A stretch of DNA of 41,660 bases from an uncultured Candidatus Saccharibacteria bacterium (GCA_964563965.1 CAZLZI010000001.1:1-41660); one strand, 5' to 3'; positions 1 through 41,660 are shown, numbered from the stretch's first letter. Notes: generated by a model not told the origin, from the sequence alone. Numbers and translations: made by a program.

Positions 1-74
1 GCAAGTTCAATGGTACCGACTCTAACATCAATCTTGTTCAAATCATCAATTGTTATCTGGGTTTTAATATCCAT
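1..74 (-). CDS. tRNA-binding (OB-fold, CsaA/Trbp111-like) domain protein, N-terminal fragment running off the window
   Basis: Reverse-strand ATG at 74-72 reads MDIKTQITIDDLNKIDVRVGTIEL, resembling the N-terminus of tRNA-binding domains. Only 24 codons are visible. A -10 box sits at N6. Confidence 0.4.
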   Translation of the reverse strand, partial: MDIKTQITIDDLNKIDVRVGTIEL

Positions 75-80
75 CTTTAT

Positions 81-86
81 AGTATA
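81..86 (-). promoter_or_regulatory. -10 box, leaderless geometry
   Basis: TATACT on the reverse strand, then 6 nt, then ATG at 74. Confidence 0.45.
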
Positions 87-112
87 CAAGAAAACAATGT
101 AAATTTAGAATA

Positions 113-188
113 TGGTGGGTGATCTAGGATTCGAACCTAGGACCACTCGTGTATAAGACGAGCGCTCTACCAACTGAGCTAATCACCC
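113..188 (-). tRNA. tRNA-Ile, anticodon UAU, CCA encoded
   Basis: The reverse complement GGGTGAT TA GCTC AGTTGGTA GAGC G CTCGT CTTATAC ACGAG TGGTC CTAGG TTCGAAT CCTAG ATCACCC A CCA folds as a perfect 76-nt cloverleaf. The anticodon loop is CT-TAT-AC. Confidence 0.9.
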
Positions 189-236
189 CCTTACCCCTAA
201 GAGTGAGAGAATTCTAGCATTAAAGATAAAAATTGA

Positions 237-596
237 CTATTCTTCGAAATCAGCCGGATCAAATCGCTTAGCTTCTCTGACTTCAGTCCATTCCTTTGAA
301 TCTTTCTTCTCTTTGCTTCTTAAATACTGCTCCTTTATATCCTCAACAGCAGCAATTAATGCAGTTTCAAGCTGAAAATCAGTACCTTTGCCATAATAGT
401 TTGTACTCCCAAGATCTAGATCAATACCAACCTCAAATGTATCTATGGCTTGGCCTTTATTCATAACAATTCTAACTTTTTTTAAATCTTCGGGAACATT
501 TGTAAAGTAGCGTTCTATCTTTGCAAATTTATCTTTTGCAAGTTCATGCATACTCGGGGAAATATCTATATTATCTGATGATATCTGGTATATCAC
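237..596 (-). CDS. hpf: ribosome hibernation promoting factor (short HPF/RaiA family)
   Basis: 119 aa with an HPF/YfiA-like N-terminus (IxISxxNIDISPSMHELAKDKFAKIERYF). GTG start preceded by AAGGAGGT. Confidence 0.75.
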   Translation of the reverse strand: MIYQISSDNIDISPSMHELAKDKFAKIERYFTNVPEDLKKVRIVMNKGQAIDTFEVGIDLDLGSTNYYGKGTDFQLETALIAAVEDIKEQYLRSKEKKDSKEWTEVREAKRFDPADFEE

Positions 597-608
597 AAAA
601 ATACCTCC

Positions 609-845
609 TTATGGAAAAATTTGATTACCTTCCTCGTCATAAAGAAAAATAGCTTGTGTAGGACAAGACTGCGCTGCCATGAGTAATTCGTTAAAAGATA
701 GCTTTTCTGCTCCAGCTTTGACAACAGCTATATTGTCTTCATCCATCTCAAAGCCATCTGGAGAAACAACTACACATGTACCAGCACCAATACATAGTTT
801 TCGATCAACTACAATTTTAGTTATGTTCTTGGGGGGAGTTGTCAT
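609..845 (-). CDS. small single-cluster ferredoxin
   Basis: 78 aa with CIGAGTC ... SCP cluster-ligand spacing. Confidence 0.75.
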   Translation of the reverse strand: MTTPPKNITKIVVDRKLCIGAGTCVVVSPDGFEMDEDNIAVVKAGAEKLSFNELLMAAQSCPTQAIFLYDEEGNQIFP

Positions 846-851
846 GTAATA

Positions 852-857
852 GTTTTA
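852..857 (-). promoter_or_regulatory. -10 box, leaderless geometry
   Basis: TGtTAAAAC on the reverse strand, then 6 nt, then ATG at 845. Confidence 0.35.
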
Positions 858-901
858 ACACAAAAGAAATGACATGAAAACAGACAGATCCATAAGCTTA
901 G

Positions 902-1141
902 TTATTCGCCAAATTCTAGCAGTTCATTAATACGTGTTACCATTTCATCTGTTTCCTCATCAGAAAACCCATGAATTTTAGCCCCCGTTTCGATGGTATC
1001 AAAAACATTAGCAAAACAACCCACACAATGAAGACCATAATCTAGCAACACTTCCGCCACTGCGGGATAGTTAGCTACTATTTCCGCGATATTTTGCTCT
1101 TTTGTAATTTTCACAAACTTAGCTTCTTTGTTCTTTGTCAT
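902..1141 (-). CDS. DUF1858 / hybrid-cluster-protein-associated redox disulfide domain protein
   Basis: 79 aa. TIAEIVANYPAVAEVLLDYGLHCVGC matches the DUF1858 pattern. Overlaps the sufU 3' end. Confidence 0.6.
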   Translation of the reverse strand: MTKNKEAKFVKITKEQNIAEIVANYPAVAEVLLDYGLHCVGCFANVFDTIETGAKIHGFSDEETDEMVTRINELLEFGE

Positions 1142-1499
1142 AAGAGTTTAGTGCTTCTGTGAGTGCATCTAAAACGAGAGTTGCACATTTCACGCGACTT
1201 GTTGTCAGATCACTTCCAAAGTAAGTAAGTAATTTTTCTTTATCAATATGTTTTGCGTTATCAACTGACAGCCCTATAAGATCCTCGCTCAACATTGAAG
1301 CGGCAGACATAGCAACAGCACACATATCCCCTCTAAATTTAAAATCAGCAATCGTATTATCTGTAATAACCAAATCTATAATTAACTTATCACCACAGAA
1401 TGGATTCTGTGCTGGAGTCGTAATAGTGGGGTTTTGTGCGGTACCGAAGTTTCTTGGATTCTTATAATGATCCATCATATTGTCTCTGTATAAGTTCAT
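1119..1499 (-). CDS. sufU: SufU/IscU-type Fe-S cluster scaffold / sulfur acceptor
   Basis: YKNPRNFG, CGD, MCAVA and KCATL motifs. ATGA overlap with the sufS stop. Confidence 0.8.
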   Translation of the reverse strand: MNLYRDNMMDHYKNPRNFGTAQNPTITTPAQNPFCGDKLIIDLVITDNTIADFKFRGDMCAVAMSAASMLSEDLIGLSVDNAKHIDKEKLLTYFGSDLTTSRVKCATLVLDALTEALNSYDKEQRS

Positions 1500-2722
1500 T
1501 TTATTAAAATCTTTCTACTCATACCTAGACCATCAATCAAACTATCGACGTCCTCTTGTGTATTATAGATGTAAAAACTTGCTCGTACAGTTGAAGTTAT
1601 GTTCAGTGCATCGTGTAAGGGCATGGCACAATGTTGCCCAGACCGTACGCAAATGTTTCGAGTATTAAGCACTGCTGCAATATCATGTGCATGGATACCT
1701 TTAATACCAAAAGCTATTATTCCTAGCCTATCTTCAGCAGCACCTACAACATATAAATCCTCAATGTGCTTTAGCTTGTTAAGCGCATAGTGGGTAAGCT
1801 CATCTTCATGGGTCTTTACGTTCTCCATCCCAAGTCTGCCAAGATATTCTATTGCCGAACTAAGTCCGACAGCACCGGCAACATTAGGTGTACCAGCTTC
1901 GAAAGCTTGGTGACCTTTCTTCAAATGTGTATGATCAGTATAAACTTGGGATATCATCCCACCGCCAAAATAGATGGGGGATGCATCTTGGAGTAACTCG
2001 TGTCTTGCAAACAATACTCCAATCCCCTGCGGCCCACACATCTTATGAGCAGAAAAACATAAGAAGTCACACTTAAGTTGCTGGACATCAATTTTCATAT
2101 GTCCGATTGATTGGGAGGCATCGACGATCACAACTCCCCCATGGGCATGCACTTTCTCAATAATTTTCTTTAGAGGAAAAATTGTACCTAAAACATTAGA
2201 GACATGGGCAATACTTAAAACTTTAACTCGGCCAGAGATAAGAATTTGCTCAAGCTTTTCTAAAGAAAACTTAAGATCAGTATCTAATTCCAAGACTTTA
2301 AAGTCAGCTTCTTTCATTAAAGCCATGTGTTGAAGCGGAACCAAGCTACTATGATGTTCACTAATAAGAGATAGAGCAATATCACCTTTTGCTAATATGT
2401 GCTGCACATATCCAGACACTGCTAAATTAAGAGCATGTGTTGCATTAGCGGTAAAGACAATCTCGTCCTCTTGAGCATTAATAAATTTAGCTACTTGTAG
2501 TCTTGCATCTTCATATAGATTGGTAGATTCTTCAGCTAAGGTGTAGATACCTCGTGCCACATTCGCATTTGAGTTTGCATAATAGGCGCTTTGCGTATCA
2601 ATTACACTTTGTGGTTTCTGCGTAGTTGCTGCATTGTCCAAATAGACAATAGGAAGATCGTTTATTTTGCGGTTAAATACTGGAAAATCTTTTTTAATAG
2701 TGTAAGGGTCAAACATGGTCAA
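1496..2722 (-). CDS. sufS: cysteine desulfurase, SufS type
   Basis: 408 aa. PLP-lysine context SAHKMCGP and active-site RSGQHCAMPL. Confidence 0.9.
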   Translation of the reverse strand: MTMFDPYTIKKDFPVFNRKINDLPIVYLDNAATTQKPQSVIDTQSAYYANSNANVARGIYTLAEESTNLYEDARLQVAKFINAQEDEIVFTANATHALNLAVSGYVQHILAKGDIALSLISEHHSSLVPLQHMALMKEADFKVLELDTDLKFSLEKLEQILISGRVKVLSIAHVSNVLGTIFPLKKIIEKVHAHGGVVIVDASQSIGHMKIDVQQLKCDFLCFSAHKMCGPQGIGVLFARHELLQDASPIYFGGGMISQVYTDHTHLKKGHQAFEAGTPNVAGAVGLSSAIEYLGRLGMENVKTHEDELTHYALNKLKHIEDLYVVGAAEDRLGIIAFGIKGIHAHDIAAVLNTRNICVRSGQHCAMPLHDALNITSTVRASFYIYNTQEDVDSLIDGLGMSRKILIK

Positions 2723-3296
2723 CGCCTAAACTAGCTAAAACTTGCTGGCGAATCTCCTCATCAGGAATTTGCACAAGTAAGCTATTAAAAAAACCAAGAA
2801 GAATCAGCTTTTTTGCTTCCTCATCGGATAACCCTCTGCTCTTGAGATAAAAAAGTTGAAGATTATCAATTCTCCCTGTAGTGGCGCCATGTGAGGCTTT
2901 AACATCATTGGCATCAATTTCTAACACAGGGCGTGATTCATTCTTTGTATTGTTGCCAAGCACTACCACATCATGTTCTAAATAGGAGGCTGTTTGTTGT
3001 GCTGCTTTTTTTATTATAATTCTCCCTTCAAAGGAAGAAAAGGAATCATCAAACAAAGCCCCTTTAACTTCAGTAGTACATGTTGTGTGAGGTACAGTGT
3101 GTATCGTTTCAACAATCAACTTTATAGGCGCCTCTTTTATACCTTTATATGCTGCAATAACTTTTGCTTCAACACCTTGTGTAGCTAGATATAGTTTCAA
3201 ATGCGCATCAACACTTCCAGTCATATCCAACACATAACACGTATCTGCTGTTACAGTTATTTCTGAAGTAGTTGGTTTTAAAAACACTGTTTGCAT
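2709..3296 (-). CDS. sufD: SufD-like protein, minimal (C-terminal beta-helix region only)
   Basis: 195 aa. PVLEIDANDVKASHGATTGRIDNLQLFYLKSRGL is the conserved SufB/D core. Sits between sufB and sufS. Confidence 0.7.
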   Translation of the reverse strand: MQTVFLKPTTSEITVTADTCYVLDMTGSVDAHLKLYLATQGVEAKVIAAYKGIKEAPIKLIVETIHTVPHTTCTTEVKGALFDDSFSSFEGRIIIKKAAQQTASYLEHDVVVLGNNTKNESRPVLEIDANDVKASHGATTGRIDNLQLFYLKSRGLSDEEAKKLILLGFFNSLLVQIPDEEIRQQVLASLGVDHV

Positions 3297-5752
3297 TAGC
3301 CAACAGATCCTTCCATTTCAAGCTCAATTAAGCGATTAAGTTCAACTGCATACTCAAGTGGAAGTTGTTTAACAATAGGTTCGATAAAACCTGACACTAT
3401 AAGGCTCATCGCTTGTGCTTCAGAGAGCCCCCTACTCATTAAGTAAAAGATCTTTTCTTCCCCAATCTTACTAACGGTTGCCTCATGTTCAATGTTAGCA
3501 TCACTATTTTCAATTTTCATAACTGGGTAAGTGTCTGAAGAAGAGTCTTCATCAAGTATTAACGCATCACACTCTACCCTGCTTTTAGCATTTGTTGCAG
3601 TAGGTATAACTGACACCAACCCTCTATAACTAGTTCTTCCACCATTGGCACTTACAGATTTTGCAACAATAAGAGATGTGGTATTAGGTGCAATGTGAAC
3701 CATTTTAGCTCCTGCATCTTGATGCTGGCCATGACCAGCGTAAGCAATTGATAGCAATTCCCCTCTCGCTCGATCTCCCACAAGATAACACGAAGGATAC
3801 TTCATGGTGATTCTACTATTATGAACAATGATGCCGTTTGCAACAAAATTCTGATCATTCTCCACTTCAAGGTCATATGTAATTTCATCTTCAAGACCTT
3901 CAAGAGAAACTACTCGTGAGAAAATACAAGGAGTTTCAAAACTCGTATTACCAAAAAATAAAAAGTAATGTGTATAAACTTTTTCCTCTGTACCCAGCTT
4001 CTTTTTTTCGCGACGAGTCCACTTTGAAATCTTTGTTGGGTTAAGACCACACATATACCCTAGTAGTCGCACCTGCTCAAGTAACTCTTTGCTCACGGAA
4101 GTAATAGAAACGTTTTTATGATTTTCTCTAAAATTACCATCAGCTGCAACATACCCCTCTATAAAAGCCACTTTTTCCATCATAGGTAGCTCAAATACCC
4201 AGTCTGGTATACGTTTTGAATGAGCATTCCCTTGCATAGAAAGGGATTTGAAAAACCTAACTAAATTTGATGAATTTATCTGGAGAACATTAAGCTTTAA
4301 TTTTGGCGCTACACCAAAAAGCTTTATAAATAATTCCTTTACACGGATGAACGATTTATCTGTCTCTGGCACTGCAATACACAACCTTGTTCCATCTACA
4401 AACCCATCTCCAATGTAAAACCCAAGCAACCACAATAGATCTGGTGAGGATTTTGCAGGGTGTTTTATTGGTCTACCTAACTTTGCATTTTCAAAGTCAA
4501 TATTTTTACTTACTCCTTTATCCGGGATCAATCCACTAACTGCAACGTGATCTCCGACTTCGATAGCGTTAAGTGGTAACCATGATAGCCTGCTAAACTT
4601 ACCTGTCTTTTTCCATACAAGTAGAGGGTGGTTTTCAGTGGCCCTTAATATTCGTTGGTTCAATGTCTTTATTTCATACACTTTACTAGGTTCGTTAGTC
4701 TTTATCGCGATTACTTTATTTGAAGCAAATTGCAGTTGTGAGTTAATACTCAGTACCTTATCTCCTATTTTAACTTCGCTAATTTTCTTAGTTCCATTCT
4801 CTAAGAGAACATCAGTATCTCCTGTGAGACATCCTAAATTACCATCGATCCACTCCATAACGCCATCCTCTTCAACTCGTGCTCTTTTTGTGACTAGGTT
4901 ATAAACATTTGATGACCAATTTTGAATTGTGGTATATCTACATCTTGCACCTTTTTTAACAATGACTTCAACAACTGCAGAGTGTAGAGAATCTGAAGAA
5001 TAAACTGGAGCAGAACAACCTTCAACATAAGATACTTCAGCTCCCTCATCTACAATTATGAGTGTTCTTTCAAATTGACCAAAGTTTTTAGCATTAATTC
5101 TAAAGTATGCTTGCAATGGTCTTGTTACTTTTACTCCCTTTGGTACATATACAAACGAACCACCAGACCACACTGCACTATTAAGGGCCGCGAACTTATT
5201 ATCACTGACAGGCACAACTTTTGAAAAATACTCTGTGAAAAACTCTGGATGTTTTTGCAATGCCTCATCCGTACCCATAAAAATCACCCCTTGTTCAGAT
5301 AGTTCTTCCATAAGAGAGCCATAGATTACCTCTGAATCAAATTGTGCTTTTACACCCGCCAAAAACTCTCGCTCTGCTTGGGGGACTCCTAGCCGTTCAA
5401 AAGTTGATTTCATTTGATCAGGGACATCATCCCAAGTTCTCTCAACATCTTGAATAGGTTTGAGATAATAATAAATGGCATCAAAATCGATGGCACTTAA
5501 ATCTGGACCCCATGTTGGCATTGGTTTTTCTAGAAAGGTTTTGTAAGCATTTAATCTAAACTTAAGCATCCATGCAGGTTCAGTCTTTAGTTGGGACAAC
5601 TGTCTGATTACTGTTTCAGAGAGTCCTTTTTCAGCTTTGAAGACAAATTCCTCTTTAACATTAAAGCCGTATTGAGTTGCATAGTTTGCGTTGATTGATA
5701 TTTTAGTGTCTTTAGTCTGCTTACCATCCGGCAGCATTTGCTTCTTACCCAT
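3296..5752 (-). CDS. sufB: SufB Fe-S assembly protein interrupted by an in-frame intein
   Basis: 818 aa. The extein parts align by eye with E. coli SufB (TKRA...GS..TWKYPSC...HQQDxGxKMxH...EHEATxSxIGE). Removing aa 308-645 leaves 480 aa. Confidence 0.9.
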   Translation of the reverse strand: MGKKQMLPDGKQTKDTKISINANYATQYGFNVKEEFVFKAEKGLSETVIRQLSQLKTEPAWMLKFRLNAYKTFLEKPMPTWGPDLSAIDFDAIYYYLKPIQDVERTWDDVPDQMKSTFERLGVPQAEREFLAGVKAQFDSEVIYGSLMEELSEQGVIFMGTDEALQKHPEFFTEYFSKVVPVSDNKFAALNSAVWSGGSFVYVPKGVKVTRPLQAYFRINAKNFGQFERTLIIVDEGAEVSYVEGCSAPVYSSDSLHSAVVEVIVKKGARCRYTTIQNWSSNVYNLVTKRARVEEDGVMEWIDGNLGCLTGDTDVLLENGTKKISEVKIGDKVLSINSQLQFASNKVIAIKTNEPSKVYEIKTLNQRILRATENHPLLVWKKTGKFSRLSWLPLNAIEVGDHVAVSGLIPDKGVSKNIDFENAKLGRPIKHPAKSSPDLLWLLGFYIGDGFVDGTRLCIAVPETDKSFIRVKELFIKLFGVAPKLKLNVLQINSSNLVRFFKSLSMQGNAHSKRIPDWVFELPMMEKVAFIEGYVAADGNFRENHKNVSITSVSKELLEQVRLLGYMCGLNPTKISKWTRREKKKLGTEEKVYTHYFLFFGNTSFETPCIFSRVVSLEGLEDEITYDLEVENDQNFVANGIIVHNSRITMKYPSCYLVGDRARGELLSIAYAGHGQHQDAGAKMVHIAPNTTSLIVAKSVSANGGRTSYRGLVSVIPTATNAKSRVECDALILDEDSSSDTYPVMKIENSDANIEHEATVSKIGEEKIFYLMSRGLSEAQAMSLIVSGFIEPIVKQLPLEYAVELNRLIELEMEGSVG
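3818..4831 (-). mobile_element. class 1 intein with LAGLIDADG homing endonuclease, inside sufB
   Basis: 338 aa. N-terminal Cys (GNLG/CLTGDTDVLL), block B TENH, LAGLIDADG motifs LLGFYIGDGFV and FIEGYVAADGNF, C-terminal NGIIVHN followed by +1 Ser. The junction codons were checked on the nucleotide sequence. Confidence 0.85.
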
Positions 5753-6486
5753 TATTTAAAACCCTTCTCCTCCAATTCGTGAGCAAGGGAAGCATCCCCA
5801 GATCTTAGTATGTGACCATCCTGCATAATGTACACTTTATCAGCATGAATATATTTTAATATACGGGTGTAATGGGTAATTAAAAGTACACTCATGTTAT
5901 TTTTTTCTTTTAAGTGATTGATAGTTTTACCTACTAGTTTTAGCGCATCTACATCAAGACCGCTATCAGTTTCATCAAGTATGGCAAGTTTGGGTTCTAT
6001 TACTAAAAGTTGGAGCATTTCCATTCGCTTTTTTTCACCACCAGAAAAACCTTCATTTAAAAATCTGTTCGTAAAGTCATCAGACATCTCTAAGAAGTCC
6101 ATTTTTTCTTTTAACAAAGCTCTGAATTTAACAGGTGATAGGTTCTGTTTATGATGCAGGTTAAAGATCATGCGTAGATAGTTAGCAACATTAACGCCAG
6201 GCACTTCACTGGGATATTGGAATGAAAGAAAAATCCCCGCTTCACTTCTTAGGTTTGCATCTAACTCCAAGATATTCACATCAGAAAGCATTACAGCACC
6301 ATCTGTAACTTCATAAAAAGGATGTCCCATCACGGCTTGAGCTAGTGTTGATTTACCACTACCATTTGGTCCCATGAGTACAGTTGTTGAACCTTCCTCT
6401 ACAGTAAGATCAACTCCTTTTAAAATATGAACATCACTGGCTTTTACCTTTAGGTTAGTTATTTTAAACATACTTTTCCAATTCAA
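5752..6486 (-). CDS. sufC: SufC ABC-type ATPase
   Basis: Walker A GPNGSGKST, signature FSGGEKKR, Walker B LAILDETDSGLD. TAATG overlap with sufB. Confidence 0.92.
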   Translation of the reverse strand: MNWKSMFKITNLKVKASDVHILKGVDLTVEEGSTTVLMGPNGSGKSTLAQAVMGHPFYEVTDGAVMLSDVNILELDANLRSEAGIFLSFQYPSEVPGVNVANYLRMIFNLHHKQNLSPVKFRALLKEKMDFLEMSDDFTNRFLNEGFSGGEKKRMEMLQLLVIEPKLAILDETDSGLDVDALKLVGKTINHLKEKNNMSVLLITHYTRILKYIHADKVYIMQDGHILRSGDASLAHELEEKGFK

Positions 6487-6775
6487 TGTGCTTTAAAACA
6501 CATTCTCTATTATATGCAGGACATAATAAATTTATACTATATAGTACTTCTTTGCCTTTTTTTGCACGAACTAAGAGGCCTTGTTCCTCCATCTGGTGTA
6601 AGTGGTAAGAAACTGTAGGCTGTTTTAGATTTACTTCTGCTGTTATTTGGGTAACATTCGCTTCATTACAACTCTTAAGATAGGTATAAATTATCATTCT
6701 TGAAGTAATTCCAAGTGATTTAAAACAGTGCGTACATGGCTGATTTACTTTTGATATAGCTTTTTGTAAAGGCAC
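6464..6775 (-). CDS. ArsR/SmtB-family wHTH regulator heading the suf operon (start revised to GTG 6775)
   Basis: CTHCFKSLGITSRMIIYTYL ... NVTQITAEVNLKQPTVSYHLHQMEEQGLL is an ArsR-type wHTH. The ORF-track start at 6871 (TTG) would overlap the upstream gene. GTG 6775 sits 6 nt after a TACTAT -10 box. Confidence 0.7.
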   Translation of the reverse strand: MPLQKAISKVNQPCTHCFKSLGITSRMIIYTYLKSCNEANVTQITAEVNLKQPTVSYHLHQMEEQGLLVRAKKGKEVLYSINLLCPAYNRECVLKHIELEKYV

Positions 6776-6781
6776 GGATAG

Positions 6782-6787
6782 ATAGTA
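6782..6787 (-). promoter_or_regulatory. suf operon promoter, -10 box (with a -35)
   Basis: Reverse strand: TTGACT (6810-6805), 17 bp spacer, TACTAT (6787-6782), ctatcc, then GTG 6775. Confidence 0.55.
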
Positions 6788-6812
6788 GTCTATATGAATA
6801 TGGAAGTCAATC

Positions 6813-9800
6813 TTAGTTGTTACAGGAAGGCTTACCCACACTAAAAGAGCTTTCAGTACCCCAAATACCAATAAGTAACATAGGATTTATCCGGTATTTA
6901 CGAGCAGTATTAATAACTATATCCAGTTGGCCCTCTGGCGCACTTGCGAGGCTTGTTCCCCAATATTGGGGACTTTGCGCAAGTAGACGAGTTTTAAATT
7001 GAGCTCCATCGAGTCCTAACGGCCATCTATCAGTTTTCAAGCCACAATCAACTAACGCATCTCTGTAGTAATCAAATGTAGGGTTTCCTGGATTACGTAG
7101 AGGCTCTGAGGCAGAATACGCGGGGCATGCCATGTTTGCATCCTGTTTTCTAGGTGAGGATGGCGGGACTTTAGAACATGAGCGTCCTAATGAAGATAAT
7201 GAATCACGCGCGTAAGCATCAATAAATTCAGTTAAATTATGCGCAAACGGCATACCATTTACCTCGTTGTGACAATAAGGTCCATATTTATCTACAACAT
7301 ACCAAGTACCTTTACCAAGAACAATATGCGCATTCAATGCTCTAGCTGCACATTCAGCTGAACTCGCAAAATCAACAACACCAGAACCAAAACAGTTAAA
7401 AGCGTTACACACGTTTGGTGGTGTTGGTGTACCATCTGGATTCTCTGGTGTCCCCACCTGCTTTATAACCTCCATTGGAGGCAATATTCTCCCACCAGTT
7501 CTTGGGAGCCCCGTTGTATCATGGAAATCACTGGCTTTACAAACATAGTCTTGAAAATTGTTGAAAGAAACTACATGCCCAACTGTTGTCTCTTCGATCA
7601 GTTCTTTGTCTTTCTCCACACTAAGTCGCATACCAGGACCACAAGAATTTTTGTTTCCTACAAAAGAGAAATAGTCATACGTTTTTTCCAATGGTCCTCT
7701 TGCAGGCTCCGAGGTCTCATACGTATATTCTGCTATGGTAGTAACATCTCCCTCGCACCCTGAGCCAGTTGGCGTGCCATAACTTGTTGGGGGCGCATTC
7801 CTTAGCTCGTGTCCACAGATACCACCTGCTGGTGGGGTTTTCCCGCCACGGCACAGAGACGCATCACAAGCTGTATACCCTCCAGAGCCATCAGGTATCT
7901 TGCATGTATCTCTACATTCACATGGACTACTTCCACACAGCGGCGCAGGACTAGGACAGCCTCCAGGTTGCACATCTCCCCAACTGTATGCAAGACATTC
8001 ACCGCCATAATTAGCATTAGGTTTAGCGACACCAAATATTGATAATATAATTTTACTTACAAACCCTGCAATAGCTTGAGCAAGATTTACATCGTCACCA
8101 TAAAACTTTGTTAAATCATCTCTGTCATAAGCATACGAGTACCCTCCACTAAATGTGTTATATGGGATTTGCTCAATGTTTTCCACAATTCCTGGATATC
8201 TAATTTTATTAAATGGATTTTCACACCAACCATTGGCATGTTCTTTTGATGCACACAGACACAAGTTAACAACAGGGAAACCAACTCGTGTACATTCTCT
8301 GTCTTCGGTATCACTATATTTTTCTTTGTAATAGTATGTATCAAGGCCAGTTTCGACAAGTTGTGAATTGGGATCATTAGGCAGAGCCAAAAAGTTTGCA
8401 ATCCCCCCTTCTTGATAATTATTACAAATAGAACTACGGCCAGAGCCTGATTCAGCGCACTCACCAAGTCTTCTGGCTTGTGCAGCAGGATACTCTATCA
8501 TGGGTTTTGCAGAATAAGGCTTCTGTCCCGGATCGTCTTTTATTTTTATGTCTCTTTCATTACCATCCTCCACAAGTGCAGAGTCTTCAAAGTTTTCCGA
8601 AATACCCTTTTGAGCTGAGGCAGATATAGGGTTAAAGGTCAGCAAAAAACACGGATGCGGAAAATATTCTCGATTAAGTTTTCTGCCTGAATAGGAAATC
8701 CCCAACTCTTCAAACATAGTCTTATCACTCCAAGGGGTTTTTATCTGTCCTAAAAGTATTTCTTTCTTTTGGCCATTCTCTATTGATGTACAAACAGGAG
8801 TTTCAGGATTTGTTTTATAAGCATATTCAATCCACTTAAGAGGAGATGAAAAGAGGATAGGAATATTGTTTCCTGTAAGTTGGTTTCTATCAAGAATAGG
8901 GCCTTTATCATCAAAGATAGTGCCTGGATTTACTATAACTTTAGATGCCCAATGCCAGAAGCATGATGGTAATATCTTCTCATCATCCCCATCCATTCTA
9001 GGATTGGTATATTGCAAAAAGTTTCCACAAACACCAAAGGCTCTATTTGCTGTAGGTCTATGTTGATCAATACCGAAATCCGAGAATTCACCCACACCTG
9101 TAAACGCTTCTTCTTTTTTCTCGACCACAAAATCCTGTGGCATACATCGTAAAAACCCAGGTCCTGGGTTTGCAGGATCGCAGTTGGGATCAGGATTTGT
9201 TTTCCCATCAACATACATATCATCAACATCTTTTGCAGATAATATATCCAATGCAAATTCGTGCGGGTCATCAACTATAATATTACTTGCGTAAGTAATC
9301 TTTGGGTTTCCAGGAGGTGTTTCAAGACAAACAGAAAACTCTTCTCGATTCACATATTGTAATTCGTTTGGTAAACCTAATGGGGATGTCAGTAAATGAA
9401 GATTGGATCTCACACCTGCCGCATCCGTATCCTTTACCTCTCCAGCACAAATCATGTTTACATTTAAGTCAATTTTGCCGTCCGTGTCTTTGGTGAGGTC
9501 ACACTTATAAACGTCTTTAACACGTCCATTGCAAGAAAAAACTATAAAGTTTTCTTTCACATTCTTAGTAGCTTGAAGAGTCATTGTGTAATTGCCATTA
9601 CTAGAGGTACTGACTTCTTTAGCATTGTTAACTAGGTTACCGTTTTTCTGTTTACTGATAGTGCAGGGATCTCCACTATAGTTTGTAATAACAGAACCAT
9701 AGACAGGTAACCCTTCTACTTGAGAGGTCTTACCAGTTAGTTTGTTTGTATAGTCAACCCAAGATGCGTGTTTTATAAAACCAGACAGTGTTATAGGAGC

Positions 9801-10679
9801 ACCAACTGCAACGTCGCCAGAAATGTTACAAGACATTTGTTCTTGTAGGATTGGACCTGTATAAGAGGAGGAGCAGTTTGGTGTGCCCGGCTCAAGCTGA
9901 GATGTATCTATCCCGCAACCATCTACAATACCTATTTTTGAGTGTGCATCAGAGAAACCAGCAAGGCCGCAATCTTTCATGTATATAAAGCCATCACCAG
10001 CACCAGCACCTGCTGTTCCTGCAATTGTTATCAAAGGTTGCGGATTTTTAACCCCAGAACAAAAGGTATAAGTTCCTGCTGCAAAGTAGCCCGTTATTTG
10101 TAATTGGGGAGCTTTTCCACATGCTGGATAAAAGTTTGTGATGTTTGGATGGGTTGCTGCGATTTTGCAAACCTTCAAGTCAGCTTTAGTATTTATGTTA
10201 TAGCCATTATCTCCGGGATACTTGATACCTGAATCAATAGGTAAAATGTTGTGAGTTTGCTGTGTATATACCTGACCTACACTTACTGTTGGAGGTAGCC
10301 ATTTAGCTCCATCGGTTAGGGCAGTTCCACCAGGTTGGACACATGTGGCTGTAGCATCTAGGGTATAGATAACTTTATTGCCGTTTTCACATGCTGCTTG
10401 CGCACCTCCATCAGGGGCCCATGATGTATCTTCTCTTCTATATAGTCCGTCTCCTTTAATAAAGAACTGTTCCCAGTTATTGTTTTTATATTGCCTTACA
10501 GGACTACCGTCTCCTGATCCCTCTGGTGTATATCGTATGACCTCTCCAGTAGATAATGAGTGCATAGGAAACGCTGTATTTGCAATGTATTCTGTTACAT
10601 TTACGCTTTGCGCATGTACTTTACCACTCAAGAGTAAAGTATATACAAAGAATAGGGTTAACAACGATTTTGTACGCAC
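6813..10679 (-). CDS. large secreted cysteine-rich protein of unknown function, ending in a lytic-transglycosylase-like motif
   Basis: Uninterrupted 1288-aa ORF with a signal peptide (MRTKSLLTLFFVYTLLLSGKVHAQS) and dozens of Cys. The C-terminus NPMLLIGIWGTESSFS resembles the catalytic-Glu helix of SLT/MltB domains. GTG start sits behind a TGaTATAAT box. Confidence 0.65.
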   Translation of the reverse strand: MRTKSLLTLFFVYTLLLSGKVHAQSVNVTEYIANTAFPMHSLSTGEVIRYTPEGSGDGSPVRQYKNNNWEQFFIKGDGLYRREDTSWAPDGGAQAACENGNKVIYTLDATATCVQPGGTALTDGAKWLPPTVSVGQVYTQQTHNILPIDSGIKYPGDNGYNINTKADLKVCKIAATHPNITNFYPACGKAPQLQITGYFAAGTYTFCSGVKNPQPLITIAGTAGAGAGDGFIYMKDCGLAGFSDAHSKIGIVDGCGIDTSQLEPGTPNCSSSYTGPILQEQMSCNISGDVAVGAPITLSGFIKHASWVDYTNKLTGKTSQVEGLPVYGSVITNYSGDPCTISKQKNGNLVNNAKEVSTSSNGNYTMTLQATKNVKENFIVFSCNGRVKDVYKCDLTKDTDGKIDLNVNMICAGEVKDTDAAGVRSNLHLLTSPLGLPNELQYVNREEFSVCLETPPGNPKITYASNIIVDDPHEFALDILSAKDVDDMYVDGKTNPDPNCDPANPGPGFLRCMPQDFVVEKKEEAFTGVGEFSDFGIDQHRPTANRAFGVCGNFLQYTNPRMDGDDEKILPSCFWHWASKVIVNPGTIFDDKGPILDRNQLTGNNIPILFSSPLKWIEYAYKTNPETPVCTSIENGQKKEILLGQIKTPWSDKTMFEELGISYSGRKLNREYFPHPCFLLTFNPISASAQKGISENFEDSALVEDGNERDIKIKDDPGQKPYSAKPMIEYPAAQARRLGECAESGSGRSSICNNYQEGGIANFLALPNDPNSQLVETGLDTYYYKEKYSDTEDRECTRVGFPVVNLCLCASKEHANGWCENPFNKIRYPGIVENIEQIPYNTFSGGYSYAYDRDDLTKFYGDDVNLAQAIAGFVSKIILSIFGVAKPNANYGGECLAYSWGDVQPGGCPSPAPLCGSSPCECRDTCKIPDGSGGYTACDASLCRGGKTPPAGGICGHELRNAPPTSYGTPTGSGCEGDVTTIAEYTYETSEPARGPLEKTYDYFSFVGNKNSCGPGMRLSVEKDKELIEETTVGHVVSFNNFQDYVCKASDFHDTTGLPRTGGRILPPMEVIKQVGTPENPDGTPTPPNVCNAFNCFGSGVVDFASSAECAARALNAHIVLGKGTWYVVDKYGPYCHNEVNGMPFAHNLTEFIDAYARDSLSSLGRSCSKVPPSSPRKQDANMACPAYSASEPLRNPGNPTFDYYRDALVDCGLKTDRWPLGLDGAQFKTRLLAQSPQYWGTSLASAPEGQLDIVINTARKYRINPMLLIGIWGTESSFSVGKPSCNN

Positions 10680-10685
10680 AGAGTT

Positions 10686-10691
10686 ATTATA
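10686..10691 (-). promoter_or_regulatory. extended -10 box, leaderless geometry
   Basis: TGaTATAAT on the reverse strand, then 6 nt, then GTG 10679. Confidence 0.55.
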
Positions 10692-10749
10692 TCAATCAAG
10701 GCGGGTAATATTAAGGTTTTTCTTTAAGGATTGCCTACTTATTATGTGA

Positions 10750-10755
10750 TATTAT
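10750..10755 (+). promoter_or_regulatory. extended -10 box, leaderless geometry
   Basis: TGaTATTAT, then 6 nt, then ATG 10762. Confidence 0.55.
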
Positions 10756-10761
10756 CAAAGC

Positions 10762-11631
10762 ATGAAAATATTTAAAACGTTTGGCTATGTTTATTATAAT
10801 AGTATATCCTCTCTTGCGTATTATAAGGATGTTTTGGCTACAAAAACTTCCTTTTCTATTAAATATGTTCTTGCTCTAGGTTTAGTCTTTACACTTATAA
10901 CTACAGCAAACTTTACTCTCCGTGTGTTCCCAGAAGTTAAGGCTTTTGTAGATAAACTCCCAGCAGAAGTTGCTAAAGCTTATCCTGATGACCTTGTAAT
11001 CAGCGGAAAAAACAATGAATGGTTCATAAACCAACCAGAGCCTTATGCTATACCATTTACCTATAACGAACTGTTTAAAGAAACCGATACATTGGCTAGG
11101 AAAAACTTGGTCGTATTCGATAAATTAGGTACGATGGAGACCTTCGCCGACTACAATACTCTTTTACTTATATCTGGCAAGTACGTGTATGCACAGGACA
11201 GTAATAACAAGATTAGTGCAACCCCTCTGACAGAAATACCTGAAGGCAGTTTTGCCAAACAAGATTTATTAACATTTGTTGCCCAAACAATGCCATTAGT
11301 TAAGGGTATTGTTAGTGTTACACCATTAGTTGTAGGGCTTTTCTATCTACTTGCCAACACCTCAATGATGCTGTTTTATACTTTAATTCTAGGTTTACTT
11401 TTAATGTTGTTGTCAGCATTGTTTAGAAGAGGACTAACTTATACCGAGGGCTTTAAGATAGGTCTTCATGCAATAACGTTACCATGGACTATCAAAGTGC
11501 TTATCTCCTTAATAGGAGTATCCATTCCAATCCCGCTGTGGTTTACATTATTAGCTTTAATGGTTGGTGGATCTGCAATATATAGTCTTCCTGAAAAAAC
11601 AGTGTCTGCAACCCCTACTTCATTGAATTAG
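10762..11631 (+). CDS. polytopic membrane protein, possibly DUF1189-like
   Basis: 289 aa with several hydrophobic helices. The N-terminal pattern weakly recalls DUF1189. The family call is uncertain. Confidence 0.4.
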   Translation: MKIFKTFGYVYYNSISSLAYYKDVLATKTSFSIKYVLALGLVFTLITTANFTLRVFPEVKAFVDKLPAEVAKAYPDDLVISGKNNEWFINQPEPYAIPFTYNELFKETDTLARKNLVVFDKLGTMETFADYNTLLLISGKYVYAQDSNNKISATPLTEIPEGSFAKQDLLTFVAQTMPLVKGIVSVTPLVVGLFYLLANTSMMLFYTLILGLLLMLLSALFRRGLTYTEGFKIGLHAITLPWTIKVLISLIGVSIPIPLWFTLLALMVGGSAIYSLPEKTVSATPTSLN

Positions 11632-11680
11632 GCATTTCGCTATGTTACTATTTGGCGGATTGATAACTAAATAACGTTAT

Positions 11681-11755
11681 TCCCCTGTAGCTCAGCGGCA
11701 GAGCAGGAAGCTGTTAACTTCAAGGTCGGTGGTTCGAATCCACCCGGGGGAGCCA
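11681..11755 (+). tRNA. tRNA-Asn, anticodon GUU, CCA encoded
   Basis: TCCCCTG TA GCTC AGCGGCA GAGC A GGAAG CTGTTAA CTTCA AGGTC GGTGG TTCGAAT CCACC CGGGGGA G CCA forms a 75-nt cloverleaf. It closely resembles E. coli tRNA-Asn. Confidence 0.92.
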
Positions 11756-11788
11756 AAGAATGCCCAACAAGGATGACTTCCGAACTGA

Positions 11789-11794
11789 TACAAT
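11789..11794 (+). promoter_or_regulatory. extended -10 box, leaderless geometry
   Basis: TGaTACAAT, then 6 nt, then GTG 11801. Confidence 0.5.
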
Positions 11795-11800
11795 CCAATA

Positions 11801-12529
11801 GTGAATCTAACAAAAAGTAAATTAGAAACAATGTTATCAACACATCCACTTGTTGTACCTCGCTTACAAACCCTTAAGCTAGCAGAACAACTCAACCCAA
11901 AATTCCATAAACCACACATTGTTGGAGGTTATTTACGTGACATTGCTTTAAATGCAAAGCCTAATGATTGTGATGTAGTGTTTCAAGGCTACCAACTTAA
12001 CCAGCCAGGTATAGTAGAAGCAGTTAGGGAAGCTGAAAAAAGACTTGGTATAGAACCGTACCCAGAATGGGATTTTGAAAACGCAATGGCAACGGGAATG
12101 TGTGATGATTTTGTTGAAAATACAATTGGAAAATACTCTCACCACACTGATTACCTGACAGTTTTGTTACTCGATACTGACGGCAGACTTTTTATTACTG
12201 AAGAGCAAACTGTCTCTGATATAGAAAATAAAGTTTATGATTTACGGTTTGCTGGTATAGAGGTATGGGCAACGCACAGAGGCGAAGGTCGAACTTACGC
12301 AAGCTGTATTGTAGGTGATCTCACAAGAGGTCTGTATTTATGCTCAAGATTAAATCTTAAACAGTCGGCCATTGTGACATTCTTGCTGCAGAATTTTGAT
12401 AGTTTCTTTGAACAACTAGAGGAAGCTGACCAACAAATGAGGAGAGCATACTGGAAAAAGAAAACAAAAGGAGCTCCTGAATACAAGCAGATACTTGATA
12501 AATTTAAAATTAAATCACTAACTGTTTAG
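11801..12529 (+). CDS. divergent nucleotidyltransferase with a PolyA_pol/CCA-adding-enzyme-like head domain
   Basis: HIVGGYLRDIALNAKPNDCDVVF matches the GGxVRDxxLGxxxxDxD head motif. It is short (242 aa) and the RDFTIN-type motif is degenerate (DYLTV). Confidence 0.45.
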   Translation: MNLTKSKLETMLSTHPLVVPRLQTLKLAEQLNPKFHKPHIVGGYLRDIALNAKPNDCDVVFQGYQLNQPGIVEAVREAEKRLGIEPYPEWDFENAMATGMCDDFVENTIGKYSHHTDYLTVLLLDTDGRLFITEEQTVSDIENKVYDLRFAGIEVWATHRGEGRTYASCIVGDLTRGLYLCSRLNLKQSAIVTFLLQNFDSFFEQLEEADQQMRRAYWKKKTKGAPEYKQILDKFKIKSLTV

Positions 12530-12538
12530 TTTCTATAG

Positions 12539-12577
12539 GTTCCAAACTCATCCCATTTTGCGAGCCAAATAAACATT
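12539..12577 (+). repeat. cassette-boundary repeat, copy a
   Basis: GTTCCAAACTCATCCCATTTTGCGAGCCAAATAAACATT. Intergenic, 10 nt after the NTase TAG stop. Confidence 0.85.
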
Positions 12578-12611
12578 ACCTAAATTTCCTACTATCCTTT
12601 AACATTTAATT

Positions 12612-12617
12612 TATAAT
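12612..12617 (+). promoter_or_regulatory. -10 box, leaderless geometry
   Basis: TATAAT, then 6 nt, then ATG 12624. Confidence 0.5.
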
Positions 12618-12623
12618 AACTAT

Positions 12624-13409
12624 ATGGAACTCCTTACTGTGGACTATGAAAGGTTTAAAAATCAGTTGCGCTCTCCTCACCCTGCCTATTTGACACTCGT
12701 ATTTAGTTTTATATTTACAACTTTTCTATATAAGTACTTATACTTTTTCTTATACGCCATCTTTGCTAAATTTTGGAACTTACCCACTCCGGCTCACAAC
12801 GGAAATCTTGCAATTAACTATAAGGTATTTCTTTTTTTTACAATTGCTCTTTTAGCCTTGTTTTATATCTGGTACTTCACAAAAAAGTATTCAAAAGCAC
12901 TAGGTAACGAGGTTAAACTAAATAAGGCGATATTATCTAAAGCGTTAAATTGCTCATTGCCCCTAGTAGTTTACTATATTTGGAAGTTCTTAAATTTTGC
13001 CCCATATATTGTTGAGCAAAAACCAGCAAGAAAATTTGCAATATCAAATTATGCTTGGGAACCCTTTGGCTGGGGTACCGAACCACTTGGAGTTATATTA
13101 GCAAGTTTTACAATTCTTTTCTTTCCGGTAGTAGAAGAGATATTTTTATCACTTCTATTCATTAAGTTAGCCAAGAAGACCAAAGTCACAGTTGCTTTAG
13201 TTTTGGCTGCTCTGATATTTGCAGCATTACACATCCCAACATACGGACTAGGGAATAATGTTTTCTTTCTCTTTTTAGCGGGGCTATCTAGCATAACAGC
13301 AAGACTTTGGACGGGTACTTGGAAGGGCGGATTAGTAGTACATATACTAGTAAACGTATCAATTTTTTTACCAAAATGGTTTGTATTCACGAGTTTGTTC
13401 TTTCTCTAA
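12624..13409 (+). CDS. CPBP-family (CAAX/Abi) intramembrane metalloprotease
   Basis: Polytopic protein with VVEEIFLS (EExxxR-like), FAALH and HILVN motifs in the CPBP order. Confidence 0.7.
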   Translation: MELLTVDYERFKNQLRSPHPAYLTLVFSFIFTTFLYKYLYFFLYAIFAKFWNLPTPAHNGNLAINYKVFLFFTIALLALFYIWYFTKKYSKALGNEVKLNKAILSKALNCSLPLVVYYIWKFLNFAPYIVEQKPARKFAISNYAWEPFGWGTEPLGVILASFTILFFPVVEEIFLSLLFIKLAKKTKVTVALVLAALIFAALHIPTYGLGNNVFFLFLAGLSSITARLWTGTWKGGLVVHILVNVSIFLPKWFVFTSLFFL

Positions 13410-13441
13410 GTGCAAAGTTGCAAAAATATAGTACTTTCGAT

Positions 13442-13470
13442 GTTCCAAACGCATTCCACGTCGCGAGCCA
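13442..13470 (+). repeat. cassette-boundary repeat, copy b
   Basis: GTTCCAAACGCATTCCACGTCGCGAGCCA. Intergenic. Confidence 0.8.
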
Positions 13471-13605
13471 TGGAATAGTGCGAGTACTTGGCTTTGTGAC
13501 TATCGATTATATTGCATAAACTTTTCCTGCACTATTTCTAATCTTTAGGGTAAAATAACACTTTTATATTACTAAATAACACACTATACTACACAATGTA
13601 ATAGT

Positions 13606-14154
13606 ATGTACATGAACGCGCGCTTAGGATTATTAATATTATTTGCAGAGTCCATACCATCCTTAGGTATATTGCTCGCTAAAGCATCACTATCTATCAC
13701 ATCTCAAGATTTAGTCTTTGTACCGGTAATTATTTTAAATATTTTATACATCATCGTAAGCTGGAGACGCAATATAATTGAATTAGATAGCGGTATTCTA
13801 AGGATTTTCTCCAACATCAGCTTTATCGACTCACGTAGGAACTCCACATGGCACCCTCTAACTTCAAGAAACCGAACAATCAGCATCGCTGACATTTCTG
13901 AAATAAAAGTTATCACAACAACTCCATTAATAGCAACACGTACTCACCTAGATGAAATTAACTGGAGGGACAGGGTGGAAATAAATTACAGACAGGGTAA
14001 TCAATTACAAACTGCTGTGATAGAATTGTACTTGTTTCCTAGAACTAAAACGATTTTAAAAGAAATTGTTAAGTTACAACCCCTTATAAAAGTTACTTTT
14101 GAAAAACTTAACGGTATGCAAAATGTTACTCAGAAGCCGAATCCTGAGTATTAA
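13606..14154 (+). CDS. hypothetical membrane protein
   Basis: 182-aa ORF with two N-terminal hydrophobic helices and no recognised motif. ATG 13612 is an alternative start (TGtAATAGT, then 6 nt, then ATG). Confidence 0.4.
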   Translation: MYMNARLGLLILFAESIPSLGILLAKASLSITSQDLVFVPVIILNILYIIVSWRRNIIELDSGILRIFSNISFIDSRRNSTWHPLTSRNRTISIADISEIKVITTTPLIATRTHLDEINWRDRVEINYRQGNQLQTAVIELYLFPRTKTILKEIVKLQPLIKVTFEKLNGMQNVTQKPNPEY

Positions 14155-14204
14155 AGTTTTTCACTGAAAGATTAGTGGAGCTTTTTTCATTTATTCAACA
14201 TTCT

Positions 14205-14237
14205 TTCTAAACAGATCTCACCTCGCGACACAACAAA
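14205..14237 (+). repeat. cassette-boundary repeat, copy c (degenerate)
   Basis: TTCTAAACAGATCTCACCTCGCGACACAACAAA. It keeps the xCxAAAC, CACCTCGCGA and CAAC parts of the consensus. Confidence 0.5.
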
Positions 14238-14272
14238 TTCCATCAAAGATCTGATAGTGACTAAATTTAACA

Positions 14273-14626
14273 CTATTTTAATGTTGAAGACACAGACTCT
14301 ATATAATCTTTTAAGACGTTAATATCCTCAGTGGCTACTTTCCATACTTCTTCCCAGTCTATTTCTGCATAATCGTGTGTTACTTTATCGCGCATACCTG
14401 CAATTTGTTTCCATGGAACATCTGGAAATGCACTTTTTAGTTCATCAGAGACTTTTTTAGCAGCTTCACCGATTACAATAATATTTCGCAGCACTGCATC
14501 TTGATAAAGACCACTGCTCTGAATAAACTCTTCTTTCTCTGGAGCATCTTGCATATAAGTTTCTATAGCATTTATAGCTTGTAGAATGTCTTCGAGGTAA
14601 GGACGGTTGTCTTTATCTTTTCTCAT
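14273..14626 (-). CDS. hepT: HepT-like (DUF86) ribonuclease toxin
   Basis: RX4HXY motif MRDKVTHDY. 117 aa. Overlaps the upstream MNT gene by 14 nt. Confidence 0.85.
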   Translation of the reverse strand: MRKDKDNRPYLEDILQAINAIETYMQDAPEKEEFIQSSGLYQDAVLRNIIVIGEAAKKVSDELKSAFPDVPWKQIAGMRDKVTHDYAEIDWEEVWKVATEDINVLKDYIESVSSTLK

Positions 14627-14909
14627 AAATAGGTCTTAAATCCTTTAAAACATGTGGGGAAATGTACTTGTTAAGTGATTTTCTTTGTACTAAATCTACC
14701 TTTTTGTTATTAAAAAGTACCTCTGAAAAATTCTGTTCTATTCCAACATGTTGAAATAAGCTTGGGGTTTCTGAAAACTCTACTAGAAGGTCTATATCAC
14801 TGCTTGAATCAGCTTCACCTCTGGCATACGAACCAAAGAGTCCCAAAAAGTTTATGTTGTATTGTTCGCATAACCGATCAAGTTTTGCTTTATCATATTG
14901 CAGTTGCAT
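14613..14909 (-). CDS. mntA: MntA-type minimal nucleotidyltransferase antitoxin
   Basis: GSYARGEADSSSDIDLLV (GSxxRG...DxD) motif. 98 aa. Confidence 0.85.
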   Translation of the reverse strand: MQLQYDKAKLDRLCEQYNINFLGLFGSYARGEADSSSDIDLLVEFSETPSLFQHVGIEQNFSEVLFNNKKVDLVQRKSLNKYISPHVLKDLRPIYEKR

Positions 14910-14915
14910 AGGGTA

Positions 14916-14921
14916 ATTATA
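14916..14921 (-). promoter_or_regulatory. -10 box, leaderless geometry
   Basis: TATAAT on the reverse strand, then 6 nt, then ATG 14909. Confidence 0.55.
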
Positions 14922-14995
14922 CTAAAACTGAGTCAAAACTTCTATGAATCACTGATTATTGAACGTGAGGCTAATTTTTATATGTAACTCCAAAA

Positions 14996-15029
14996 GTTCC
15001 AAACTCATACCACCTCGCGAGCCAAACTC
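14996..15029 (+). repeat. cassette-boundary repeat, copy d
   Basis: GTTCCAAACTCATACCACCTCGCGAGCCAAACTC. Intergenic once the NUDIX start is set at 15058. Confidence 0.85.
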
Positions 15030-15045
15030 TTTTTATTCGAAATGT

Positions 15046-15051
15046 TACAAT
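15046..15051 (+). promoter_or_regulatory. extended -10 box, leaderless geometry
   Basis: TGtTACAAT, then 6 nt, then ATG 15058. Confidence 0.55.
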
Positions 15052-15057
15052 CAACAC

Positions 15058-15492
15058 ATGGTGTCAGAAATGCACAAAGTTATAGTTAAGGGTTGGGTAG
15101 AAAAAGACGGAAAATATCTTCTTGCTAAAAGAGGGTCTACTGAAAAACATCATGCAGGAGTTTGGTCGTTGCCAGGAGGTAATATAGAGTCTGAAGTTGA
15201 GGAAGCAATACTCGAAAAATCTCTTCAAAGAGAAATAGAAGAAGAGGTTGGAATAAAAGTACACGACGAGATGGACATCATATACAACAACGGTTTTGTT
15301 AAAACTAGCGATGGATCTCATGTTATCAATATTACTTTTTTATGTAGATGGAAGTCGGGACAAGAAAAACCACTTGAAGATACTCAAGAATTGGTATGGT
15401 ATTCAATCAAAGAACTCGAGTCTCTCAATAACCTACCGGATTTTTTGGAAAGAGAGATTAGCCACCTCAGAAAACATTTGGAACGATATTAG
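15058..15492 (+). CDS. NUDIX hydrolase (start revised from 14959)
   Basis: Nudix box LPGGN...REIEEEVGI, with slightly non-canonical spacing. The ORF-track TTG start would read through repeat copy d. Confidence 0.8.
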   Translation: MVSEMHKVIVKGWVEKDGKYLLAKRGSTEKHHAGVWSLPGGNIESEVEEAILEKSLQREIEEEVGIKVHDEMDIIYNNGFVKTSDGSHVINITFLCRWKSGQEKPLEDTQELVWYSIKELESLNNLPDFLEREISHLRKHLERY

Positions 15493-15529
15493 TTCCAAAC
15501 CCTTCCACCTAGCGAGCCAAATAAACATT
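15492..15529 (+). repeat. cassette-boundary repeat, copy e
   Basis: GTTCCAAACCCTTCCACCTAGCGAGCCAAATAAACATT. Its first G is the last base of the NUDIX TAG stop. Confidence 0.85.
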
Positions 15530-15552
15530 CTAATCAAAGACGTTACACATCT

Positions 15553-16683
15553 CTAGCTGAACACAAAATCACTAAAATTTCCTGGGTGCACCACCATATA
15601 CTGAGAATTTTTGTATTCTTGCCAGCTTTGTGGAGCACGTCCTATACTTTTCTTCCATTTAAACTCATATCCATAAAGTTTTGTATCTCTGTCTTCTACT
15701 AGGTCAACCTCACTACTATCGTAAGTTCTCCAAAAATACTGCTTTGCATAAATTTTGTTGTATTCTCGATATTTCATTCTTTCAACCATTAGAAAGTTTT
15801 CCCAAAGTTGACCAACATCAGTTCTAAGACTAACGGGGTTAAAGTTGTCAATAATTGTGTTTCTGATACCTAAATCGAAAAAAAAGATTTTTTTGTTTTT
15901 ACTTACTTCTCTGCGTTTATTTGTTGAGTACGTTGATAATCGAAAAACTACAAAGGATTTTTCTAATAAATTAATATACCTTTCCACGGTTTTGTAATCT
16001 AATCCTAGTTGAGAACCAAGTTCCGAATACGAAACTTCTGAGCCAATCTGAAGTGCTATTAACTGCAAAAGTTTTCCTAAAACTTCTGGATTTCTTATGT
16101 CTTGAAATTCCAAAATATCCTTATATAAATAGCTCGTAGATAATTCTCGCAGCAGACGTATTTTATCTTCCGCGGCTACAGTTTTTACAACTTCAGGATA
16201 AAATCCAAAAATTAAATTACTTTCATAGCCTTTTAATAAAGCACTTTGATCCTCATAAATTTCCTGTAAGGACAATGGAAACATGTAATATGTGAATTTT
16301 CTACCTGTTAAAGGCTCGCTAGTAAAATCGAGTAAATTTATGCTGGATGAGCCGGTGGCAACTATCTGCTTTTTATCTTTGTAGTTATCCACTAACAATT
16401 TTATTACAAGCCCTATAGAAACCAAACGTTGCGCCTCGTCTATTAGTATTATGTCTGTGTTAGCAAACAGTCGGTCTAGATCTTCAAAGTTAACATTTGT
16501 AAGGCTGTCCAAATCTCCTGCATTATCCAAGTTTAGGTACTTAATGGTATATTTATTTGCCAAATTGGCCTGGACTTCTTGAATTAAGGTAGTCTTACCT
16601 ACCTGCCTAGCACCTACCAAAATAATGGCTTTTCCTTTAAAAAAGTCTTGTTGTATGGGTTGTTTAAGCTTTCTTGTTAACAT
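15553..16683 (-). CDS. AAA+ ATPase of the COG1373 type (AAA_14 + DUF4143-like)
   Basis: Walker A GARQVGKTT and Walker B IILIDEAQ. 376 aa with the typical architecture. Confidence 0.75.
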   Translation of the reverse strand: MLTRKLKQPIQQDFFKGKAIILVGARQVGKTTLIQEVQANLANKYTIKYLNLDNAGDLDSLTNVNFEDLDRLFANTDIILIDEAQRLVSIGLVIKLLVDNYKDKKQIVATGSSSINLLDFTSEPLTGRKFTYYMFPLSLQEIYEDQSALLKGYESNLIFGFYPEVVKTVAAEDKIRLLRELSTSYLYKDILEFQDIRNPEVLGKLLQLIALQIGSEVSYSELGSQLGLDYKTVERYINLLEKSFVVFRLSTYSTNKRREVSKNKKIFFFDLGIRNTIIDNFNPVSLRTDVGQLWENFLMVERMKYREYNKIYAKQYFWRTYDSSEVDLVEDRDTKLYGYEFKWKKSIGRAPQSWQEYKNSQYMVVHPGNFSDFVFS

Positions 16684-16689
16684 ACAGGT

Positions 16690-16695
16690 ATCATA
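16690..16695 (-). promoter_or_regulatory. -10 box, leaderless geometry
   Basis: TATGAT on the reverse strand, then 6 nt, then ATG 16683. Confidence 0.5.
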
Positions 16696-16747
16696 TACTA
16701 CAAATACGCGTAATTCAAGGATTATCTATCTGGACTCTGATTTAAGC

Positions 16748-16777
16748 GTTCCAAACTCATCCAATTGCGAGAGCCAA
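16748..16777 (+). repeat. cassette-boundary repeat, copy f
   Basis: GTTCCAAACTCATCCAATTGCGAGAGCCAA. It ends one base before the GNAT stop codon (16778-16780). Confidence 0.8.
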
Positions 16778-17266
16778 TTATTCTAGATGCTTTTCCATTA
16801 TCAATGTATGTTCACCTGCTTTTCTTACAAATTTAAATCCTAGATCTGTATACAGCTTTATAGCTGGGGTTTGGGCTCCCTTCACCCAAAGCTTCATCAC
16901 CTTAATTTTATTGGATTGCTTAACTTCATTGACTAGGAAATTCAATAGCGATTTACCTACTCCTAAACTTCTAAAGTTTTTACTAACATATGCCCCATGA
17001 ACTACAGCAACATAAGCAGGCTGGCTTTCCTCACCAAATGTTAAATTCATTACTCCAACAATTTCGTGCTCAATCTGAGCAAACGCAAAGAGGGAATTTT
17101 TGCTAGTAAGTTGTTCCTCCCAATACTTATCAGGGTATTTAGACACTTCTTCAAACTTTGAGTTAAAAGCTTGTGGTTCATCTTGTAACGACTCAAGTCT
17201 TATTTTCCTATATTTTTGCCAATCAGCTGGTATTAGTTGAATAATAGTGATGTGATTTTTTATCAT
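16778..17266 (-). CDS. GNAT-family N-acetyltransferase
   Basis: Motif A FRSLGVGKSLL. 162 aa. Confidence 0.85.
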   Translation of the reverse strand: MIKNHITIIQLIPADWQKYRKIRLESLQDEPQAFNSKFEEVSKYPDKYWEEQLTSKNSLFAFAQIEHEIVGVMNLTFGEESQPAYVAVVHGAYVSKNFRSLGVGKSLLNFLVNEVKQSNKIKVMKLWVKGAQTPAIKLYTDLGFKFVRKAGEHTLIMEKHLE

Positions 17267-17298
17267 TGACTAATTACAAAGCAAAACACCTTCTAACA

Positions 17299-18600
17299 TC
17301 ATTGCTCTTTTGCTACAGCGCTTAAAGTATTCAAAACTAACTCAGGTACATATAAAAACTGTGTCTTTTTGTAACCGTTTCTAATTAACGCATCTTTAAC
17401 ATTCTTTGATAACACTACTGGAATATAATCATCTATTTTTCTCGAAAGTGTCTGCTGTTCAGTTTGATCTTCAAAGATATCGTACCCTATGGTTAAGATT
17501 CCCTTCACTTTAGGATTATACTTATAACCCAGTGAAGCAAGCCTTTCATAAAATCTCTCTTTGTATTCTTTTATTCCATCTTTAGTCGCTCTAAAGACTA
17601 TCTTTCGTCCTTGCCCTATTTCAATAATCTTGTTAATTACTATGTCTGATGGATCTAGCAGAGTTACATTTTCGTATCTATCACTAATAGACTGAAGGGT
17701 GATAATGTCCTCACTCATTTCTATAACTGTAGTTTCATCTTCAGAATACACAGCACTTTTATGATACCTATCACCTATTATTACTATTCGTTTGGGAGTG
17801 ATTTGTATTTCTTTTTCAGCATTTCTAATATTTGTACAAATAATATCCAGTTTATGCGGGGATAAATCATAATCATTTTCCCCCGGCAAAAATATGGAAT
17901 TATCTTTTACAGGAAAGAAGATGTACTCTCCTGCGCTACCCCCATCGCATCTTTTAAGAACATCCTTGAGATCATCAAAGGATGTTGAAATATCATAATA
18001 GTTCCATATATAAGTATAATTTGGTTTGGCTTGGGAAACTGTTACTGCAGTATTAGGATTGTGATTAAGTACAAACTGCATCCCAATGTAATCACCTTTC
18101 CCAACAAAAACAAGAGAATGCCCTTTCTGCATTTTAAGGTTTAATGATCCTTGTTGAATGTTTTTAAGCAGTGTAGTTTGAGCAAACAAAACTTTTTCAA
18201 GCCAAGTTCTGTTTTCAATTTTATCTATTAAAGATTTTAACCCTACAATTCCAAATGAATAGAAAATGATATTAGGTAGATGATATAAAATATTTTGCTG
18301 ATCTACTGGTTCTCCGATAAGATCCCACAGGTAATTAATACCCAACAGAACTCTAGGTGTTAAATTACTCCACGAAGGAAGCTGTCGAACTAATTGGGCT
18401 ACCATCTCAGGGTAAATTGCAAACAACGCACCTACTAGCAAAGAACAAGGTATTGCAAGCCGCCTTAACCATGTAAGTATAGTTGAACTTTCATCGGGCT
18501 TTTGAAAAGTTAGTAAAGACGAGATCTCATCGGGAGTGATTTCTGTGTTTTTAGTAATCTTTTGGGCTGTAGCAACAAGGGTCTTTTTTACATGATTCAT
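17299..18600 (-). CDS. hypothetical membrane-associated protein (orphan)
   Basis: Long clean ORF with N-terminal hydrophobic segments. ATG 18600 is preferred over 18651 because a TATAAT box lies at 18616-18611. No motif recognised. Confidence 0.5.
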   Translation of the reverse strand: MNHVKKTLVATAQKITKNTEITPDEISSLLTFQKPDESSTILTWLRRLAIPCSLLVGALFAIYPEMVAQLVRQLPSWSNLTPRVLLGINYLWDLIGEPVDQQNILYHLPNIIFYSFGIVGLKSLIDKIENRTWLEKVLFAQTTLLKNIQQGSLNLKMQKGHSLVFVGKGDYIGMQFVLNHNPNTAVTVSQAKPNYTYIWNYYDISTSFDDLKDVLKRCDGGSAGEYIFFPVKDNSIFLPGENDYDLSPHKLDIICTNIRNAEKEIQITPKRIVIIGDRYHKSAVYSEDETTVIEMSEDIITLQSISDRYENVTLLDPSDIVINKIIEIGQGRKIVFRATKDGIKEYKERFYERLASLGYKYNPKVKGILTIGYDIFEDQTEQQTLSRKIDDYIPVVLSKNVKDALIRNGYKKTQFLYVPELVLNTLSAVAKEQ

Positions 18601-18743
18601 ATTTAGGTAGATTATACAGTAGCGTAAACTGCACACATAATTTAGAGGCATTTAGGTGCCCACTTCCTAGGTCGTTCATTTATTCCCTCTTAGGAAAAGC
18701 AGCTAAGGGGAGAAACGGTGAAGTTGGTATGGACTTCTAAATG

Positions 18744-19241
18744 TTAGAATATATTTAAAAGAAGTTTCTTAAAATTGATAAAGAACTGAGAAAACATATT
18801 ATTATCAACAATAGGTTGGGTTAATATCTCCACACTGTATAACCTTGTTTGGCTACCAAACTCATCCCCTGTTGAATTAACTAAGCCTTTAATTCTCATT
18901 CCCGTCTTTAAAACAAGAGGTTCGGTATCGTAATAGCTTACCCCATCACTCTCAATATATGATTTGTATCCTGCATCGCATTCAATAGTATCAAAATCTA
19001 CATCCTCATAGGTGTAAATGCTTGTAACTTGTAGGCTAATCTTTTTCACTCCGACTTTGTTGTTAATGGCTACTATTTCACCTTCAATACCACATACTGG
19101 GGCGGGAGGCATTGGCGATGCAAAGGTACTTTTTGCAATGGTCAGAAACATGCATAGGAAAGCAAGTGTACTTATGAGTTTACTTAGCATACTTAATGAA
19201 AGTGTATCATTTGGGAGCAAACGTAACCATTGGAATTTCAT
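18744..19241 (-). CDS. hypothetical secreted/anchored protein
   Basis: 165 aa with an N-terminal hydrophobic segment. Confidence 0.4.
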   Translation of the reverse strand: MKFQWLRLLPNDTLSLSMLSKLISTLAFLCMFLTIAKSTFASPMPPAPVCGIEGEIVAINNKVGVKKISLQVTSIYTYEDVDFDTIECDAGYKSYIESDGVSYYDTEPLVLKTGMRIKGLVNSTGDEFGSQTRLYSVEILTQPIVDNNMFSQFFINFKKLLLNIF

Positions 19242-19364
19242 TATAAGTAGGCACTACTGCAATCAAAAATATCTTAGTTAAGGTGTGCTAAATCTTGTAA
19301 ACTGTGCCGCCTGATACTGACACCACTTGTTATTGAAGAAGTTTTAACCTCCGATCTCAAATGA

Positions 19365-19370
19365 TACACT
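19365..19370 (+). promoter_or_regulatory. extended -10 box, leaderless geometry
   Basis: TGaTACACT, then 6 nt, then ATG 19377. Confidence 0.45.
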
Positions 19371-19376
19371 GATCTC

Positions 19377-19802
19377 ATGAGTCTAGATGAGTTTGACCAC
19401 CTACTGGTTAAAGATTACGTGAGCTGGAAAGTACAACTTTATAGTAACCAAGCATATCTAGGTAGGTGTGTAATTGTATACAAAGGGAATAAACAGGATT
19501 TAGCAGATACAACCCAACAGGAATTCTTAGAACTACATAAAGTTATTAATGACCTCAAGTCAGCTCTAGTCAAAGCGTTTTCACCTATAATGTTTAATTA
19601 CATCTGCAACGGCAATCAGGAACCTGTTCTACATGTACATCTATTCCCAAGGTATGCTCATCCGGTGATTTTTAATAATGTCGTATTTACTGACATGAAT
19701 TGGGAAAAGAATCCATATCCATATGATAGTGATTTTATAATTACTAACGAGCTTAAAAGCTTAATTATTAAAAATATAAAAGAAAAGCTACAGGTATTTT
19801 GA
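19377..19802 (+). CDS. HIT-family (histidine triad-like) protein
   Basis: VLHVHLFPRY matches the HxHxx-PR end of the HIT motif. The first His of the triad is absent. Confidence 0.6.
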   Translation: MSLDEFDHLLVKDYVSWKVQLYSNQAYLGRCVIVYKGNKQDLADTTQQEFLELHKVINDLKSALVKAFSPIMFNYICNGNQEPVLHVHLFPRYAHPVIFNNVVFTDMNWEKNPYPYDSDFIITNELKSLIIKNIKEKLQVF

Positions 19803-19887
19803 CCTTGCCCACTCAAAACACAGTTAATTACTAGTAATCAATCACATTAACAACAGAGGTGCTTTTATTTGCTGTATTAAGATATGG

Positions 19888-19893
19888 TATCAT
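19888..19893 (+). promoter_or_regulatory. extended -10 box, leaderless geometry
   Basis: TGgTATCAT, then 6 nt, then ATG 19900. Confidence 0.5.
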
Positions 19894-19899
19894 TGTTGT

Positions 19900-20394
19900 A
19901 TGAACGATAAACAAATCGAAGAAAAGGTCGAAAGTACTGAAGGTCCTACAAAATCCCAAAAACTTAGGGGAAACAGAAAGTTTAGGCTGTGGTTAATAGC
20001 AGGTCTTATGGCTGTTGTAGTTGTTCTTTTTGTCTTTTTTGAAAAACTTCGTATCTTTCTTGTTGTAGCATTTGTTGCACTTCTTGCAGCACTTGGGATG
20101 GAATTTTCACAAAACGACTGGGACTTGCAAAAGCTTCTGGAAACAAAATCATTCGAGCAGTCTAAAGTAAGTCGCGACGCAGGAGGTAATATTCTTTTTG
20201 ACAAACTAGGCAACATAACAACCGATAAAACGGCCGGGAAGAAAGCCGATGACTACAACTGTGCTGACTTCTCTACACAGCCAGAAGCGCAGCAGTTCTT
20301 CTTAAAAGTCGGCGGAGTTGGGAATGATGTTAACAGACTCGACGGCAATAAAGATGGAGAAGCGTGTGAAAGTTTACCAAAACGTACTAGGTAG
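19900..20394 (+). CDS. membrane-anchored protein with a C-terminal Excalibur calcium-binding domain
   Basis: YNCADFSTQPEAQQFF...NRLDGNKDGEACESL (the DxDxDGxxCE motif). TM helix near the N-terminus. Confidence 0.7.
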   Translation: MNDKQIEEKVESTEGPTKSQKLRGNRKFRLWLIAGLMAVVVVLFVFFEKLRIFLVVAFVALLAALGMEFSQNDWDLQKLLETKSFEQSKVSRDAGGNILFDKLGNITTDKTAGKKADDYNCADFSTQPEAQQFFLKVGGVGNDVNRLDGNKDGEACESLPKRTR

Positions 20395-20466
20395 TATAAA
20401 AACATATTAGACTAATATGTTAGATGTAATATTTTAATCCACTCCGCAATTAATAAAATTTAAGAG

Positions 20467-20472
20467 TATACT
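20467..20472 (+). promoter_or_regulatory. -10 box, leaderless geometry
   Basis: TATACT, then 6 nt, then ATG 20479. Confidence 0.45.
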
Positions 20473-20478
20473 GTCAGC

Positions 20479-20814
20479 ATGATAACACTAGAATACTTAC
20501 GTGACTTCAGAGTTGGTCCATTTACTATGTTTGATACTACACTTGCCTTTGTCGGTGTACTAATCGTATCCCCTATTTTGACTTGGCTTGTGGCTAAACT
20601 AAATTACAAAGTACCTCTTGTGTCTTGGTTGTGGTTTAGTGTTCCAGTATCTATTATCTTTCATGCTATTTTTCAGCAAGATACACCATTAATTAAAATA
20701 CTAACAGATCCTCATACATTAGCCTTCTATGTTGCTAGCATAGTGATAGTCTTCATGACCTATATGGGTACCATTAATGTAAGTAAATTACCTGATAGTG
20801 AAATAGCAAAATAA
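20479..20814 (+). CDS. small hypothetical membrane protein
   Basis: 111 aa with 3 hydrophobic helices. Confidence 0.4.
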   Translation: MITLEYLRDFRVGPFTMFDTTLAFVGVLIVSPILTWLVAKLNYKVPLVSWLWFSVPVSIIFHAIFQQDTPLIKILTDPHTLAFYVASIVIVFMTYMGTINVSKLPDSEIAK

Positions 20815-20817
20815 AGA

Positions 20818-21723
20818 TTATTTAAATATATCTACGAACACATGTGGTTCAATTTCCCACACAGGCGTATCAATATCTACACCCCACACACCTTCAATAT
20901 CAACTGCATTGAAATAGACAAATGCTTTAAGTAACGGATAGTTATCAAAATTCTTCTTAGCAGCAGTTAACCATTGAAATCGATACTCACTGGTACCAGT
21001 TACACCTACCTCACTAATATAAACTGGCTTATTATAGACTTTAACTCTAGTATACTTTTCATTGAAGATTTCATTAAACGATCTTTGATAACCATAGTTC
21101 ATCTTATCCCATTTGTCATAGCTATATACTGTCACACCAATGACGTCAACAAACTCAGCCCCGGGCCAATAATTTTCCAAGCCCTTATCTCCTGCGGGAG
21201 ACCAGATAAACTGGATAGTGTCTCCTGACTGTCTGCATAAATCGACAAAATACCTGTAGCTTTGTATAAAATCTGTGGCATTTTTATTAGCCCAAAAATA
21301 CCTAGAGCTTTTTAGCTCCATCTCATGCCCCCATCTGAGATAAACTGGGGACTTGTGTGAAGAAACGGTTTTGCAAAGTGCAGTGATCTTGGCATCGTAC
21401 TTTCCCTGTAGAATAGTCTTCAAATAATCTTTGTTATTTATGTCTTCGCGAACTGGCCATGGTTCTAAGCTTATAATAGGAGTTCTTCTAGACAAAAAAA
21501 TGGCATCCAAAGCACTTTCTACCTTAGAAGTGTCTACATTCCAATCAAAATACTCATTTTGTAACACAATTTCGGTAGTAGTATAAAAGCTGTTGCTAGG
21601 GTCATAAACACCAAGTTTAATACCCTTGTCCGTGTACACTCGTATATTATTCAATCCAATCATAACTACAGCATAACAAACGACACTCAATAACAATATT
21701 CTTTTTGCAATTTCTTTATTCAT
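20818..21723 (-). CDS. membrane-anchored glycoside hydrolase, GH26-like
   Basis: YLRWGHEMEL, WPGAEFVDVIGVTVY and YISEVGV resemble GH26 catalytic-region motifs. N-terminal TM helix. Confidence 0.55.
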   Translation of the reverse strand: MNKEIAKRILLLSVVCYAVVMIGLNNIRVYTDKGIKLGVYDPSNSFYTTTEIVLQNEYFDWNVDTSKVESALDAIFLSRRTPIISLEPWPVREDINNKDYLKTILQGKYDAKITALCKTVSSHKSPVYLRWGHEMELKSSRYFWANKNATDFIQSYRYFVDLCRQSGDTIQFIWSPAGDKGLENYWPGAEFVDVIGVTVYSYDKWDKMNYGYQRSFNEIFNEKYTRVKVYNKPVYISEVGVTGTSEYRFQWLTAAKKNFDNYPLLKAFVYFNAVDIEGVWGVDIDTPVWEIEPHVFVDIFK

Positions 21724-21785
21724 AACCTATAATATATAGTCGAAAGGCACCCTATAGTCTTTTATGGGTACACGAACCTAACTGC

Positions 21786-23696
21786 ATGTTAACAGATATT
21801 TGGTCCAAAAAGGACAAATTCGTTCTAAATACGCTGGTTATACTATGGCTTATCGCATTAAGCATGTTTTTTCATTGGTGGATTCAGTATAAACATGTTG
21901 GGACATCCATGGGATTCTTCTTAACATCACTAGTGCTTTTATGGACTTACGGACTTCCTGCCTATTGCTTCGTATTTATCTTAAAAATGAAGACACCGGA
22001 TAAAGGCATGGAAATTAATCAACAATATAGAATAGCAATGATTGTTACCAAAGCCCCATCAGAACCACTGTCCATCCTACAAAAAACACTTGAGGGGATG
22101 TTAGCACAAGCATATCCACACGACACATGGGTAGCCGATGAAAACCCAACGCTTGAAGCTCTAGATTGGTACAATAAACATGGAGTATTCGTTTCAACTA
22201 GAAAAGATTTTATCGATTATCACAATGATACGTGGCCGCGAAGAAAGAAATGCAAAGAAGGTAATTTAGCTTTTTTTTACGATCATTTTGGTTACAAACA
22301 TTATGACATTGTCGTGCAAATGGATGCAGATCATGTGCCCTATAGCGGATATCTAGAGCATATGATTAGGCCTTTTACGGATCCTAAAGTAGGATATACG
22401 GCAGCACCAAGCATCTGTGATACTAACTATAATACTTCATGGGCATCTCGAGCCAGAGGGCATGCAGAAGCAATATTTCACGGCCCAATACAATGTGGGA
22501 CCAACTCGAACTGGGTACCCATATGTATTGGCTCTCACTATGCTGTTAGAACAGCTGCTTTGAAAGAAATTGGCGGAATAGGTCCGGAGCTAGCGGAAGA
22601 CTACTCAACAACACTTTTAATGAATGCTCATGGATGGAAAGGTGTCTGGTCATTTGACGCTGAAGCACACGGTTTAGGCCCAAATAGTTTTAAAGATCTA
22701 ATCGTACAAGATTTCCAGTGGGCTAAGAGTCTTGCAATACTATCGTGCACATTCTTTCCTAAGTATTTAAAACACCTAAACTTTAGACAAAAGGTACAAT
22801 TTTTATTTACACAAGCTTGGTATCCTGTAAGTGCGTTAATGTGGCTAACATCCATACTTTTAATTCTTGGAGCTCTTATAACTGGGCAACCTCAAGTGAT
22901 AGTATCTTTTGATGAGTTCTTCAAGCAAGCTATACGGCCATTGCTAATAGGCTATCTTATATATTTATATGTGCACAGAAAGAAACATTTAAGACCGAAT
23001 ACTGTACCTCTAATCAGCTGGGAAAGTATGTTCTTTGAACTTGTAAGATGGCCTTGGGTATTTATCGGGTGTTTATCTGCAGTTCACAATACGTTTATAC
23101 AAAAGAAAAGCTTTAACATCAAAGTAACACCTAAAACTAAACCTTCTACTGACATCGTAAGCATAGGAATAATATTGCCTTATTTTTTTGTTATTGCAGT
23201 CTTTCTTGCAGCAATGAATTATGCAGGGTATGTAGACAAAACAGCAGGTTATTATTGGTTTGCTGCCACAATGGCAGGTCTTTATACAGTATTAATTGTG
23301 TTTGTAATCTTGTTACATATTAAAGAATCCGAAAAGAAATTGATCAAACAGACACTACGACATATCCCCCATGTTACAGTAGCAAGTTTGTTTGGGTTAG
23401 CCTTGTTTTTTACAGTTAAGCAAGATGTCGGTGGGATGCATACGCAAATGGCCAGCACTGAGACTAAAAGTATAACATTCTCACAAAAAACTAATACAGC
23501 TTCCTCTAGAACAGAACAGCATGCAGCTAATACCGATAATGCCTTTATGTATACAGTCGTTGAGGGTGATAGTTTGTGGGAAATCGCAGAAAGATTCTAT
23601 GGAGATGGAATTAAATGGAAAGATATAACTACGGTTAGTAATTCTAAAAACATCCGGCCAGGTGATAGACTTACCATTCACGTTAAATCTAATTGA
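21786..23696 (+). CDS. processive family-2 glycosyltransferase (cellulose-synthase-like) with a C-terminal LysM domain
   Basis: VADE, MDADH, AED and QDFQW (a QxxRW variant) motifs between TM segments. C-terminal YTVVEGDSLWEIAERFYGDGIKWKDI...IRPGDRLTI is a LysM. Confidence 0.75.
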   Translation: MLTDIWSKKDKFVLNTLVILWLIALSMFFHWWIQYKHVGTSMGFFLTSLVLLWTYGLPAYCFVFILKMKTPDKGMEINQQYRIAMIVTKAPSEPLSILQKTLEGMLAQAYPHDTWVADENPTLEALDWYNKHGVFVSTRKDFIDYHNDTWPRRKKCKEGNLAFFYDHFGYKHYDIVVQMDADHVPYSGYLEHMIRPFTDPKVGYTAAPSICDTNYNTSWASRARGHAEAIFHGPIQCGTNSNWVPICIGSHYAVRTAALKEIGGIGPELAEDYSTTLLMNAHGWKGVWSFDAEAHGLGPNSFKDLIVQDFQWAKSLAILSCTFFPKYLKHLNFRQKVQFLFTQAWYPVSALMWLTSILLILGALITGQPQVIVSFDEFFKQAIRPLLIGYLIYLYVHRKKHLRPNTVPLISWESMFFELVRWPWVFIGCLSAVHNTFIQKKSFNIKVTPKTKPSTDIVSIGIILPYFFVIAVFLAAMNYAGYVDKTAGYYWFAATMAGLYTVLIVFVILLHIKESEKKLIKQTLRHIPHVTVASLFGLALFFTVKQDVGGMHTQMASTETKSITFSQKTNTASSRTEQHAANTDNAFMYTVVEGDSLWEIAERFYGDGIKWKDITTVSNSKNIRPGDRLTIHVKSN

Positions 23697-23776
23697 AGCT
23701 TTAATGCCCACCTCTTTTGAACACAAGAATTAAAACACAAGTGTAAAAAATAAACTTATTAAGTAGAAAAACTTGA

Positions 23777-23782
23777 TATAAT
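23777..23782 (+). promoter_or_regulatory. extended -10 box, leaderless geometry
   Basis: TGaTATAAT, then 6 nt, then ATG 23789. Confidence 0.55.
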
Positions 23783-23788
23783 TATTCA

Positions 23789-24088
23789 ATGACCAGTATA
23801 TCTAACGGAGTAGTTCATAAGGTTCCATCTGATGTACACCAAGCTTTAACTGCAGATGCACAAGCACTTACAGCGTGGGAAAAACTTACACCCCTCGCAC
23901 GTAATGAGTGGATCTGCTGGATCACATTTGTTAAAAAGGCAGAGACACGGAAAGAACATATAAAGCGAGCTATTAATGATCTGAAAAAAGGAAAGAAGCG
24001 ACCTTGTTGTTGGATAGGTTGTATCCACCGAACAGATAAAGAGATAAGCCCTTCAATAAAACACATCCTCAGTAGAAAAAAGGGGTAA
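23789..24088 (+). CDS. YdeI/OmpD-associated family protein
   Basis: WEKLTPLARNEWICWITFVKKAETRKEHIKRAI is typical of the YdeI-type family. Confidence 0.6.
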   Translation: MTSISNGVVHKVPSDVHQALTADAQALTAWEKLTPLARNEWICWITFVKKAETRKEHIKRAINDLKKGKKRPCCWIGCIHRTDKEISPSIKHILSRKKG

Positions 24089-24101
24089 GAGTGCCTAGTG
24101 T

Positions 24102-24107
24102 TATAAT
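24102..24107 (+). promoter_or_regulatory. extended -10 box, leaderless geometry
   Basis: TGtTATAAT, then 6 nt, then ATG 24114. Confidence 0.55.
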
Positions 24108-24113
24108 ACACTT

Positions 24114-24938
24114 ATGAAACTCGCAATCATTACTGATCTACATCTAGGAAACACGCCTCTTGTACGAGGAGCACATGTCAGATCAGCCTCTCATTTAGTT
24201 GCCCAGAACATCGATAAGTTTTTAAAAAGAATAAGTTATACAAATCCTGACACGCTAGTGAATATGGGAGATCTGATTAGAAGTCAGGACGCTCAAACGG
24301 ATGCTGTAAATTACAAACAAGCACTTAGTTTTTTTGATCCATACAAATCTAACGTTATTCATATGCTAGGAAATCATGAAGTTAAAAAACTAACAGAAAA
24401 CGATGTCCTAAAGTTTTGGAAAGAGGTTAAGTATGATGCTGGGGCATATGGCGTAAAGGAAATTGATGGGTCTGAGATTATATGGGTTTCATTTACGAAC
24501 AAAATTATCGATAATGGGACGGTGGCCTATATACCTGAGAAACAACTAGCATGGTTAAGTGAGCAACTAAAGAAAAATAACAACCCTAAACTACTCTTTT
24601 CTCACTATCCATTAGAAGGATCGAATTTTACTGGCAACTTTTATTTCGATAAAGAATATACTAGATTTGGTCACTACAACAATAGTAAAGAACTTTTAGA
24701 TGTACTTTCAGAGGCCATTAACTTAAAGGCAGTCTTTGCTGGGCATAGTCATTGGATTGATCTTAAATATATAAATGGCATACCATTTCTAACACTCCCC
24801 TCCGTCACAGAGAATATTGCAGCTCCAGATACAACCACAAACTTTCCGGGAATATATACACTTGTTGAAGCAGTTAAAGAAGATTTGGTAGTTAAAATAT
24901 ATTCTGGTGAATTCTGTTTCTGTAGTCTACATCTGTAA
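24114..24938 (+). CDS. calcineurin-like metallophosphoesterase
   Basis: ITDLHLG, GDLI, GNHE and GHSH motifs in the canonical order. Confidence 0.8.
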   Translation: MKLAIITDLHLGNTPLVRGAHVRSASHLVAQNIDKFLKRISYTNPDTLVNMGDLIRSQDAQTDAVNYKQALSFFDPYKSNVIHMLGNHEVKKLTENDVLKFWKEVKYDAGAYGVKEIDGSEIIWVSFTNKIIDNGTVAYIPEKQLAWLSEQLKKNNNPKLLFSHYPLEGSNFTGNFYFDKEYTRFGHYNNSKELLDVLSEAINLKAVFAGHSHWIDLKYINGIPFLTLPSVTENIAAPDTTTNFPGIYTLVEAVKEDLVVKIYSGEFCFCSLHL

Positions 24939-25062
24939 CATAGTTATCGGATGCTTTAGTGGCTACATTTATAATGCTTTACATCCTATAAGCATTCTTA
25001 AAGAAAAGATGTTCTAGGACATATGTGTGAAAACTACTTCTATGGTTTAATAAGAAATTTAT

Positions 25063-25506
25063 ATGCAAAAGTTAATCAAACGAAAAGGAAATGAGTGGTT
25101 TAGAAGATATGCTCCCGCTGAATTAGCTGGAACTATAGGAACATTGACCTGCGGGATTGTTACACATAATTTACTTAACAATGCCGTATTAACAGCACTC
25201 GCTGCTACGTGGGGTGAAAACTTAGGCTACTATTCATGGATAATTTATGCGGAGTATAAAGCCGTTAGTCTTAAGAATAAACACCGAAAAAAGCTGTATT
25301 TTTTCTCTATATTTAAAAATGTCATTATAGAATTCGGACCTGGGGAAATACTCGATAGTTCTGTGATAAGACCTTTTGTAATGTATGTGTGCTCAACAGT
25401 AATTCAGAACTTAGCATTAGGTTTACTAATAGGTAAATTAGTTGCGGATATTATTTTTTATAGCTTAACAATCAGTATCTTTGAGCTTAGGAAGAAACGC
25501 TTTTAA
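25063..25506 (+). CDS. hypothetical membrane protein
   Basis: 147 aa with 3-4 hydrophobic helices. Confidence 0.4.
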   Translation: MQKLIKRKGNEWFRRYAPAELAGTIGTLTCGIVTHNLLNNAVLTALAATWGENLGYYSWIIYAEYKAVSLKNKHRKKLYFFSIFKNVIIEFGPGEILDSSVIRPFVMYVCSTVIQNLALGLLIGKLVADIIFYSLTISIFELRKKRF

Positions 25507-26138
25507 CTTGTCATGCTTAAAATAGATAGGAAGTGTAAAAACACTTCGCGATTGTAAGCCGCAGAATTACTATCGAGCTTTATATAAATGCAGTTTGGAT
25601 CAAAAAGATTTGGATCAATAACTGAAAATTTATTTCTAAATTTTTCCTCAAATTCGTCCAGAGATAGCCTGTGCGCCTTTAATTTAAATCTATTATCTAT
25701 TCTTCTCGCTGCTTCTTCTTCAGATATTGTTAACTCGATTATTATGGGGAGTATATCAGGTGAAACTAACTCTCTAATATTTTCAAGTGTCAGATTGATT
25801 CCATCCACATTTGACCAAGGTTGCGCCCAGATCACAGCCTTACCTGCTTTAAGAGCTTCAACACATTTGTAAGTATGAAATCTATAATATTGACGCTCAA
25901 TAGGTAGTGTTGCAAAGCTCATGTCCTCGTATACACGTTGTTGAACATACTCATCAAACTCTGCTGGTTGTGTATGGGTTATATCAGGATCAATCAACAC
26001 GAATTCAAACGCATGTTGTACGGATTCTATTAAAGTGGATTTCCCGCTACCTGGTTGTCCTCGCACAATTATGAATGTGTTTTCGGGCAATGATTCTGTT
26101 TCCTGGATAGGTTTCTCAACAACAGACTTAACTGGCAT
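25503..26138 (-). CDS. P-loop NTPase / kinase-like protein (AAA_33-like)
   Basis: Walker A GQPGSGKST followed by LIDPD. 211 aa. Confidence 0.6.
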   Translation of the reverse strand: MPVKSVVEKPIQETESLPENTFIIVRGQPGSGKSTLIESVQHAFEFVLIDPDITHTQPAEFDEYVQQRVYEDMSFATLPIERQYYRFHTYKCVEALKAGKAVIWAQPWSNVDGINLTLENIRELVSPDILPIIIELTISEEEAARRIDNRFKLKAHRLSLDEFEEKFRNKFSVIDPNLFDPNCIYIKLDSNSAAYNREVFLHFLSILSMTS

Positions 26139-26141
26139 ATA

Positions 26142-26747
26142 TCACAGATTCACGAACTTAATTTTGTAGCAATCGTTGTAAGTCTCTATACAACTTATCG
26201 ATCCAGTATCAACATGTATGTATTTCTTCATTGTCACGGAGACATTAAGTATTTTAAATAGGAGCATCTTTATAATATCTACATGAGTTATAATAACCAA
26301 ATCCTCGCTAGCGGAATACCTGCTGACAATATCAGTTAAAGCTGTGTAAGATCTCTGCTGAACTTGGAGATAGCTCTCACCTTTAGGAAAAACAAAATCT
26401 GGGGAGGCGTCAAGCCACAGATTATATTCTTTGGCATAGGTTTCTTTTACTTGTGCCATGTTTTTACCTTCAAAAGCACCCATATTTGTTTCTATGAAAC
26501 CATTTTCTATGACAGTTTTTACACCACCTCCTAGTACACGTATCATTAATTCTGATGTTTGAAGACATCTGGTTAAAGGGCTACTGATAATATAGTGCAC
26601 CGATGAAAATTTAGTGATATTGGAATTAAGTTTAGCCTCTAGATATCTAGCTTGTGGGATGTCTATGGAAACATCTTGACTTCTCCCCATATAGGTTCCA
26701 GATAAGTTATATGCAGTAGCAACATGCCTAATCAGATAAATTTTCAT
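26142..26747 (-). CDS. histidine phosphatase (phosphoglycerate-mutase-like) family protein, start revised
   Basis: MKIYLIRHVAT (RHG-type motif) and ITHVDIIK (second catalytic His). ATG 26747 sits 6 nt after TATAAT. Confidence 0.7.
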   Translation of the reverse strand: MKIYLIRHVATAYNLSGTYMGRSQDVSIDIPQARYLEAKLNSNITKFSSVHYIISSPLTRCLQTSELMIRVLGGGVKTVIENGFIETNMGAFEGKNMAQVKETYAKEYNLWLDASPDFVFPKGESYLQVQQRSYTALTDIVSRYSASEDLVIITHVDIIKMLLFKILNVSVTMKKYIHVDTGSISCIETYNDCYKIKFVNL

Positions 26748-26753
26748 AGCTAT

Positions 26754-26759
26754 ATTATA
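26754..26759 (-). promoter_or_regulatory. -10 box, leaderless geometry
   Basis: TATAAT on the reverse strand, then 6 nt, then ATG 26747. Confidence 0.5.
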
Positions 26760-26799
26760 TAACAAACGAAACATACTGAAGTGGTTTCATAACTACAGT

Positions 26800-27177
26800 G
26801 TGGTGGATGACTTGCAAATAGCGTGTTACCATCCATATAGGAAGATTATAAAAATAATCTTATTGTTACTTATAGCAGCTATGCTCTTTACTTTCTTCGC
26901 TCTAAATACGCTCAATGATTGTTACAAAAGCAGTTCTCTAGTCCTTAAACAAATAACTACTATTTCAAAGAATGAGAACTGGTCTAAAGCAAAAGCATGC
27001 AACTACGCAAAGAAAGAAACTCAACGAGTAATAGCCTGTATAGACAGGGCGAATCAAAAGAATACTATAGGAGCGAAGCTACGTGATATATACCTTAAGT
27101 TATATGCCAATAAAAACTATACTACTCCTTACATTATTGAAACTCACAATAAAAATTGTCCAATGCACAAACTTTAA
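26800..27177 (+). CDS. hypothetical protein with an N-terminal TM anchor
   Basis: 125-aa ORF with a GTG start. No motif recognised. Confidence 0.3.
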   Translation: MVDDLQIACYHPYRKIIKIILLLLIAAMLFTFFALNTLNDCYKSSSLVLKQITTISKNENWSKAKACNYAKKETQRVIACIDRANQKNTIGAKLRDIYLKLYANKNYTTPYIIETHNKNCPMHKL

Positions 27178-27180
27178 ACA

Positions 27181-27564
27181 CTATTTTTTAGGTACCCACT
27201 GTCTATACAACACAACTCCAATAACAGCACCTAGCATAATTAAAAGTACAACAACTACAAAATCTGATGGTGCATTAGCATGCATGCCAAGTAGAATACT
27301 TACACCAACTAAGACCAACATAAAGGGAGCTAATAGCATTGTAATAAGAACATTCTCCAGACCAGCTATTTTCTTCTGCATACTGGGATCTGCTAAACTA
27401 CCATCGATGATTTTATACTGCTTAATAGCAGTGTATATAGAAACACCTACCCAGAATAGAGCTGCATAGTAACTTGCTTGTCTATACTCAACCACACCAA
27501 TGATAAGAAATACAAACGCAAGTATAAAAAATACTATATCTTTGACCTTTAGCTTTCTTTTCAT
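27181..27564 (-). CDS. hypothetical membrane protein
   Basis: 127 aa with 4 hydrophobic helices. TATAAT lies 7 nt upstream of the ATG. Confidence 0.4.
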   Translation of the reverse strand: MKRKLKVKDIVFFILAFVFLIIGVVEYRQASYYAALFWVGVSIYTAIKQYKIIDGSLADPSMQKKIAGLENVLITMLLAPFMLVLVGVSILLGMHANAPSDFVVVVLLIMLGAVIGVVLYRQWVPKK

Positions 27565-27649
27565 ATTCTATATTATACTTCTTCTATCTTTAAAACAGTT
27601 TATTTAAGACAAAACTACAGACAGACTATAGGTAAAGATAGAAGATCCC

Positions 27650-27814
27650 TCATTTAGCTAATCTCTCTATATCCTCTTTGCCTAAGAATTTAAAAAGCTT
27701 CATGCCATCAACCATGGCTTGAGCTGCTTTTCTACCATTTTTAGTTTCAATGACTGTGACTTGAGAATCCTCAACTTCCACAGATTCTTTAGTTTTTAGA
27801 TTATAAAACTTCAA
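27650..27814 (-). CDS. unannotated 54-aa small protein (below the ORF-track cutoff)
   Basis: Reverse strand GGGAGGTG, 7 nt, TTG, then KFYNLKTKESVEVEDSQVTVIETKNGRKAAQAMVDGMKLFKFLGKEDIERLAK, then TGA. Strong SD. The sequence pattern resembles small beta-rich nucleic-acid-binding proteins. Confidence 0.45.
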   Translation of the reverse strand: MKFYNLKTKESVEVEDSQVTVIETKNGRKAAQAMVDGMKLFKFLGKEDIERLAK

Positions 27815-27887
27815 AAAAATACACCTCCCTACATCCTAACTAAGTATTATGTTCTATTTTAACAAAAAAGCTTGGAGATAGTGTTTT

Positions 27888-28256
27888 TTGCTCCGCGTCA
27901 TTGCACAATGTATTACTAAGCCTCTATACTACAGTGTGACAAAAGGACACAGGCAGGGTCGAAAAATCACAAGTAAACACACCTCTACAATAGAACCCGT
28001 AGCTCTACTAGTAGATTTTCTTAAAACTAAGGACGTAACTAATAAGATTGTATTAGGTATAATCACAGCTCCAAAAACCAGTAGAAAAAGCTCTACCAAG
28101 TCCATCAAGATTCTGGAAGAATCAGCTGGAGTATTAATAAGAGTAACTCAAAAAACTACAATTCAAGAATTCAGAATCTATACGGATATTAAAAGTGAAT
28201 TAATCGACTTAATTGATACATTCGCAAAAGGTAAAGGGTGGGAAGTAAGAAGGTAA
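27888..28256 (+). CDS. hypothetical protein
   Basis: 122-aa ORF with a TTG start and GGAGA upstream. No motif recognised. Confidence 0.3.
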   Translation: MLRVIAQCITKPLYYSVTKGHRQGRKITSKHTSTIEPVALLVDFLKTKDVTNKIVLGIITAPKTSRKSSTKSIKILEESAGVLIRVTQKTTIQEFRIYTDIKSELIDLIDTFAKGKGWEVRR

Positions 28257-28258
28257 TC

Positions 28259-28561
28259 TTATTCCTTTACTTCTTCTATATACTCATCTATTCGGGGAAT
28301 GCGCGCTCTAACTTCCTCCCAATACTTTTCTGCAAGCGCAAATGAATAATTAGCGTGCCCTGTGGTCTCTGATCTCATACACAATCTGTCTTCAGTTTTC
28401 TTGATTACTCGCAGAAGTTTGTTTTGTACATCTATAACACTGGGTGCATACTTTTTCTTATCGCCATCATACTGCTCTAACAGAAGAGCATACTCATCAA
28501 AGAGAGTCTTATTGATCTCATACATATCATCAAATAATTTTTTGTATTTGGGTGTTGCCAT
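28259..28561 (-). CDS. hypothetical helical protein (start revised from TTG 28576)
   Basis: 100 aa from ATG 28561, which sits 6 nt after GATAAT. Confidence 0.4.
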   Translation of the reverse strand: MATPKYKKLFDDMYEINKTLFDEYALLLEQYDGDKKKYAPSVIDVQNKLLRVIKKTEDRLCMRSETTGHANYSFALAEKYWEEVRARIPRIDEYIEEVKE

Positions 28562-28567
28562 TTTCAG

Positions 28568-28573
28568 ATTATC
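28568..28573 (-). promoter_or_regulatory. -10 box, leaderless geometry
   Basis: GATAAT on the reverse strand, then 6 nt, then ATG 28561. Confidence 0.4.
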
Positions 28574-28614
28574 CAATAGATGGAGCTAAACTTCAACCGG
28601 AATTCGCCAGCAAC

Positions 28615-29370
28615 TTAGTTACACAAGTTCTCACAGGGCACACCGTTTAAATCTGTATCTCGGCCACTACATTTACACACTTGAAGTTGGAACATAGCAT
28701 CAGCACAAGTTGTTAACTGTGCACAAGACTTTGAACAATTACACTTCCTAAGTTGGGTAGGCATACTGCTTTCTTGCGCGGATAAATAAGTACCAAAGTT
28801 CACATCTCCATTACAAGTCTTAAGTGACCACAAACCTACTCTATGTCTTTGAGCCGTTACTTGAGCTTGTTTAAATAACTGTTGATATTTATAGTTGTTA
28901 ACATATGTCTTTTCTATAGCGTAGCCATTTAACACTAGTGCTTCATTGACATTAACGCCATCAATAAAAGCATATCGTAACAGCCTGTTATACCTGTCTG
29001 TATCATTATCTAAAGGCTCGTTCTCAAGCGTCACCGTCTTTCCCTTAATGAGCTTGTCTAAGTATGTTTTTGCCTCATGGGAAAAACATTGCACGGGCAA
29101 GGTAGGATGTTTTGATTCGGGCGCATCAACTGCAATCAATCGTACTGTACGAATCGCTGAACCCACTTTGACAGTAAACGTATCCCCATCAAGTACCGTG
29201 TGAACACGATAGACTTTGCTACTATCACGTGTTCCTTGAACTACTCCATGCCTGTTAGCCAAATACTGATCAACCTGCATACCTATAACACCTGAAAGGA
29301 ATAAACCTATAACTAGAGTAACAAGTACATAGTAACGCATTCTTTTGTCTTTAACTTGTAGTTGGTGCAT
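28615..29370 (-). CDS. membrane-anchored staphylococcal-nuclease-like (SNase) thermonuclease with a C-terminal Excalibur-like Cys-rich domain
   Basis: DGDTFTV...TVRLIAVDAPES...RYNRLLRYAF...NEALVLNGYA is an SNase fold pattern. C-terminal RDTDLNGVPCENLC. N-terminal TM helix. Confidence 0.8.
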   Translation of the reverse strand: MHQLQVKDKRMRYYVLVTLVIGLFLSGVIGMQVDQYLANRHGVVQGTRDSSKVYRVHTVLDGDTFTVKVGSAIRTVRLIAVDAPESKHPTLPVQCFSHEAKTYLDKLIKGKTVTLENEPLDNDTDRYNRLLRYAFIDGVNVNEALVLNGYAIEKTYVNNYKYQQLFKQAQVTAQRHRVGLWSLKTCNGDVNFGTYLSAQESSMPTQLRKCNCSKSCAQLTTCADAMFQLQVCKCSGRDTDLNGVPCENLCN

Positions 29371-29415
29371 GGTGTAAACTCTGCGTCTATATTCTACCTA
29401 AGTGGATGAATATGA

Positions 29416-29421
29416 TATTAT
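29416..29421 (+). promoter_or_regulatory. extended -10 box, leaderless geometry
   Basis: TGaTATTAT, then 6 nt, then ATG 29428. Confidence 0.55.
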
Positions 29422-29427
29422 CCTTGC

Positions 29428-29988
29428 ATGGCTAATGCACTAATTGTACATGGATGTATGGATCAAGACGAATACAACAGCAATACATATCCCTCGCCTT
29501 CTAACAGTTTGTTTATACCTTGGTTACAAAAACATCTGATTCTAAAAGATATTATGACCCAAACACCAGAAATGCCCATGCCTTATAGACCAGAATACAG
29601 TGAGTGGAAAAGCATATTGAGTCAATATGTTATAAACTCCAGTACGATTCTCATTGGCCATAGCGGGGGTGCTGGATTTCTCTTAAAGTGGTTGGGCGAA
29701 ACACAAACAAAAATCTGGAAGCTCGTACTAGTTGCACCTTGGTTAGATCTAGGCAACACAACTAATAATTTATTAAACTTTACCCTTAATCCCAAACTTA
29801 GTGACACCATTCACAATATGCATGTCTTGATATCAGATGACGATTATGAAGAAAATGTAAAAGAATCTACTGACCTAATACTTAACACTTATCAACATAT
29901 GCAAGTGCATAGATTTAAAAACAAAGGCCACTTTACAGGTATAGAAAATACCCAAGCTCCAGAATTATTGCAAATATGCCTTGATTAA
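29428..29988 (+). CDS. alpha/beta hydrolase, YdeN/RBBP9-like serine hydrolase
   Basis: 186 aa with IVHG..., nucleophile elbow GHSGG, and a C-terminal GHF. Confidence 0.55.
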   Translation: MANALIVHGCMDQDEYNSNTYPSPSNSLFIPWLQKHLILKDIMTQTPEMPMPYRPEYSEWKSILSQYVINSSTILIGHSGGAGFLLKWLGETQTKIWKLVLVAPWLDLGNTTNNLLNFTLNPKLSDTIHNMHVLISDDDYEENVKESTDLILNTYQHMQVHRFKNKGHFTGIENTQAPELLQICLD

Positions 29989-30313
29989 AATGACATTTAA
30001 AGAAAAAGTAATTCAATCTATACAAGCAATCCCCTATGGCAATGTTGCAAGCTACTCACAAATAGCACTTCTTGCAGGCAGCCCACGTGCAGCAAGACAA
30101 GTTGGCAGCATACTTAATCATTTAGAACACAAACTTGAAGTACCATGGTGGCGAGTTGTGAACAATACCGGTCGCATAAGTATTAAAGGATCAACGTATC
30201 ACCCTATCGATCAAAAGCTGCGACTTGAAGCAGAAGGTATACATATAACCGCTGATTTGACCTTTGATATTGAGAAGTATAGATGGTCACCCGCTCAAAA
30301 CTTATATAACTAA
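29981..30313 (+). CDS. alkyltransferase-like (ATL) protein, i.e. an MGMT DNA-binding domain without the acceptor Cys
   Basis: IPYGNVASYSQIA...PRAARQVG...PWWRVV. The PCHRV active site is replaced by PWWRV. 8-nt overlap with the upstream gene. Confidence 0.8.
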   Translation: MIKMTFKEKVIQSIQAIPYGNVASYSQIALLAGSPRAARQVGSILNHLEHKLEVPWWRVVNNTGRISIKGSTYHPIDQKLRLEAEGIHITADLTFDIEKYRWSPAQNLYN

Positions 30314-30367
30314 ACCTTAGCTACCATTGACACATAAAAGTAGTCTCCACATAATTAAAAGGTTGGC

Positions 30368-32137
30368 ATGCTCAAATTTAAATCAGAAACTCTAAAAAAA
30401 GATCTGATAGCAGGTCTCACTGTAGCTCTTATCTTAATACCACAATCTCTAGCCTATGCTAGACTTGCAGGACTACCCGCATATGTGGGTTTGTATGCCG
30501 CCATCTTACCCCCACTAGTTGCTACACTCTTTGGCTCAATTCCTCAACTATCCACAGGACCTGTTGCCGTCTTATCTTTGATGACTTTTACGGCAGTGTC
30601 TCCTCTAGCAACCGCTGGCAGTGATGCGTATCTAGCATACACAATTACCTTAACTTTGATGCTTGGCATTACGATGATTGTCTTGGGGCTACTTAGATTA
30701 GGTAATATGATAAGCTTTCTTTCACATCCTGTAATATATGGCTTTACAAATGCCACTGCACTCATAATTATTGCAACTCAATTACCAGCATTCTTTGGTC
30801 TCCCTGCAGCAGAGCAAGGTAACCTACTAACTAAGTTATATAGTCTATTTTTAAACTCGTCTGCTCTGATTGATAGTCAAACAGTGCTATTAAGCTTAGT
30901 AGCACTATGCGGAATGTTACTTTTGAAAAAACATAATAATAGACTGCCTAATCTGTTAATTGTGCTATCATTAAGCACTGTATTCGTAGGTCTAACCCAC
31001 TATCCAGTTGACGTGATAGGCACAATCCCCGCAGGACTACCAAAGATCACCTTGCCAAACATTTCATATGAGACGCTCATAACTTTCATTCGACCTGTAT
31101 TAATAATGGCACTTATTGGTTTTACAGAATCAGCCTCGATCGCACAAGCTATTGCTATCAAAACAAAAGAGAGATTTGATTCAAACAAAGAACTGGTCGG
31201 CCAAGGACTTGCAAATCTTACAGGCGCCTTTAATCAAAGCTACCCAGTATCAGGTTCTTTTTCACGCTCTGCTATCAGCTACTTTGCAGGTACCCAAACA
31301 AAACTTTCTGGGGTTGTTACAGCACTTACAGTTATCGCTACGATACTTTTCCTATCTCCTTTTTTATACTCTATCCCAGTAAGTGTACTTTCAGTAATAA
31401 TAATTGTCTCAATACTTAATCTTATAGATTTAAAGAAGATAGTCTCCTTATGGAAAATGAATCGATTTGATGCCCTTACAGCAATAGGTACATTTGGTTT
31501 TACATTAATATTTGCTCCGAAACTGGAGTACGGTGTCTTCATCGGTATATTTCTGTCAATTGCATATTTCTTTTATAAAAACACACATCCCAGAGTTGCT
31601 TTTCTATCCATGTATAAAGATCAGAGTCTGCATGATGCCAAAACTTATCATCTTGATGTCTGCACCAACATAGCTGTAGTAAGGTTAGATGCCCCGCTCT
31701 TCTTTGCAAACACTGTCTATTTCGAAGAAGAGGTAATTAAATATCTTGCTCAGCATAAGACGGTCACAAATATATTGTTTGTCGCAACCGGCATAAATGA
31801 AATCGACCTTACAGGACTTAAAATACTTGAAGAACTCATCAGATCTCTTAAAGCTGCAGATAAAGAAATCTACTTCTCATCTCTTAGAGAACCCGTTCGT
31901 GCAAAACTTGAAAGATCTGGCATTATTTCTACCATCGGTCTTGATCACATCTTTCCAACAACAAAAATAGCGGTGAGTTCTATTATAAAATATCTAAATA
32001 AAAAGCATGAACATCTAGATACTAAACATTGCCCATTAAAGAAATACACTCTAACTGAAGTGGAGGATCTAAAGCTACACAAGACGCTTTTGCAAACTAC
32101 TGCCTATTACTACAACAGATTGTTTACTAACCAGTGA
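30368..32137 (+). CDS. SulP-family anion (sulfate/bicarbonate) transporter with a C-terminal STAS domain
   Basis: 589 aa. N-terminal LIAGLTVALILIPQSLAYARLAGLP signature, a polytopic core and a STAS-like tail. Confidence 0.9.
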   Translation: MLKFKSETLKKDLIAGLTVALILIPQSLAYARLAGLPAYVGLYAAILPPLVATLFGSIPQLSTGPVAVLSLMTFTAVSPLATAGSDAYLAYTITLTLMLGITMIVLGLLRLGNMISFLSHPVIYGFTNATALIIIATQLPAFFGLPAAEQGNLLTKLYSLFLNSSALIDSQTVLLSLVALCGMLLLKKHNNRLPNLLIVLSLSTVFVGLTHYPVDVIGTIPAGLPKITLPNISYETLITFIRPVLIMALIGFTESASIAQAIAIKTKERFDSNKELVGQGLANLTGAFNQSYPVSGSFSRSAISYFAGTQTKLSGVVTALTVIATILFLSPFLYSIPVSVLSVIIIVSILNLIDLKKIVSLWKMNRFDALTAIGTFGFTLIFAPKLEYGVFIGIFLSIAYFFYKNTHPRVAFLSMYKDQSLHDAKTYHLDVCTNIAVVRLDAPLFFANTVYFEEEVIKYLAQHKTVTNILFVATGINEIDLTGLKILEELIRSLKAADKEIYFSSLREPVRAKLERSGIISTIGLDHIFPTTKIAVSSIIKYLNKKHEHLDTKHCPLKKYTLTEVEDLKLHKTLLQTTAYYYNRLFTNQ

Positions 32138-32215
32138 TTGACAAACACTATCTCAGTACTCTACCATTTATTTTTAGGGAATATGTCCTTAAAACAAATA
32201 CAAAATTCAATAATT

Positions 32216-32241
32216 GGACCTGGTATAGGGTCCTTTTTTTT
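32216..32241 (+). terminator. rho-independent terminator 1 after sulP
   Basis: GGACC, 8 nt, GGTCC, followed by T8. Confidence 0.6.
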
Positions 32242-32283
32242 CAGACAAACCACACGGCCATCTAGGCCGTTTTTTTTTGTCTG
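32242..32283 (+). terminator. rho-independent terminator 2 (long hairpin)
   Basis: Inner stem ACGGCC atcta GGCCGT followed by a T9 run. Outer arms CAGACAAA / TTTGTCTG. Confidence 0.65.
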
Positions 32284-32297
32284 ATGGAAGGAATACA

Positions 32298-33422
32298 ATG
32301 CAACATTTCAAAAATTTAATTCAGCTCTCGTCCTCTCTGCATTATAGTGCTATGAATCACTATAAACACATGGGCTTTCAATATATGGATGTACCCGCAA
32401 TTGTGGGCATTACAGGCTCCTGTGAAAACGTTGATACATTGTTTAAAGTAAAAAGTAGAATAGATGCACCCTTATACTTTACCCAAACAGGTCAACTAGC
32501 CCTTGAACAAGCGCTGCAATATTCACCCGGTGTCTATACCATTATTCATAGCGGAAGAGATGAAGAAATTGAAGATGCGCGGCACTTAAGACAATTTAGG
32601 CTTATTGAAGAAGAATTTGATTGTTCTTTGCTTAACATGGTAAGAGAAAAGTATGATGAAGAACTTATGTATGAAGAACTCTTAAAACATATTGAAGAAG
32701 CAACTAAAGCCATGGTTGCTGGTGTACTTACGGAGCATGAAGAAACTCTCAATACGTTTTATCACAGAAATACAGTGAATTTGAAAAACATCTTAGCTAG
32801 ACCGTATTTAAGAATTTCTTATGAGGCAGCTGTTGAGCTGCTTAAGGTAAATGGATTTGAACAGCTTACCTTTGGAGATGACTTAGAAGCACTACATGAA
32901 GCAAAGATTGTAGAGTTGGTAAATATCTCAAACAATTATGGGACACAATTAGCTGAATTTTCCCCCGTTCTAATAATGAGATATCCGAAAGAAATAAAGT
33001 TCTTTAATATGAAAGTGTCCGATAAAGACCCTCGAGTCGTCTTATCCGCAGATTGTGTTTTCCCGTATTCTGGTGAGGCTGTTGGCTCAGCAGTTCGAGA
33101 ACACGATGGCATTAAGCTACTTGTTAGACTTCTAACATCTAGTATGTTTAGGATCCTGCAGGATAATGGAGGAAGATACGAAGACTTTAAATGGTATGTT
33201 GAAGATATGATCATCGCACAAAAAACACAACCACATGCTGGATACGGAATAGGAAGTGAAAGAGTTTTGCAATTTATTCTTGGCTCATCTGATATAAGAC
33301 AGTGTTCTATAATGTCGCTTATGGCTACACAAACAAGAGATTGGTTGCCTTTGGCTGAAAAACAAAAAAGTGAAGCAAGAACAGAAGTGGTGTCCGAAGT
33401 ACCAATTGAAGTTCAAAACTAA
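32298..33422 (+). CDS. class II aaRS catalytic-core paralog lacking an anticodon-binding domain (AsnRS-like / archaeal-type asparagine synthetase A-like)
   Basis: Motif-2-like GRDEEIEDARHLRQFRLIEEEF and motif-3-like GYGIGSERVLQFILG. There is no N-terminal OB domain. ATG 32298 is preceded by GGAAGGA. Confidence 0.55.
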   Translation: MQHFKNLIQLSSSLHYSAMNHYKHMGFQYMDVPAIVGITGSCENVDTLFKVKSRIDAPLYFTQTGQLALEQALQYSPGVYTIIHSGRDEEIEDARHLRQFRLIEEEFDCSLLNMVREKYDEELMYEELLKHIEEATKAMVAGVLTEHEETLNTFYHRNTVNLKNILARPYLRISYEAAVELLKVNGFEQLTFGDDLEALHEAKIVELVNISNNYGTQLAEFSPVLIMRYPKEIKFFNMKVSDKDPRVVLSADCVFPYSGEAVGSAVREHDGIKLLVRLLTSSMFRILQDNGGRYEDFKWYVEDMIIAQKTQPHAGYGIGSERVLQFILGSSDIRQCSIMSLMATQTRDWLPLAEKQKSEARTEVVSEVPIEVQN

Positions 33423-33467
33423 AAAAACCTAAACTTAGCTGGATATTATTGGTATAATCAGGCAGAC

Positions 33468-34154
33468 GTGTTTAAACTGCCCAAGAAACAAGAGAATATA
33501 AACCTTGAAACTGAATTGTTACCTACAGTTCATAGTCCATTCGAGAAATATTTAATACCAGTAGCTGTCATACTTGCAACTCTTGTTGTTACTGTGCTGG
33601 TAGTTGTTGTACTTTACTATCTAAAACAACCAAAGCCGGTTTCAGACCAACCTCAAACACCCAGCGAAGAACAGATTAATGTAAGTCCGTTTGCTCCTAA
33701 AGATGAAGGCGTAAAACCAGATGAACAAACTGAAGAACTACTTGATAATACGATAGCTCTTGCCACAGGGGTTAAAGTTAACCTTGATACTGACTGGCAT
33801 ACACTAGCTACAGAAGACACACCAACCCATAGCATGGTAAGTTTTATAGTCGCAAGTGATACCGAAGAATCAACTGATGCAACCTTAGTCCAAGGGGAGA
33901 TCGAAAGTTATACTCCAGAACATGTTTTTGAAGATGTCATGCAAACTCTGGCAAAATCTAAAGAAGAGTTTTCTACCCAAACCATAGGCAGTTATAACGT
34001 ACTTATTAGAAATGTCTATTTACTTACAGGCAATGCCGTAGTGGGTGAATGGAAAGAAAACAATAAAGTACTATTAATAAGGGTATTTGCATCCTCAATG
34101 GAGGAAGCGACCAGTATCTTTAATCGTGTCGCTCAAACAGTAACGTTTTTATAA
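33468..34154 (+). CDS. hypothetical membrane-anchored protein
   Basis: 228 aa with one TM helix and an acidic linker. TGgTATAAT lies 9 nt before the GTG. Confidence 0.4.
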   Translation: MFKLPKKQENINLETELLPTVHSPFEKYLIPVAVILATLVVTVLVVVVLYYLKQPKPVSDQPQTPSEEQINVSPFAPKDEGVKPDEQTEELLDNTIALATGVKVNLDTDWHTLATEDTPTHSMVSFIVASDTEESTDATLVQGEIESYTPEHVFEDVMQTLAKSKEEFSTQTIGSYNVLIRNVYLLTGNAVVGEWKENNKVLLIRVFASSMEEATSIFNRVAQTVTFL

Positions 34155-34859
34155 TTATTCTACAATTTCTACTTTATCTATAGTTACAGGTGTTATGGGT
34201 TTGTCATTCTCCCCTGTTGCCACAAGTGATATTTTATTAACAACATCCATACCTTCAGTAACTTGACCGAAGTTTGTATGTCTACCATCAAGCCATGGGG
34301 TACTTGCAGTGGTTACTATAAAAAACTGACTGCCGTTAGTATTAGGTCCTGCGTTTGCCATAGCAAGACTACCTTTAACTAACTTCTTGGAGTTAAATTC
34401 ATCGTCAAATTTATACCCAGGACCACCTGTGCCATTACCAGAAGGGTCGCCACCTTGAATCATAAAGTCTTTTATTATGCGATGAAAAGTAAGTCCATCA
34501 TAAAAACCATCTTTTGCAAGAGCGATAAAATTATTTACAGTCTTAGGTGATTCTTTCTCAAAGAGATCAATTGTAATATTACCTAAGGATGTTTGTAGTA
34601 CAACCTTGTAATCAACACCCTCTGTAAGCTGCATATCAAATGATTTAGTATAAGTTTTCGATGGCATAGAAGTATTTCCTTCCTCTGTAGTAGAATTCTT
34701 CTGCGTTGTTTGAGTAGCACGTTTCGAGGCATTGTCTCTACTATCGCTTACTGCAAGAATGTTTTCTTGCGGAGCTCTTCGAGCGTTTAATAAAACAACC
34801 AAAAGTAAAATTGATAAACTAGTTCCTGCAAAAAAGATTAACGGATTTTTCTGTTGCAT
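34155..34859 (-). CDS. cyclophilin-type peptidyl-prolyl isomerase, membrane anchored
   Basis: FHRIIKDFMIQGGDP, GGPGYKFDDEF and LAMANAGPNTNGSQFFI. Confidence 0.9.
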   Translation of the reverse strand: MQQKNPLIFFAGTSLSILLLVVLLNARRAPQENILAVSDSRDNASKRATQTTQKNSTTEEGNTSMPSKTYTKSFDMQLTEGVDYKVVLQTSLGNITIDLFEKESPKTVNNFIALAKDGFYDGLTFHRIIKDFMIQGGDPSGNGTGGPGYKFDDEFNSKKLVKGSLAMANAGPNTNGSQFFIVTTASTPWLDGRHTNFGQVTEGMDVVNKISLVATGENDKPITPVTIDKVEIVE

Positions 34860-34865
34860 GTCGGT

Positions 34866-34871
34866 ATATTA
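34866..34871 (-). promoter_or_regulatory. extended -10 box, leaderless geometry
   Basis: TGtTAATAT on the reverse strand, then 6 nt, then ATG 34859. Confidence 0.5.
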
Positions 34872-34966
34872 ACACCTAACCATAGGGAGATTCAACCTAC
34901 CATGATTCTTGGTGTAACCCTTACACTAAGCTTTTCCCCAAGTTACAACACAAAATTACAGCACCC

Positions 34967-35923
34967 CTAATCAATAATCTCTCCACTAAATGAGATGCCC
35001 GTGTGTGTTGCGAGTATTGCTTTGGCAAGTAAGCCCGCAATTGATATAACTTTTATATTAGGCAGAGCGTTAATATCATCTTTTAAAGGCACCGAGTCGG
35101 TTACAATTAGCTGGTTTAGTAATGCTCTACCAAGTCTCTCCGCGGCAGGAGGTGAGAATATCCCATGTGTCGCAACTACATATACATCTTTTGCCCCTCT
35201 ACTATGTAAGAGCTTTTCAGCATTTGTTACACTACCTGCAGTATCTATAATATCATCCACAATCAGCACAGACTTGCCTGTTACATCCCCAATCATATCA
35301 AGCGCCTTTGAAGTATTTTTCACAGAAGTGTCTCGCTCTTTATAAACAATAGCTAAACCATCTGCATCTAGCCTTCTTGCATAGGCTGTTGCACGAATAG
35401 TTCCGCCTTTATCAGGAGATGCAACAACCAGATTTTTTATTCGTAACTTCTTAATATATGGGATTAAAATGTAACTTGCATAGAGATTATCCCAAGGTCC
35501 TTTGAAGAAACCTTGTTGCTGTTCTGAATGGATATCTAAAGTAATAACTCGTGACACACCAGCATGTTCTAACATAGAGGCAATTAGAGATGCACTAACA
35601 GGAACTCTTGGATCACACTTACGATCTTGTCGGGAATACCCAAAGTAAGGACATATCAAAATTACTTCATTTGCAGAGGCTCTTCGAGCGGCATCGGCAA
35701 TTAGCAGAATTTCCATGATATGCGCATTAACTTCTCCGCATGTGGGTTGAATTATAAAGACATCTTTTCTTCTTACAGAAACGGGTATTTGAACGTTAAT
35801 TTCACCATCGGCAAATTTAGTGCAAGGAAAATAGACTTTTGTTTTTAGTTTTTTCGCTACTTTTACTGAAAGCTCTGAATTTGCAGAACCAGACAATAAC
35901 ACGTAACCATTAGTTCTTGGCAT
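34967..35923 (-). CDS. prs: ribose-phosphate pyrophosphokinase
   Basis: 318 aa with the PRPP-binding loop VLIVDDIIDTAGS plus SPDKGG. Confidence 0.92.
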   Translation of the reverse strand: MPRTNGYVLLSGSANSELSVKVAKKLKTKVYFPCTKFADGEINVQIPVSVRRKDVFIIQPTCGEVNAHIMEILLIADAARRASANEVILICPYFGYSRQDRKCDPRVPVSASLIASMLEHAGVSRVITLDIHSEQQQGFFKGPWDNLYASYILIPYIKKLRIKNLVVASPDKGGTIRATAYARRLDADGLAIVYKERDTSVKNTSKALDMIGDVTGKSVLIVDDIIDTAGSVTNAEKLLHSRGAKDVYVVATHGIFSPPAAERLGRALLNQLIVTDSVPLKDDINALPNIKVISIAGLLAKAILATHTGISFSGEIID

Positions 35924-35987
35924 TTAAATTAGGGCAGCACTTTAATCTAGTAGAATAAAAAGATCCTAGACCTCAAAAAATGCAATG

Positions 35988-36659
35988 TCAATAATAGTTT
36001 CTAATAAGAGACATGTCTTTATCATGAATAGCCAAGTAGCTAGCAAAATTCTTATCAATAAACCCTGTATTTATGTATAAAGACTCTATATCGAAATAGA
36101 TAGCATGGGTATGACCCATGACCAAGATACAATTCTTTTTCTTATTCTTTTTGATATAGCCATAGTTCATCGCCTTGTTAGTAAGTCTAATCCCTTTTTT
36201 GCCGGAGTACATTAAAGCAAGCTGCAAATACTTCAAAGGAAAGTTTACAAGTACAGTAATATATTTTAAAAACTTCGGAGATTTCCTAAACAGTTTGTAT
36301 GACAATACTGAAAGCAATGACATGTTTTGCCCATGCTCAATATGTAACATAGTTCCATCAGGTAGTCTTAAGTTATAATAGTGACAGGAGATGTCACAGA
36401 ATTCTCTTACTCGCTCATCTGTCTTATCAGCTGGGTCATGGTTCCCATGAATATATATAGCTTTTTTAGCTTTTAAAGTTGGAAACAATCGAGCCCAAGG
36501 AGATGTCATAAAGGCGTCAAAGCTAATCTTTTTTTCATCCCAAAAATCCCCATTTATGATTATCTGATCAAATTTGGAAAACAGGTCGATTAGGTAGTTA
36601 CACTCCCTTTTACTAAACTTCTTTCCCAAGTGGGTATCACTAAATATAAGCGTTCTCAT
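35988..36659 (-). CDS. metallophosphoesterase (LpxH/YaeI-like)
   Basis: FSDTHLG, NGDFWD, HGNHD and GHTH motifs. Confidence 0.75.
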   Translation of the reverse strand: MRTLIFSDTHLGKKFSKRECNYLIDLFSKFDQIIINGDFWDEKKISFDAFMTSPWARLFPTLKAKKAIYIHGNHDPADKTDERVREFCDISCHYYNLRLPDGTMLHIEHGQNMSLLSVLSYKLFRKSPKFLKYITVLVNFPLKYLQLALMYSGKKGIRLTNKAMNYGYIKKNKKKNCILVMGHTHAIYFDIESLYINTGFIDKNFASYLAIHDKDMSLIRNYY

Positions 36660-36761
36660 GCTGTTTTTCGGTCTTTTGCTACCAATTTAGAACTCACGTC
36701 TTTAATTCTAGCAAATAATCGCCAAGTCTCAAAAAGAGTACCATTGGCCTAGCTTTAGGAC

Positions 36762-36767
36762 TATGAT
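36762..36767 (+). promoter_or_regulatory. -10 box, leaderless geometry
   Basis: TATGAT, then 6 nt, then GTG 36774. Confidence 0.45.
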
Positions 36768-36773
36768 TGTAGC

Positions 36774-37343
36774 GTGATTGAAAAAACCATGAAAACACAA
36801 CTAATAAAAATGTGGGAATACTTAGAGAAGAAAAACATCTCCCTAATAAAAGTGCCTATAATAGTTCCTAATGAAAGAACACTTCAGACTTTTGACTTAT
36901 TACAAAAGATTTACGTCAGAGCACAGAGACTTGACCTAACAATCTGGATCTCAGGTTCATGGGCAGTAATGGGGGCATATCAACACTTTATTAAAGACAC
37001 AACAGATATTGATATTACACTTAAAACCCCAAGAAACGAAAACTCATTAAGTCAAATTCTTTTCTCTCTGGGACTTACATGCCAAGGACCAAGTAAATTC
37101 GGCGCAGTGACCTTTCTTAGTAAAGACGGTATAGAAGTGGATTTTAATAGCATTCAGGATGAGCAGACTCATTTTCACAACATTAAGCTATATGATGACT
37201 TCGGAAAGTTAAACGGGTTTAGGTATAGAATTGTCCCGAGACCAGAGCTTATTAAAGTTTATAAACACTTCCTTCTCGAAAAGCAAAGGCCCACCTACCC
37301 AGATTTAGTCAAAATCAAAGCCTTGATACTGTCTGAGCAGTAA
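36774..37343 (+). CDS. nucleotidyltransferase-fold protein (ANT(2'')/Lnu-like)
   Basis: IWISGSWAVMG...TTDIDITL resembles GGWAxD...DxD of the small aminoglycoside/lincosamide NTases. Confidence 0.45.
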   Translation: MIEKTMKTQLIKMWEYLEKKNISLIKVPIIVPNERTLQTFDLLQKIYVRAQRLDLTIWISGSWAVMGAYQHFIKDTTDIDITLKTPRNENSLSQILFSLGLTCQGPSKFGAVTFLSKDGIEVDFNSIQDEQTHFHNIKLYDDFGKLNGFRYRIVPRPELIKVYKHFLLEKQRPTYPDLVKIKALILSEQ

Positions 37344-37410
37344 GCACTTCATAAAATGAAAGAAATCACCACTTAGAAGTGTATTAACTTTGAAAGGTGG
37401 TGAGACTAAT

Positions 37411-37782
37411 ATGAAAAAAGTAAATAGTACACTTCTAGCACTTGGGGTTTTTATAGCTCTTTCTTCGACACACGCGCTAGCGTACAGAGGAGATCCTAGT
37501 GTAAAAGGTCCAAATTACTCTACAGAGAGACATGCCAAGATGCTTAAGATCATGGATACAACGGTTGATGCAAATACTCTTAAGCTAAATTATGCTGAGT
37601 GGAAAAAGTTGATGGCAAACAAACCAGTGTTACAGAAGATAGACACACTTGAGGATTTTAAGCTGTTTCTGGAAATGCGAAAGCTTAAGCTTCAAGGTAA
37701 AAGTAACGAAGCTGCAAAGCTTAGAGAAAAGCTTGGCTTATCCCTAGGTAGGGGGCATGGTAAAGGCTGTATTAGAAAGTAA
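37411..37782 (+). CDS. small secreted hypothetical protein
   Basis: Signal peptide MKKVNSTLLALGVFIALSSTHALA. SD AAAGGTGGTGA upstream. Confidence 0.4.
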   Translation: MKKVNSTLLALGVFIALSSTHALAYRGDPSVKGPNYSTERHAKMLKIMDTTVDANTLKLNYAEWKKLMANKPVLQKIDTLEDFKLFLEMRKLKLQGKSNEAAKLREKLGLSLGRGHGKGCIRK

Positions 37783-37829
37783 GGATATGAAAGTGTGCCT
37801 TCAAGGGAAGGCACACTTGTATCAAACAA

Positions 37830-38372
37830 ATGACTACTGATGTAAACAAACTAACTGATATAGAACTAGTACTCCTTATCTATAAAAACAAGGATTCCTT
37901 CTCTGAAATAATAAAAAGGTATGAGAAAAAACTGTTAAGGTATGCTAACTACATTACTAATGATTACCGGTTGAGTGAAGATATAGTTCAGAGTGCTTTC
38001 ATAAAAGCGTATACACATCTTAAAGGGTTCAACACCAGTTTAAGTTTCTCAAGCTGGATATATAGAATCACACATAACGAAGCAATAAATGCATTAAAAA
38101 AGAATAGAAAACATAGCAATGTTGATATAGATATACCTAGTAATGCACCATCTAATATTGAAGATTTTTCGCAGGATGAACTCAAGCGCATGCTTGATAA
38201 GTGTCTTAACCACCTACCACTAAAATATAGTGAGGTGCTGACTTTGTTTTTTCTAGAGGAAAAAAGCTATGAAGAAATAAGTGATATTTTACGACTTCCT
38301 ATAGGAACAATTGGAACTAGATTAAGTCGAGGAAAGGCAATTTTAAAACTACAATGTCTGAAACAAAAATAG
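37830..38372 (+). CDS. ECF-type sigma-70 family sigma factor
   Basis: Region 2 WIYRITHNEAIN and region 4 SYEEISDILRLPIGTIGTRLSRGK. Confidence 0.85.
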   Translation: MTTDVNKLTDIELVLLIYKNKDSFSEIIKRYEKKLLRYANYITNDYRLSEDIVQSAFIKAYTHLKGFNTSLSFSSWIYRITHNEAINALKKNRKHSNVDIDIPSNAPSNIEDFSQDELKRMLDKCLNHLPLKYSEVLTLFFLEEKSYEEISDILRLPIGTIGTRLSRGKAILKLQCLKQK

Positions 38373-38869
38373 AATCAAAATCAACTATAGCAGAAAAAGT
38401 GATGGATCAAATACACGCAGGTAAAGTTACTATGCTACCGAAAGCTTACTTTGTTAGTGGTGCTGTGCTTGGGGGACTTGGTGTTATTGCTACTACATTC
38501 TCAATTGTATACCTTATTAATGTAGCCCTGTTTGCTGCAAAACATAATGGGCCAGGATCCAACCTTAGAGTAGAGTACATGATGGCAGCCTTTCCTCTAT
38601 GGATAGTGCCACCAATGCTTATTCTTATACTTATTGGTATCAGTGCAGTCGCTAAGTCCAATATCTTTTATAAGCATAGAAAAGCTCTTCTACTCGGACT
38701 ATTCATATCAATAGTGTTAGGCGTATTTGCTGTAGAATTCCTTGGATTTAGTAAGCTGTGGGAAAAAAGATACCCCTTAAGATTGCGAAAACTCCATAAG
38801 CAAAATATCAGGCAGCAAGAACACAATAGGCAGAAAAAACTTCAAAACAAGTGGAGATTGAACAACTAA
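38354..38869 (+). CDS. putative anti-sigma factor / membrane protein
   Basis: Overlaps the sigma gene by 19 nt and has multiple TM helices. The call rests on position only. Confidence 0.4.
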   Translation: MSETKIESKSTIAEKVMDQIHAGKVTMLPKAYFVSGAVLGGLGVIATTFSIVYLINVALFAAKHNGPGSNLRVEYMMAAFPLWIVPPMLILILIGISAVAKSNIFYKHRKALLLGLFISIVLGVFAVEFLGFSKLWEKRYPLRLRKLHKQNIRQQEHNRQKKLQNKWRLNN

Positions 38870-38925
38870 AGTAACTAGAGCGGTTTAAATCAAGCGGAAC
38901 ACTCAAAATCTAGTCCTATATATGC

Positions 38926-38931
38926 TAAAAT
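38926..38931 (+). promoter_or_regulatory. extended -10 box, leaderless geometry
   Basis: TGcTAAAAT, then 6 nt, then ATG 38938. Confidence 0.5.
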
Positions 38932-38937
38932 CCCTCT

Positions 38938-41660
38938 ATGTTCAAGGAAATAGACGCTTTAAATAACTTTGCAAAACAAGAAGAGGCCACAAGTAAGTTT
39001 TGGCAACAAGAGAGAATATTTGAAAAGTCGGTAACACAAAGATCAGAAGACAACCTTTATGTTTTTTATGACGGGCCTCCCTTTATTTCAGGGCTTCCTC
39101 ACTATGGTCATTTACTAGTCTCGATAGCCAAAGACATTATTCCCAGATATTGGACCATGAAAGGCAAAAGAGTTGAACGCATTTGGGGTTGGGATGCTCA
39201 CGGATTAACAGTTGAGAACAAAGTGCAGAAGAAGTTAGGTATTAAAAACAGAAGAGATATTGAAAAATTCGGCTTGTCGAAATTTACCCAAGAATGCTAT
39301 GTCTACACCTCCGAAACCTCGGCTGAATGGAACTGGTACATAGAAAAGATCGGCAGATGGGTCGATATGGCAAACGCATATAAGACAATTGATCAAAATT
39401 ATATGGAATCTGTAATGTGGGCCTTTAAACAAATTTATGATAAAGGTCTTATATATCAAGGTGTCAGGACTTCAATGTACTGTACAACTTGTGGAACACC
39501 GGTCTCGAACTTTGAGGTAGCTATGGATAATACCTATAAAGAAGTAGAGGATCCTGCAGTAACCATTAAGTTTAAGATCTCCTCTGCTGGCAACTTAAAA
39601 GATAACTATCTCTTAGCATGGACAACAACACCATGGACACTCCCCTCCAATAGAGCGCTTGTTGTCAACGCAAACGAAGTATATGTGGTTGTTGATTACA
39701 ATGCAGAACACTACATCTGTGCAAAGAATAGATACGCCGAAGTATTTAAAGACAAAGAACCAGCAAAGGTAATAAAAGAAGTGCAAGGTAAAGACTTAGT
39801 AGGTCTTACATATATCCCTCTTTTTAGTTTCTATAAATCAGACGCTACGAAAGACTTTAGGGTATATGAATACGAAGGTATGGTGAGTGCTGACGAAGGA
39901 ACAGGCATAGTGCACTCTGCTCCAGGCTTTGGCGCTGTTGATACGGAAATGGGTTATCATTATGGACTTGAGATCATGTTAAAAATAGATGATGAAGGCA
40001 AGTTTATTGCAGGTAACAATGGAGATAATCCCTATCAAGGCATTTACTATTCAAAAGCCAACGAACTCATAATGACTGATCTAAAAAGACATGATGCAGT
40101 ATTTAAAGAAGAGTCCATTCTTCACAGATTTCCTTATCATGATCGGTGTAATACATTGTTAATCCAAAGAGCTCAAAATTCATGGTTTATAAACGTTAAG
40201 AAAATAAAAGATCAATTACATGAAAACAATGAAGCAATTAACTGGGTTCCTGCAGGTGTTAAATACGGACGATTTAAACAAGGTATTGAACAAGCCCCAG
40301 ATTGGTGTATTTCAAGAAGCAGGTTTTGGGCAACCCCAATACCAGTATGGATGTCCGAAGACGGGGACATCCATGTTATAGAGTCTATTAAAGAGTTGGA
40401 AGAACTCTCAGGTAAAAAAGTAGAAAATCTACACCGACCATACATCGATGAAATCACCTTTGACAAAGATGGGAAGAAATATACAAGAATACCGGAGGTA
40501 TTAGATTCATGGTTTGAAGCTGCCTCCATGCCGTACGCTCAAATTCATTATCCTTTTGAAAATAAAGAGAAGTTTGAGAAAAACTTTCCTGGAGATTACA
40601 TAGTGGAATACGTTGCGCAAACAAGAGCGTGGTTTTATGTTATGCACGTTGTATCAACAATAATCTCAAATACTAATTCATTCAAAAACTCTATCTCAAC
40701 AGGAACACTTGCTGGCAACGATGGGAGAAAGATGAGCAAGACGTATGGTAATTTTACTGATCCTAAAGAAGTGCTTGAAACTATAGGCGGAGATGCACTT
40801 AGACTCTACTTTATGGCCTCCCCTCTTATGGCTGGAGAGAGTACGAATTTTGATATTATTGAAATAAAGAATAAATCAAAGAAAGTCCTCAACCCACTAT
40901 GGAATACACTCCGCTATTTTGTGACTTATGCTAATGCAAATAACTTTAAGCCAGAAGACATAGTTAAGAGTACACATGTGTTAGATATTTGGATAACAAC
41001 CAGATTGAATGAAACCAAAAAGATCTTTGAAGAAAGTATACAAGGCTATCAAACGGTACCAGCAACTCTTGCTGTGGAAGAGTTTATAGATGATCTGTCT
41101 CGCTGGTATGTACGAAGATCAAGAGACAGGATTTCTACTGGAGATAAAGAGGCTTTATCAACACTTTATGAGGTACTTTTGGATTTATCAAAAACAGCAG
41201 CACCACTCATACCATTTATTACAGAAGAGGTATTCAAAGTATTAAATCAAGACAAAAATAAACAGTCAGTTCACTTAGAACTGTTTCCAACTTGGAGGCA
41301 AGAAATAACGCAAGAAGAAAGGAATGTACTTGAACAAATGAAGCTGGCAAGAGATGTTGCAACACTAGGAAATAGCATCAGAATGACATCCCAAGCTTCT
41401 GTCAAGCAACCTTTACAAGCAATATTTGTAAAAGGTTGTAATACACTCACAAACACTGAAATAGTAAATCTAATAAAAGATGAGCTGAATGTTAAAGAGG
41501 TTATACTAATAGACAATCTACCTACTAAAACACACCTAAGTGAAACTGTTACTGCAGGAAGCATAACTTGTGTCATGGATTTATCAGTTACAGAGGAGTT
41601 GAGACTTGAGGGTGTGGCTCGAGAATTAGTTAGAAGAATTCAAGATCTAAGAAAAGAGAA
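38938..41660 (+). CDS. ileS: isoleucyl-tRNA synthetase, type 2 (eukaryote-like), 3' end outside the window
   Basis: Open frame to the window end. FYDGPPFISGLPHYGHLL (HIGH region), WCISRSRFWATPIPVW and KMSKTYGN (KMSKS). Confidence 0.95.
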   Translation, partial: MFKEIDALNNFAKQEEATSKFWQQERIFEKSVTQRSEDNLYVFYDGPPFISGLPHYGHLLVSIAKDIIPRYWTMKGKRVERIWGWDAHGLTVENKVQKKLGIKNRRDIEKFGLSKFTQECYVYTSETSAEWNWYIEKIGRWVDMANAYKTIDQNYMESVMWAFKQIYDKGLIYQGVRTSMYCTTCGTPVSNFEVAMDNTYKEVEDPAVTIKFKISSAGNLKDNYLLAWTTTPWTLPSNRALVVNANEVYVVVDYNAEHYICAKNRYAEVFKDKEPAKVIKEVQGKDLVGLTYIPLFSFYKSDATKDFRVYEYEGMVSADEGTGIVHSAPGFGAVDTEMGYHYGLEIMLKIDDEGKFIAGNNGDNPYQGIYYSKANELIMTDLKRHDAVFKEESILHRFPYHDRCNTLLIQRAQNSWFINVKKIKDQLHENNEAINWVPAGVKYGRFKQGIEQAPDWCISRSRFWATPIPVWMSEDGDIHVIESIKELEELSGKKVENLHRPYIDEITFDKDGKKYTRIPEVLDSWFEAASMPYAQIHYPFENKEKFEKNFPGDYIVEYVAQTRAWFYVMHVVSTIISNTNSFKNSISTGTLAGNDGRKMSKTYGNFTDPKEVLETIGGDALRLYFMASPLMAGESTNFDIIEIKNKSKKVLNPLWNTLRYFVTYANANNFKPEDIVKSTHVLDIWITTRLNETKKIFEESIQGYQTVPATLAVEEFIDDLSRWYVRRSRDRISTGDKEALSTLYEVLLDLSKTAAPLIPFITEEVFKVLNQDKNKQSVHLELFPTWRQEITQEERNVLEQMKLARDVATLGNSIRMTSQASVKQPLQAIFVKGCNTLTNTEIVNLIKDELNVKEVILIDNLPTKTHLSETVTAGSITCVMDLSVTEELRLEGVARELVRRIQDLRKE

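Follow-up and report, generated by a model that had tools for sequence, protein, structure and literature searches.

The tRNA-Asn gene (GTT; 11681-11755, + strand), which was identified by ARAGORN and Rfam in the window (the whole 41.6-kb stretch of DNA that was analyzed), anchors an array in which a 29-nt motif with the consensus GTTCYAAACTCATCCCACCTCGCGAGCCA is present downstream in six copies, all on the + strand. These copies partition ~5 kb 3' of tRNA-Asn into intervals that hold one unit each. They were located at 12539-12567 (site a), 13442-13470 (site b), 14204-14232 (site c, degenerate, with the terminal hexamer GACACA), 14996-15024 (site d), 15492-15519 (site e, shorter by one base), and 16748-16776 (site f, the last recognizable site), and GCCA was invariant in all of them except site c. 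The genes neighboring tRNA-Asn encode a DUF1189 protein and a 1288-aa protein that is secreted and Cys-rich.

The six same-strand copies listed in a preliminary description of this DNA were confirmed both by pattern searches, for which the chance expectation was 0, and by an nhmmer profile made from the copies, which gave exactly six matches in the 41.6-kb window (E ≤ 10, filters off). The motif was also local to the region, as had been claimed: the profile detected no copy in the window outside 12539-16776, the remaining ~36 kb being empty, none was found in the 10 kb examined upstream of the tRNA gene in all relatives, and a scan of the genome collection gave essentially chance singletons. 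The scatter of a generic REP-type element, named in that description as the finding that would speak against a system of this kind, was not seen, and REP/BIME elements were rejected on this confinement and on the lack of a hairpin.

Each unit, taken on the + strand, has one site at its end. Unit 1 (11756-12567, site a) contains a nucleotidyltransferase-like (NTase) gene (11831-12529, +) with a weak Pfam match to PolyA_pol; unit 2 (12568-13470, site b), a gene for an Rce1/CPBP-type membrane protease (12624-13409, +); unit 3 (13471-14232, site c), a gene for a 182-aa protein with no assigned function (13606-14154, +); unit 4 (14233-15024, site d), the genes for a HepT toxin (14273-14626, -) and a MntA antitoxin (14613-14909, -), with HepT-like and Polbeta/NTP_transf_2 domains in Pfam; unit 5 (15025-15519, site e), a NUDIX hydrolase gene (15070-15492, +); and unit 6 (15520-16776, site f), an AAA_14/DUF4143 ATPase gene (15553-16683, -). 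A GNAT acetyltransferase gene (16778-17266, -) forms the distal flank and was invariant across all conspecific contigs, and the nhmmer profile gave no site beyond it in the window. The Pfam analysis reproduced the gene content previously assigned to the intervals (NTase, CPBP, membrane protein, HepT/MntA, NUDIX, ATPase, and GNAT), and the tight boundaries reported at two stop codons hold, with the G of the NUDIX TAG being base 1 of site e and site f terminating one base short of the GNAT stop codon. The reported contrast between constant repeat orientation and variable gene orientation was also borne out, the motif being upstream of or antisense to the gene in half of the units. A sigma-70 consensus scan, which gave 13 sites versus 19.9 expected, did not support the claim of a separate -10 box in most units. 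In agreement with the description, Pfam scans of all sizeable ORFs found no recombinase gene and no Phage_integrase domain in the 41.6-kb window, and tblastn found no remnants of a large serine recombinase (LSR) within the array.

Variation by whole units in conspecific and related arrays

The conspecific contig L109 was 99.96% identical to the window, yet it contained a different first unit. Its order was tRNA...GGGGGAGCCA, a 408-aa cassette with its own variant site GTTCTAGACTCATCCCACTTTGTGAGCCA, and then identity with the window from AATAAACATTACC, which restarts directly 3' of the GAGCCA of the site preceding unit 2. The conspecific contigs L001, L004, and L109 departed from the window exactly past ...GGGGGAGCCA. 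Unit 1, the slot that varies in the population, was swapped for the 408-aa cassette in L004, L109, L115, and L116 and for an LSR element in L001, and three first-slot variants, namely, the NTase unit (L140), the 408-aa unit (L109), and the LSR element (L001), were present in one wastewater sample. Conspecific variation was confined to this first slot, with junctions inside the core, and the distal array was invariant.

The 408-aa cassette was located directly 3' of the tRNA gene in L004 and L109 and, in L111, after another unit's site (..CCTAAAGAGCCA|AGAGCATTT). Because this cassette occurs in two contexts, the site can be assigned to the unit upstream of it and the crossover to GAGCCA. Judged from these alignments, each repeat is the 3' end of its upstream unit, and junction mapping places the crossover within the terminal GAGCCA of tRNA-Asn; the exact crossover dinucleotide is one that we infer, and the invariance of GCCA outside site c would allow both partners to have the same one. 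These 6 bp, common to the tRNA-Asn 3' end and each repeat, are the sole contiguous identity between them.

The same tRNA-anchored, same-strand arrays were found in species at ~77% core identity. The array of L124 has at least seven sites, and L124 carries a site variant of ~75 nt. The ATPase, HepT/MntA, and 183-aa cassettes recurred across species, with their order changed and their orientation relative to the sites kept. The unit 6 homologue is the first unit past the tRNA gene in L124 and showed 84.6% nucleotide identity versus ~77% for core genes, the unit 4 homologue is at L124 13144-13785, and the unit 3 homologue is at another array position (L124 16645-17237). The comparison across related contigs, which had been proposed as a check, revealed whole units present in some contigs and absent from others, with breaks exactly at the motif, as in the 99.96%-identical L109; these differences between conspecifics, with junctions in GAGCCA, and the shuffled cassettes in relatives support the earlier suggestion that the array is the footprint of serial insertions at tRNA-Asn.

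Large serine recombinases at the same tRNA gene

LSR genes with Resolvase, Recombinase, and Zn_ribbon_recom domains were found immediately 3' of tRNA-Asn at five related loci, in L133, L135 (two), L137/L138, and L139 (two), the full-size elements being sometimes tandem (L135 and L139). In the conspecific L001, the gene at this position was a 177-aa LSR C-terminal fragment, which aligns to the LSRs of relatives with no Pfam match of its own, and a search for a full-length conspecific LSR found none. The closest solved homologue was the SPbeta integrase. In L133, L001, and L137, the ORF of the recombinase continues across attL and into the tRNA gene: the tail ...WLPRVDSNHRP-stop (L133 and L001) is the antisense of the tRNA-Asn 3' end, as is the tail WLLR-stop of the L137 LSR for its own tRNA-Asn, and such antisense-tRNA tails were present in 33 of 120 homologues. 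Furthermore, a 98%-identical LSR is found at tRNA-Asn in two species with a core-gene identity of only ~66%.

A mixed array was found in L133, in which the tRNA gene is followed by a 7.5-kb LSR element with a terminal arm of a second type (type C; the arms of the window are type A), a 1.7-kb toxin-antitoxin (TA) cassette with a type A arm, and a 0.67-kb NUDIX cassette with a type C arm. The two types, which alternate within this single array, align in register at 16/29 positions. The LSR element with a mappable boundary (L133/L137) is bounded by the type C arm and not by the type A arm of the window, which counts against an LSR as the enzyme of the type A sites; an LSR may nevertheless act on them. 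An LSR at the target-proximal end was seen in relatives and, as a fragment, in L001, not in the window, and same-orientation att repeats with interspersed recombinase-less units were seen in the window (six), L133, and L124.

Comparison of the inner 20 nt of the repeat with the tRNA end gave an ungapped alignment with 13/20 identical positions; outside the core, 7/14 were identical, and 2.6% of random 14-mers match equally well. The distal 9-mer PWM matches the T-loop GTTCGAATC, 24 nt from the tRNA end versus 29 nt in the repeats, with a score reached by only 0.05% of window 9-mers. Hence, in the left arms, the distal motif is 5 bp further out in the repeat than in the tRNA, and the inner part is in register. 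In the attB of serine integrases, the zinc-ribbon-domain motif is 5 bp nearer the center than in attP, with the inner contacts in register (PMC3783163), and the offset between repeat and tRNA is attP/attB-like in this sense, as it would be if both were half-sites of a serine integrase. The likeness to the prophage integrase of Listeria innocua (LI integrase, A118 family; PMC3783163) includes the same register of the inner half-site in both partners and a distal ~9-bp motif that is 5 bp centerward in attB (the tRNA here) compared with attP (the repeat here). The differences are that only left arms are involved here, the right arms being mostly unrecognizable, and that the distance between distal motif and core is a few bp greater in the array.

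The final ~24 nt of tRNA-Asn, GTTCGAATCCACCCGGGGGAGCCA, are most likely the attB-type left arm. An inverted copy of the distal repeat motif (AAGGATGACTTCCGAAC, reverse complement GTTCGGAAGTCATCCTT; 11769-11785, +) was found at +14 to +30 past tRNA-Asn, with a reverse-complement PWM score of 8.7, which is above the 99th percentile of the background, and the equivalent offset was also high-scoring in L131 (11.5) and L128 (7.1). This copy may be the right (P'-type) arm of the site next to the tRNA gene. Right arms were recognizable only at the tRNA-proximal site (window, L131, and L128), and the reverse-complement PWM found no inverted arm at most right flanks of the sites.

Proposed origin of the array

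On these observations, we consider it probable that the locus arose by serial insertion, with recombinase-less cassettes accreting in tandem at an LSR attB. The tRNA-Asn 3' end would serve as the chromosomal attB-type arm for an LSR family common in Patescibacteria, and the 29-nt repeat would be the attP-type left arm at the 3' end of the inserted unit. Recombination in the common GAGCCA would place the newcomer directly 3' of the tRNA gene and displace older units outward, so that the expected outcome is tRNA / unit-site / unit-site..., with the sites in one orientation whatever the internal gene orientation. The six recombinase-less units of the window could be small cis- or trans-mobilizable cassettes that need the LSR of a larger element of the same family; trans-mobilization of these units, and the movement of small units on their own, are what this scheme would imply.

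Canonical LSR att sites are bound by a dimer on two quasi-symmetric half-sites, and the absence of an inverted arm at most right flanks counts against the involvement of an LSR. The same holds for the lack of an LSR gene in the 41.6-kb window and of LSR remnants in the array, and for the negative search for a full-length conspecific LSR. Canonical serine integrases also do not recombine attP with attL/attR-like sites. Under this pairing rule, repeated insertion at an occupied tRNA gene needs relaxed pairing, which has been reported for Ccr, or another route.

It is less likely that the six units are stripped remnants, that is, full-size LSR elements that decayed by deletions leaving the distal gene and an attR arm, and we regard this as improbable overall. 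Full-size LSR elements do insert at tRNA-Asn, most units are missing a recognizable P' arm, the distal array is fixed population-wide, and a new insertion at the tRNA accounts equally well for the precise left junction that the 408-aa unit shows in two contexts. Decay would, however, require that the tRNA-proximal side of 6/6 units be cut back exactly to the core, leaving intergenic spaces of 30-130 nt and zero recombinase pseudogene fragments; contigs that are 99.96% identical have either the NTase unit or the 408-aa unit in one slot, which leaves too short a time for independent decay, and the same small cassettes retain their arms across species in different positions. Slightly less probable still is that a non-LSR recombinase encoded elsewhere in the genome (tyrosine/Xer-type or an integron-like integrase) shuffles the cassettes, with the LSRs only sharing the hotspot. 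No enzyme is directly tied to the type A sites, tyrosine integrases classically target tRNA 3' ends, the one-armed sites are unlike canonical LSR sites and unlike dif sites, and L135, a distant relative, encodes a Xer-like tyrosine recombinase ~8 kb upstream. Nevertheless, neither the window nor the loci examined in close relatives contained a tyrosine recombinase, the repeats differ from the duplicated tRNA fragments of tyrosine-integrase islands, and neither an attC-like fold nor internal dyad symmetry of the dif type was found in the sites; moreover, type A arms align with type C, the arm at the boundary of an LSR element, both occurring in one array, and the 5-bp shift is specific to serine integrases.

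By far the least probable alternative is an RNA or regulatory signal, such as tRNA-like 3' processing, a terminator, or a REP-type element, that marks transcript ends. The motif holds conserved T-loop residues (GTTCYARAC ... GCCA) and a terminal CCA, it adjoins stop codons, and the ~75-nt L124 variant could fold into a minihelix-like hairpin. Against this, a signal of this kind does not account for the constant site orientation beside varying gene orientation or for the restriction of the motif to the array, and the presence or absence of units breaks exactly at the motif; in addition, no conserved T-stem or acceptor-stem partner was found, the stems detected being at chance level, mean folding z-scores were ~0 on both strands for 16 sites, and the repeat motif had no Rfam match.

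Relationship to known systems

In SCC/SCCmec, the LSRs CcrAB/CcrC insert serially at the 3' end of rlmH (orfX), direct repeats of the integration-site sequence separate the units, pseudo-SCC units lack ccr genes, and relaxed site pairing permits insertion beside an occupied site. SCC differs in its protein-coding target, units of tens of kb, firmicute host, and paired recombinases, and common family domains are the only relatedness seen here between its LSRs and those of the array family.

The ssrA islands of Dehalococcoides occur in tandem and have an LSR gene, dsiB, that overlaps attL; about half of them are devoid of an integration module and are read as cis-mobilizable (PMC3146451). Both systems have tandem units 3' of one small-RNA gene, same-strand repeats related to the 3' end of that gene, recombinase-less units read as cis-mobilizable, and an extra conserved motif beside the repeat that is not alignable with the target gene; the location of the LSR gene at attL, which its ORF crosses to enter the RNA gene, has its counterpart in the LSRs of relatives. 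In contrast, the crossover in the ssrA islands is in the T-loop of tmRNA, here in the extreme 3' GAGCCA of tRNA-Asn; 20 bp are common to repeat and target there, only 6 contiguous bp here; and the islands are ~10 kb, compared with single-gene units of 0.5-1.3 kb in a Patescibacteria (CPR) bacterium here, where a second small serine recombinase (DsiA/CcrA type) was not seen. The preliminary proposal of an undescribed cassette-capture system can be retained only in part: an LSR is likely and the architecture itself has already been described in ssrA islands (PMC3146451) and SCC, whereas the miniature, single-gene size of the units is unusual.

The resemblance to integrons is functional only, comprising discrete single-gene units with one 3' site each in one orientation, variation at the anchor-proximal slot, and cargo rich in toxin-antitoxin, GNAT, and NUDIX genes. 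The earlier judgment that the array is not an integron stands: the window encodes no IntI/tyrosine recombinase, a tRNA gene serves as the anchor, genes occur in both orientations, the sites are 29 nt versus 55-140 bp for attC, with no R''/L''-L'/R' symmetry, inverted arms, or fold, and the core is GAGCCA, not GTTRRRY. Xer/dif modules (IMEX, pdif), whose 28-bp site has two 11-bp inverted arms and a 6-bp spacer and often alternates in orientation, were rejected on the lack of a dyad or inverted arm and on the single orientation of all sites. A tyrosine-integrase tRNA island of the Islander type was rejected as well, with only GAGCCA common to the tRNA, no tyrosine integrase found, and a span from the T-loop motif to the end that is 5 nt longer in the repeats than in the tRNA.

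The tycheposon/tRNA islands of Prochlorococcus grow by successive tRNA integrations in which newcomers displace older elements, leaving degenerate remnants and scattered partial att repeats (bioRxiv 10.1101/2020.12.28.424599), and the tRNA-anchored growth proposed here, with older units pushed outward, is alike. Those islands differ in being tyrosine-dominated (910/937 elements with tyrosine recombinases, LSRs in a minority), in having partial tRNAs as repeats, and in carrying replication modules and cargo of several kb (bioRxiv 10.1101/2020.12.28.424599).

Array organization and specificity of the repeat

The 29-nt motif was found in six copies on one strand downstream of tRNA-Asn(GTT) (11681-11755, +), starting at 12539 (site a), 13442 (b), 14204 (c, degenerate), 14996 (d), 15492 (e, 28 nt), and 16748 (f), all on the same strand and with the consensus GTTCYAAACTCATCCCACCTCGCGAGCCA, termed type A. 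One transcription unit lies in each interval between the sites, and Pfam was in agreement with the unit content given in the preliminary description: a weak PolyA_pol-like nucleotidyltransferase (NTase) in unit 1, an Rce1/CPBP protease in unit 2, an unknown 182-aa protein in unit 3, HepT+MntA in unit 4, a NUDIX protein in unit 5, and an AAA_14/DUF4143 ATPase in unit 6, with a GNAT acetyltransferase after the last site. Unit 1 starts with AAGAATGCCCAAC, and site a, which closes it, ends in ...TTTTGCGAGCCA. Promoters belonging to the individual units, as had been proposed, were not borne out by a sigma-70 consensus scan, which showed no enrichment (13 sites compared with 19.9 expected). No recombinase domain was found in the ORFs of the window. 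The upstream 1288-aa protein was considered as a hidden recombinase and rejected; it is secreted and Cys-rich and matches nothing in Pfam, NCBIfam, or PDB. Its gene, which all relatives likewise have upstream of the locus, contains a local G+C peak (0.46 at 7001-8000, compared with about 0.36-0.39 elsewhere).

A profile HMM built from the copies returned exactly six matches in the 41.6 kb, with filters off and at E<=10, in line with the earlier view that the motif is confined to this locus in the window, and the number of chance matches expected by pattern search was zero. A candidate seventh copy at 18845, which lies within an ORF, was missed by the profile HMM and was discarded. Scanning of 185,579 genomes for the motif yielded 98 stretches, nearly all of them single chance matches in unrelated phyla, and a metagenome scan yielded four matches, among which only a JGI contig (L121), with two type A sites around a single 290-aa ORF, seems genuine. 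Neither the repeat nor the tRNA 3' end was found in a scan of viral contigs. Because the motif is located at unit boundaries and is absent upstream of the tRNA, it is locus-specific and tied to boundaries, which rules out a dispersed REP-type element. A known RNA was also rejected, as an Rfam search found only two tRNAs and no match to the repeat, and so was a conserved single-strand stem that would pair the repeat with sequence lying upstream, the stems found being of 7-10 bp at varying positions, as expected by chance.

Unit-wise variation in conspecific contigs

Contigs of the same species were collected by means of an identical HepT, ATPase, NTase, or GNAT protein or an identical DUF1189 protein, which is encoded immediately before the tRNA. 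As a result, about 30 contigs from wastewater and other metagenomes were obtained, which are 99.4-100% identical to the window upstream of the tRNA. Three of them (L001, L004, and L109) part from the window exactly after ...GGGGGAGCCA, and two others (L002 and L007) stop at that point. After the tRNA end, L109 carries a 1.47-kb unit that encodes a 408-aa protein and has its own closing site variant, GTTCTAGACTCATCCCACTTTGTGAGCCA; it matches the window again from AATAAACATTACC, the start of unit 2, and is identical onward. These junctions place the site at the 3' end of the preceding unit. On its left, the 408-aa unit adjoins the tRNA in L004 and L109 (...GGGGGAGCCA|AGAGCATTTAAAG) and the site of another unit in a further contig, L111 (...CCACCTAAAGAGCCA|AGAGCATTTAAAG); these left flanks share only GAGCCA, the core common to the tRNA 3' end and the repeats, indicating a crossover inside those six bases. 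A search for homology between the upstream unit of L111 and elements bearing a large serine recombinase (LSR) found none. In a single metagenome (ERZ965348/SRR2135036), three variants of the first slot, directly after the tRNA, occur together, with the NTase unit in L140, the 408-aa unit in L109, and an element that bears a recombinase in L001. The distal array from CPBP to ATPase-GNAT is unchanged in every contig. Thus, the variation is unit-wise, precise, and concentrated beside the tRNA, with one site per discrete unit and entry proximal to the anchor. The proposed serial insertion at tRNA-Asn is supported by these contigs, which differ by whole units with breaks in GAGCCA.

Related loci and large serine recombinases

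Through homologues of DUF1189, syntenic loci (Suf operon, 1288-aa protein, DUF1189, and tRNA-Asn) were located in species whose core genes are about 66-78% identical to the window at the nucleotide level. In the related loci L124-L127, the 10 kb following the tRNA contain at least seven same-strand sites, and the preceding 10 kb contain none. Three cassettes of the window recur in L124 in a changed order, with their orientation relative to the sites kept: the ATPase unit, which is first after the tRNA in L124 and sixth in the window and has a nucleotide identity of 84.6%, above the core level, the HepT/MntA unit, and a 183-aa unit. Two other arm families, type B (...AAGGGGAGCCA) and type C (...CTAACATCYTCYGCTATGTAGAGCCA), both end in GAGCCA. 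The type B repeat of L124, of about 75 nt, occurs twice (~12650-12725 and ~16540-16615) and ends in ...ATTCGTGTACYATRCAYYAAGGGGAGCCA; its 3' part is nearer to the real tRNA-Asn acceptor end than type A is, and the repeat could fold as a minihelix-like hairpin. A type B-related arm closes a 5-gene unit in another related locus (L128, ~14380-14407). Beyond the array, a 450-aa protein that is hydrophobic in its N-terminal region and matches no family is encoded at 17299-18651 (-); its gene is 90% identical at the nucleotide level to 14482-15810 of a relative (L129), of which the core genes are only about 78% identical and the neighbours differ, and it may likewise be a unit that moves horizontally but lacks a recognisable site.

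An LSR gene lies directly after tRNA-Asn, on the opposite strand, in L133 (GCA_964606045.1), L135, L137/L138, and L139, and these LSRs comprise Resolvase, Recombinase, and zinc-ribbon domains, the nearest solved homologue being the SPbeta integrase. Their ORFs terminate inside the tRNA, the tail of the L133 protein (WLPRVDSNHRP*) being the antisense of the tRNA 3' end, in which Trp is TGG, the antisense of CCA; the tail in L137, where the tRNA has another acceptor stem, is WLLR*, also antisense of the tRNA 3' end. The last 4-12 codons come from the tRNA antisense (6517-6552 in L133, 10959-10994 in L001, and equivalent positions in L137 and L139). After excision, the attP arm would supply the tail instead, the type A antisense reading WLA[RK]W[DY]EFGT, and, with that arm replacing the tRNA as the source, the C-terminus would differ between the integrated and excised states. 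A tRNA-antisense tail of the ..WL..DSN.. type was found in 33 of the 120 best LSR homologues, indicating that targeting of the tRNA 3' end is a family trait.

A larger LSR element of the family is present in one strain of the window's own species: L001, which is 99.97% identical to the window upstream, carries the C-terminal 177 residues of an LSR at the same position, 70.6% identical to the LSR of L139 (P0046). Searching with this fragment for a full-length conspecific LSR gave no match. A 98%-identical LSR together with 5.1 kb of its element (92% identity) is located at tRNA-Asn in two species with only about 66% core identity, and sharing at this level of sequence identity is taken as horizontal movement. 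L135 and L139 each carry two tandem LSR elements. In L133, the tRNA is followed by a 7.5-kb LSR element with a type C end, a 1.7-kb SocA/ParE-like cassette with a type A end, and a 0.67-kb NUDIX cassette with a type C end; the type C arm of the LSR element is kept in L137 amid otherwise unrelated cargo. Types C and A are in register and match at 16 of 29 positions. The one LSR element with a mapped boundary ends in a type C arm and not in type A.

Geometry of the putative attachment sites

Ungapped comparison of the inner 20 nt of the type A consensus with the tRNA 3' end gave 13 matches in 20, and 7 in 14 outside the core, a level reached by only 2.6% of the 14-mers of the window. The distal 9-mer, GTTCYARAC, scored best on the T-loop, GTTCGAATC, and only 0.05% of the 9-mers of the window score as high; it starts 24 nt from the 3' end in the tRNA compared with 29 nt from the end in the repeats. 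In serine integrases, the contacts of the recombinase domain share their register in attP and attB, and a motif of about 9 bp for the zinc-ribbon domain sits 5 bp nearer the centre in attB than in attP (Rutherford et al, 2013; PMC3783163). Given the same 5-bp offset here, the tRNA end resembles a left arm of the attB type, and the repeats resemble left arms of the attP type. A matching inverted motif on the right (+14..+30) was confined to the site that immediately follows the tRNA, in the window, L131, and L128; the remaining right flanks are A/T-rich with no recognisable arm, which counts as a weakness of a model involving an LSR. The first 10 nt after the core (AATAAACATT) are identical in units 2 and 6 (12568-12577 and 15520-15529), the genes behind them being unrelated and in opposite orientation, and may be a vestige of a common right arm.

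Proposed mechanism and comparison with known systems

In the mechanism that we propose, an LSR would join the tRNA end and a circular unit by recombination at their GAGCCA cores, so that the newcomer would land straight after the tRNA, its attP-type arm would become the distal end, and older units would shift outward. The six recombinase-less units would be small cassettes, which an LSR on a larger related element would mobilise in cis or trans; this presumes that the LSR acts on type A sites and that single units are excised as circles. Canonical serine integrases follow the attP x attB rule, which insertion at an already occupied site would presumably have to escape.

The array has one site per gene and insertion proximal to the anchor in common with integrons, but all of the defining integron features that were tested failed. 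The 29-nt sites fold like shuffled sequence on both strands (mean z of about 0 for 16 sites), no inverted arm to the right of the sites and no GTTRRRY were found, and no IntI was found at the locus; the earlier judgement that the array is not an integron therefore stands. Tyrosine-integrase islands leave displaced tRNA fragments, and such fragments were rejected here, as contiguous identity with the tRNA is only GAGCCA. The main rival, which also involves an LSR, regards the units as what trimming has left of full-size elements, in which case the locus would be an ordinary tRNA island of decayed scars with unusually neat remnants. Three points argue against this rival: all six units would need clean trimming; recombinase fragments are absent from the array, a tblastn search of the window for LSR pseudogene remnants having matched only the tRNA-antisense tail; and two small units alternate in one slot between 99.96%-identical contigs. 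It is conceivable, if rather unlikely, that the array is instead a functional analogue of an integron, in which an LSR in trans captures and reshuffles circular single-gene cassettes of 0.5-1.5 kb, each with only one recognisable 29-bp attP-type arm, beside tRNA-Asn.

The closest described system is the ssrA-GI of Dehalococcoides, in which tandem islands have repeats of the 3' end of the tmRNA gene as their borders, the ORF of the LSR DsiB overlaps attL, about half of the islands have no integration module, and a further conserved motif adjoins the repeat (PMC3146451). The recombinase-less units would be analogous to these integrase-less islands and to pseudo-SCC elements, and SCC composite islands and tycheposon islands have the accretion logic in common with the array. 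No direct account of an integron-like tRNA array or of LSRs in Patescibacteria was found in literature searches. Compared with these systems, the new aspects are the extreme 3' end of tRNA-Asn as the target, Patescibacteria as the host group, the very short stretch of identity that target and repeat share, and, above all, the miniature single-gene units.

Patescibacteria (CPR) have tiny genomes, and their gene acquisition is little understood. The locus represents a strain-variable hotspot at which defence, toxin-antitoxin, and housekeeping-accessory genes are stacked singly at a tRNA. If a serine recombinase moves the small units, this would be convergent evolution of gene capture in the manner of integrons, on another catalytic scaffold, and a true integron analogue would provide reduced-genome Patescibacteria with a dedicated capture platform based on another enzyme family and a tRNA anchor. 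A family of serine integrases that targets tRNA 3' ends, with readable attB/attP arms, is also relevant to genome engineering.

Other features of the window

The SufB gene (3296-5752, -; 818 aa) contains a Hint/LAGLIDADG intein, which is absent from the close relatives L124 and L131 (475-476 aa) and present in the distant L135 (856 aa). A tRNA-Ile with the anticodon TAT (UAU), an uncommon bacterial isoacceptor, is located at 113-188 (-) and at the same place in L124, L131, and L135. Outside the array, a zeta-toxin/AAA_33-like kinase gene (25503-26138, -) adjoins a histidine phosphatase gene.
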